A stretch of DNA of 64,000 bases from Sphaerodactylus townsendi. Its lineage: Eukaryota. Both the position numbers and the translations under genes were made by a program. Of this stretch, positions 1-64,000 are shown piece by piece. The notes under the pieces were generated by a model, which was not told the origin of the DNA, did no database searches, and was given only the letters and a program-made list of their open reading frames with translations. Each line of letters begins with the position of its first letter. The stretch's first letter is position 1. Where the stretch lies: the NCBI RefSeq assembly GCF_021028975.2, contig NC_059433.1, positions 62,496,001 through 62,560,000 of the forward strand, read 5' to 3'.

Positions 1-149
1 CGATCGATTCACCAGCCTGGCTGATGCCAATGAGAGTGAGGCGGAACAGAAAGCCTGAGAGCAACACCTGGAGTAGCTGAGAGGGAAGGGCGGCACTGCC
101 ACATGTAAGGTTTCCAACTCTGGGTCAGAACATTCATGAAGATTTGGGG

Positions 150-312
150 GTGCCATCATGTAATTGCAATCAACAGCCGTTGGGGCCAGTTCCTCCTCTC
201 CCTCGAGCCCCCACTGCACATGAATGGAGCCATCGCCGCCATGCCTGGCGGGCCGGATAAATGCCTTCAGGGGGCCACATTTGGCCCCCGGGCCATAGTT
301 TGGGGACCCCTG
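150..312. mobile_element. hAT-type non-autonomous DNA transposon, 3' end (left boundary approximate)
   Basis: Ends in GGGCCATAGTTTGGGGACCCCTG followed by CTCTAGAT, a typical hAT/Charlie terminus and target-like octamer. Confidence 0.55.
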
Positions 313-1296
313 CTCTAGATGAATTAGTGTGTCATCCCCACTGCAGGTCAGCTCCTGATTTGTATCCCTGGCCATAGAAGTTAGGACAGTGGAAGCCCAT
401 TCCAGATTTCTTTCAGTGGCTCCAATCCTTTGGAATGGGATGCCACTGAAAGTATGAATCGTTTTCTTTCTCTGCCTGTAAGCAATTTAAAGCTTCTGTA
501 CTTAGAAAATACTTTGGTTAGCCTTGTCTGTGGGTTTTGGTGGAGTTGACACACCAGTTCATACAGGGAGAGGCAGTCAGATAAGAGACAGGTAAGGGTG
601 GTTTGTTGGTTTATTATTGGGCCTACAGTGCAGATATATATGTTGACAGTATTGATGGGTTTATGGATAAGTGTAAAAGTGTGGAGGATGGGGTTTTGGA
701 TTACTTTTAACAAACCAGTAAATAAATAACTAATTAGTTGGCGCAGTGTAAGTGGAAAAGGGAGCCTAAGTATTCACTAAGCAGCACACCACAGAGTATA
801 CCAATAATTTCTTAGAACTAAAGAGATTTTATTAATTCTCATTATAGATTCTAATGTGTTTTATGCATTTCAAATTGTTGTTAAATTCCTAATGGATTGT
901 GACTGTAGAAGAATGTGAGCTGTAGAAGAATAACAGTGCAATCCTATGCAGACTAATTCCAATAGACATCAGTGGATTTAGAGTGGCATAACTCTTCCTA
1001 GGCCTATATTGTCCAATCTGAAGCTGTTAAAGAAAACCTAACCTTTAAATACATATACAATTTCAACACTGTATACACTGTAAATTAAAATAACAAATAG
1101 GAGTTTTAAGCAATTTGCTTCTTTGCCTCATGATCTCAATTCCTTCAGATCAATTTTCTAATATGTTTTAGACATTCTATTAATTTATCGCAAAGTGGGT
1201 TTCTATCAACTGACTTGAATGCATGATACACAGAGCAGTTCCTTAAAACACATACCCCAAGATGCTTATCAGGGGTAATTTTCACAAAATACTTAC

Positions 1297-1300
1297 CCAT
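1297..1300 (-). CDS. ELOC: Elongin C, first coding bases (ATG G) at the end of the 56-bp exon 1297-1352; remaining CDS lies left of the window
   Basis: Minus-strand exon ttttccatttgtttccag|CTCCTACTGC...GAAGCAAA...GATAAGGAGAGATGG|gtaagt resembles the mammalian ELOC exon that ends in ATG G (protein starts MDGEEK); position head-to-head with TMEM70/LY96 matches human synteny. Confidence 0.75.
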
Positions 1301-1352
1301 CTCTCCTTATCAAATGGTTGTGTTTTTGCTTCTGCAGTTTTTGCAGTAGGAG
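1301..1352 (-). other. ELOC: ELOC 5'UTR part of the start-codon exon
   Basis: Strong acceptor (pyrimidine tract + CAG at 1353-1370) and GTAAGT donor at 1291-1296. Confidence 0.7.
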
Positions 1353-1699
1353 CTGGAAACAAATGGAAAAGTACATACTTATTCAAGTTCATTAATAAAA
1401 GCAAACAAGGTTAGGTGGGAATCTAAGAAGGTCACCAACTTTCTTTAGAGGACGCCAAGTTCTATTTGAATTTAATGCTGATTATGTTTGTAGTGCCACG
1501 TTACTAGATTGAACATGATGCCGTTTTTTTGAAAGCTCTTTAATCACCAGCCCAGGTGAGAAATCAAGGTTATTAAAGAATCCCTCCAGTGAAGGAATAT
1601 ACCCATCTATGTATTGTGTGGCCAACAAAACTATACACCCCAAATCTAATTCAGAGCCTATGGGCACATGTCAAAGCTGTACCCTAAACTTAGCTTAAA

Positions 1700-2045
1700 A
1701 TTGCTTACTTCCTTATAAGCCTACCCAATTACCATGGTCACATTTGGAAGCCCCCACCTGCTAAGATTTGCTGGAGAGGAGCCTTCTCAGAGCTAGCACT
1801 CTGGAACTCTCTATCCTCTTCTGGTACCATCTTCTGTCAGAATGTGAAGACTTCTTTGCTTTGTTTGGCTTTCTCTCAGTGATCGCTCCTTCCTGCCTAA
1901 TGTTTTAATTGTTATTTTTGTATATATTTTAGCTCTGATTTTAATTGTATCAATTATACATTTTTGTGTGTTTTAATTTAGTAGCCACCTTGAGGGCCCT
2001 TATGATGGCAGAAGGCAGTGTATACGTTTTGTTAATTAAATAAAA
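1700..2045 (+). mobile_element. Degraded L2/CR1-clade LINE 3' fragment
   Basis: GAGCCTTCTC...CTCTGGAACTCTCT motif and a gccaccttgagggcc...aaataaa-type tail typical of squamate L2 3' ends. Confidence 0.4.
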
Positions 2046-3106
2046 ATAATACAGATATTTCCTCTAAAGCATTGCTTTCTGCTAGCACAATAGGTTGTCA
2101 GGTTCCAGTTTGCACCAGATTGGCTGTTGAGGGTTTTCAAGATGTGTGGGCGTGGTCTGGCAGTTGTTGCTCCTAACGCTTGCCTGCAACAATGGCTGGT
2201 ACATTCCCTACATTTTTAAAAAAACAGAACATGCATTAATAACTTTTTGGCTTAGCTTCAAACCATTAGGAAGGCTTACTGGATACTGTTCAAACCTCCT
2301 TGGGTAGACACCCCACACTCTGACAACCTGGACATAGTATAAGAGCAGAATTTCATATATTTTATGCCTGTGGAAGGTAATCTGAACTATGAACTCGGCA
2401 AATTTGCTTACAGATCTTTATTTACTCTGCCCAGATCAGGAGTCTGTTACTAATCTTGGAAAGCTATGCCAGACAATGAAGCAGCACCTAATGTAAATGC
2501 TGGCCAGCCCTCTTCCCCCTTCCCCTCTACCCCATATATTTCCATGAAAAAATACACAAAGATGTACACATGAATTATTCCTCCATAGCAATATCTGAGC
2601 ATGAGAATCTGAGCTATATTTTCAATCAACTTATTTCATATTTAAAAATTATCTGCGCTACCAAATACTAATTTATCCACCTCACTTTTTAAGATCTTGT
2701 TCCCAGCATTCTGCTTAGTCATGCCATTTCCCTAATCCCCCTCCCATTTCCTAAGGAGTATCTGAGTTATTGTGATGGCTGTTCAATATCCAAGGTTACT
2801 AAATTTGAAAGCATCTGCCAGGGCTAAAGTATCAGTAAAATAACCAGCCCTATGTTTAAAAAAATGTATGTGTGGTGGTGGTGGGGAGGCAGAATTCTTC
2901 TACTGCTTCAAAAGAATCAATAAATATATCTACCGGTAATTCTCAACATGGCAAATCTGAAGATATTTAAATCCAGAGATGGGACCCAAGCCAGATCATT
3001 CTATAAACCTGGAAAACACCCCAGATTTGCAGAAACATCTGATATTCAATACACAAACAGAGGGGATAATCCCCCCCCCCAAAAAAAAATAATAGAAACA
3101 GCAGCT

Positions 3107-3320
3107 GTAGCTTAAACAGTGTGGTTAGAGTGTCAGACTGGGATCTGGGAGACTTGCCATTCAACCATGAAAGTTTGCTGGGTGACCTTGGGGCAGTCAC
3201 TCTCTCAGCCTACTTTACCTCACAAGGTTGTTGTGCGGATAAAATGGGGGAGAGAAAAAAGGTGTTAACTACTTTGGTCTACATTGGGGAGTAAATAAAT
3301 ATAAGTAAATGAGGTAAATA
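3107..3320 (+). mobile_element. tRNA-derived squamate SINE
   Basis: A-box-like GTGGTTAGAGTG head, GGGTGACCTTGGGGCAGTCACTCTCTCAGCC core, TAAATAAA tail. Confidence 0.65.
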
Positions 3321-4871
3321 AATATAACTGAGGTTCAGGGGCAAAACAAAGGTAGGTTAGTGGGTAGGAAATGGGAAAGTGGGTGTGTGGGGATCCCAGG
3401 AGAAAAAGAAGAAATAGCATGGAGAGGGGATACAGGGGGAAATGTGGTGTCCCCCACCTCGCTATATAGACTCCTCACTATACTATTCTGCCCAGTGATT
3501 GGGTCTGCACAACTGGCAGAGGGAGTTCCAGGCAGAGATTGTCAGGAGGGAAAGCAGAAGCCAGGGAAGCAGGTAAATGTAGGTTGTGGCCATGAAAGAG
3601 AAAGTCACAGGAAAAGTGGGATTTCAGGGAAGAAAGAGGGAAAATACTGGAGGGGGGGGAGAATAAGATAGCTGCCGTGTGTGTACTTGTGGGTTCCTTG
3701 CTTGTAGGACATTAACAACTCAACAAATTATGCATATGTTCAGAAGGCATGGGCAGAATAAGAGAAAGGATAGTAGCTAATCATGTATAAGCAATAGAAA
3801 AACAGTGAGCTATAATGTTTGCTGTAATATAACATGTAACAGATTTAGATGCTTAAGATTCACCAGGTTCACTTGTGTGTGTTTTTTTGAGGAGGAGTAG
3901 GTATGCAGCACAGCTCATCACAATTCTGTTGGTCCCCCCCCTTTTTTTCTTTCCCAGCTTTATTAAATTTTAACGGTTTGAACTATCCATCTGTTTGAGG
4001 GACAGCATCTGGAATACAAAACTAGAACTACCTTATTTTTGTTAACAAGCAAGGGTTGCAGGTTATTGGTCTCCTAAATGTACAATATTTGTACACAGAG
4101 TATCATAGTGACACCCAACAAGGCTTTTCGTGACTACACCAGATGAAAAGGAAAGAAGAACTAGTGTTTTCTGATCCTTTTCCCACTGGGCATCTGCTAA
4201 TGCATATTTTTACCTTTACCCACTGATTCCTATGGGTCTGCAGGCAGATTAGTTGTCACCAACTTTGCTATCGAACTATCAGAAAACAAAGCAGGCATCA
4301 GCAGTTCTGTAGATTATGTAAAAATAGTGACAGTCAACAGCTTTGTTGAGTGTAGGAGTGTATTAGTTCACCGAATCATCTTAAGGGTGGTGGAGGAAGT
4401 TGAGTGTAGCTAGGATATACAGCTGAAATTGATTCCTGGAAACTATTTCTTCATTTGCAGTTTCTATTTCTTATTACATCCAGGAAGCAGAAGTAAAGAG
4501 ATAACATTCCACAAAACAACTAATCACAGGACAACCAAATAAAACAAGCCCATTTTAATTAACCATCGAACTGAATAAAGCAAGTGAGATTTGACTACAT
4601 TTGTAAACCAAAATAGCTTTTAGCCTGCTTTAGATTGTATTCTCATGACACAGAAGAGGCTTCTTGTATAAACTGTCCCATGTGATGCTTGGCATAGAAA
4701 TTAATTTTGGTGTAATAGTTGTTTAGGCATGGTGCTCCAGTATACACATCAGGCCTGAACAACCAGAACAGAAATATGGTTTGATAACAGGAGCCCAGCA
4801 TTTGACCAGCTCTGAATCTCAACACATGCAATTTATGGCTCTTTTTAGTATATAATGCAAACTATCTCTCC

Positions 4872-5012
4872 GGCCCCTTCCGCACATGCAGAATAATGCA
4901 TTTTCAAACTACTTTCACAACTGTTTGCAAGTGGATTTTGCTATTCCGCACAGCTTCAAAGAGCATTGAAAGGAGTTTGAAAGTGCATTATTTTGCATGT
5001 GTGGAATGAGCC
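4872..5012. mobile_element. PIF/Harbinger-like MITE (141 bp, palindromic)
   Basis: TIRs GGCCCCTTCCGCACATGCAGAATAATGCA / TGCATTATTTTGCATGTGTGGAATGAGCC; 3-bp TSD TCC. Confidence 0.8.
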
Positions 5013-5334
5013 TCCCTTTCACTAATATACTGAGTACCTGAGCAAAACTTCCTAATTTGACCACTACTGCCTTCAAATATGTGATCTGGGAATGTCTTGA
5101 AGAAAAAAATATTTAAGTATTTGAAGAATATACTGCCTGGGTTTCCCGGATGAACTGACTAAGTGTCACTATTTTTTTAACCTTTGACAAAATAAACTTT
5201 TGATTGGTAATATCTGACTAGGCAATTAACCACTATCCCAACACTGCAAAACAGATATCATATCAAAGAGCCCTTTGGGGATTGGGCGGTATAGAAATCC
5301 CATAAATAAATAAATATTAAAGTACAGAAAAGAG

Positions 5335-5535
5335 TAAGAGGCCAATAACATCTGAAAGACTTAACAACATTTCTGACAGGATATGAACTTTCATGAGTCA
5401 CAGCTCACTTCTGCAAGTATCTGAAGAAATGAGCTGTGATTCACAAAAGGTCATATCTTGCCAATAATTCTGTTAGTCATTAAGGTACTTCTTGTTCTTT
5501 CATCATACTACAGACAGATCAACATAACTACCCAA
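5335..5535. mobile_element. Penelope-like inverted (palindromic) terminal-repeat remnant with degenerate hammerhead motifs
   Basis: Imperfect palindrome centred near 5416; arm CTGAAGA-AATGAG-CTGTGA-TTCAC-AAAA and its inverted partner. Confidence 0.55.
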
Positions 5536-5557
5536 ATTAAATTAAAGACTGTTTTAC

Positions 5558-5629
5558 CTCTGTAGCAGCTGAAGTTGTGATGAAAGTGTACCAGAAAGAT
5601 CCCTCTGTCCATATGGTTTTAATACATAC
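5558..5629 (-). other. ELOC: Candidate alternative 5'UTR exon of ELOC (72 bp)
   Basis: ttttacttgtag|GTATGT...CTACAGAG|gtaaaa on the minus strand, between the CpG-island exon and the ATG exon. Confidence 0.35.
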
Positions 5630-6735
5630 CTACAAGTAAAACCTCTCTTTACATGATCTCATTATCCCTGTCTCTCTCCACTTAGGTGTCCCAATAATTT
5701 TTTGCTCATAGTATTCCTTTCTCTATTTCCACCATCTACAGCTGCCTGGGGTCTCATGTTCCTACAAACAAGGCCATCCTTTATTTTACTTAGCAACCCC
5801 ATTTTTGCTGATTCCATATCACCAAAGTAATGCCCCCAAATTGTTAAGAATGAATGTGAAAACATTCTGTCTTATAACACAGCTGCATTAAATAACCTTG
5901 TAACCCTTTTCAAGTTCTGTAATATTCTGAAGTTTCCTACTGAATCTAAGATTGTCCTTATGTACGCTATGAAGTAAGTCCTACAGACCTCAGCAAAACT
6001 TCAAAACATTAATAGAATCAGATATTTTTTTTAAAAAAACAACAGGGGATGCCACACATTGATGCCCAAGCTACAACCCCCGCCCCCAAATATCTTTCAG
6101 GCCTTATTCTTATTCTCAAAACTCCAAAATTATTAGAAAAAGGCACAATATAGTACATCACAATATTTGGGAAGACATGGGAGCAAAGTGCCTTGACAAA
6201 TGACACTGGATAACAAAGGAAAGAAATCATTTGCAGAATACGATAGGAAAGCAGAATTACAGCACAGCAACCATGCTGGAGGTAAAGAAATCTTTGCTTT
6301 GAGTCCCATTACATTAGAAATGTAAGACGGAAATCATGCGAGAACGGTCGGTTACGCTTGGAAATAGACTTCTGGGCCAAAAGAAATTCCACAGAGAATG
6401 CAACTGGAGGAGGGAAGGAAAGGATAGGGACACATGCATATGTGTGTGTGTGTGTACACCCACCCCCATAAATCACGCTGAGGTCTTCCAGAATACAGGG
6501 AAGAACGCGGGGCGTGGACCGTCGTGAGCGATTTTCAGAGAACAAGTCTATCGCTCAAGGCACCGAAGGGGGTTTCCCTGAGGTGAGGGAGCAGTGCTCC
6601 AGGTCTGCGTTTCAGAAAGGATAAGAAAACGCCCAGAAGACATTTGGTTCCTGGACCTATTCCAGCAGCTTCAGGAAAACAGACCCCCACAGAAGGCAGG
6701 AAGAACTTCGCGCCCTCTCTCGGGCTCCCACTCAC

Positions 6736-6860
6736 CTGCGTCCTGGCAGAGCCCGAGGATATTCACGGGGCCGCTTTGCAAATCCCCGTTGGGTTCCTGC
6801 CGGGCCAACTGCCCTGCTCAAACCACTTCCGCTGGGTCACAAGCATAAGCTTCCGGTCGG
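6736..6860 (-). other. ELOC: ELOC non-coding first exon (TSS approximate)
   Basis: Perfect donor CAG|GTGAGT at 6736/6735 inside a CpG island; ETS-like CGGAAG motifs near 6827-6855. Confidence 0.65.
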
Positions 6861-7540
6861 CGAGGCGCAAGCGCAGAAGGAGCTGATGAGCTGCCAAACT
6901 AGCCTTTTATTGCATCAGCAAAGTGTGGAACTGACGGTTGTTTTGTTTGCTGACTGGATTTCCTCGTTATTTTCGACCTCTCGTTTCCGGAAAGAATACA
7001 TGTTCTATATGTGCCAAATATAACGATTGGAACTCGTTATAAATATGCTGTGCGGGATCACTCTGAGTTAGTCTTAAAACAATCAGATACCATCGCGTGC
7101 AAGCTTTTGACTTCACAATTTTTCATCGTCTCGAAAGATCTTGTTACCCCAGTCTCTCTTTTTATATTTTATTAACTCTCCTAATGAAGAGCTTTGGATG
7201 CCTAGAAAGCTTTCACAGTACGTTGAATTATTGGCGGGGTGGAGGGGATCTTGACAAAAGGTTACAAAACGGTTTTTGTTGACTGGATTTTCCTTAGCAG
7301 AAACACAAGAGTCCCTTTGCTTCTAGTGAGGAGATTTCAGGGGTGGACCATAGTTCCCAACAACCGCTCTACGCCATCTCGTTAGTTCCTTTGAATCCAA
7401 TGTAAGGCTTTATTAACTCTTATTGCGCATGCTCATTCTAACGGATGTCAAGTTGCACCCTCAGTAGGACAACCTACAAGTTGCGTCTTAACTTCTTGAC
7501 CCTAAATACAACACTGGTTGGGCGTTTCCGGGTTTGCGAG

Positions 7541-7560
7541 GCATTCCGGGAAATGTAGTC
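7541..7560 (-). promoter_or_regulatory. ZNF143/THAP11 (ACTACA-SBS) motif
   Basis: Reverse complement GACTACATTTCCCGGAATGC matches the ACTACAnnTCCCrrnATGC consensus enriched in bidirectional promoters. Confidence 0.75.
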
Positions 7561-7599
7561 CTTGTTGTGCGAATGAGCTCTAAGTGTCTATGCGAGGCG

Positions 7600-7778
7600 A
7601 GAATTTTGTACCGCCGTGCGGGATAAAGGACAGATTCACGCGAGACTTAACGGACTGCGCAAGGAAGAAAAGAAGCGCAACTTTGGAAAAAAAACACCCT
7701 CGCCTCGCGCGCGCAAACAGGTTTGCTGTGACAGTTTCTGCCGCCCGGTCGTGCAATGTTGTGTCGTTTCACTCGGAG
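7600..7778 (+). other. HAUS3: HAUS3 non-coding first exon (TSS approximate)
   Basis: GAG|GTGAGT donor at 7778/7779; matching strong acceptor ttcctttttctttgcag at 10269, upstream of the ATG. Confidence 0.6.
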
Positions 7779-8559
7779 GTGAGTTTAACGGGACTTGCTG
7801 CCGAGTCCGTTTTTGCCGAGGAAGCAGTTTTCAAATTGGATTTAAAAATTTTGACCTTTATGTTGCTGAAATTCAGATATGTGTTACCTATTTATCCTTG
7901 GCCACATCAATCTTCACTGGAGATCTAGCAAAATTTAAAAGTTCATATGGTGACAGCACCCTGTGGCCTGACAAGCAAATATGAAATTGCGGGAATAAAT
8001 TAACAAACCTTTAATTTAAACACAACAACTTTCTATCATTTAGCTATAAATAGTGAATACATATATGTATATATGTACAGCACAACTCAATTATACAAAA
8101 TCTTCAGTGCCTTTTAAGAAAAGTACTCAAAACAGTTACAACTACTAACAGTTCTCAATAAATTAAGAACAGCAAGAAAGTCCAAACTATTAATAAAGCA
8201 GGGCTTCTTTATCTCATCTGTTCATCTGCATAGGATGTAGCTGCTGCAGGTCTTTCTTCAACTTGTGCCTGTAAAAAAATAAGTAATTCCCTCAATTGAG
8301 CTGTCAGCCTTCCTTCTGTTGCAGGCCAGATCAACTGAGGAGGGTGGGGCTCTTGCTGTTGGCAATAAACAAGCAAGCTTACCAACTGCACATGCTCATT
8401 GAACTCTGGGCCCTAAAATCCAAGCAAAACACAAATACTAAAATGTCATGGGTTACAGATGCTATACTTTATTTTGTATTTATTTAACATGTTTAAATGG
8501 TATAGTGAATTCCTTAGCAGGCAAATGGATTTTCGTAGGTAGAGAGTGACAAAAACCAC

Positions 8560-8785
8560 CCGGGAGTTCTTAACCCTTTTTTGTGCCAGGGACCCTTCTT
8601 AAAATAATGCCTTTACATCCATAAAATAATATACTTAGTGTTAAAAGGAAGCCATATATGTTGATATATGGTTATGTTGAATTTCAGTTAAAGGTCAGTG
8701 AAAATAAATATGTCAGTTTTCCCCATTCAAGTTCATAGGCTCCCTGAAATCTGTCCACAGACCCCAACTTAAGAATCCATGCTGT
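8560..8785. mobile_element. Old hAT-type MITE
   Basis: Degenerate termini GGGAGTTCTTAACCCTTTTTTGTGCCAGGGACCC ... GACCCCAACTTAAGAATCCATG. Confidence 0.45.
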
Positions 8786-9578
8786 AACCCCTCTAGACTG
8801 GAGGTTAAGTAAAATAGATGTAATATAGAAACAAGAAAAGAAAAAAAGTCACTGGCTTATGAAAAAGGCTCAGCCTGCAGTTTTTGTTGGGATTATTATG
8901 CAAACATAATTGGATTACACACATGCAAATACTCAGGGCACCTGAATTTCCCAGCCTTTTCTTTTTGTATTTTGTTGAAGGTAGTTGTTTTCTAAATTAC
9001 TAAATTCACTGACAGAGAGGTGAAATGTAAATGTATCATATAAAACAGGTTTTAAATAAGATCGCTAGGAACCTGCCCATGGCAGGAGGATGGCCTCTGG
9101 TATGATCTCCTGCCTCTTTTTCCTGGACTATGCCCTGTTCAGGATAAAGATGAGAGTGTGGTTGTGCACACGAAGTGACAGGAGGCTGCTTCCAGTGGAG
9201 AAAATAGTACTGAGTCTAAATAGGCATTAAAGAGTCTTTTCTATGCCCTTCCTGAGCACATACAGCTGTAATGCCCCTGACTGAAATGAGTTCAGTTATT
9301 TGCTAGTCAGTCAACTGAGAAAGAGTAACTTGAAGGTCCCTGTAATCATCCCTCCTACTTTGTTTCAACACCCAGGGGCTTGTCACTCTCCAGAACTGGA
9401 TTCGGGAAGGAGGACTGCCTGAACCCAGAGTTGACCCTCCCTTAGGGAAGCATTTAAAGGGTGTGCCCAGAAGCAGTCAGGATAGAAGAGGCAGACCCAC
9501 TATAAAGCAGCTGGGAATAGGGAAATGGTGAATAACTGGGTGGTGTGGAACTCTCTCTATTAATCTGTCCTGGGGTGT

Positions 9579-10109
9579 TGTCTTACAGCAACGGAGACAG
9601 CATGTCTTTTCGACAAGTGAGAGAAGCAGGGAGCAACTCTGCCATCCTGTTTCCCCCCAGGCCCTTTTATTGACAGTTTACAAGAGGAAAAACAAACAGG
9701 GCAGGCAGGCAGAAGAAACACAATACAATGGACAGGGCAAAGAGCACAGGGGGATTTGGGCAGGAGATTTGGCATTTGCACGTACACACATTGGAGCTAG
9801 ACGGTCTGCAATGTCAGCAGTTTTCTCCGAAACCACACTTGGGAAGGAGAGGTCAGTTGCACGTGAGAGGCCTTTTTCCAAGCAGTGTATTGCCGTACTC
9901 AGGCGCCCCCCCCCCCCCGATGTTGGGGGGCCCTTTTCCAAGCTATGTGCTGCCGTACTCGAGAGCCTCCCGGGCACTGTGAGACCCCTTTCCAAGCAGA
10001 ATGGCTGCCATACTCGGGAGCCTCCCAGGCACTGTGCCCCCCAACACTGGGGAACTTGCCCTTCTAAAAGCAACCCTAGACTCAGACCTGATAGCACCAG
10101 CTGATGACA
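9579..10109 (-). mobile_element. Putative solo LTR with three ~57-bp internal tandem repeats, in HAUS3 intron 1
   Basis: TGTC...GACA termini, minus-strand AATAAA near 9666-9671, three CCTTT(T)CCAAGC...TGCCRTACTC units at ~9871, ~9931, ~9986; no clear TSD. Confidence 0.4.
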
Positions 10110-10380
10110 CCAGGTTGAGGATCATGGATATTTTTATTGAACATTTCTTTGTAATACTGCGGTGTTTGGCTATTTGTTGGATAACTGGGTTTTTAAAAAT
10201 TATTGTTATTGAAATTGTAAATTGTGTAGGAATTTACAGTCCCATATTTGTATTCCTTTTTCTTTGCAGAGATTTAAAGTCGATCACTATGAGCATGTTC
10301 TACTTTTGTTTGGTATAGATACTTCAGGAGCCTCCTAGTATAGTCATTAATATCGAAGGTTGTAGGCTGACTCTGAAACC

Positions 10381-11292
10381 ATGAATCGTGGAATTAAGTT
10401 TGTGGAAAGTCTGAAGAGGATAGGGTATTCAGAGGTAGCTTCTCTGAATGGAGAAGACTTTGATTGGTTGTTTGAGACGTTGGAAGATAAATCATTTTTG
10501 GAATGGTTTTGTACAAATCTGACTGAGCATCATGCATTATCTGAAGAAGAGCTGCAGACTTTTAACAATCTCCTTAATTCTACAAAGCCTGTGCTAGAAG
10601 AGGCAGCTCTGGATGAAGTTCTTAAGACCTGTAAGCCCCTCGATTTGAACACCAGTAACTTTGAAGAAGGAAATCTTGAGGCACTAGAAGATGAACTTCA
10701 AGCACTCCAAAAGATTAAAAATCTAAAGATTCATCATCGTAACAAACTTCAAGCAATGACTTCAACCAGTAGCCTTCGGTCACTGAAGCTTAAAGAGACT
10801 GCAGAGGAAACAACTAAAAGCCTGAAAGATGAGCAGGCATTGTTCACTGGCATGAATACAAAGATAAACAATGAGCTGAAATCTCTTACTGAAAGAGTTC
10901 AGAAGTTGACTACTTTCTTTGCTGTTCAACCCAGTCAGAAAGGGCAAGAGCCTCATTCTGTGGTGTTGTCCCAGCTTGCCTTAGATGACTATTTGTGCCA
11001 GGAAGAACAAAGCACTGCAGCCCTTACTCTGTATACAAAAAAACAGTTTTTCCAAGGAATAGCCGGGTTGGTTGAAAGTTCAAATGAAGAAAAGTTTCAG
11101 CTTGTTGATATAAGGAGTTCGTTCACTGACACTGAGAGCAATTACATTTCTGAGGAGCAGCTCGAGCTTACCAGGCTGCAGATGGCTTATGTTTGTGCTC
11201 AGCATCAACTAATTCAGCAGAAAGCCAAGGATCTAAGCATGAGATCAGGTCTTCAGTGGGCAGAGGATAACATTTGCTTTTTAAAGAAGGTG
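10381..11292 (+). CDS. HAUS3: HAUS augmin-like complex subunit 3, coding exon 1
   Basis: MNRGIKFVESLKRIGY...LNGEDFDWLFE...FLEWFC...QEEQSTAALTLYTKKQFFQGI are HAUS3 signature segments; donor GTG|gtaagt. Confidence 0.97.
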
Positions 11293-11429
11293 GTAAGTCC
11301 TGTTGTTTTCACAATCATAGCCAAGTTTTAGTGCATTGTATTAACATAATTAACAGAATAAAGTTAGTTAATTTCAGTTGCTCCCTGTGCTTAAGAAACT
11401 GTTCCCAGGCTTTGACCTTCAAGAACAGT

Positions 11430-11890
11430 TTGTGTTTTGTGCCATCAAGTGTTTTGTGCCATCAAGTTCCAACAACCTTGGATGAATATTCATGTCCTAT
11501 CATTAACAGCATTGCTCAGGTGTTACAAACTGAAAGCTGTGGTTTCCTTTGTTGAATCAATCCATTTCATGTTGGATTTTCATACCACCTTCAATTTTTC
11601 CTAGCATTTTTATCTTTTTCACTGTGCAGTAGTTTCAGTTTAGTCATTATAGCTTGATTTGAACCAACATGTTTGTCTTTTTGGCAGTCTATTGTATCTG
11701 TAAAACTCCACTCCAACACCACATTTCAAGTGAATTAGCTTTTTTTTCTGTCAGCTTTCTTCATTGTCCAACTTTCACATACATGTATAGTTATGGAGAA
11801 TATCATAATATTAATTATCTTGATATTGGTCACCAGCAGTATTTCTTTTTACTTAATTATCTCTTCTCGTTCCTGACTGCTCTTCCTCTT
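11430..11890 (-). mobile_element. RTE/BovB-like LINE fragment in HAUS3 intron
   Basis: CTCCAACACCACATTTCAA...TTCATTGTCCAACTTTCACAT resembles antisense RTE/BovB ORF sequence. Confidence 0.5.
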
Positions 11891-12220
11891 TTTTAATGAG
11901 CTAATTTCATTCAAAATTTTTGTAGTTTCTCTAGAAACTTATTTATTTACATTAGTTATAATTAAGCATGGGCCTTTGGCTGTCAAAATACATGTTCATT
12001 AAGAACTCTTTATAAGCATTCATTCTTGGAAAACTGTGTATATACAATTATCCTTTGATAAGAATGGCTCCTGCAGTGATATTTAAATCATGAAAAAAAC
12101 TTGAATGCTGCCCCTCTATAAAAATAAGTTTATAGTAGTAATTTGGGTTTGTTAGATGTATGAGCACAGACTAGACTAATAAGCATATGGTTTACAGAAT
12201 CTGGTTTGGTTTTTTTCCAG

Positions 12221-12660
12221 ACTCATGGAAAAGAAAATTTTGAAGCAAGAATTTCTAGTTTGAACAATGAGATCTCAAAAGTAAAAAAACAATTGTCTAA
12301 GATAAACAGTGAGACCCTGCCTTCACTAGTAAAGAAGGATGCGGAGTTATTGAATATGCCAGTTGTGAAGGGCAATTTTGATCTACAAATTGCTCGGCAG
12401 GACTACTACACATCAAGACAAGACCAAATTTGTCATCAGTTGCTCAAACAGAAGGCGTCGTTTGAAGTTCTTCAGTTGGCTTATGAAATTGAGTTGAGAA
12501 AACTTAGGGATAACAGCCGTCTCCTGGAGAAAATGGTACAAGATCTGAAGCAGAACAATAACGTTTTGGAGCGGACTCTAGAAACAATGTCTGATCCATC
12601 TATATCCCAGTATAAAATACCAAGAAGCACTATTGACTCCAGAGATAATGCTACACATAG
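12221..12660 (+). CDS. HAUS3: HAUS3 coding exon 2 (440 bp)
   Basis: ttccag|ACT...; LLNMPVVKGNFDLQIARQDYYTSRQ...QKASFEVLQLAYEIELRK...TIDSRD; AG|gtaggc, phase 2. Confidence 0.97.
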
Positions 12661-13039
12661 GTAGGCAGCTGCTGATGTTCTGTGAAATTCTGTGTTAATA
12701 TGTAAAGCGTATTGTTAAAAACTGACAATTATATATTTGTTTACATAATTTATACCCCACCTTTCTGCCCTAATTAGAGATTAAAAACCATTAAAACCAA
12801 ACAAAAACACATCATTAAAATCACATCTTAAAACAGGGCAAGAAGGAGGGATCACAGAGGGCACAAGAGACAAAACAAAAGTGTGCACAGATTGGTGGGA
12901 AATGGCATCAAGAGAAAGATGAGACACCCTGGGGGCAGTGGATTGTCTTGCTGTTAGGACTATGAAGACCCTCTTCTAGGTTGCCACCTGCCTAATCTCA
13001 GGAGGTGGAGGCACCCAAAGCAGAACCTCCAAAGATGAC

Positions 13040-13262
13040 TGAAGAAGAGTTGGTTTTTATACCATGCTTTTCTCTATTTTAAGGAATCTCAAAACATCTG
13101 ACAATCACATTCCCCTCCTGCCTCCACAACAGGCATCTTGTGAGGTAGGTGCGACTGAGAGAACTGTGATTAGCCCAAGGTCACCCAGCAGACTTCATGT
13201 GGAGGAGTGCAGAAATAAACCCAGTTCTCCAGATTAGAGTTCACCCTTCTTAACCACTAAGC
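13040..13262 (-). mobile_element. Squamate tRNA-derived SINE
   Basis: (GAA)n tail, CCCAAGGTCACCCAGC core, CTTCTTAACCACT head on the minus strand. Confidence 0.65.
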
Positions 13263-14132
13263 AGTCATAGCTGGTAAAAGGTGGCATTTCCGGCCACAGT
13301 TGCTACCTGCTTATCCAGCAATAGGAGTAGCTCCAGGACATCTCTGAACTACAGTCTTTCCTTCAGGGGCTTACACAAAGATCAGACCTTCCATTTACCA
13401 GTAGAAGTTCCACCTTATTGGGAATAAATTTCAGTTTATTAGCCCACATCCACTCCAAAACTCTCCAGGCACCGGTTCAGGGTTGCTGTAACTTTCCTGG
13501 AATTAGCTGGAAATATATAGAGCTGAGTGAATATTGCTTATATTGGTGGCAGTTCAGGCCAAATCTTTAAATGACCCTATCCTGCGGTTTCATTAAATCC
13601 ATTCTATGGAAGTAAGTTCAGCTGAAACCAATGGAATTTTCTTCAGTAGATTGATTTGACCCTTTAATGCACTGATGTAACAATTGGAGTTCTTTCGTCC
13701 CTTTGTCTTCCACTAGTAGTCCCTTCCGGAACCAAGGAAAGTGGATTCCTAGTGATTGTTGTACCCATTTAGACAGTAGCTGTTAGGAGGTTGCACTGTG
13801 AACAAAGCACAGCTACACTGATGGAATGAGGGACAATTTCACCCTGTCCCCTCTTGGTGCATCTGGCTAAAAGTATCTAACTACCCTAGGAATTGGCTTC
13901 AGAAGGGAGGGGAAAGAAAGCTGCCTGACCATCAGTGCATTCTGCCTTCTAAGATTCTGCATTCATGTGTTACCAATCTGTTCAACAATGTTTGGGTTTA
14001 AAATTAATTAGTCTGGCTACTAAGAAAATATGTTACTTGTGTACTGCTTTGCCAATGCTTTGTTTTTGGTGTTACAGATCTCCAGTAGGCAAGTCTTGTT
14101 TTTTCTTTAACTAACAGTTTTATATCTTGAAG

Positions 14133-14358
14133 GTTGTATCAGCTTCTGGAAGGAAAGAATGCAAACCAGTTGTTCAGAACTAATGAAGGCCTTGAGCAGG
14201 TGGCTGAAAAGCTGCGTCTAGACACAGTGTCATTTCTTGATCAATTAGCAGCGCTGAGTCAAGAGCAAACTCTCCTTCTGTCAAAAATGGATGCTGATAT
14301 AGTTACTCTTCGTGAGTCTGTGTACTCCAGAGGAGATGCGGTCTCTCTTAGTAACCAG
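14133..14358 (+). CDS. HAUS3: HAUS3 coding exon 3 (226 bp)
   Basis: tcttgaag|G TTG TAT CAG = (R)LYQLLEG...QLFRTNEGLEQVAEKL; CAG|gtaagc; phases consistent with neighbours. Confidence 0.95.
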
Positions 14359-15103
14359 GTAAGCAAGTAGATTAGACTCAAGAATATATTTCTCTTAAAT
14401 ATGCAGGTATTTGGTTTCTTGGGTGTTGGTAGCAAGTTGACAAAATACTATAGCAGGGTATCTAAAAATTAGGTAGCTCGTGGCACATGCTCCTGGTGAA
14501 TGGCATCCTGGCCTAGGTTAGCCCTTTCTCTCTGCCCTTCCATTCCTCAGTAGCTGAGGCATTCAGTGCTGTACCCTAACTCCTGCTCTGGGTTTCAGTT
14601 TTCTCATTACTTTTCCCTTCTAAAGTAATTTGTCTTTTCTCTGGTACCCCAAACCATGCAGCTACAGCAAATGCTGGTCTATCATGCTTCTGTCCTACGT
14701 TCATCATGGGAAATGTACGTGCCTAGTGGTCTTGGTGGCTATACCAATTAAAATATGGGTTTTGGTTCAGGCAGAAGCAGCTTCAATGTTTCTAATTGCT
14801 TCTGCATCCTGCAAAGCTCAACAATGCACAGGTGTTCCCAAGAGAGCCAAGAATTTGGGACGGAAAAACTTGGTGGTGATTCTCCTAAATGATTCCTTGC
14901 CTGTTTCTCCCTAATTCAGCATAAAAGCAGGCTTCCATAGAATCCCAAAGCTTAATATTTAAAGAAGCAAATGGAGGAAACATATGGCTTGTGGCTATTG
15001 AAGGCTGGGAACTTAAATTCTAAAATGCAAGTTGCTATTTACCAATATTCATATAAAAGTATAGAAACATGTAAACTTATTTTTGTTTCTGTCTTTTATT
15101 TAG

Positions 15104-15316
15104 GAACTGACCGAGCAGTTTCATCAGCTGGAATTTCAGCTAAATAAACTAAATCAGCTTACTATGGATTTTCTTGCTGATATAAAAGCTAAGAAGAAAG
15201 TTTTGGAGAACAATAAATTACAACAGATTGAAAGAAAATTATATGTTTACTTTTTTAAAGATGAAGAACGCTTGAAGAATGTTGTAGAAAGAATGGAAAA
15301 ACAGGCAAAGACTTAA
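15104..15316 (+). CDS. HAUS3: HAUS3 coding exon 4 (terminal); total CDS 1791 nt, 596 aa
   Basis: tttag|GAA CTG ACC GAG CAG TTT CAT: ELTEQFHQLEFQLNKLNQLTMDFLADIKAKKK...ERKLYVYFFKDEERLKNVVERMEKQAKT*; not in ORF track. Confidence 0.95.
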   Translation, partial: ELTEQFHQLEFQLNKLNQLTMDFLADIKAKKKVLENNKLQQIERKLYVYFFKDEERLKNVVERMEKQAKT

Positions 15317-15454
15317 GTTATTTGTTTGGAAGATTACATTTTTATTTCATAAAACTGAATTTTAATTGGCATGACAAATATTTGTTTTTATGATGAATTT
15401 TGAAATGTTGAATTTAACAAATGCAAGGAAGAAAATGACTGTTTCTGCCACAAC

Positions 15455-15555
15455 AATAAAGACACCGAAAACACCTACAAGTACTGTTAGTTGTTTACTG
15501 GACAACTTGTTTTGGATTTTTTTAAGGTGCTGCTTTTTGTTCTGTGGCAAATAAA
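15455..15555 (+). terminator. Candidate HAUS3 polyadenylation signals
   Basis: AATAAA at 15455-15460 and 15550-15555; a distal one at 17195-17200 is followed by a T-rich tract. Confidence 0.45.
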
Positions 15556-15649
15556 AACCCTAATTTACAAAGCTCAGTGATATAAGACATTTTGCAAGTG
15601 CATATCATCTCCATTCCAACAAAAAAGGCAGAGTATCTTTTCACTCTTG

Positions 15650-16165
15650 GGCTCTTTCCGCATGGGCCAAATGAAGCGTCCCAGGGACGGCAAAAACGCC
15701 ATCCCTAGGAGAGCGTTCGCATGGCCACCGTTGCTGCATTGCAGCAGCGCCGTCCTCCCTTTCCCCAGGCGGAGTGAAGCTGTCCCTGACAACCTCGCTC
15801 ATTGAGCGAGGTTTTAAAAAAACTGCGTCTTCCTTGCAGCATGGTGCGAACCGCACCGCAGGGAAGCTGCCCCTTTCCCTGTCACTCCCACTCACCTGCC
15901 TCTTCAGCGTCACTGTGGAGGACTGCAAGGACCCGCCCATGCTGTCCTCCGACCTCCAGGGGTCCGAGGGCAGCGTGGGCGGGTCCCTGCAGCCCTCCAG
16001 AGCGACGCTGGAGAGGCAAGTGAGTGGGGGAGGGCAACCGAGAGGCGGCTTTGTGTAGAGCCGCCTCTCCAGCTAGGGAGGGAGCCGGGACTGCTCGTGC
16101 GAACACCTCCACAGGCATAAATTATGCTGGTGGAGAAGCGCTGTTGCCGCCTTGCGGAAAGGGCC
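15650..16165. mobile_element. PIF/Harbinger-like non-autonomous element (516 bp, GC-rich)
   Basis: TIRs GGCTCTTTCCGCA / TGCGGAAAGGGCC, 3-bp TSD TTG, internal inverted repeat 15890-16030. Confidence 0.8.
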
Positions 16166-17879
16166 TTGGCTAAAATAGAGAAGGCCCAACACTTACTATG
16201 ACTGTTTGATGTAGTGTTTTTATGATAGTTCTAATTTTATTCTGCTCATTGCTACCTGATACTCCAATAGTTGGTGGTACCTGTACCCCTCCCCAAAGAA
16301 TTAACAAATGCTAATGTTACTAAAAAGCAAACTACGTATTAGTAATTGCAAACAATTTAAATGTTCTATTATTATTTTAGCATTCTAGAAAAGACTTTAA
16401 TCTGCCTTATGTGATTTTGATTTGGCTTTTCACAATAGGTGCCTGCAGGTTTAAGGATTATGGCTGCGTTTTCATGCAGTGCAGAGCATTTGGTCAAGAT
16501 CTTAAACAATTCTTTTTAAACTCAGTGGGCCTCACTTCTAAGTAATTTAACTGTAAAAGTTGATACTATTAAAATGTGAGTTACAGTTAAATAGATATGT
16601 AATTGCGGTGTGCAACTGCTATACATTTTTAACTTCTCAGTGCATTGTGAATATTAAAATGTGTAGATTTTTTTATCACATTCAAATCCTACCAAGGCAA
16701 GGTGCTCAGGGTTAGTTTTAGTTCTATTATAATTTCTGCTTCTTTTCAAAGTGCAACTAGTGGGACTGCTTGCTTGAACATACAGGGCGGAAAAACTGTG
16801 ACATTTCTTCCCACTGGGAGAAAACACCTTTCAGTTCCTATAACTTTTCTCCAGTGAGAGTTAAAAACTGCTGACTGTAAGCAAAGTCACACCCCAAACA
16901 CAGACAGTTCTCAGCCTTTTAAGGGACTTGTGTGTTTGTGGTAGAGTAACATTTGATTTAACTACTGATCTTTCTGTTGTCAAAGAATGCCATTTTTTAC
17001 TTTCTTAGCAGAAGGCTTTGATACAGTTTTAAGCTAGCACCAGAGTATGCAGCTCCTCTTGAACTTAGGGCAACGGTGTGTTTCTATCATACCCTAAGAG
17101 CATCTGTGTTACTGTTTTGTTTAATAATCCAGCCTGTTGAAGACTAGATACCCTCAAAAACTTGTACATTATTTTTAATAATTTGTTTGGTTTTAATAAA
17201 CCATATTATATGACTTTGGTTTTGATTACTTTTGTTATTTTATGATTTTTTTGGTTTTTTGTGGAGCAGTACAGCAATCTGCACCATCTGCAGACATGGA
17301 ATTTACAGTCTCATTAGCATTGCTTCAAAAGAAAGTCATTTATAGACAAAATCCCATTATCTTGTGCAGCCATCACATAGGGTACATAATGGAACAACCC
17401 TGGGTTGCCTCCCCATCAAGAAACCCTGTTCTTTTAATAAGATTTGTACCTCCATTCTATGACAAGCTTCTGCTACCCATTTTAATAGGATATTTACCTC
17501 CCTGCTATGACAAGATTCTGCTACCCGTTTGCACACCTTAAACCCCTTTTCATGAGACATGACATTTTTATCCAGGCCTGTTGGCAAGTGTGCCTGCTCT
17601 TCATTTTCCCTCTATGCCTCTGCCCAGAGGGGAGGGCAGAAGGAACTGCCGGCTGCCAGCTGGGAGCCCAGCTGGTGGGGGGCAGGGGAGAGCAGGGTGG
17701 GCCATGCCCTAGGGGAGGCGTGGCCATGCCCTAGGGGCGGGTGTGGCCCCACCCCCGAACTGCCTCCCCTCTAAAAAATCTATACCCACGTCCCTGAGTT
17801 AGCTCCCTGCTTTTCTTTTATAGTAGAGCTCAATTTAAGCAGGACCCGTTTAGGATTGCAGACCTTAACCATCGGTATA

Positions 17880-18560
17880 TAGTTACGGTGTAAAATTCAG
17901 CCATGATACTTTTGAAACACCCCGGGACAGTCTCCCAGCCGGGGTGGTGCCAGGATTAGGTAGTGAAGGGAATCGCCGACCCGCGCTTCTTTCAGGATAT
18001 AAATCAGCCAGGAGCACGTTCCTCCCCCCACTGGCTCCCCAGAAACGTGCGCGATAATAAAAGTATACTCGAGCGGAGCTTCTGCAGTTCAATACGAAAC
18101 TAAGATCCGCAGGCCTTCAAGGCAACATAGGCAGACGCGAGCTGCTTGGCTCCTCCTTTACAGTAAAGCGGCACAGGAAGAGGCAGGGCCCAGTGGGTGG
18201 AAAGGCCGCTTGTTCCGCACGGTGGCTTTAGCAGCCTCGCTGGCCACAGGAGAGTGCCGGGCTGGGGCGCGGGCAATGTTGCTGCTGGCTGCGGTAGGAG
18301 GGTGCCGAGCGCCAGGGCCAAGGTTGCACGGTGCCGGGCGGTGCAGAGTTCTTCGGCTGCTGGAGAAATGCTCGGTAACCGGCTGGCACCCGCCAGTCCT
18401 CGCTCCAGCCTCGGGCTGCAGGCCGGAACCGCGAACTGGATGGCACAAAGCAGCTCGAGCCTTCCCGAGTATGGCGGGAAGCAAACAGGTGCTGCCTCCT
18501 TAAACGCTTCCTTCTCCACCCGGGTGACCAGCCGAAGGGAATTTCTGAAGGGCTGAATTT
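17880..18560 (+). promoter_or_regulatory. TMEM70 CpG-island promoter
   Basis: CpG-dense region spanning TMEM70 exon 1. Confidence 0.7.
18276..18488 (+). CDS. TMEM70: TMEM70 exon 1 (mitochondrial targeting presequence)
   Basis: MLLLAAVGGCRAPGPRLHGAGRCRVLRLL...SKQ, Arg-rich and acid-poor; CAG|gtgctg donor, 213 bp, phase 0 as exon 2 requires. Confidence 0.8.
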
Positions 18561-19834
18561 CTAAAAAGTGTCATGGTCAGCGTGGTGGGTGCAGGCTGTG
18601 TGTTTGTGGAGTAATGTTTGCGTATGCTCAGGGGCATTCTTTTTAATGTAACTGCTCCCCAAAAAATCCTTTCAGAGACTAAGTTGCACAAGCAACAGTT
18701 GAAAGCACAGGGTGAAAAAACCCTGCCAATCTCCTGAAGGACTCAGGGCGGCTTACAAATAACAGCATATTAAAACAATACAATAGAATGCATAATACAA
18801 AAAGATATACATTATACATCAAAACCAGATTACAACAGATGGCATAGAAATTTTAATTGCATGTCTTTGAATTTATTCGTTTTCTGTGATCACACTTTCA
18901 AGACTGAATCTCTAATAAATGTTTTAGCAAGCACTTTGTTCAGGAATAGGGAATGCAAAGACAGGGCTGCTGTAATCACAGCAAATCTGACAGTAGGAAG
19001 AGAAGCCTATAACTGCAGGGCTGGGGGCTTTTGTTCAGCTGTTTCTCCAACAATGTGAAATTTGTTAAGAAACTGCCTTAACCTGTGAATTTGTTAAGAA
19101 ACTGCCTTAACCTGTGCTGGGTACTTCAGCACCAACAATCTTGGCTTCAAGAGAGGTGTGATGTCTGCAAAGAAGTGGGATTGGGTCTCAAACAGTTAGA
19201 GAAACTTGAAAACTATAACTTTTCTTCTGTTTAAATTGGCTCTTAAATGGTGGGAAGTAAATCTACCTCACGTTCCAGATTATGCGGGGGGGGGGGGGGC
19301 TGATTATAATTATTCAGTGAAGAAAGACACTTCAGGCATGTTCAAAGATGCTTTGTTTCAGGTTCCTGGCCGAAATTAGAATAAACCCAAGATCAAATAG
19401 GTTTTTCCCCTATTTGAATTTGTCCAAATTCAATATTGGTTGTATAGTGTTCTTTAATATTTTAGGGATTAATATAATTAACACTACATACAAAAGGCTA
19501 CTTGAAAAGTGTGTTTGTTATAGGTATGGTTTTGTTGTGGGATTCACTGTGGACTTCAGTAGATTGTTGTTATAGTCATGAAAATCTAAATTTGAGGGCA
19601 TGTATAACATTGGCAAATGAACAAGTGAATGAGTGGATATAAGGACAGATCTTGGTTTGTTGCAGGCCCTCGTTGGATACCATCTTGGGGCAAGAAATGG
19701 TTTGCCTCCCATTGACTGTGAGAAGAGCATCATTTTCCAGCATGGGTCATTGGTTGTTAATGTGTGTACAGCCAGTTTGAGCTGAGTGCCATATTTTAAT
19801 GTTCTAAGCTTGTTGTAACCTGCCCAGAGCCCTT

Positions 19835-20032
19835 NNNNNNNNNNNNNNNNNNNNNNNNNNNNNNNNNNNNNNNNNNNNNNNNNNNNNNNNNNNNNNNNNN
19901 NNNNNNNNNNNNNNNNNNNNNNNNNNNNNNNNNNNNNNNNNNNNNNNNNNNNNNNNNNNNNNNNNNNNNNNNNNNNNNNNNNNNNNNNNNNNNNNNNNNN
20001 NNNNNNNNNNNNNNNNNNNNNNNNNNNNNNNN
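19835..20032. other. Assembly gap (N run) in TMEM70 intron 1
   Basis: Run of n characters. Confidence 0.99.
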
Positions 20033-20067
20033 GACGCCTAATATTGTGCATTATCCTCATCCTCAAG

Positions 20068-20179
20068 GTTCTGTTTTCTCGTGAGACTCCTCTTTGCTGT
20101 TTCAGCACATCATCCCTACATGACAGTTCTGAACTTGGAAGATTGGTTTACTGTGGAAATTTGGCCAAGTTGGTACTCT
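20068..20179 (+). CDS. TMEM70: TMEM70 exon 2
   Basis: cctcaag|VLFSRETPLCCFSTSSLHDSSELGRLVYCGNLAKLVL T|gtaggt, matching human SEDGRLIYTGNMARAVF. Confidence 0.9.
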
Positions 20180-20789
20180 GTAGGTATTTTTGTGTTTGGC
20201 TTTTTTCTGTCTCTTGTTTCTACATCTTTTTAAAATGTTGAAAGTATTTTTCCCCCACGGAAAATGAAACAACAGGTTTCATTTTGGAAGTATATGCTAA
20301 CAGCAGAAAATGGAATTCTTCATTTAAATGATTTTGCCATGCTAAGCCATTATTTCTAGTCCATTGAATGAAGTAACTCTGTTTAGGGCAGCAATTTTAA
20401 TTCACAAATGCCAGGCTAGGCCCTTGCCTGGGAAGAGGGGTATCTGCCCCAATTTGTTGCGTAACTCTAAACTAGAAGAAATCCAGATTCTGTCAGCTGC
20501 TTATTCTGCCTGTTTTGATCTTTCATACTTGGGCAGGGCGAGAGACAAGGAGATGTATGTATGGTAGCACTATGCATTCTTTGTAGCTTTGGTTCACCAC
20601 TTCCACAAGATAGTATGGCTAGCAGAAGCAGTCATAAATATTCTGCACAGCTGATCCAGTTAAAGAGCATTATGGCTGGAGTGGGAATATGCTAATGGGT
20701 AGTTCAGAACGGGTTGCCAAGAATGGTAGGATTCCCAATGTGCAGTGCTTGTTTAATCAAAAGGAAAAGCATGAATGAGTTTCCAGGTA

Positions 20790-21098
20790 TGTTTTTATAG
20801 CTCAGAACATTTCATCGACATCCAAGAGCCTGCGGCCGAGGCCAGTTGCTTCATATATTGTGTCAGGAAAACTCAGGCTTCCTTGGATATACATCTCCCC
20901 TCAGCAAACATATATCTAAGGGAGCATGAGTTTTCCGACACAATATATGAAGGTGCTCAGGAGCAGCAGCCGCAGAAGGCCATTGCTTTCACATCTTGCA
21001 TGTGAGCTCCCAAAGGCAACTGGTGGGCCACTGCAAGTAGCAGAGTTCTGGGCTAGATGGACGCTGGTCTGATCCAGCAGGCTAGTTCTTATGTTCCT
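20790..21098 (+). mobile_element. CR1 LINE 3' end fragment
   Basis: GCTAGATGGACGCTGGTCTGATCCAGCAGGCTAGTTCTTATGTTC tail, same family as the full-length copy at 32.9 kb. Confidence 0.7.
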
Positions 21099-21678
21099 TT
21101 CGGTGAAGCCTGATGGGTGACCTTCAGCTAGCCACCTACCTATGGGAGGGGAAGGGAAGAAGTTGTAAGCTGCTTTGAGTCTCCTTGTGGTAGAGAGAAG
21201 TGGAGTATAAATCCACCTGTTATTCTTCTTCAAGAGCGGCAGACCATCTCCTGGAAGCACCCTAAAAGACTTTGGGTTGGATTATGCAATGCATGGACAG
21301 GAAAGGAAAAATAGACTTAGTGCAGCTCTACATGCAAGCAAAACAGCAGTGTACATTTGGAGCAATGAAATGTACAACAGGTTTCATTTAATCTGGTTTT
21401 GCAGTTGCATCAGAAGAGATATTGTATGCTATGTTTTGCATATGCAAAAGAGGTAGGGAGGGATACAAGCAGTTTCACTCAGTATAAGCAGATAGTGAGG
21501 AGTAATGTTAGCACTTCATTGATGCAAGGATTGTTGTGCATGCAGCATTTGCTGTGGAACCAACCTTATGGGCTGTGTGAGTTATTTAATGGTTGCATGT
21601 TGATAAAGTATATTGCAAACTGCAGAGGAGGTTACTGTTAACTTAATTTTTTACCTTTACTGTCTCTTTCTCTTACAG

Positions 21679-22130
21679 GTGTGAAATTTTTCTCCTACTC
21701 TACCAGCATGTTTAGTCTTTGCATGATGCCTTTCATCATCTCCACAACAGGGATAAGTTCTGACAGCCTGCCCTTGCAAATTGCCTTTTATAGTATTATA
21801 GGATTCTTTACATTTGTGACACCAATTACCTTGCATTTTATTACAAAGGGCTACGTGATTCGCTTATATCATAAGGCTAAAACGGACACCTACACGGCCA
21901 TTACATACAGTGCCATTTTGGCAGAAAAGAAAACTGTATTCCATCAGAAGGATGTGAAAATCCCGGACATCAGCAAGATGTTCACAACATTTTACGCTAG
22001 AACAAAATCAATGCTTGTAAACCCAGGGCTATTCCATTATGCTGAAGACTATAACCATCTTATGGGATATGATAAGCCCTTCACATTTGACCTGGAAGAA
22101 TCAAAAGAATCCATGGAAGGCAAACTCTAA
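21679..22130 (+). CDS. TMEM70: TMEM70 exon 3 (terminal); total CDS 777 nt, 258 aa
   Basis: cttacag|GT GTG AAA: VKFFSYSTS...[18 protein letters not shown]...[12 protein letters not shown]...[15 protein letters not shown]...[10 protein letters not shown]. Confidence 0.97.
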
Positions 22131-23333
22131 AGTATCAGATGGTTGAGTTTTAGAAATTTGTATATGTGCAGATGACTCACAGTTTGCAAAATCCCCAAAG
22201 CATTTTCTCCGTTTAAAAAGTTCGCTCACAATGTCTTTAAACATTGATTAAAACTGAAATTAATTTTGAAAAAAGAGTATGTAGAAGGTGCCTTATGTGC
22301 GATTAGCATGAGTCCTATCTTTAGTCATTAAGTACATCTGATATTTGTATGTTTCATCTTGCAAACTTTAGAGGGTCATCTGTGTATGGGGAGTACTCTT
22401 TTTCTAACTGAGTGTTTGTTCAGGGTGGGCAATGCCCCATGTGAAATTCATAAAATTTTCTTTAGTGTTGTAACCCCTTTGTGTATCCCTTCCAGCCATG
22501 GCCAAGTGCATACTATACTAGAAGCATTCTTGTGAAATACAAATCAATGTTTGTTTGTTTGTTTTGCGTCAAGTCATATCTGAGCTAGGGAAGCATCATT
22601 TTTTCATCTGTGGGGAACACCCATTTTGATTCAGCTGCCTCCAGGATGATAACTTGAAACCTTGTAACTTTTTGTGATTGGTTCCGAAACCCATGGTAGC
22701 CATGTTGAGATGGTGCCCCACTATCTGTTCTCAAAATTCCAAAAGTACTGTGAGGCTCCATAAGGTTTGGGACCACCATGTTAAATCTTGAACAAGCAAG
22801 TCTTGCCCTTTGACTGGCAACATATGCTGAAGTACAGCAGCTCCATTTAAAAGACCCTCACTGTATAAGATTCTGGATCCTGGAGTGTTCCTACACATGA
22901 TCATTCACTTTTTGGTCCCTCAAAATGTTCGTATTTATGTCCAGTTTAGTCTTTGTTTTTGTGGAACAGAAGTAAGAAAAAATGGGCAATTTGTAGTATT
23001 AATGTAGGTTGTGGCCAATGTAGGCTTTACATTTGCAAAAACCACTTTGAACCCCATGTGTGAAAAAATTCATTGCTTGTTCCATCTTTCAGCATACTTG
23101 AAGAAAGACTTGGCAGTGCTGGGCTGATATTGGTATACTGATTGTGTCCAGAGCTATTGCTCAACATTGGTGAATAGTATTCTTGACGGCTACCACTATA
23201 ACTGCAATATGACTATGAAGCCTTGGAGGGTGAAAAAGTTCTTGAAATATTTGTAACTTACATGTGAGATGAGTGTATTAAGTTCATAGAAATATTAAAC
23301 TGGTGTTCTTCTTTGGTGTGTGTATCTTAGACA

Positions 23334-23339
23334 AATAAA
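23334..23339 (+). terminator. Candidate TMEM70 polyadenylation signal
   Basis: AATAAA ~1.2 kb after the stop; a proximal ATTAAA lies near 22247. Confidence 0.35.
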
Positions 23340-26072
23340 AATATATGATATAGCATATAAAGAATTTTTCACTTGGAAGAACCAATACAACTAAAACTTG
23401 TACTCAAATGGCTACCTTTAACATATTTGTCTGATTAGAGGTTTCACCCTTCAGTTGTCTTCTATTAGGATGATTGTGAATGGTGAACCTGCAAATCAGT
23501 AGACAACTATTAATGTGAAGGAGTGAAGACTGACATTTATGTAATGGCGACAATCCAGCAAACTGCTGGTTAAATTGATTAAAATAAGTGGGACTTCAGT
23601 GTATAGTTACACTAGATGTTCTTCATTAGGATTTAACATTTGGATCCTAAATTTTAGAATTAGTTCTTGTTTCTCCTCAAGTGTGTGTCAAAAGGACATC
23701 TGCTTTATGTGTCTGCCAGCATAAGCCACTAGAGGGACACTTTTCCTGACCCAAAACTATGGTATTTTTAAAGTTTCCTTTGTCTAGGAAGTCACCAAGA
23801 TAAATTATTACATATGAAACTAGATAGGTACATATTTAGACATCAAAGCTCAACTGTCTGTACAATAAGGCATATTCTCAATTGTTTCAATTATATTTTA
23901 ATAATTTGGGAGTCTAAAAAGGTGGACTGAATTGGTCTTTCTTCCCCCTTAAACTTAAGATTTCTTGTCTCTGTTCAGTGACAGATTGTGAGTGCATCTT
24001 GTTGCTAACACCCTTTTAAGATGTTATGTGCAACCTAGCAGCATTACAGCTCCATAAATCCCACCACTTCAAAATATTTCCATGTGGGAAAACTGAAGAT
24101 GGTTCACAAAGCTGCACATTCATTTATTCGTTCATTCATTTATTAAAACATATCCCACCTTTCCGCACTGTTCAAGGAAGTTTACAATAAGAATTTAAAA
24201 ACATCAGGTAAAGCCAAAAATAAAGTCCACATCTTTTTCCTCCTTAAAAGATGCTTCCCGTTCAGACCTCAAAAGCAGGCCTTCCCATTCAGATACATGC
24301 AGGCCTTGCAGAGCATCCTGAAGATCTCAAGGGGAAGGGGGCTTCCTTCACCTCTTCCGGAAGCCTGTTGCACAGAGCTGGAGCCACAAAGTAAAAGACC
24401 CAGGCTCGGATCAATGCTAGATTAGTCACCTTAAGTGGTGAGATGGCCAACAAATGCGGCCTGATGACTATATTTGGAGCACACAGACTTATGGAAGGAG
24501 ATGGTCATTCATAAGCAGAGATTTCATTTTCATGGATCTACGGGGAAATAGGATAGTCCAGTAGTATATTGCAAGACTAGCAAAATTAATTCTAGCATTC
24601 ATAACTCACTTCATCAGACCAATTGATCTAAAGTAGTAGTTCCCAGAAAAATCTTGCCTGGAAAGCACATCCATATTAGTACTCAACAGAACCAAGGATC
24701 TGACTCTGAGAGTACATCTACAATCATGTGCTGATTCTCTTTAAGTGCTATGGCTTCCTCCAAAGCAGTTGGGAATCCCAGTTTAGTAATGAAATCTCAA
24801 GTTTCAGAGAGTTTTTATGGTGATTCTAATCTGGGGGGGGGGCAGGTGGGGAATGCATCGACTTGTGTATGTAGCTTAATGTCAGAGCTTCTGGTTCAAA
24901 TGAATTGAAGATCTGTTCCAAGATAAGAATTTAAGTGCAAGTGCAACTATTTACCTTTTCACAGATGAAAAACCCTAAACTCAGCTGTTTTTTCAGATAA
25001 AATTTTGTACTGTTCGTAACAGTAGACCTCTCCTTGAGCATTTCATTGTTCAAGTCAGCTGCCAACCAGAGCAGAAAACTAGTTCAGAACCAAAGTAATC
25101 TGGGTTCTCTAATTGTTAAGGCTCTAGTTCAGATATGCCTCTTGTATTATACCATAATCCAGAATTTCCATACTGATATTTTGTTGACGCTCGTCCAGTC
25201 AAAAACTATATTTTCTCACATAGCAGGCATATCAGCAATTGATACATGATAAACTGTGAAAAGATTTTCTTGTTTTTTAGCGACAACAAAGTTTCCATCT
25301 ACTGCCACTTGATTCTGATGATGTCTTCCTTGTAACATAAATTTACAGAGCAATCCTACAAATGTTTCCTGGGAGTAACTGCCATTGAGTAGATCTGCTT
25401 AGCATAGCTCTGAAGGAGAGTAATCTTAAGCAGGTCTACTCAGAATCCTATTCTTTAATAGTTTAATAGTTTTATTAATAATAATTAATAGTTTAATACT
25501 CCCAGGAATGTGTTCTTAGGAATACACAGTAAGGCAGTAGTCCTAGCTATTCCTACCCAGTTTCCCCAAAAATAAGACAGTGTCTTATATTAATTTTTGC
25601 TCCCAAAGATGCACTATGACTTATTTTCAGGGGATGTATTATTTTTCTGGTCTTCTGTTTGACGGGCATGCTTCCAAACAAAAACTTTGCTACGTCTTAC
25701 TTTTGGGGGATGCTTTATATTTAGCACATCAGCAAAACCTCTACAAAGTCTTATTTTTGGGGAAACAGTATTTGGAGGTAAGCCCCACTGAAATCAATTA
25801 AACCTACTCTCAAGTAAGATTGTTGTATATGCTTTTTTATATGCTTTTGATGACTACTTTCACTACTTTATGAGACGATTATATATAAATAGGATGGCTC
25901 AATTATTTCCTCTTTTGTAATTCAGTTGCTGAAAACCATAAATATAGTTTTATCTAAATGAAATTATCTATGAATAAGCTGAGTACTTTTTTTCCCTCCA
26001 GAATACAGAATAATACATTTAAGCATCCAGTAGAGATTGGAATATTCAAGAAGAAATATAGACCAGACTCTC

Positions 26073-26185
26073 AGAAATCACATGACTGAGGAGGGTTGAC
26101 GAAGCATAGCTTTGTTCCTCTTTACTAAAAGAGAAGTAACTTGCTGTAATTGTAATGTTAAAAAATGGTTTAAGGTCACGTCAAT
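26073..26185 (+). promoter_or_regulatory. LY96 proximal promoter/5'UTR with M-box, PU.1-like and CRE-like motifs
   Basis: TCACATGACT (reverse AGTCATGTGA) 26078-26087, TTCCTC near 26115, TCACGTCA near 26176. Confidence 0.45.
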
Positions 26186-26294
26186 ATGTTCCATTGTATT
26201 TGTTTTATTCTGTTGGCTTCTGGATTTATTGTGGCACAGGAAAAACATCTGCTTTGTAGCACATCTGATTTGGAAATATTATATTCTTCCTGTG
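26186..26294 (+). CDS. LY96: Lymphocyte antigen 96 (MD-2) exon 1
   Basis: MFHCICFILLASGFIVAQEKHLLCSTSDLEILYSSC G|gtaaga: signal peptide plus the first two conserved Cys; 109 bp, phase 1. Confidence 0.9.
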
Positions 26295-27152
26295 GTAAGA
26301 AAATTATCAACTTGATTTCATTTCCCATGCTGTTAAAGACCAGTAATGCGTCTCATTATTAGAAGTGCTAATACTCACATTGCTGTTGTTGCTTAAGGAA
26401 TACTGCATGTTCTAATTTGTGCTAGAGATTTTGACTTGTCTGTCTTCAAAGGGATAACAACCATTCATTCTTTGTTCCATTTATACTTTGTTGAACTTGA
26501 GATTTTTTGAACTTGGCCCAAATTAATTTAGTCTGCCTCCTGAATCGGTCATTTTAGACTGCAGGTTATAGAAGGCCCTGCATCATGCAATGTGCTAACA
26601 ATATCTTTTAGACTTCCCTTCCTTTATTTTTTATTTATGTATTAATATTGTATGCATATATCATTATAAGGCTGTTGTGGTATTGCTGATTAAAAAAGAA
26701 AACACCAAACCATCGGGGTGGAGGTGAGGGAAAGAATGGCAGTCATACTGGCAGAGGCAAGGAAAGTGTGAGAAAAGGTGTAATATGGCTGTTCCTCTGC
26801 CATTGCAAATGATTCTGCTATTTATTTACAAAATTTATACCCTGTCTTTCTGCCCTCATCTGGGCGATGGGAGCTACATGGACACAGTTGCCACAGGCCA
26901 GGAATAAAATGAACTGCCCTATTAACAGAGGTTTAATGTGTGGAAACAACATGGAGGTAAATAGCATCACGGTGTATATAACACTCCATTAAGCTAGTAT
27001 AAAAGGGACAGGACATTTTCCCCAGACAGTAAGCAGTACTTTACCTGCATAACTGTTGCCATCTGGAATTGTTTTTGTATTTCAGCATGGATCTAGGAGT
27101 GCTCAAATCTTTCCTAGAGTTTTATGACATTGTTAAATTTGTCCTCCCATAG

Positions 27153-27242
27153 GTTCTACCACTGAAACATTCTTCTTTGGGGTGGAGCCATGTTATCTTA
27201 ACGGCTTTTCAAAATGGAACGGAACTATATTCTGGATTCCAA
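27153..27242 (+). CDS. LY96: LY96 exon 2
   Basis: cccatag|...STTETFFFGVEPCYLNGFSKWNGTIFWIP A|gtatgt; 90 bp; matches MD-2 VNPC...IFYIP. Confidence 0.92.
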
Positions 27243-28730
27243 GTATGTTGTTCTTGTATTTTTCATAGCATTAGAATAGTTACTTTGCATATCTGAAGAA
27301 GGCATACTTTATGGAAATCTGCTTTACTCATCATTATTTCAATGAGTGAAATATGTACGTAGTAAAGGACTGGTACTCTCCAAACTGAATATATAACTCA
27401 ATCTATCATATTTTAGGCAACCCTTCCCAGAATCCCAGCCAGGCTCTACATATTCTTGGTGGGCTGCAAGTTTTGAAGATCTGCTGTTGTTCAGATTGTT
27501 AGTGATTCCTAGTTGTATTAGTGGGACAGTGTCAACTGAGGAAAGCCCTTGAATGGATTGAAGGCTGTCATGTTTATAACTACCTTGCAAGCATCATAAA
27601 TGTCCACCTTTTCCTTAAATAATTTGTTTATTGTGAAGGTCTGTTAACATTTGTCAGATGCCTTTTGTGAGGAAAACAACAAAATTAAGATTGGTAAACA
27701 GACTTTTTGAATTCAGCACATTCAAATTTGGTAGAAAAAGGAGTTCACTGACTTGTTAGAACAAATGCCTGCTACACTGTTCTTTCAAGGAATTTGTGGC
27801 ATATGACTGAGAAAGTCTCTGAAATGCCAGAATGTCAAGAACTGCATGCTGTATGTAGTCCCGTGAGTAGTTTTTCCAACTTCCATGGTAGACATGATTT
27901 AAAAGAAGAGAACCCATTGGAGGGGGAGGAGTGGACTGCTTAGCAAGTTTTTATATTATTCCCATTGAAAGTTGCTTTTATTCCATGCTTTTATTCCTGA
28001 GGGGAAAATGTATAACTACTCAAATCCCCTACACCCACCCCCAGTATGGGTAAAACCAGCTCGGCAATTTTGGGTGGACAAGTGATAGAAGTAAAGAGCT
28101 AAACAGCCTCTCTCTCACATTAGTTTGCCTCTTTAAATTGCTCCCCTATAGTTGCAAATTTTTTTAAGTTAGGGAAATAATTATGGCATTATGTGTAGTT
28201 CCAATGTTGGTGAGCATGTCAACATTTTATTGTTTTCCTGGATCTTCCTTATTTGCTTATGCTTCAGTGAAATGGTTATCCTAGTGTTCAGTGGTGCTTC
28301 CATCAGCAAATGTTTAATTTTATGTTTGCTGCTGAAAGAAGATGTTGGGGGATTAGTAGACTGAGAAAGCAGTCTCAGCAGGTCCCCTCTGAATTCTCTC
28401 AGGCCTATTTATTACGGATCATTCGCAGGAGTGTTATTTTTTAAAGATGGCTGCATGATTGTGTGAGGAAGAATTTGGTATAACCGGTGACTGTGTGCCT
28501 CCATTTTGCTTACATCGCTTCCTTTTTGACACCAAAGTTTTAAGTGTGAGGATGGTGGTACATAGAACAATCATTTTACTTGTCCTGTTTTAAGATGTAT
28601 TAAGTAATCCATCTAGCCTAGCATTCTACTTCATACACTGGCCAGCAAACAGAGAGGCCAAGGCCTTCACCCAATGTTGGTCCTGGTATTCAGAGGTTTG
28701 CTGACTCAGAGTATGGAGGTTCTTCTAAGT

Positions 28731-28989
28731 CAGGAGTCGGCAACCTTTACCTCCCAAAGAGCGATTTGGACCCATTTTCCACAGCCCCAAAGATCTACCA
28801 AGCCGGAGAGGCAGCTCCGCACAGAGCCGCCTCCGGTTCGCCTCCTCCACTCACCTTTCCTTCCAGAGCTGTTCTGGAGGGCTGGAGGGACACGCGCACG
28901 CTACCCTCCAACCTCCAGGCTACGCAGAGCCACAGTATAAGGCTGAAAGAGCTGCATACGGCTCCGGAGCTGCAGGTTGCAGACCCCTG
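28731..28989. mobile_element. hAT (Charlie-type) MITE in LY96 intron 2
   Basis: TIRs CAGGAGTCGGCAACCT / AGGTTGCAGACCCCTG with perfect 8-bp TSD TTCTAAGT (28723-28730, 28990-28997). Confidence 0.9.
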
Positions 28990-29458
28990 TTCTAAGTCAT
29001 GAGTCAAATTCCCTCTTAAAATTCTCATAAAAATGCGTTTGTGGCTATTGTCTTCAGTGAACTATGCCATTTCATTACTCATTCAGTAAAGTTTTTTTTT
29101 TTTGCTGATCAGAATCAACTTCTTTGGGTGCCCCAAAGTATTCTAGTATTTTAGCAAAGAAAGCTCTCTATTCACATTATCTACTTCATGCATAATTTAA
29201 GAAACCACTATCAAATGTGAAGGAAAGTGACCAGCCACTATCCAGTTGTGATAGAAAGAATAATGATGCATAATTTGATTTTTCCTAATGCTTGCTATTT
29301 TTCTGGCTATGCTGCTGCACATTACAAATATGTTTTCAATCAGATTATCATATAAAATGCATTATCAACAGACTTACCCATTTAAATGAATTGTTCTCTG
29401 AGAAAATAAAATGAAAATGGATGTAATCTTTTGAAGTATCTGCATTCTATTTTTATAG

Positions 29459-29587
29459 AGAGAGATTTAATCTTTCTCAGAGTGACAATAGCCGGATGGT
29501 ATGAAGCTAAGAAAGTCTTAGAATGGAGATATATTGCTTGCACAGGTGAAGATGATGAATATTCATATTGTGGAGCTCTGAAGGGAG
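29459..29587 (+). CDS. LY96: LY96 exon 3
   Basis: ttttatag|(K)RDLIFLRVTIAGWYEAKKVLEWRYIACTGEDDEYSYCGALKG G|gtaaga; 129 bp; matches CRGSDDDYSFCRALKGE. Confidence 0.95.
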
Positions 29588-30012
29588 GTAAGAGTGAAAT
29601 ATAAATTTTTGTTGTCATAAAATCTAAATGGAAACTATAGCCTTGCTAGGAGAAGCTATAAGCAAATCAGTGTATATGAGTAGTGTCAATCCTACATTAT
29701 GGACTGCATCCACGTGGTGAGATTTCAATGTCCTCCATGGGGCAATTAGGCTAATTTTAAAGAAATATATGGTGGACAAGGCTTGGCCAAGGGGGCATGT
29801 GGTAGCATGATTATAGATCTGTACTCAGGTAGATCACATGGCAGCCCTGATTTTGGCTTCTTGTTTTTGACCTCTGACTCCAGTTTCCCTAACCTGTGTT
29901 GGTGTGGGAGGGGAGGGGGGATTCTGAAGAAACTGATATACTTGCAACTGGGAAAGAATTACAAGATTATGATGGTAGTTTTTATATCTTAATAATAATT
30001 CCTCTTTTGCAG

Positions 30013-30065
30013 AGACTATCAACACAACTGTGACAATCAAAGGTGATAAAGGAAACTATCTAACG
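30013..30065 (+). CDS. LY96: LY96 exon 4
   Basis: cttttgcag|(E)TINTTVTIKGDKGNYLT|gtactt; 53 bp; ETVNTT motif. Confidence 0.92.
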
Positions 30066-31023
30066 GTACTTTTTCAGAGTTATATTTTCACAAATGCTGT
30101 TAGAAAAGTTGAGAATTTACTAGTTTACAACTTTTTGGGGGAGGAAACTCAAATTCTTCCATAATCAAACCCAAATGGGTGGATTCAGGCCAACAGTCTT
30201 ACTGGACTTCAGTTGATTCCATACAAGTACCTAACATCAAGCAGTTCTTGCTCTTGGAATACAAACTCAGTTTCTTAAATTTCTTAATGACTACTAAATT
30301 TTAGTTGATTTTTTAACTGCAGTTTGTCAAGTGAAAATGGGAAGCAGTGATTGAGACCTGATCATTAAGTAACTGATTTCCAGCATCACAAAGTAGCCAG
30401 AATTAGCTTCTTCTGAAGAAAATTAACAAGTTCAGTCCAATGAATGAACAAGTAAATGATAGATATTCACTGTGGCTTAAAAAAAAAAGTTCTAATAATG
30501 AAGATGTAGCCAGTCTATCACTAGGAAGTAGAACTGGCATGCTGATCAAAGACCAATCACACAAAGCTTATAGTTCTTCAATGATACATAAGCTGCCCTC
30601 TTCCTAAGGCAGTAGATCACACACAATGATAGATTACAATGCAATGTGTACTGTTATTGTATGGCTTTCTGTAGTAGATCACCAGAAGAACTGCTGTCCT
30701 GGAACCAGCCTTTTGAGAGGGTTGCAATGAAATAAACACATCCCAGTTTACATACAAACCCTAGAGCAGTGGGGCAATCTAGTAAGTATTGTGTGATCAA
30801 TGAAGCTATTGCTTGCCAATGGTCTAGGAGTCAACCTGCTCATAGAGTCAGTCTAGAGTTTGTGTCCACTCCTTGTAGCAGGTAGAGTCCTTGAAATGAT
30901 GACATTGCTGAGGGAATCCCTGTCTTGTGAATTAGCTTCAGCCTCATTGAATTCAGTAGAACTTGTTCGGTCTGTCTTAGTATATTAATTTGTCTAGTAA
31001 TTAAATCTTTTCCTTTGTTGTAG

Positions 31024-31137
31024 GGAGAATACATGGTAACTTTCAAAGGATACTCTGGCCATTCTGAAGCAGATTTGTTTGTATGTATGAATTATACCTT
31101 AATTCTTAAAAAGGAGCCTTCCTACGATTTTGTGTGA
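31024..31137 (+). CDS. LY96: LY96 exon 5 (terminal); total CDS 495 nt, 164 aa
   Basis: ttgttgtag|GEYMVTFKGYSGHSEADLFVCMNYTLILKKEPSYDFV*; last conserved Cys; AATAAA at 31253-31258. Confidence 0.9.
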   Translation, partial: GEYMVTFKGYSGHSEADLFVCMNYTLILKKEPSYDFV

Positions 31138-31627
31138 GTTTCCCTTCTAAACCATTTGTTTGTATAAGTACTGCTTTCCAACACTCCATGGAATTCTAAT
31201 GGCAGAATCAACTGCTGCCAGGTTTTCCCTTTGCTGGTGGAATTATCTGAAAAATAAAGTCTATTCTTATGTTATAAGCAAAACTAAGTTCACATGACAT
31301 CTGAGTTGAAATGTACACACACACATACACATATGATCAAAACAGAGCCATGGTAATGAATGAATTTCAACACTGTCTCTGTGCTAGCAGGAATTGGGTC
31401 CTTTCATAATTTGCTGAACAAAGCATTTTCTGTTTGTGGCAGAAAATACTGCCAGATTCTGAAATCCTATACTCTTGTTTTTCTTTGTACAACTTCCTTC
31501 CCCCACTGTCAATTCAGCAGTGTTTTTAACAATCATTTAATGCCAGTTCACATGCAGCCAAAGCATATAGGTTACATAGGCAATTGGGGTGGGGGAGGGG
31601 TTGAAGATTTTAGGGGCTCTTGGGCAA

Positions 31628-32176
31628 AAGAAGAAGAGTTGGTTTTTATACCTTCTTTTCACTATCTTTAAGGAGTTTGAAAGCTGTTTACAATTGCCTT
31701 CCCTTACAGACCCCACAACAGGCATCCCCACAACAGGAGCAGCAGTGGCGTAGTGGTTAAGAGCAGGTGCATTCCAATCTGGAGGAACCGGGTTTGATTC
31801 CCCGCTCTGCCACTTGAGCTGTGGAGGCTTATCTGGGGAATTCAAATTAGCCTGTGCACTCCAACACATGTCAGCTGGGTGACCTTGGGCTAGTCACAGC
31901 TTTTCGGAGCTCTCTCAGTCCCACCTACCTCACAGGGTGTTTGTTGTGAGGGGGAACGGGAAAGGAGATTGTAAGCTCCTTTGAGTCTCCTACAGGACAG
32001 AAAAGGGGGACATAAACTTTTCTGTTCTTCTTGTGAGGTAGGTGGGGCTGACAGAGTTCCGAAAAAACTGAGACTGGCCCAAGGTCACCCAGCTGACATC
32101 ATGTGCAGGAATGGGGAATTGAACCTGGTTTTCCAGATTAGGGTCCGCTGCTCTTAATCATTACACCATGCTGGCA
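31628..32176 (-). mobile_element. Older squamate SINE interrupted by a younger Sauria SINE
   Basis: Tail (GAA)n at 31628 and head ...CTCTTAATCATTACACCATGCTGGC at 32176 join across the insertion. Confidence 0.7.
31736..32030 (+). mobile_element. Sauria SINE, full length
   Basis: GGAGCAGCAGTGGCGTAGTGGTTAAGAGC...GGGTTTGATTCCCCGCTCTGCC...GGGTGACCTTGGGCTAGTCACAG...(TTC) tail. Confidence 0.85.
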
Positions 32177-33089
32177 GACTGCTCAGCAGCCCACTCCCCT
32201 CACCATTGTTATGTCACTCACAAGTTCTTCCCCAGATCTGTGTGTCCTTTCCCTGCCTACTCATTTCAGGGCAGGCTTGTGGGGGTCGGGAAACAGCAAT
32301 GTGTCACACCAGAAGTCTGGGCTTCAGTAGTTGCTCCACAGGCTATGTTGCTGCTAGCCCTGTATAAAATGGCCACAAGAATGAGCCCAAATGCCCAGGC
32401 ATCCCGACTGCAGACAAATTTTCAAAGTGAATTGAGGTCTATCAATGCAAGTGTATGTATCCAAAGTTTTCGCTCATAATGTTTGCATAATATATTGTAC
32501 ATTGATTGGATTGTTTATACTTAAGAGCCCTGTTGAATCAGTGGTCCATCTAGCCTTGTATGCTGCTTTGCAAAGTTGGCAAGCAGTTGCCCTGGAAGAC
32601 CAACAAAGAGGGCATGGAAGCAAAGGCCTTCCCTGATGTTACTTCCTAACAATGGTATCATAAAGTCTAATGTCTGAAAAGTGGGCTAAACACAGAAAAC
32701 ATTAAGCAAGACAACAGTTTTGAACGGTCCTACTTGCATAGAGAATTACACACCTAGGCTGTAGGTCGTGCTAAAGATTGTACACTTGGGAGGAGAATGA
32801 CTAAAACTGCATACTACGTCATGAATACACCTGGCCAATATGTGACTCTAGGATAAGAACATAAGAACATAAGAACATAAGAACAAGCCAGCTGGATCAG
32901 ACCAGAGTCCATCTAGTCCAGCTCTCTGCTACTCGCAGTGGCCCACCAGGTGCCTTTGGGAGTTCACATGTAGGATGTGAAAGCAATGACCTTCTGCGGC
33001 TGTTGCTCCCGAGCACCTGGACTGTTAAGGCATTTGCAATCTCAGATCAAAGAGGATCAAGATTGGTAGCCATAAATCGACTTCTCCTC

Positions 33090-36000
33090 CATAAATCTGT
33101 CCAAGCCCCTTTTAAAGCTATCCAGGTTAGTGGCCATCACTGCCACCTCACCTGTGGCAGCATATTCCAAACACCAATCACCTGCGTTGCGTGAAGAAGT
33201 GTTTCAGCTTTTATTAGTTCTGAATTCTTCCCCCCAGCATTTTTCAATGAATGCCCCTGGTTCTAGTATTTGTGAGAAAGAGAGAAAAATTTCTCTCTGT
33301 CAGCATTTTCTACCCCATGCATGAATTTTTTATAGACTTCAATCAGTATCCCCCCCCTCAGAGCGTCTTCCTCCCTCCAAACTAAAGAGAGTTCCCAAAG
33401 CGGCTGCAGCCTTTCCTCATAAAGGGAAGAAGGTGCTGCAGTCCCTCAATCATCCTCATTAAGCCGCCTTCTCTGCACTTTTTCTATCTCTTCCAATATC
33501 CTTTTTTTTGAGGATGTGGCGACTCAGGGAGCTGAACACACAGTACTCCAAGTCGCGGTCGCACTCCACAGCTTTATATAAAGGGCATGACAATCCTTGC
33601 GGTTTTATTTTCTCCTCCAATTCCTCTTCCTAATTATCTGGCATAAGAGTTTGCCTTTTCACAGCTGCCATACATTGAGTTTGACTTTTATTCCCATTGG
33701 AACTATCAACTAAGGCGCCCAAATCCCTTTCCTGGTCTGTGACTGATGTACCCCTGGACCCTGTAGGCGATGTTAATGTGAAGTTTTGGATTTTTTGCTT
33801 ATGGTGCATCACTTTGCATTTTGCTACGATGTTGAACTGCATTTTGCCATTTCTTAGCCCACTCACCCTAATTTATCAAGGTCCGCTTGGAGCTCGCGGT
33901 CGCAATCCTTTGTGGTTCTCACCACCCTACATAATTTGGTATCATCTGCAAACTTGGCCACCACGCTACCCACCCCTACTTCCAGGTCATCATTTATCTG
34001 GAATAGGTTAAAGAGCACTGGTCCCATTATCTTGGATCCTTGAGCAGGGACACCCACTCCCTACATCTCTCCATTGTGAGAATTTCCCATTTACACCCAC
34101 TCTTTTGCTTCCCTGTTTCTCCAACGCAGTTTTTAATCCATAGGAGGACTTCCCTCTTATTCCTTCATTGCTGAGTTTTTCTCAAGCCTTAGTCTCTGGT
34201 GAGGAACTTTGTCAAAGCCTTTTGGAAATCCAAGTAGACAATGTCCACTGGTTCCCCTTATCCCACATGCCTGTTTACATCCCTCAAAGAGACTCTAGTA
34301 AGTTTGTAAGACAGGAGTTTGCCTCTCTGCAAAGCCATGCTGACTCTTTCTCAGCAGGTCTTGCTTTTTTCTACATGTTTTATAATTTTATCTTTAATGA
34401 CAGATTCTACCTAATTCTACCAGGAACAGATGTCAAACTGACTGGCCTGTAATTTCCAGGGTCCCCCCTAGATCCTTTCTTAAAGATTGGTGTGACATTG
34501 GCCATCTTCCAGTCTTCAGGGATGGAGCCTGATTTCAAGGATAAGTTGCATATTAAAGTGAGAAGATCAGCAATTTCATACTTGAGCTCTTTAAGAACTC
34601 TTGGATGAATGCAATCTGGGCCAATAGGGGATTTGGTAACATTTAGTTTATCAATGGCTGCCAGAACTTCTTCTCTTGTCTCACCACTATCTTTGTTAGT
34701 TCCTCCTGGATTAGCCTCCTAAGAAGCTTGGTTCAGGTGCAGGAATTTTCTCTCACCTCCTCTTGGGTGAAGACAGATGCAAAGAATTCATTCAGCTTTT
34801 CTGCAATCTCCTGTCATCTTTAGCTTACACCCTTTGTTCCTTTGTCATCTAACTTGGGCCTACCGCTTCCCTTGCTGGCTTCCTGCTTTTGATGTACTTG
34901 AAGAACTGTTTGTTGCTGGTTTTGATGTTCACAGCCATTAGCGTGTTCCTCATAATCCTTTTTTTGCCTCTCCCTTACAGCTAACTTCTGCTTCTCTTTT
35001 GCCACCATTTGTGTTCTCTCTGGTATTCTTTTTTTATCAGTTAAGTTGGACTTCCATTTTCTAAAAGACATTACCTTTTTTTTCCTAATAATTTCCTCAA
35101 AGAGTCCCTTGTTACACCATGGTGGCTTTCTTTTTTGGACTGGGCGCTGCCTTTCCTAACCTGCGTGAACACATTTCCAGCTGAGAGCTTTTGTGACTGT
35201 GTTTTTTAAATAACCTCCAAGCATCTTGGACATTTTTGACTCTCTTGATTTTCCCTTTCAGCTTCCTGCGCACTATCCTCCTCATCTTTGAGAAATTTCC
35301 CTTTCTGAAGGCAAATGTAACTACATTAGTAGTTGTCACTTGTTGATGCATGCAGAGATACTGAATCTGACAGCATTGTGGTCGCTGTTCCCTATCGGCT
35401 CAACAACACTGACTTCCCGCACCAGGTCCTGGGTCCCACATAGAATTAGATCTAGGATCACATCTCCCCTGGGTGGTTCTACAACCATCTGCTCTAAGGC
35501 ACAGTCATTTAGCATATCCAGGAAAGTTCTCTCCTTACTATGAGCTGAACATGCATTTTTCCAGTTTTATATGGGGATAGTTAAAATCGCCCATTACCAC
35601 GACATTTTTGCTTTTGTTGGCCTCTCTAATTTCTTTTTCCATCACAGAATCCTCTTGTGCGCTTTGGTCAGGGGACGATAATATATTCCTAATGTTAAAC
35701 TATGCTTCACCCTGGTATTGATATCCACAGTGCTTCTGTAGGGGAATCAGCTCCTGCATTGTCTATTTTATGTGACATATGCTCTCTTTGATGTAGAGGG
35801 CCACCCCAATACGCCCTGTCCTATCCTTCCTGTAGAGCCTGTAACCTGGGATAACAGCATCCCACTGGTTCTCCTCATTCCACCATGTCTCTGTGATACC
35901 CACTATATCAATGTCCTCCTTCAAAACTCTGTACTCCAGCTCCCCCCATTTTAGGGTCGTAAGATGCTTTTCTACTATTAGCATAGAGACACTTGTATAC

Positions 36001-36100
36001 TCTGTCTCTGTCCCTAACCTGGGATTTATGTGTTTTGCCCTCTAGCCTTTTGTAGACACCTTACTTCACTTATCACATTGTTAAAGTGCTCTTCACTTGT
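33090..36100 (-). pseudogene. CR1 ORF2 (endonuclease-reverse transcriptase), many frameshifts; boundaries approximate
   Basis: Fragments in ORF track 33630-33866, 33863-34057, 35112-35351, 35763-35984; YKCLYAN start of the APE domain near 36000. Confidence 0.85.
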
Positions 36101-36199
36101 ATGTGGTTGATTTAAAAAAAACCTCCTTCTCTGTCTGCATCCCCATGGACTTCTGTATTCGGAACCGAAGTCACCTCAGCTCCTGTCGGCTTTCCCCCC

Positions 36200-37139
36200 A
36201 GGGATCAGCTTTCTTAAAAGCTGTTCTGCCACCTTTTTTTTAATGTTGAGCGCCAGCAGCCTGGTTCCTCTTTAGTTAAGATGAAGTTCCCTCGTCCCTT
36301 TTGTACAGGCCTGCCTTTATCCCAAAAAAGGTTCCCCAGTTCCTGACAAATCCTGAAACCCTCTGCCTTGCACCACCTTCTCATCCACGCATTGAGACCC
36401 TGGTATCTCCGCTTGCCTAGCTTCTCGCCCTGCATGCCAGTGGAACAGAGTAGCATTTCTCAGAGAATGCCACCTTGGGGGTCCTGGGATTTTAACCTTT
36501 TTCCTAGCAGCAGCTCAAATTTAGCTTCCAGAACCTCCCCGGGCTACATTTCCCAATGTCATTGGTACCAATGAGGACCACAACTGCTGACTCCACCCCA
36601 GCACTGTCTAACAGCCTATCTAGACGTAGCGTGACATCCGCAACCTTCGCACCAGGCAGGCAAGTCACCATGCGGTCATCACGCCTGTCACAAACCCAAC
36701 TCTCTATATTCCTGATGATCGAATCACCCACTACAAGGAGCCCCCCACCTCCCCGAGGGGTATCCTCAGTGCGAGAGGATATCTGACCACCAACTAAGGA
36801 AGGGGTCCCATCTAAGGGAACATCTTCCCCCACCGCAGACTGGCACCCTCTGTCACCCAGACTCTCATTCTCCATGACATCTGAAGAGATGTCACCTTGG
36901 GAGTGGGACCCGGCTGCTGGGTCCCTGAAAGCCTTGTTTGTTGCCCTCTCTGCCTCTCTCAGCTTCTCCAGGTCTGCCACCTTGGCTTCAAGAGAACGGA
37001 CACGTTCCTTGTATGCCAGGGAGCTCATTGCAGCGAGGGCACACCCACGACTTCTGGCCTAGTGGCAGATAGTCATACATGTGACACTCAGTGCAAAACA
37101 CTGGGAAGCCCCCATCCCCTGCTGGCTTCCTGCCTTCAT
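36200..37139 (-). pseudogene. CR1 ORF1 (CxxC..CxxC zinc finger, coiled coil, SGNH/GDSL esterase), frameshifted
   Basis: ATG at 37139; FPVFCTECHMYDYLPLGQKSWVCPRCNEL then ORF 36504-37028 with GDS and GTND blocks. Confidence 0.85.
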
Positions 37140-37301
37140 ATCTGCTTTTGTTTATATATTTAGATATTAAACTTTTAGTCAGTGCCCCTTTGAGCTATCT
37201 GTACCTACTATCCCTCAAAAAATGTCCTTATTAATTAATTAATTTATTTATTTTTTAAAAAAAGAAGAAGAAATTATGCGCTGCCGCTAGGCGCCAAGGC
37301 C

Positions 37302-37881
37302 GCTGGTTCCAGAGACTGAACCAAAGACTCACTGACTCACCTCAGGAGCCCCCCCTTTAGCCGCCCCCGCCAAAGAGTAACCTCTGTTAACCCCTGTTAA
37401 GCCCCCCCTCCAGCAGTCCCAGCTCCTAGTAGCCCTAAGCAGAAAAAGAGATCACCCCTGCAAACCCCTGTTAAAAATACACTGTTTTAAAAGATGTGGC
37501 TTTGAGAAAAGCCCTCCAAAATGAACACCAGCAGGTCACTCTGCTCTTCCTGGCCAGTTGCCTTGTCCACTGCTGCTCCTTCCTGCTGGTACCAGAGACT
37601 GAACTAAAGACTGAATGACTCACCTCAGGAGCCCCACCTTTAGCAGCCCAGGACAAAGAGTAACCTCTGTTAACCCCTGTTAAGCCCCACCTCCAGCAGT
37701 CTCAGCTCTTAGCAACCTTACAAGGAGAAAAAGAGAAAACCCCTGCAAACCCCTGTTAAAAATACACTGTTTTAAAAGATGTGGCTTTGAGAAAAGCCCT
37801 CCAAAATGAACACCAGCAGGTCACTCTGCTCTTCCTGGCCAGTTGCCTTGTCCACTGCTGCTCCTTTCTGCTGGTTCCAGA
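37302..37881 (-). repeat. Two tandem ~284-bp monomers (plus a 12-bp remnant of a third) at the CR1 5' end
   Basis: Units 37302-37584 and 37585-37869, each beginning GCTGGT(T/A)CCAGA on the + strand and nearly identical over their last ~130 bp. Confidence 0.9.
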
Positions 37882-40800
37882 TACACTAGGATGGTTCAAA
37901 CAGAATGCCAAACTATGGTTAGATGATCATACAATTGCACAGAGAGATTCTGCCTTAGTGCCACTCATTCCCAAGCAAGCATGCAAATGACTACAGTGGT
38001 CTTGTAAAAGAATAATATGCACATTTAGAATTATTTTGAAAGCATTCTAATAGTTTTATGCTCTTTCATCTTCATTTTCAGTGTCATGAGAAAAGTTTGT
38101 GTGATTTTCAAATATTTGAACTGGTCTCACTGTCAGCTAAATTATTTTAAAAACAAACATTGAGCTCTCTCCCCATGCTAAAGCTGTTCAAGAAATCCTG
38201 AATAGTTTGCCAACAGTGGAGAACAATGTGTTCCTGTGATGAACGGTCACAACAAAACACATGTATGGGAAGAAAACGGTGACATCACACAAGGCTCTAC
38301 TTACTGCTTTTCATGAGAATGAAAAAGCAGAAGCTGGCCCTTAATTTCAGCTCTCAATGTTTTATTTGTCACAGTTTGGAAGAAGCAGAACAAAAGGGTA
38401 TTGTGTCATAGTACATATCATTGTTGACTTTCTCTTCTCTCTGATCAACATCACAGTGTTGATCAGTCTAACTGCATATTCCTCTTAACACTAGTATTTA
38501 AGCTGGGTAGTTTCCAGTTAGAGATCTTTTAACCCATGTTGTGATTCTTTGGATAATAGAAAAAATTGCTGTTGTAATGGAATCTAAGAACTGTAGAAGT
38601 AGCCTAATACTAGCCAACTGAAAGTTACAAAGCAGTGAGCTAGCTTTTAAGTTTCACTGAGTTCTTTGCCAGAAAGAAGGCAAAGAGAAAGACATGGGAG
38701 AGAGCAAATGAATGCTGAAACATGATATTGGTGCAACAGGCATAATTGAGATCCGCCTTTCTGGCTTTCAAAGACCTTTCTGTTGGTGATTCAGCAAACT
38801 TTTGCAGGCTAATTAAATAACGTTGTGCCAAGAGCGGGGGATCTCAGGTTGCACCAAAGAATAAAAGCTAATTCACTTCTCAGATACTTTCAGTTTTTTG
38901 TAATGTTTGGACTTTAATGAGATGGTCTTCCTAGAACAAAAGCTGCACTTTGCACCATAGCCACTAGGCTGCACTGTGTTTCATTGATTATTTCACCAGC
39001 AACTTTTTCTCTATTTTAAGCAACTCGCATGTTTTAAGGAACACATCTGAAATTAGACTTTGCATCTTAGGACAAGAGAAAATGTTATATTAGTTTTCTT
39101 AGGCTGTGTAGAACCATCTATCTTTTAATCAAATGAGAAAGAGAGAACTAGGCAATTTCTCTCATAGTGAAAATGGAAATGTAGCATCACAGTGACTAAA
39201 CAACTTCTGTGTATTGCTGTCCATACCCCATCCCAAGAATAAACTTTCTCATGAGCACATACAGTCTGTGCACAGCGTACAACTGATTTTTTAAAAAATA
39301 TGTTTTTATACATTTGTTGAGATACTTATGTTAAATTTGATGCATGTACAGCTGAACATCTGGTTGAAATCACACATTTATCCGGATATTGGTCCCCAGT
39401 TTCATTTGCAGAGTGAATACATGTTAGCTCTTTCCCACAGATGTACATGTGTTCTCTGGAATATGTGAACAGGACTCATGATTCCCACCACAAGATTATC
39501 ATTATCATCCTATTTCACATGATTACCAAAACATGAGTTGTTTCAAAGCATTTTAATTTCTGCCCAATGTGTGAGATACAGTTATCAAGGAAGATGGCCC
39601 CTGCAACACTCCATTAGAAAGGTATGTACTTCCCTGTTTCAAATACATTTTTGTATATACTGCTACAATATTAAGAAAATACATACTATACCTCTTTCGT
39701 ACAGCTAGGAAGAGAAAACATATGTGAACTTCAGCATCCACTGGTTCGAATATATTCTGTTTATCAACAACAGAAAAAGGAACTCCTAATTTCATTGAAT
39801 GCAAGGACTCATGGCTTCATCCAGCTGCTCATCATTCCTGCAGTCTGAGTAGAGTTATGTGACAGCTGGCTTTCACTCCTGCATAAAAATATCCCTGACA
39901 CAGTTGTAGGTCATACTGGGTGATCAACTGTTTGACTGGTTCTACATGTAAGCAGGGAGGAGTTGGTTGTTTGGTTGCCTTTGAACCTGGCTAATTTTTC
40001 AGAATGTTCCTGTTGAACATCAGAGCAGAATGCCTGCAGATATATGAAACTGGATACATCCGTGGCTAGCACCAGGCCTTTTTACAATCAGGCACTGTAA
40101 CTTTTAGTTCAATTGTGGCTATAGTGATTAATGCTGAGAACACTCCAGAGCTAACTGTAGGAATATGGAATACTGCAAAGAAAAACCAGCAGGTTACCTA
40201 AACTCCCCCTTTTCAAGCATGTCAGGAAAGGAATGCAAAATAATATACATAATAAACTGTGCAACCTGTCCTTTAAGATAGTTTCAGAGGATAGCTGCAT
40301 CGGTCTGCTGTAAAAAAGCTAGATTTGAGTCCAGTAGCATCTTAGAGACCAGCAAGGTTTTCAGGATATAATCTTTCAAGAGTCAAAGATCCACCTTTCC
40401 AGCACTCCTTCCACCTTTGAGTATTCAGTAATCTCCATGTCTACTTGTATCTAACAAAGAGAGTGCTGAGAATAAGGAAGTAAGGATGCATTAGAAGCTG
40501 AAGCTCTTCCAAACTTTGGGCATTGACACATAGACACCTGAAACCCCATTAGATACAGCTTTTCCAGGTGGCCCCTGCTGTTTGCTCTTCATTTAAATCT
40601 CTATGGTGGTTGTCTCCTTCGCTCTGTGGTATTAGTTTAAAGCCCTTCTGATGAATCTCCCCAGGTTTTCTGCCTTATATTTCCCTTTGAGGGTCATAAA
40701 TTGCATAGGTTAAAAATATTTTCCATAAAATCAGTTTTGCTGAGCTCAGTTGGACTGACTCCTGATTAAATCAATTGAATTCAACTGGACAGACTCCTGA

Positions 40801-43800
40801 TTAAAACACTAATAGTTGGGCTACATTACAACATTACACATGGGCTGCTTATAGAATGTGATTAGTGCTACTTGGCTGCAGTTATTAAAGACTATATATA
40901 AACTTGATTGCTTTGCTTGATCGGGGCCCACAATTTGGAGTATATGGTAAACTAATACCAACAGTAATGCAAGTGCTAAACTTCATTTAATGCGTTGATC
41001 AAACACTCTCTGGAATTTCCATCAGCTACCAAAAGAGAATGATTAATTTCCTGTTTTACTAAACGCTATCCTTTCCCAGGGAAGCCCCCATAACCTTTAC
41101 TTCCTCATATGTTCCTGTGACCTCTTTCTATTGTTTTGCGAAAAGAGTTTTTAGCTGTTTTCTGTTTCAATGAGAAGTTAATGTTTAATACAGGAATAAG
41201 CCTGTGGTTTCTTGCAAAGGGGTATCAGTGTTTGATCGTATTGTATCGCATACGTCTCTGCACATTAAAGTAAAATGGACCAATTCATTTCTTAATCTTG
41301 AACCAGAAACCACTCCTTCTTTGGAAAGAACTTGTGTAAAACCAAACAAAGTTGACAAGTTGAATGAGAAGTTGAATGAATTGTTTTATTGTTCTGATCA
41401 GTTACTGATTTGCCTGAATTGGAAAGGTATGTAACAGTGTCTATTCTAAGCTTTTTAAAACTACTGCACAAACAGCTAGTGCAGTCATGTTTTTCAGAAT
41501 TTGTTATTTGGCACACTGCTGAGTCCCGTCAAAACTTCACCTGGGAGTGGACACTGGATTCATCCTGGCCACCTAGCAAAAATTGCTGGATCTCTGAAGA
41601 CCAGGACTCAACAGGGGTGCAGATCAGAAGGTCTACATCTGACCTCCAGCCCTAGCCTGCCTGGAATACAGCAATATTTGGGTGTGTCAGAAATCCACTC
41701 TGAACGGGAACTTGGCAGAGTGGATGGGAGGTCAGAAACCAACTCCCATGTGATCGTAAGGAATCAACTGGGGGTTGACTTCTGATTATCTCCCACTCAC
41801 CTCCCATCCCCAAATCTTTGCTGTGTTCCAGCAGCCAACTGGAAGTTGGCTTCTGATCCAGCCCCCAAATTTCCCCACACATCACCTATCTCTGCCAAAC
41901 AGGTATTAAAAGGTCACAAGCAGCCAAGCAGCACCCTGACTGCAACTGCAACTGCTAAACAGGATGTGAGTGAACTGGTGTGTGTGTGTGTGTGTGTGTT
42001 GGAGCATCCCTGATTACTTCTTGAACAAGGCTTAGAGGCTGCTGTACAAGATGTTTTTGTTACTGTTTGTGCCATTTAAGCCATTTCACATTCGGTTAGA
42101 CTTGCTCTGTGGACCTAAGTACCTGCCATAGGAAAAGAAACAATCCGAATGGCAGCACATAGCACATAGCCACAGGCCAAATAAAGGGTTCTTATGAGCT
42201 TGATGCAGCTTGCGGTTCTCATGCTTGACACCCCTGATCTAGGAAATAGCTAGACTATCAGGCATCTAACGTGCCATGCATACTTTACATACTGTCCTAA
42301 GAGACAGCTGGAGAGTCACCATTTCTGTCTGCTATGCAGTCAATGAAAATAGATTATCAGTAGTTCAAATGTGAATAATAACCCAAGTCCTTAGGCTACT
42401 GAATACATCTTCTGTTTGTATTCATGACAGGATGAAAACTGAATAAGTGCCCTGAAACTTATTAGACGATACTGATGGGTCTGTAAGCCTATGATGTCTA
42501 TGTCCTATTTCATGAATAGGACTGTCAACTCCAGCTTAGAAAATGCCTAGAGGCTTGGGGGTAGTACTTGGGGAGGGCAAAGTTTGGGAAAGGGTGGAAG
42601 TTCAGGGGGAATGTGATGCTATAGATTCCACCCTCTGAAGCTGCCATTTTTTTCAAAGGGAGCTAATCTCCATAGTCTGAAGATCAGTCATTTTCTAATG
42701 AGCATAAATAGTATGGTAGTGAGGTTCAAGCAATCTGTCTCAAACAAAAACTTCCACCTATTCCTAAGAACAGAACAGCAATGATTTTGAGCATTTTTGA
42801 GCATGTAGAACTGCTAGAATATATTAAGTTTGTCACACATATTTCTCAACAGTCCTGGATGGGCAACATGGTTATCTCCATATTGCAAACGATGGAATGG
42901 ATGATAATGGGTGGTCATATCTTAGCTTAACTAAGACTGCGGAGGAAATTCATAATATCAGTGAGATTTGAATTAGGGACTTTTAAGTTTGTTCAGTGTT
43001 AGTAAATGTGCCTGAATCAAATGAGCTTAATCCCAGGTAAGAATTTATGATGTTTCTGGAAGTAAGATCCATTAGATACATTGGTAATTTTTCTGAAGAA
43101 GCATATAGGATTGCAGACTCAGTTGTTTACCAATACTACCCCAGGTTAACATCCTTAATAAAACTGATGGAGTGTCCATTGATTCTTCCATGTTCCATCG
43201 TGAACTCTTAAATAAAGAGTATATTGAGAACAAAAATCCTTGTTATGTAAAGATCCATGAATTTGTATTTTTTCTCTCTCATACTCAATAACATCTGCTA
43301 ACTTGATTAAAGAGCCAGTTAAGTTAGCAAACACAATTTCTACTTTGTTTGCAACAGTGATTCCTAGTAGTTAAGTTCAGTTGTCTTATTTCTACCATTG
43401 GGTTGGATCTTGTGAAGGATTTCCATTATCAGAAGCAGGGGGAGGGGTGTATGTGTATGCCAATTCTTCTCTTTTGTTGCAGACCTCTCATTCTTCAAGC
43501 CATTCTTCAGGGATGGGGCTTTCCCCCAGGAACAACATTTCAAGAGTTATTTGGGGCTGCACTGTAAGTGAAAAGGCGGTAAATTAATGCTTCACTGATG
43601 GAAAAATTTCAGTGGGATCTAATGTATTATTTATCGGGTCTAATGTAGACGATTGGGGAAGGCAATGGCAGACGACTCGTAAATATAGTCTGCCTAGTAA
43701 ATGTCATGATGTGACATCACCCTATGAGTTAGTAATGACCCAGTGCTAGCTCAGGGGTCAGTAATTATTACCTCTAATGATACACCTTGTTCACTTTTCT

Positions 43801-44465
43801 CATTTCTACAAATCATAAAGAACAAGGCAGAAATATTTTTAAAGTTGATAATGGAGGTTTGTCATGAGCTTCTAAATTATAGGAAAGATTTGGAATTCCC
43901 AGCTTGTGAGCCTAGTAGCCCACTACCAATTCTGCTTTGATATTAAGACCCTGGAGAGCTGCTACTAGTCAGACTAAGCCACCTGACATTCTCACATTGT
44001 AATAATCTTAAGAATATGATTGTCTGACAATAGCAAATATGATCCACACAGATCTGCTGTCATTTTGACCTACCTGATATGAACTGTTCATGTGTATTCT
44101 ATAGTCTTAGGGATGCCAACCTTCAAGTGGGCCTTGGGGATCTCCAAAAATTATAGATCACCTCGAGACTACAGTTCCCCTAGAGCAAATGGATGCTTTG
44201 GAGGTGCACTCCATGGCATTGTACTCTACTAAGGTCCCTGTCCTCTCCAGGCACCATCACCAAATCTCCAACATGGATCTGACAACTCCACCTCCCATCC
44301 TCCTGGCAACCATACATAGGCTGAATCCTAATCTAATCTGGAGAACCAAGGTCAGTTCCCTATTCCTCCACATGAAGTCTTCTAGGTGACCTTGAACTAG
44401 TCACAGCTGTCTTAGAACTAAAATAAGTTAAACACTGGAGTTTCTTTATTACCAGCATAGTGCAT

Positions 44466-44690
44466 GGAGAGTCAGCATGGTGAAGTGGTTAAGAATGGTG
44501 AACTCTAATCTGGAAAGCCAGGTTCGATTCCTCCACCCTGAACTAGTCACAGTTCTCTCAGAACTACCTCAGCTCCACCTACTTCACAAGGTCTCTGTTG
44601 TGGGAAGGGGAAGGGAAGGTGATTGTAAGCTGCTTTGAAACTCCTTTTGGTAGGGAAAAGCGAAGTATGAAAACTGACTCTTCTTCTACC
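44466..44690 (+). mobile_element. Squamate tRNA-derived SINE
   Basis: GGTGAAGTGGTTAAG A-box, GGTTCGATTCC B-box, CTTCTTCT tail. Confidence 0.7.
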
Positions 44691-44842
44691 CCATCAGGAT
44701 GTGAATGGAAACATACATTACAGTAACATATAATAATATAAGAAATTACAAACAATAGCAAATAAATACAAAATGTAATTATTTTGTTTAAAAGCATATG
44801 TATTTTCTTAGTTGCAACCTGAGGCTCAAACATTTTCAATAT

Positions 44843-45150
44843 GAAGAAGAAGAGAAGAATAGATTGGATTTATATCCCCCCTTTCTCTCCTGCAGGAGAC
44901 TCAAAGGGGCTTATAATCTCCTTTCCTTTTCCCCCCTCACAACAAACACCCTGTGAGGTAGGTGGGGCTGAGAGAGCTCCGGGAAGCTGTGACTAGCCCA
45001 AGGTCACCCAGCTGGCGTGTGTGGGAGTGCCCAGGCTAATCTGAATTCCCCAGATAAGCCTCCACAGCTCAGGCGGCAGAGCGGGGAATCAAACCCGGTT
45101 CCTCCAGATTAGATACACGAGCTCTTAACCTCCTACGCCACTGCTGCTCC
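44843..45150 (-). mobile_element. Young full-length Sauria SINE with 36-bp target-site duplication
   Basis: Reverse complement of the family at 31736; flanked by CTTAGTTGCAACCTGAGGCTCAAACATTTT(T)CAATAT at 44807-44842 and 45156-45192. Confidence 0.9.
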
Positions 45151-45873
45151 TTATACTTAGTTGCAACCTGAGGCTCAAACATTTTTCAATATAACTTATA
45201 TATGGGCCATGTCTCTTACTACATTAATGTAATATAATTTCATCAAGTATCAGGCTAGTCCAAAGCTTGTTGGTTATTGCAACTGATTGTTCACAGTCAT
45301 CAAGTGTCAGTGTAGAAATTCTGTAAAATGTAATCATTGCAAACAAAAACTGAATAAAATATGTATTTTTTTTAAAAAATGAAAGCCCTCAGTTTACTAG
45401 TTATTTTTTAAACAAAACACAGTTTTCTCACTAGTTAAAACACACACAAACTATCCTCCTTCTGCTCTATCCTCTGATCTGCATGAAATGACACAGCCTG
45501 GTGTCCTGTCCCCACGCAGAGTGAGATTTGTGTTGCCAGAGGAACCGTTTGGAAAGAGACAGCAGAGGTTTTAATTAGAAGAACAGAATACAGACTGTCA
45601 TTCCGTACACTTCTGAATACCGAACATGAATTTAGTGTTAAGTCTAAAGCTACTGATGTTTGTGGAAATATTACTCAAATGATGTTTTTTCCTATATTTT
45701 TATATGGATGTTTCCCATCTGCAGCATATGTGATGTTGGCCTTTTTGCTGTAGTTCTGCTGACTCCATTTTGTTTCATCCCCTTTCTTAATTTATTTCTA
45801 GCCTATTCCAGATTGGATAAAAACCTAGATATTCCCACATACAATCTGAATTTCACATTTACTGAATTATGAA

Positions 45874-46045
45874 GCGTTGCCCTGACCTGGATAGCCCAGG
45901 CTAGCCTGATTTAATCACATATTGGAAACCAAGCAGGTCCAGCCTTGATTAGTATTTGGATGGGAGACAACTAAAGAAGGCCAAGGTTGCTACACAGAGG
46001 CAGGCAATGGCAAATGATCTCTGAATGTCTCTTGCTCTTGCTTGT
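45874..46045 (+). mobile_element. 5S rRNA-derived SINE (5S-Sauria-like)
   Basis: GCCTGATTT...GGAAACCAAGCAGGTCCAGCCTTGATTAGTATTTGGATGGGAGAC resembles the 5S internal control region, followed by a BovB-like GGCAATGGCAAA tail. Confidence 0.7.
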
Positions 46046-46083
46046 CCCACCTTGGATAAAAATCAGCCCTTCTGTCTCTCTTT

Positions 46084-46538
46084 GGCCATTGCTGCATGGG
46101 CTGAAATCAACGATTTTGGCCCGGTAAAACACTGTTTTTTGGGGGAGCCTTTGCACAGGCACTGCCGCCAAATTAATGCAGCGCTGCTCCCCCCCGCAAA
46201 CGGTATTTTTAAACCTCGCTCAGGGAGCAAGGTTTTTGGAAAATGCCAGCTTCCATTCGGTGCTGAGCGAACAGCACTAGGTGGAAGCTGGATTATTTCC
46301 CACCGCTCTCCTGGATGCCTCCTACCTCCTGCCACCTTTCGCCCCCTTGTGGAGGCCAGGGGACATGCCTCCTGGCCTCTGACCCCACAGCTGTCGCTTT
46401 TGCCACGGGGGCATGTCCCCTGACCTCCACAATGGAACAGAAGGTAGTAGGAGGTAAGAGCCGTTCGGGAGCGGTGCAGCCTGTGCGAAAGCTGCACCAC
46501 AGGCTGCACAGCCAGCAGGTTCGTTCATGAGAATGGTC
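46084..46538. mobile_element. Harbinger-like non-autonomous element with internal palindrome
   Basis: Degenerate TIRs GGCCATTGCTGCATG / CATGAGAATGGTC; internal inverted repeat GGAGGCCAGGGGACATGCC / GGCATGTCCCCTGACCTCC. Confidence 0.55.
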
Positions 46539-46807
46539 TGGGGTGTGTGTGTGCATCAGCATTCCATCTTTTCCTGCACTACGCAACTGCAAAGGGAAGC
46601 TGTGAAATGGTGAGACAGAATTCCAAGGCCAAAGGATGAGATAAGCAACCATCTGGCTTGGGCACCAGAGAAAGTAACTTTCCATCCAGACTCCTTGTTC
46701 CCCCTCCCAGTTGCCAACAGGCTTCCCTGATGCCAGGCTCCCACCTGACAGAATGCTTCAGATTTTAGAAATCATGTGATAATAACTATAACCAGAAAAT
46801 GATGGAC

Positions 46808-47045
46808 ATAGTTGTTAGTGTGGTGTGTGGATAAGAGCAGTGGATTCAGATTTGAAGAACTGGGTTTGATTCCCCACTCCTCAACATGAAGCCTACTGAA
46901 TGATCTTGGGCCAACCACAGTTCTCTCAGAACTCTCTCAGCCCCATCCACCTTACAAGGTGCCGATTGTAGAAAGAGAAGGGAATGTGAGTCCAAGCCAC
47001 TTTGAGATTCCTGAAGATAGAGAAAAGTGGGGTATGTAAAGCATT
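46808..47045 (+). mobile_element. Squamate tRNA-derived SINE
   Basis: GGGTTTGATTCCCCACTCC B-box and ACAGTTCTCTCAGAACTCTCTCAGCCCC core. Confidence 0.65.
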
Positions 47046-48011
47046 TATTTTTGTCCTGGTATTTGCCTTATTTATCATCTTGGCTTTTATGTGTGTGTGT
47101 GTGTGTTTGCCAGCATGGGTCTTTTTGATGTAAAATGTGGAATTTTTAACACATAGCATATCTAATTGTGCATTTCCCTAGTCTGAATATATTACATTAC
47201 TGAGGCTGACTTTTGCTACCCATCCAGATTGATACCCAGTTTCTATCGTTTTCAAAGGAGGTTTATTCAAACAGGATAAATCCTGCAATTTTATCTGTGG
47301 AGCGTTTTCCTCTTGAAAATATTAACAACTGATACAGATGGTTACTAAACTCACTATACTGTGGTGCTGGATTCTCAAAAGAACAGGTTAACAAAAGGCC
47401 CATGTGTGGAAGATGTTTCCAGATGTTTCCAGCTGCAAGTCTATAGTTGCATATCTGTGCACTGGCAGCCTCTTTGCATTTACTGTTGCTCATGCCTCCC
47501 CCCACACCCCCAGTTACAAAATGAATGTTTAACTGAAGAGAAGCCAGTTATGCTGGTCTGAGGTGCTGGAGGTCCTGTACGTGCCTTTTACACTGGCAAC
47601 GGGATTCAAGTACAATTTGTCTGTGAGAAAAATCTGATCCTTGTACGGCAGCCAAAGATATTGCAAGCTGTAATGCCAGCTGCATTGACCTGCCGGAGGC
47701 TCTCTAATCATCTGAGCAAGATGCAAGAAAATCTCTGCCATTCGGTTCAGGAATATTCACCATATACTTTCCCAGATTTATTCTGTTTATCTCGAACAGT
47801 GGATATTTTGTAGGATAGCTTTGTCTCCTGATTCTCCCCAGCATAGGTATGGACTTGTTACAGAAAATTTTAGCAACAGGTATTTGCTTGAGCATCATGT
47901 GAAGATTGTTGTGTGTTGTATAATAATTAAAATATATTTGACAGATGACAGATTTGATACTTATTTTCAGGGTTGTCTTCCAGTTACGGGGAGTCATGCG
48001 TAAAATGCTCT

Positions 48012-48077
48012 TGTTTGCCTGCCCCCACTAGGCATGCTGCAGTCTGTTTGCCTGCCCCCACTAGGCATGCTGCAGTC
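48012..48077. repeat. Perfect 33-bp tandem duplication
   Basis: TGTTTGCCTGCCCCCACTAGGCATGCTGCAGTC x2. Confidence 0.9.
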
Positions 48078-48489
48078 ATCTCTTTCTTGAATTAATATCT
48101 GAAATTGCTATCTATTATGGGTGGCACAATAATGTCAGGTGACAAGTGCAGTTTGAAATTCTAAAATATAGTATTTGGGGAAAAGCAGATATTGTGGCTT
48201 ATAGGAGAATGATGTGATCCATTCCTATGGTCAACGGTCTTACAGGACCCTATACGAGTAGGTTTCAGGGGTCACCAGGTAGCCAGGCTAGAAAAAATTG
48301 AATGTATACTTAAAGAACAATCCGCTGGAAGTTTCTGGGGAAAGTAAGAATTTGAATTTTGGTGTATGAAGTGTACAGTTTGATAAGGTTTGAAGGAGAC
48401 ACTGGTGTGATAACTGCGCTCTGATTCTGAAGGGAAGATTTTCTGGGCAATGATAATTAAAATATATTGATCTATGATATCAGTATCTA

Positions 48490-48720
48490 AGGGAGCCAGC
48501 ATGGTATAGTGGGTAAGAATCGGGGTAACCAGGTTCAATTCTCCGTTCCTCTATATGAAGCCTGCTAGATGACCTTGGAACAATCACAGTTCTCTTAGAA
48601 TTTAGAGAATTTAGAACAGAGGCAGGCAATGGCAAAACACTTCCCAACATCTCTTGCTTTGAAAATCTTAAGTGGTTGCGTAAATCAGCTGTGACTTGAC
48701 AGCATACAAATACACACATG
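48490..48720 (+). mobile_element. tRNA-derived SINE with BovB-like tail
   Basis: GGTATAGTGGGTAAG head, GGTTCAATTC B-box, GGCAATGGCAAAAC tail. Confidence 0.6.
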
Positions 48721-50549
48721 GATATCAGTATCTGAAGAGTGATTTTTCAGGGAGAGGAATATTTTGAGTATAATTTATCCAAGAAATTTCACAGGGTCAG
48801 GGAATAAGACTCTGGAGCCTATGAACAAAAGCATAAACATACTTGTGAAAATTACATTCTTATGAAAAATTCTAGAACTGGCTTGTGGATACGCATTTAA
48901 CCCTTGAGGGCTTCTAGCTCTTTGTAATACATCTGAATTTTGATGAATGGGATAATTTAATTTCCAGCCTAAATACAGGAATTGTCAAAGGTCATCTTGA
49001 TACCAATCAGAAGGCAACGCAGAAAGAAATGAGATTGAAAGCTGTGCTTTATTACAGCCTAGTGACCTTAATCTGTGCCTGTGGCGACCAGTCAGAACCA
49101 TACTGTGCTAAAGTGCTCTGACAGGATCGATAATTTGCTCATTGATCTTTTCCTTCCATTATATCTCAAAGCTGCCCAGTCTCGAGAATTGACTACCAAA
49201 TTAGCCAGGCTGTTTCCAAATAGATCACTGGACACATTCCTAAAAGGGTGGGTGCGTAAAAGAGTGGAACAGCATGACACGTTTCATGTCTAGAGTTTAG
49301 ATAAGTTACTCTTTATCATCCACCAGGCTATATCTGGCAGCAACCTACCACACAGACTTCACTGCATGCTATCCCTGTCACTTTTGATCTGAAGCACGAC
49401 TGTACACTCTTGAGGCACCAAATGATCTGAATACCTCACAGATTTAATCCTGTTCTCTGTTGTAAGGGTTTTTGGCCACAGTGTGTCTTTCTGAACACTC
49501 TAGCTGCTGGGTGGATGATGAAGCTAGGGTGAGTAATAATCAAAGACAACTTGTCACATGCTGTTGTCAAGTGTCCCTGAGTTCAAATGAAGGACAAAAG
49601 CCAAATGACACATCAGGCCATAGACTCCTTGGAGACAAGCATTCAGTTCCTTGCAAGTCCAAGCAGTAGGGGGCATTGCTCATTGCTTAGAAAGTGTGTC
49701 CACCCTGAGACAAATGCAGCAAACTTCCCCTACCCTGTGTGCCTGAACATGAGCCCAAAATGCTGTCCTCATCACACAGTCTCTCAACTTTGCCATATTT
49801 TGCATTATGATATCCTGGCCTACAGCTAGAATGTTATCACAGCAAGGTTGCCAGGCTATGAAATGAGGAAGGCATTGGTCTTTGTCTTTAGAAGTGCTGG
49901 CACTTTGGTGTGATCATAGAGGTAGGACAACAGTAATTTTTTTTTTAAATTCTGTATTCTCATTTATCACACAGTCCACTTGTGGAAATGAGCAAGTCTC
50001 ATGGATTTCAGAGGGTTTATTGCAGGACACTATTCCAGTAGACCATATTTTTATTCATAAACTTTTTTCAAAACCTTGATGGCGTTATACTGCAGACTTA
50101 ACATGTAGTTCATACCACTTCATGATTAGTGCTTAATCCAAGTGAACAAATGTGAAATTTGATATTATAGGAAGATTTTCAAGTTCCATAAATGCATCAC
50201 TATATCTAATCATAAGGCACACATTTTCTATTCAGACAGTGAAATCCGAATAATGGGGACAGTTACAACTATCAACAAGAATTCTACTAATCAAGAAGAA
50301 CCCACAAGTTTGCTGCAAGATTTAAAATTTGTAAGAAAACATTCCATTTTAGGGATTATTGCAAAGCTGCAAAGATACTTAAAGAGTTACCAGTACAACC
50401 ATAAGAATGACTTTCCTGGGAGTAAATCATATTGGATAAATATGAGTAGGAGGATCCTGAAGAGCCCTACTCAGAAATGCTGTTTAAATTACTTTCATAA
50501 CTCTTCCTGTCCTTCTGGTTGCTTACTCTGTACCATTTTGTACAACCGG

Positions 50550-50770
50550 GCTATGGCTGCCATGTCTAGATTGGGAAATACCTGGAGATTTGGGAGTGGA
50601 ACCTGAGGAGGATGGGGTTTGCAGAGGGGTGGGACCTCAATGGGGTTTAAAGCCATAGAATCTACCCTTCAAAACAGCCACTTTCTCCAGGGGAACTGAT
50701 CTCTATAGTTTGGAGATATATTGTAATTCCCAGAGTTCTCCAGGCCCCACCTGGAAGTTGGCAACCCTAC
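50550..50770. mobile_element. Abundant MITE with TAGGGTTGCCA-type termini (related copies near 42520-42690 and 44108-44312)
   Basis: Ends GTTGGCAACCCTA; internal CCATAGAATCTACCCTTCAAAACAGCCACTTTCTCCAGGGGAACTGATCTC shared with the other copies. Confidence 0.6.
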
Positions 50771-52981
50771 ACTCAGATGTTTGAGTCACTTGTTAAGTAT
50801 TTGAAGTTATTAGAAAGAAAAAAATGCCATGGAATAAAAATTATTTTAGAGTTAAAGTGCAGATATGCAGAAGGTCCACAATTGGATACTGATATCTTGA
50901 TTTTTACTTAGAAGTCGTCAGAGGGAATTCTGAACTGGATGGAAGCAATGACACTGGAGAAACATGCCTGTATTCTCTTTCCCCAGTACTGTTTTCAAAC
51001 CTAAATGATACTTCAAAGCTACTGTTTGCTCAACTGCAGAAAATATCCACAGTTCATCTAATAGGAAGAAGATCGATGTTACGCTATATCGCCACTGTCT
51101 TCCTTCTAACTATTTTATCTGTCCACATACAAAAAGAAATAATTTGCTAATAATAACTAGCCTTCCTTCTGTCAGCAGTAGTGTAATTCACATTCATTTG
51201 CAATGAACACTGCATCATGTATTAGGAAAAACTTTTTTTTTTACTTTTGTTCTTTCCGTTCCAAAAGTTCCTCTAATTTCAGAAGAATTTCCCATGTGAT
51301 CCTATTTGAGAAATATGAATCCAAACTCTCCTTAGACAAACACTGTGTATTTCCCCAGATCCTGAGCTTTTGTCATGATCTCTTCTTTGGGGTTTTCAAA
51401 TTAAATTTTTGTTTTTCTCAAGAACGTATTTCTCCAAATCATGGGTACATTTCTGAAGGAGTACCCATGCCAGCAAAGTCCAGCTGTAAGACAGGGCTGA
51501 TGTTCTGAATTTGCACTGAGGGTTCTGCTCATCCTAACCCACTGCCAGTTTAAACCTTTTTTAGAATGATACAAAATGCTCTGGGACTGGATATGTTTCA
51601 ATTTATTTCAATGGCTGATGAGCTTGTGCAAGATTCTCTGGGGGACCTCATATCCTATCATATATACTTTATTGGATTTGTTATCTTCTACTGAACATGC
51701 TACCAAGTTTCTGATTTTTACTCTAGGGATTAAGAAACACATTGCTTGTGGCATCATTTACCTTTCCTTTGTTAATGCAAAATTATTAGCAGTTGACTGA
51801 CAGAATCAATTTGGTCTACCTCTTTATGTTAGTTAATAAAAAGGTTAAAATATTTGTATTGTCAGCAAAGGGACAATAATTATTGTAAAATTTGTAAAAC
51901 TTGAGCTCACTCACAATTTGAAGGCCTTGGGAGAGAGTCTGGCTTTTAACTCAGCTCCCTTATTTTTCTCTGTGCTGTTGGAGCAAATAGGAAATAGCAG
52001 GACATTTTTCAGGCTGGCCTCCTCCAGACATCCTGTCACTTTCCAAAATAACTCTGGTTACAGTTTGACAGAGGAAGTTTACTTTCTTCAGATGCGGTCA
52101 CATATTATACAGTGCTAATCAGAAGTCTGGATTGAAAACATGCTTTACATTTATAAGAACTATAAAAAATAAGGCATTTAATCCAGATTTAAAAAATCTT
52201 GCAGCAAATGTATTTTTGGAAGAAAGAATGTTCACTTCCCATATCACACAAGTTTGGACAGATTGGTCATAATTATAGTGACCAAGTCCGATGTATTTTA
52301 GAAGAAGTGAAATAAATCAACAAGCAGATACATAAGCAAAAAGGATATCATGTACCATCAACTGGAATATAAGCTTTTAAGATAATCAATCATTGCTAGT
52401 TTTTGACTTGTTACAACTTCACTTACCTTTATTCATTGCCATGACTAAGATGACAGTGTGGTTTCCTTTTTTCTATCTTTCAGTTTGAATGTTTGTCATT
52501 ATGTTGTCTTTCTATTTTTTCAAATAGTTTTAATTTTTCTTAACTTTGGTAATATTTTGTTCAATTTTCTCATATTTTACCCAGTGATTTACCCAGTGTT
52601 TGTTGTTTGCATTAAAATAATTACAGAAGCTTCAATTTGTCAACAATTTTAAAAAATCCACCCCAGACCTATAAGAAACTTATTTGGGAAGTGAGGCAAG
52701 GCAGAAATGGATGGGATTTAGAAAACTAAATTTGGATGTTGGGTGAGAAGCAACCGTAGCCTACAGTTTTAAAACAGATTTTTCACTATTTTAAAAAGAA
52801 ATTGTCATTTCACAAAATAAAATGTCTGTTATTCAAAAAACAAAAGTCTCACAGGAGGCATACCAGTGGTCCAGGTGAGGGCAACACATCTATCTGCTTA
52901 TTTTGGCTACAGTCTTGTCCCGGACTGTGCAGTGAGTCAGGCTATATAAAGATCAGCTAGTCAGACCCTTTGCCTGACTCT

Positions 52982-53132
52982 GGCCTCTTCCACACATGCA
53001 GAATAATGCACTTTCAAGCCACTTTCAATGTACTTTGCAGCTGGATTTTACTGTGTGGAATAGCAAAATCCGCTTGCAAACAATTGTGAAAGTGGATTGA
53101 AAGTGCATTATTCTGCATGTGCAGAAAGGGCC
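52982..53132. mobile_element. PIF/Harbinger-like MITE (151 bp), same family as 4872-5012
   Basis: TIRs GGCCTCTTCCACACATGCAGAATAATGCAC / GTGCATTATTCTGCATGTGCAGAAAGGGCC; TSD TCT. Confidence 0.8.
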
Positions 53133-55844
53133 TCTGTGTGGTACCTCATGAATACTGCAAAAAAAATGGAGACTGAGCTTGGATTCTTAATCACAACTAG
53201 AGGTTGCAGCCATGTTTTGACTGGCCCCATTTCATGACTAATGGAAAGCAATGAACAGTCACAAAGACTAAAAGAATTAAATGAGGTTATGCAGCCTTTA
53301 AAAACTAACTCAGATTTTGTTTATGGAATTTTTTTCAACGATGTATTTGGTCTATTGATGAATCCCAAATTAAGGCCACACTTTGCTGTATAGGTGAATA
53401 GCTGTGTCTTCGAATGACGTACATTAACAAGCAACTCAGCACTCTGCAGATTTAAATCTGATAGGCAATAACAGGTGGTTGCCGTGCAGATTAACCTTGG
53501 AAAGATAACCCGCCTGCCCCCCCCCCCCCCACCACCACCACCAAGTGGCTATTAATTTCCATCTGGTAGTTGATAGAGTAAGGGTTAATTAGAAAACTTC
53601 CAGAGGGAACACAGGAAATTCAGGTGAACGTTGGAAGGAAGAATGTGCTGACACAGAAACTGAAACAAGGGGGTATACAACAAAAAAGAACAATTAGGGA
53701 AAATTTGTCATCTACTCTCCAATTCTACCAGAAGGTTGCAGAAGAGATTTGGGACAAAGACCATCTATAAAGGAGCCAGGCTGAGAGCAAGGCAGCTTTT
53801 TATAGAATTATTTATAAGGTTTTTAAAAGCTTTTTGGAAATCATTTCAGTTTAGTAACTGTGCATACAGGGAGTGCAGGGAACAGGAAGAACAGTGGGTT
53901 CTGTTTTAAACTGACGCTTGTTCATTTTACGGTTGAATACTTCATTAAATTAGGAACCTAGAGAAGGGAACAATTCTAGTCCCCTTCAATACTTATCACT
54001 TGTACAGTGAAAGACATTTGATATAGGGCTTTAGCTATTACTCTGCCAGTGCTTTAAAATCTCTACTGTATTTTGCTAGCATTCTGATTTTGTTTTCTAG
54101 ATAATCTTAGAGTCATTTGTCTGCCCTTACATTTAGAAACACTAATACTTGGATTTCTGACCTACAATATCAGTACTGTTCTAGCTGTAGCTAGTTCTAG
54201 TTTTATAATGAGCTAGATACTAGAGACTCTCTCAAAAATCCAGGAATTCAGATACACATCTAGCTCAAACTAGCAAGTATATTCTTAGCAGGGATTCCAT
54301 TCCCAACTGAAAACATAGCATGCAGGCTCTGCTAATTTGCTGCTTGCAGTGATACTGCAAGCATGTGGGCTGTGTACTCCACCCAGGCAAAGGAATCTTA
54401 CAGACAGACAATTCTACTTGAGTTGGGGCATTTTGTTGGCTCAGTACAATGTAGATGGCATAGAAGACTATTCTGCATTGCACCGGAACAGTTGTATAGT
54501 AAAAATCAACAGAATATGCATATGTTTTCCAACTCCTCTCTCACTACCAACCGTCTTGAGATTTAATGATTATGACAACTAATTATACACATAAATATTC
54601 TGAATAGGAAAATATGTTATGGAAAGTTGGGCCTTTTAAATACAGTTGAATACTTGGTAATGGATGCCATTCTGTGCCAGAATGGCTATTACTGAGCAGC
54701 ATCTCTAGCCGCACATTTGTTGTGCTGTAGCTGTATATCACATGCAGATTACATCATACGGTAGTTTGTAATCCAATGCCGGTTTCTGCAGGCACAGCAA
54801 ATTTCAAGACTGTGATGAAGATGAAAGTTCCTCATGGGGTAGATAATTGTAAAAAAGTGGGACAGATCATGGGGTAAAAATTCCAAATGTGTAATGTGTA
54901 ATGCGAAGGGAAGTTTAAAATTTGAAAAATGTATATTTCTCTAAAGGGTGGAGCATCGCACTTACAATCGCTGCCAAGAACATCCAGTATTGGTTCATGT
55001 GATCATGCCAGCCTATCCTTGCTGCAATCTAGGTGCATGATGTCAGTGGGTATTGTGTGTGGGCTCTGAGCATCACGTTTCCTTCTAGCCATGCTGAAAA
55101 ATGTAGCACTTGCTCTGCCAAAATAAGGACAAGAGAATCTCATGCAGTTACATCACAAGGTAAGAATTCTCCAGGCAGAAACTAAATGGATATGCAAGCC
55201 CTGAGTTTTAGCCAGTCAGCATTACGCAAAATATTTCCATGTAAGGCTTCCTGAAAAGAGCACTCCCTTCAACCTCAGAGATATGAGGCAAGAAGCCAGG
55301 AGAAAGCACAGCATCTGCTTCCATAGGACTTAGCCATCTTCTTTTCTTAATGTGGCTACAATCTTTTACAACCAACTACTATCTACAGCATATAAGAGAT
55401 TAAACCTGACATTTTGCCAGTTGCATAAGTAAGAGTTATCCTGAACCATTCTTGCCAAAGGCAATGTTTTAATTAAATAAGAATCTCACTGTGTTGAATG
55501 TGACCAAAAGGCTATTAAATTCAGCTTTCAAATGCACGGAAAGGTGACACACAGCAGTCCGAACCATAGTATGCCATGATCAGGAGGAAGCACGACATAA
55601 CACCTTCAGTTGTAAAAAAAGAATCTGGCAGTCTTAATGAGGATCTTAAAGACACAGCAATGTGTGAAGTCACATAGGTGGTTTCTAATCCTGTCAGCCA
55701 CTGGGATTTTATATTTTAATGCACATTAACATGAGAGCATCTAGATTATTTGTCTGACAATATAGTTGTAAAATAATGTTGAGTAGCCATGATTTCTGTT
55801 CTTTAGAATGACTTTCATGTGGACAATGCACCAGTTTGTTTATT

Positions 55845-56255
55845 TATTCTTTATATTTATGACCCTCCCCCGAAGGTTTCAGGTCGGCGTACAACATTTG
55901 AAAACAACATAAAATCATATAAAACCAGTAAAAACCTTCCAATTAGTAAAACAGATGGCAACCAAATTCACCCCCTCCCCAACGTACACACAGGAAAGCT
56001 GAGGTGGTCTTATTTATCTTCCCAGCTAGCCAGGTGGAAATGCTTGATGGAACAAGGTTGTCTTGTAGGTATCGCAGGGCCCTAACCTCCCTAGGGAGCC
56101 TGTTCCACCACACAGGGGCCAAGGCTGTAAAAGCTTTGGCCCTTGTAGAGGCCAGTGGGATGTGTCTGGGGCTGGGGACTTCCAGCAGGTACTCCTCCAA
56201 AGAGTGGAGGGCACTGGAGGGGCAATATGGGGAGACATGGTCCCACAGGTATGAA
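55845..56255 (-). mobile_element. L2-clade LINE 3' fragment
   Basis: Minus-strand peptide LLEVPSPR...TRAKAFTALAPVWWNRLPREVR is the typical L2 ORF2 C-terminus; (TAAA)n tail. Confidence 0.75.
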
Positions 56256-56437
56256 GTTGAACCACAGATGTAGAACTGCACCTTGCTTCTCCTTGCTTGG
56301 CTCTCACAACACTATGACCTCATACTGGAAAGAAGAGGCTAAAGAGACTATTTTTGGGAATGAGGGAAGAAATACTTATGACCCAATGTAGTGCCTGTGG
56401 GTGCTGACAACTCTCCTGGCACAAGCCAAGTTCTTTC

Positions 56438-56730
56438 AGAAGAAGAAGAGTTTGGCTGTATATCCCCCCTTTCTATTCTGTGGGGAGACTCAAAGGGGCT
56501 TACAAACTCCTTCCTTTTCCTCTCCCCACAACAGATTTCTTGTGAGGTTGGTGGGGCTGAGAGAGTTTCAAAGAACTATGATTAGCCTGAGATCACCAAC
56601 AGGAATGAAGGAGTAGAGAACAAATCTAGTTCACCAGATAATACTACGTAGCTCATGTGGAGGAACGGGGAATCAAACCAGTTCTTCAAATGAAAGTCTA
56701 CCTGCTCTTAACCACTCACCACTCTTGCCC
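56438..56730 (-). mobile_element. Squamate SINE
   Basis: (GAA)n tail, GGAGACTCAAAGGGGCTTACA, head CTGCTCTTAACCACT. Confidence 0.7.
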
Positions 56731-59700
56731 TCTTTAGAGAATGGGCATGGCTAGGTGAACCAGCAAGGCTTCAGACATCATGTTAAAACAGAGCTTCTCC
56801 CTAAAATGTTGAAGAGTTATTATTAAACTTGTATATAATCTTGATCATTGACATTGTGGTTGGGTCTGTCTGCTGCAGCAGCGAGTTTTTAGATTGTGCC
56901 TGCAAGCTTAAAAAGGTTGGAAACCCTGGAATTAAGGTTGTATGTTTAAAAGATTGTAAGCCACTTCAATGAATTTATGGGATATTAAATACATATATTC
57001 CTAAATGTGGTGGTTGCTTTATGTATACTAGCCTTGAAATGGCCAAGGGAGTAATCTTTTACTTTTCAGGTCAAAGAGTCACTGGGTTGCTGGTTACCTG
57101 GATTCAAATTCTCTTTTAGCCATAAATTTCCTAGGTGAATCTGGTCAAGTCATTCTCTATCAGCTACTTAAGCTATTTCTCAGGGCTCTCTATCTAGTCA
57201 GAGGACTCCCCAGGCATGCAGAAAATAGTTACCTTGTATGTAAACCCTCCCTCTCAAAAGGGGAAAGCCCTCCCCAACTGTGTGATTAGAACAAAATATA
57301 ATCCAGAAAGTTGAATGCTTGGAATCAGTTAAAGAAAAGAAGCGAAGGAAGGGAGAAAGTTAGCCTGCTCATGCTAACAGCGTAGAGAATTCTGAGAAGA
57401 ATATTTGGGCAGGGTAGAATTTCCAAATTGTCTTTCTCGTGTGATGCCTGTCAGCTCTTAGCTTTTATATTCAAGATTGCCATACATAATTGGGAACACA
57501 GCTAAAATTTGCAGGCAATACTTAAAGTTCGGCTTACTCATCACTCCATGATTTATTTCAAGTCATTCTGACTGACGTTCCTTAACAAAGACTAGAAATG
57601 AGAATAAAACAGAATTCTCTTGGTTAGCAACCATTCTCAACTAGTGTTCTTCAAAATGTATATTCATAGGAACGCCTGTTGTGACTAATGCAAACTGATA
57701 GTCCCCCCCAGTGGGATGTTGCAAGCCTGGAGGCATTGACAATTGTTTAAAATGAGTATGCGGAAAGCAACATGACAATGAAGTTCTGGGAGATAGAAAT
57801 ATATGTTGGCATTAATGAGGATGGAAAAATTCTATGGCCCATTAAGTATACATTGAAAGACATTGTTCTAGACAGAAAGCAATCATGGATTTCAGGTTTA
57901 GTTAGTAAAATGTAAACATAATACAAATCCAACAACTTTTTACTTTTCTAGCTCATATTAATGAGCGTGCACACACTCACAGCACTATCTCTATGTGGTC
58001 ATTATGATCTACTGCTCTCATAAGATTATATCTCAATATCAAGAACTCAGCCATTCTTTGTATGGGTTAATTTACAATGTTAAATGGGCTACTATAAGAG
58101 AGTTGTGGACTTTTATGTGTGCCTGAGACTTGTGGACTTTTTTGGAGGTTGCTGTAATAGTTGATAGGAAAAAACTGTATAAAACAATGTGCAGGATAAT
58201 GAAATGAGAAACAAACAACCTTAATACTATACAGCCATTATTATACCTGTTCTCTAAATGGGCTGCTGTCCTGCATTCAAATTCTTCGTTAATATTCCTA
58301 GAACTGCTTCCCTTCAGGCCATACTCATGAAATAAAATGGTTCCTACAATTGCTTCAGATGCTCTTTAAACGTGCACACAGTTTTGGATGTTTTCTTTAA
58401 TTCCCAATTGAAGAACTAAAAAAAAGATACAAGATTCATTATCTCAGCTATTTAAAAAGAAAGAATTTTGTACAGCTTAAATTTTGGCTACTTTTGCAAA
58501 GTACTATTTTATTGATGGGATATGGAATGCTATAGCAGATCTCAAAAGTTAAACAGGGTTATTACTTGGAAGAGAGGCTATCAAGGAAGACTCCACGGAG
58601 GAAGACAATGGCAAACCACCTCTACTTAAGTCCTTGCCTTGAAAACCCCACCAGGGGTTGCTATAAGCCAGCTGAGATGAGGCATTTCATTCACAAGTAT
58701 ATACACACACCACATTTAATTGAATCTGTTCTCAATATGCCTCATGGCAAATATTAGCTCAAGTTATACCATAGTTAACTTTAAAACATGTCTTTTAACT
58801 GAATAAAGTAAAAGCGTATGAAGGCCTTTCCTGCATGCACAGTTTATCACAGATTTTCCCAGTGCCAGTGGTCAAACCTTGTGTCTTGAAAATATTTTCT
58901 GAGAAATCATTCTGCACACCTTCTTTCCCCCCATTGATTTGGGTCCCCTTTTTTCTCTTCAGTTGCATTTACTGCTGAAACTGTATTATTCTTGATGATG
59001 GTGGAATCTCAGCTGTGACATTTGATCTGCTGTAATGCATGATAGTTACTGCAGCAGTCCCTGATTACATGCAGTGATTTCTCCTAGTATGCCATTAAAT
59101 CACCCCTATTTTTAAAATCACTCTCTGCCCAAATGTGGACATTTCAAGTTCTATGTGAAATTGACAACGCTGATCCAATTGATCGGGCTAGTTTGTAATT
59201 CAGCCTCAGTGTCACATCACTAGTTTAATATGATGAAGAGAAAAAAATTCCTTTTAAAAATGGAAAAGGAAGGGGAAGAGAAAATAGTTAAAAGGGAGGT
59301 TGCGCAACTAAATGGGGCATAAATATGGGCCAGGTGTTTGCACAAAATGGAAGCAAAATGGAGCATGCACTATTACCTGAAGAAACAGAAACAAGCCCCC
59401 CCCCCCCCCCCGGAATGATATTTTTTAGCCAAATTGGAGATGCAGTAACACACAATAATTACTGCAACAATCTCTTTTCAATTTCCTCCTGCAAAAGTAA
59501 CTTCCCTTGTCAGTTTCACTTGATCCTAACTGCCTTAAGGTTAGTTTGGTAATTCAAGATTCAATTGACAAAACTGATACAATGGACCTGGCTTGTGTCA
59601 GTGCCTTTACATTAGATTGTAGCCCACCCATCCCCTACAAAAATTTACCCTACTTGCTTGCATCTCTGCATGAATGTCCTATTGCAAGTTCTATATGAAA

Positions 59701-62619
59701 CTGCCAAAGCTGATCTAATGAACCCTAATTTTGGGTGTGTTTCTTTCTGAACATTACATCACAAGTTTGAGATGACAAGGAGATTTTTTTTAAAAAATAT
59801 ATCCTTTCAAAAAGTGGAGGAGAAAATGGCTAAAGGTAAGATTGGGCAACTACGCGAGTGTGTGGATAAGGACCAGGTGTTTGTTGGGCCAGAGAAATAA
59901 AGAGTTTCAACATGATCACAGGCTCAAGGGAAGCTGGTTTGGAAACAGACTGAAAAAAATTAAAGTTAAAGTACTCAGGAAAATAATGGAGGAAAAATGA
60001 AGGGACAATGTTTCTGGAACTAAACAAAGGAAAAATGTGTGGAATTCAAGAACAACAAAAACCTGTAGCATTTGGTGGCAAGATATGTAGTAAGTGACTC
60101 ATGGGGAAAAGGCTGTTGTGGTGACAGAGCAGGAATGGGTCATGAAAATTTTGGCTATTATATTCTACATAATTGATAAACCTTAGTTTGTGCATAACTG
60201 GCAGCTTATCTGCTTCTTCACTTCTTTCTGTCTCCCAGTGGGCATCCTTCCCATTCTGCTCTCTTCATGGTTACAAGAGGGGTGCTACCAACAAATTGTG
60301 GTTTGCAACTTTAGTAGTCACAGCAAACTACAATTAGCTCACATTGATTCACAAATCAGTTACAAACCATAGTTTGAAATTATACTTTGGTGCTAAGCAA
60401 CAAGTTGATTCTTCCCAGAAACATAACACAGCAAAGTAACCTGAATAATTTAAAAGTTACCACACACTTTTACCAGAAAGGAAGCTGAGATTCCAACTGC
60501 TAAATGGAGTAGTCTGGGGGGGGAAAAGAACCTAACTGAACAATTGGTGCAGCAGTTGGGTGTCAACATGTATTACTTGAATAGCAAAAGTATTTATTAT
60601 TGTTTTAAAAAGCACAAGGTATGCCTTTCAGCTGCTGTGGCACGTAGCAATTAGGAGATGGGGCTTTTACTGTTTATACGGCTCTGCAGAGAAGCTAGAC
60701 TCTAATTCCAATTGACACAGCATAGATTAATTGGAGTCTATCACAATGGAGCTTTAGATTTTTTTAAAATGTTAGCTTTGCTTTCATATCTTACAAAGTG
60801 CAAAGACTATCACCAACAACACCAGCTCAGAAGCGCAGGTTCAGGTATGTGTTCTGCTTTTCTTTTTGTTGTGCTGCCCCTGTGTTTGTAAATTCAAAAG
60901 GTGGGATTTGAACATCCCCGCACTCCTACATCTCCGGCAAAAGGAATGTGCTTCATACTTATGGCACCCTGGCATCTTGTTTACATGTGCGCAGCACCTG
61001 CGGAAGATAAGGACCTTTGAGGAAAAAGTCTTACTCAAGGTTAAGTAAATACATTGTGGTCAGAATGAAACATTTATATGCACATTCCAACTAACCCTCT
61101 CATCACACAACAAATAAACATTGCTTTTGAATGGTTAAAATTTTGCTTGTTGCAGTAAGACTGGGATGTAAGCCATCTTGGAGGCCTAGATCAGGTGGAC
61201 ATGATCAGTAGAAATGTACATATTTATTTAGAAAATTTTATACCACTTCTCCAGGGAACCTACAGGAGGTGGTTTGCAAAATAACATATAATAGAAATAT
61301 AAAATATTAGACTGTAAATTAAAAACCAGCATTAAAAATCTGTTTAAATTGAATTTTATAGTTTTCAGGCTGAAAGCACACTATATGTATTAAAGCCTTT
61401 AAATTAAAAAAGGAAATTAAAAAAAACTAAGTCCTCAGGACTATCCACAACATTCTTTTTCTCATGTAAATATGTTTTAATCTGAACAACACATTCATTT
61501 TAAAAGCACAGAGATGAAAATCAAATTTGAGGCTCAACAGACTTTGATTGGAATGATGTCTAATTTAATGAAACTGTCTGGCTGCAGAAGTGTTTGGGAT
61601 AAAACTATTCTTATACATTTGGCAGATTCAAAATAGTAGGGAATTTTTTACAAATATAAATGAGTCACAAAGAAGACAGGCAGGGTCATTGTATTTCAAT
61701 GATAGACAGAAGATTAAAGACTATGGGGTGTGGTACAAATTCCCAGGAGTTGTTTGATCTCAATTTTTAGGGGGGGGGGAGGACTGTGAATGTTCCTTTG
61801 CTAGTTGATGATATCACAATGGTTATAATTGTCTATATAGGTGGTGTGAAAGATAAGAATTTTGGCTGTGTGTGTGAACGCGTGTGTGTGCACACATGAG
61901 TGCAGTGGAGTGACTTTGAGGAAGAAAGGGAGAGTCATATGAAATGTTGTGACTGTCAAGAGAGATGTGATTGATGGGGAGATATGTAGATAGATGATAT
62001 GGATCTACTGAAGAGAATTCAGTATTATATCTGTTTAGGTGAAGCTAGGGTTTTTATACAGAGAGGTAGTTAGGAAGGAAAGACATCAGTGATAGGCTTA
62101 GGAAAGATTATGTTCATTAGGTATGTTGAGTTTTACGTGTTCCTCAAAATGAAGTTTGTTCTTATTCAATTTTTTTATAAGGTCTATGTCTTCAACAGTT
62201 CTTCTGTGTCCTCCGTAGTTCTACTGAGACTTGTTGAATGGTTTCAGGAGCTCATCTAGTTCATTACCAAATGGTCAAGTGTTTAAATTGCTTTGAGCCT
62301 CAGAATGAATTACTTGAAAAAGATAAGTATGTCCTCCAGCAAACTGTACAACAGGTCTTGTTTCTGCTTGCGGGAAGGTACAAGTATGGTTTTATGGGAA
62401 ATGGGCAGCAAACTTTGACAAAAATTGTCCAAGACCAACAGTGAAACCCCAAGCAGAGTTGACTTCTGTGTACTTAGAAGGGGGTAATTCTAAAAAGGAT
62501 TACACTGCAATATACTTTTGGAATTGCTGAGGGCAAACCTGCCCATCAGCCATTAAAATGTTCAAGTCAATGCTCAGCAGCTTGTTGCACAGTCTGATGC
62601 AATTTCTTGGAAGTTCTGA

Positions 62620-63149
62620 GGCCCCTTCTGCACAGCACAGGCAGAGCAAATTGCAGTCGTCATAAAGTAACCTGCTGTCCTGTTTTTGCATTCGTATACC
62701 TCTGTGCAGGCAGTGAATGGAGCCCGAGGAAACTATGTGAGTTGCTGTTGCCCCTTTGCACGGAGGCACGTCTTTTTTAAAACTTACCTCCCTCCACTGC
62801 ATAGCTACGCGGGCAGGCGGGCATGGACCCCCACAGCCCTGCTGACATCTCACAATGGCACAAGATGTTCCTGTGGCTCTGTGTGGCCACGCAGCTGTGA
62901 GGCAGGGACTTTAAGAAAAAGGGAAGCACGGCCGATTGAAGTGCTTCCTGGCCAGCTGTTTGCTTGTGAGTAACTGCAACCTGGATTTCAACAAAAGAAT
63001 CATGGATAGAGCGATTCTAAACAAAACTGTTTCAGGGGACTTAACACGGGGCAGCCTAGCTTTAGGGGCAGGGTCCGTGCAAAGTCCCCCCCACCGATGT
63101 TTTTTTTCCCGTCCCCAGCCCAGGTTTATTGGCCCATGTGGAAGGGGCC
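62620..63149. mobile_element. PIF/Harbinger-like non-autonomous element (530 bp), related to 15650-16165
   Basis: TIRs GGCCCCTTCTGCACA / TGTGGAAGGGGCC, TSD TGA; subterminal sequence resembles the 15650 element in reverse orientation. Confidence 0.75.
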
Positions 63150-64000
63150 TGAGTGGGACTTACTCCTAGGTAAGTATGCACAGGATTATAACCTTGATCC
63201 TGTTTTGTTATCTTTGCCACCTCTCTACGTAGCTAGGTTTATAATGTGAGGTGCCATCTTGGTATTGGACACAAAACAGGTTAACTCAAGATGAGAAGTT
63301 CCTATATAAAACAGGAGAAATCGCCACTCTACTTGTTCGTGATTTCCAAAGCTGCAGAGGAACTTCTGAAGGAACCCAGCATTGTGTAACTACCTTCATA
63401 ATATCTGAAGGTAGAAGAACACACAGCAAGACATTTCCAGATGACCTAGGGTATCATCTTGGAGAAGGAAGTTCTTTCTTTTTTTTAAAAAAGTGACTCA
63501 TTTCCGTGCAATTATCTCACTCAAAATGACACATTATTGGCAAAAGTAACTTGATATTATTTCAGTCGGTTGCATTCTATGTCTATAAATGTTAAAGCAC
63601 ACACACATACAAGGGGGGAACAAATAGCATACAACTAATTATTCCAATTTTTAAAATTTTGTTTGGAGGCAGCTCATGGATAAAAACAGCCAGTTTAATT
63701 GTAGAAAGCAGCAGCTGGTCTCACTATATTTTAGCTGTGCCCCTGATGTTCATATTCTGCATAGTCATGCTAATAACGGAATGATCAAAATAAATTCAGA
63801 GAGTGATTATGTGGGATATTGCATACTATCACTGGAATTTCTCTGGAATGCAGTATTACCGATGTATTCATTTAGCGAAGAATTGTTAATACCAACAAAA
63901 TTCTGCTTGTTTATCTGTTTTCTTAGCATAGCTACATACTATACTTCATAGCTTCAACCCTGTGGTCACTAATAATAAAAAATACAGATGAGCTTCAGAA

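Follow-up and report, generated by a model that had tools for sequence, protein, structure and literature searches.

HAUS3, an essential gene of cell division that encodes augmin subunit 3, has a promoter and first exon that are also used by POLN, the gene for DNA polymerase nu (PMC4591814), and the coding exons of POLN sit 3' of HAUS3. In a 64-kb stretch of DNA from the gecko Sphaerodactylus townsendi (64,000 nucleotides, hereafter the window), a different gene follows HAUS3, raising the question of how HAUS3 came to be there and what became of POLN. The vertebrate HAUS3/POLN locus described by Takata et al. in 2015 shares with the gecko locus the same HAUS3 protein, four coding exons and intron positions, as well as a non-coding first exon (predicted here) and a CpG-island promoter (PMC4591814). 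In contrast, no POLN exons follow HAUS3 in the gecko. TMEM70 begins instead 2.7 kb past the final HAUS3 polyA signal, in the place that POLN takes in other vertebrates, and the upstream neighbor is putative ELOC, oriented head-to-head. The species tested in that study were zebrafish, mouse, and human only; lizard, anolis, reptile, and snake are unmentioned (PMC4591814).

The HAUS3 gene in the window is intact. Its four coding exons (912, 440, 226, and 213 nt), with GT-AG ends throughout, yield a 596-aa open reading frame with a single terminal stop. The translation is that of a public protein named HAUS3 of S. townsendi (P0001), to which exon 10270..11292 is 100% identical. Exon reading and this identity confirmed the 596-aa gene and exon lengths proposed in the initial annotation. 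P0001 matched the Pfam family HAUS-augmin3 (PF14932; E 5e-76), and a PDB HAUS3 chain of 603 aa aligned to its residues 2-595 (E 8e-195). In a gene tree (FastTree, 33 sequences), the gecko HAUS3 clade nested in a single squamate clade whose sister was tuatara. Domain content, full-length similarity, and the gene tree identify the window gene, on sequence grounds, as the HAUS3 orthologue. Two RefSeq records carry the identical HAUS3 protein, compatible with two 5' UTR forms, and the last exon has polyA signals at 15455 and 15550. The gene is compact, at 8 kb; mouse Haus3 has 5 exons (PMC3009607).

Table 1. Features read or predicted in the window, numbered from its first nucleotide.
Feature	Position	Strand	Remarks
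Putative ELOC exon 2	1297..1352	-	5' UTR and first 4 coding bases; acceptor and donor read
Putative ELOC non-coding exon 1	6736..6870	-	strong donor after 6736; inside CpG island; 5' end approximate
CpG-rich head-to-head promoter, putative ELOC/HAUS3	6501..8000	.	predicted start sites <1 kb apart
ZNF143/Staf-like motif	7548..7559	-	immediately 5' of HAUS3 exon 1; pattern scan
HAUS3 predicted non-coding exon 1	7600..7778	+	candidate donors after 7720 and 7778
HAUS3 coding exon 1	10270..11292	+	acceptor 10270, ATG 10381, coding 10381-11292 (912 nt)
HAUS3 coding exon 2	12221..12660	+	440 nt; both boundaries are turtle or mammal isoform breaks
HAUS3 coding exon 3	14133..14358	+	226 nt
HAUS3 last exon	15104..15555	+	coding 15104-15316 (213 nt); stop 15314-15316
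TMEM70	18276..22130	+	coding exons 18276-18488, 20068-20179, 21679-22130; own CpG island
LY96 (MD-2)	26186..31137	+	about five exons; one by PDB match, others by eye

HAUS3 had been placed between ELOC and TMEM70. The TMEM70 side of this placement stands, exon 3 of that gene matching PF06979 (E 6e-43). The ELOC side is putative: the exons in 1297..6870 take that name from human exon structure and gene order and not from a homology match. Only exons 1 and 2 of this gene lie inside the window, the remainder being to its left. Across the three 500-nt bins of 6501..8000, CpG observed/expected ratios ranged from 0.76 to 1.14; the geometry and CpG content of this region, with its predicted start sites, are compatible with a bidirectional CpG-island promoter. 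A pattern scan for the ZNF143/Staf consensus, which is linked to divergent promoters, found one match in the 64-kb window, the motif at 7548..7559, with a putative role. No repeats or target-site signatures were found flanking HAUS3 in the window, as would be expected for an event so old.

The arrangement extends well beyond this gecko. Among 18 squamate assemblies with contig data for both genes (geckos, skinks, a cordylid, lacertids, and iguanians), 17 carried HAUS3 and TMEM70 on one contig. The lone exception was Sceloporus, in which TMEM70 lies on a 2-kb contig. Accessions or locus tags of the two genes were no more than 14 numbers apart in 12/16 squamate species and consecutive in Anolis carolinensis, three Podarcis, and Lacerta agilis. 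Snakes and anguimorphs, represented by HAUS3 alone or without contig data, fall outside this gene-order count. HAUS3 is therefore beside TMEM70 in all lizard groups checked; the arrangement is neither a misassembly nor gecko-specific, and the narrow lineage first suggested for the relocation widens to Gekkota, Scincoidea, Lacertoidea, and Iguania. Taken alone, the relocation is of modest weight, a point of synteny that public annotations already imply.

Outgroups retain a different order. HAUS3 and POLN shared a contig in all five unambiguous named pairs (Pangshura, Gavialis, Rhea, Dromiciops, and Petaurus), and fused HAUS3-POLN models were found in rhino, human, pig, alligator, and a catfish; the mammalian fused isoforms exit HAUS3 at the 3' end of coding exon 3. 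HAUS3 and TMEM70 were on separate contigs in Dermochelys, Rhea, and Mauremys. These data show that turtles, crocodilians, birds, and marsupials have kept the HAUS3-POLN linkage, so the squamate order is not the ancestral sauropsid state, the objection that the initial annotation had anticipated. Squamate and outgroup synteny together support its proposal that HAUS3 was relocated and uncoupled from POLN. UniProt accession order was rejected as a proxy for tuatara HAUS3/POLN/TMEM70 synteny, since POLN isoforms alone were scattered across the range.

Isoform breaks of turtle or mammal HAUS3 coincide with introns 1, 2, and 3 of the window gene. Judged by these alignments, all three coding introns are ancestral; a retrogene origin was rejected, and a move at the DNA level rather than retroposition, as originally proposed, is supported. 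Ancestral introns and a new chromosomal position (other contigs in the outgroups) would place this case among DNA-mediated relocations. The move likely took place on the squamate stem, or else earlier in lepidosaurs.

We then asked where POLN is found. In a tblastn search of the window with 120 amniote POLN proteins, matches were confined to HAUS3 exons and came from a single fused model of alligator; a profile HMM of POLN gave 0 matches at E<=1 against 2935 six-frame window peptides. Control proteins from tuatara, turtle, and elephant detected all four coding exons of HAUS3 as well as exon 2 of TMEM70, which is short. The window thus holds no recognizable POLN-like exon by either method, in agreement with the initial reading, and the nested arrangement of same-strand POLN exons 3' of HAUS3 is not found there. 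Among annotated proteins, the best 120 of 516 matches to tuatara POLN included 0 squamates; they comprised 93 birds, 12 turtles, 6 crocodilians, 5 marsupials, 3 tuatara, and 1 primate. With tuatara HAUS3 or TMEM70 as the query, the top squamate score exceeded the top bird and top marsupial scores. Median HAUS3 scores were 767 for squamates, 761 for birds, and 795 for marsupials, close enough to birds and far enough below marsupials that a squamate POLN that is incomplete or evolves fast might fall beneath the cut. In an exhaustive search, the 12 of 150 POLN cluster representatives that were named were all non-squamate, the other 138 being sorted by similarity alone; divergent representatives suspected of being squamate proved to be bichir and lungfish. 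POLN occurs in tuatara, turtles, crocodilians, birds, and mammals. The tuatara models carry PF00476 and PF18049 but are incomplete, with several exons missing; the retained part has the catalytic motifs, and its polymerase portion is about 80% identical to that of birds. On the basis of annotated proteins, squamates have likely lost POLN, a loss that the initial annotation had raised for this lineage.

POLN presumably lies close to TNIP2 on human 4p16.3. A screen by Salve et al. in 2026 reported 53 genes missing from 30 squamates, among them TNIP2, GRK4, and IL34, and found the nearby TNIP2 block divided among chromosomes in Pogona (PMC13005343). Like those genes, POLN is present in tuatara and other amniotes, with no squamate among the matches listed, and it presumably belongs to a part of chicken chromosome 4 that has undergone rearrangement in squamates. 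What sets it apart is a promoter held in common with an essential gene, one that relocated. POLN is not on the loss list, and neither it nor HAUS3 appears in the main text, only in the supplement's list of all human genes (PMC13005343). The screen admitted only genes whose NCBI orthologues in chicken and alligator were intact (PMC13005343), and the POLN proteins of both carry the name of HAUS3 isoforms, which is plausibly why POLN was omitted. Its absence from the list could alternatively mean that some squamate has POLN annotated. We found no published account of the HAUS3 move or of squamate POLN loss in a search that covered few subscription journals.

The best explanation, which we hold to be probable, is that an intact HAUS3 with its ancestral introns moved as a DNA block to a site beside TMEM70 on the squamate stem, and that its former host, POLN, was lost. 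DNA-mediated gene relocation proceeds by duplication and subsequent loss of the parent copy. Here, a DNA-level duplication would have put HAUS3 into the space separating the promoters of ELOC and TMEM70, which point away from each other; its transcription there is predicted to start from the same CpG island as that of ELOC, in a head-to-head layout. The original copy would have become redundant, relaxing selection on the promoter and first exon borrowed by POLN, and that copy, together with the promoter it shared with POLN and the dispensable POLN itself, would then have disappeared from a region known to be broken up in squamates. As in other such relocations, a single intron-retaining gene moved to a new chromosome and very probably one copy survives; unlike in the usual case, HAUS3 was nested in its host's first intron and supplied the host's promoter. 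Because HAUS3 is the source of the POLN promoter, its move would silence or free up POLN. The causal direction first suggested, in which release of HAUS3 allowed POLN to be lost, looks reversed, as POLN relies on the HAUS3 promoter and not vice versa. Nor is release supported as a precondition: POLN exons lie downstream, and a mouse study reports that deletion of Poln exon 2 left Haus3 expression unaltered (PMC5472330). POLN is dispensable in mice, with knockouts fertile and crossover modestly changed at one hotspot (PMC5472330).

These observations also bear on a serious, if doubtful, contender: that POLN, a dispensable testis gene, decayed first and independently and HAUS3 moved separately while the region was breaking up, on a shared branch but from no shared cause. 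As this account differs from the relocation-driven loss that we prefer in cause alone, the move and the loss being common to both, the confidence given to the two overlaps. The mouse deletion fits independent decay (PMC5472330), as do the squamate absence of TNIP2 and GRK4, genes of the wider region with no tie to HAUS3, and the exons already missing from tuatara POLN models. However, assembly gaps fit those incomplete models equally well given the motifs and bird-like identity retained, and it is less economical to suppose that the same locus was hit twice, independently, along a single branch.

It is unlikely that HAUS3 moved while a squamate POLN survives under a new promoter, too diverged, fragmented, or unannotated to enter protein lists. 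There is room for such a gene among the 396 matches ranked below the best 120 of 516, POLN is testis-restricted and difficult to recover from RNA, and the published loss list omits it (PMC13005343). Yet many draft genomes of birds, turtles, and crocodilians have POLN annotated by homology, about 20 squamate species are represented in the HAUS3 matches listed, the two divergent representatives were fishes, and the omission is what the screen's chicken and alligator requirement could produce under the HAUS3 isoform names.

That the window gene is a duplicate, with a second HAUS3 persisting at the ancestral locus, is very improbable. Although the homologs considered were the best 120 of 381 matches from a capped set of candidates, clustered at 90% identity, each squamate species among those listed shows one HAUS3, all in one clade sister to tuatara, and the cluster members read proved to be isoforms or orthologues that share a contig with TMEM70. 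No species among the matches listed showed a transitional stage with two copies. Misassembly of the S. townsendi genome is effectively refuted: four sets of short-read DNA contigs take in most of the unique sequence in 1000-19000 but are interrupted at repeats, none of their contigs joins HAUS3 to TMEM70 or spans the whole region, and an N gap (19835-20032) falls within TMEM70, yet that gap is beyond the HAUS3 boundaries and the same neighbors recur in 16 other independently assembled squamates.

If squamates have lost POLN, they are a natural knockout of polymerase nu, an enzyme of unclear job, and its absence from >11,000 species over some 200 million years would make it dispensable for amniote meiosis. 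Squamates could then be set against tuatara, turtles, and birds for their rates of crossover, gene conversion, the spectrum of germline mutations, and partner genes lost alongside POLN. If POLN vanished once HAUS3 left, it persists elsewhere in part because it rides on the promoter of an essential gene, and the squamate case tests the reason for which the HAUS3/POLN overlap is conserved. It is possible, though short of probable, that squamates are the sole large amniote clade without POLN, by way of the HAUS3 move, and that screens were misled by the HAUS3 isoform naming; nested genes would then be an annotation blind spot for gene-loss screens.

Farther downstream, single LY96 exons gave no match in Pfam and the final exon none in the PDB. 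The LY96 exon at 29459-29587 had 13 PDB matches, of which the top 10 were MD-2 chains (best E 0.0026).

Joining the four HAUS3 coding exons (see table) yields 596 residues with a single, terminal stop, and the placement proposed in the initial annotation, with GT-AG ends throughout, was borne out. The public Sphaerodactylus townsendi protein named HAUS3 (P0001, 596 aa) is 100% identical to the first coding exon, the full translation reads identical to it, and Pfam and PDB matches confirmed family membership. TMEM70 is next after HAUS3 on the same strand, and LY96 lies past TMEM70. The TMEM70 models on public record for Sphaerodactylus, of 190 and 191 aa, have truncated starts, probably because of an N gap at 19835-20032; the window fits a three-exon gene of ~258 aa, as in other geckos. 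The gene presumed to be ELOC, a weak label modelled on the exon structure and gene order of human, is represented inside the window by one non-coding exon and one exon ending in four coding bases.

Coding exons of HAUS3 and the TMEM70 stretch in the window
Feature	Position	Strand	Remark
HAUS3 coding exon 1	10381-11292	+	GT-AG ends
HAUS3 coding exon 2	12221-12660	+	GT-AG ends
HAUS3 coding exon 3	14133-14358	+	GT-AG ends
HAUS3 coding exon 4	15104-15316	+	GT-AG ends
TMEM70 stretch with model discrepancy	18276-20179	+	window vs public models

Adjacency of HAUS3 and TMEM70 was assessed from the protein collection by two proxies: the length of the contig carrying each protein, and the order of accessions or locus tags. 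Both genes lay on one contig in 17 of the 18 squamate assemblies having lengths for both: six geckos (Sphaerodactylus, Eublepharis, Heteronotia, Paroedura, Gekko japonicus on a 1.03-Mb scaffold, and G. kuhli), two skinks, one cordylid, four lacertids and four iguanians. The sole miss was Sceloporus, whose TMEM70 record sits on a 2-kb contig. Because the HAUS3-TMEM70 contig is shared so widely, misassembly was rejected; short-read contigs from four runs covered most unique parts of 1000-19000, none bridging the region, and were not counted as support. In 12 of 16 species the accession or locus-tag numbers were at most 14 apart, with consecutive ones for Anolis carolinensis, Podarcis raffonei, P. 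lilfordi, P. muralis and Lacerta agilis. The distant numbers in the other four are not counter-evidence, since Sphaerodactylus, adjacent in the window, is among them. Species represented by a single gene or lacking contig data (snakes, Elgaria, Varanus, Rhineura, Zootoca, Phrynocephalus and Salvator) were left out of the counts, and Euleptes contributed accession numbers only.

Outside squamates, HAUS3 and POLN shared a contig in all five unambiguous named pairs (Pangshura, Gavialis, Rhea, Dromiciops and Petaurus); the Trachemys pair, whose HAUS3 record represents two contigs, was set aside. Fused HAUS3-POLN models are present in rhino, human, pig, alligator and a catfish. HAUS3 and TMEM70 were on separate contigs in Dermochelys, Rhea and Mauremys (the Mauremys pair possibly from two assemblies). 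From these outgroup contigs, the gene order of the window is therefore derived; turtle, crocodilian and bird pairs retain HAUS3 with POLN, so this is not the ancestral sauropsid state. The derived order was already present in the most recent ancestor that geckos share with the other sampled lizards, and the move may be squamate or lepidosaur in age, tuatara records carrying no contig data. The feature is real and old, and relocation of HAUS3 is well supported and, in our judgment, nearly certain; it adds a case to a recognised class of events, one that public annotations already imply. The HAUS3 protein of Platysternon (P0013) is labeled "adenosine kinase," an apparent naming error.

Two turtles and three mammals have short isoforms that break exactly at the position of window intron 1; the intron 2 position is a break in a wombat isoform, and that of intron 3 a break in a manatee isoform and in mammalian fused isoforms. 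With all three coding introns at these positions, the DNA-level move originally proposed is upheld, and retroposition is excluded by the retained ancestral introns. Mouse Haus3 likewise has five exons (PMC3009607), matching the predicted one non-coding and four coding exons of the window gene. Every squamate species among the best 120 of 381 matches had one HAUS3, and squamate HAUS3 formed one clade, sister to tuatara, in a 33-sequence tree.

No POLN exon was detected in the 64-kb window, as had initially been noted: 120 amniote POLN queries matched HAUS3 exons only, via one fused alligator model, and a POLN profile HMM matched 0 of 2935 window peptides. Control proteins in the same search recovered exons down to 112 bases. 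An exhaustive search over cluster representatives with the POLN portion of the fused rhino isoform gave 150 representatives, 12 of them named (echidna, chicken, tinamou, tuatara, a ray, two frogs, coelacanth, catfish, eel, bichir and lungfish); among the remainder, sorted by best hit, no unplaced amniote stood out. A tuatara POLN query gave 516 matches at E ≤ 1e-50 among annotated proteins, the best 120 comprising 93 birds, 12 turtles, 6 crocodilians, 5 marsupials, 3 tuatara and 1 primate; squamates were absent from these 120. As controls, tuatara HAUS3 reached 821 bits with its best squamate match, 802 with birds and 806 with marsupials; for tuatara TMEM70, squamates ranked first. However, median squamate HAUS3 scores overlap those of birds and fall below those of marsupials, which counts against POLN loss. 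Judged from those best 120 of 516 annotated matches, intact POLN has probably been lost from squamates; this likely squamate-wide loss of polymerase nu is more interesting than the relocation of HAUS3. Tuatara POLN retains its catalytic motifs, with several exons missing from all four aligned models, which may reflect assembly gaps or early decay. In each of these models (P0279, P0403, P0405 and P0406), the last exons and a portion of the thumb region are missing.

In human, POLN and TNIP2 are a few hundred kb apart. A 2026 screen reported 53 genes missing in 30 annotated squamates, including a cluster on chicken chromosome 4 with TNIP2 and GRK4, and TNIP2 neighbours separated onto different chromosomes in Pogona (PMC13005343). 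Its main text has zero occurrences of POLN or HAUS3, which appear solely in its list of all human genes. A gene was kept in the screen only if both chicken and alligator had an intact orthologue at NCBI (PMC13005343). POLN-type proteins of both species (P0247, P0414, P0415 and P0474) bear the NCBI name "HAUS augmin-like complex subunit 3 isoform," a label that makes screens by name overlook POLN orthologues, and POLN was presumably filtered out for this reason. A published description of the HAUS3 move or of POLN loss in squamates was not found in the literature covered, to which most subscription journals are external.

POLN and HAUS3 have a common promoter and first exon in zebrafish, mouse and human; exon 2 of POLN, which carries its start codon, lies downstream of every HAUS3 exon (PMC4591814). 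Mice in which Poln exon 2 was deleted are fertile and show no change in Haus3 expression (PMC5472330). POLN loss therefore never required the release of HAUS3, contrary to the initial annotation, in which that release could have allowed it; POLN is the dependent gene of the pair. We infer that the most economical path would be a DNA-level duplication of HAUS3 into the ELOC-TMEM70 gap, after which the old copy would have been lost along with the shared promoter and POLN. A two-copy stage is a safer route for moving an essential gene. The main rival, an earlier loss of POLN with a separate move of HAUS3, accounts for these data as well, and we judge a causal link between relocation and loss about evenly balanced. 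The CpG-rich putative promoter at 6501-8000 may have been brought by HAUS3 or captured at the new site. The predicted first exons of putative ELOC and HAUS3 lie <1 kb apart there, and the stretch contains the window's only ZNF143-like motif, by what we take to be the ZNF143 consensus.

The HAUS3 stop falls 7 codons earlier than in other geckos, with the old tail still legible past it (15314-15334); a contig from sequencing run X3 agrees with this stretch with zero differences. Geckos carry one additional residue at the first coding intron donor (11290-11292) relative to Tiliqua, Podarcis and Python, consistent with a putative 3-base donor shift. Between HAUS3 and TMEM70, a high-copy element contains a 68-nt inverted repeat, 87% complementary (15887-16028), at which short-read contigs break. 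On the reverse strand, 33000-37100 holds a decayed LINE, presumably CR1-like by its motifs, one piece of which is a weak endonuclease match under the Pfam cut-off.
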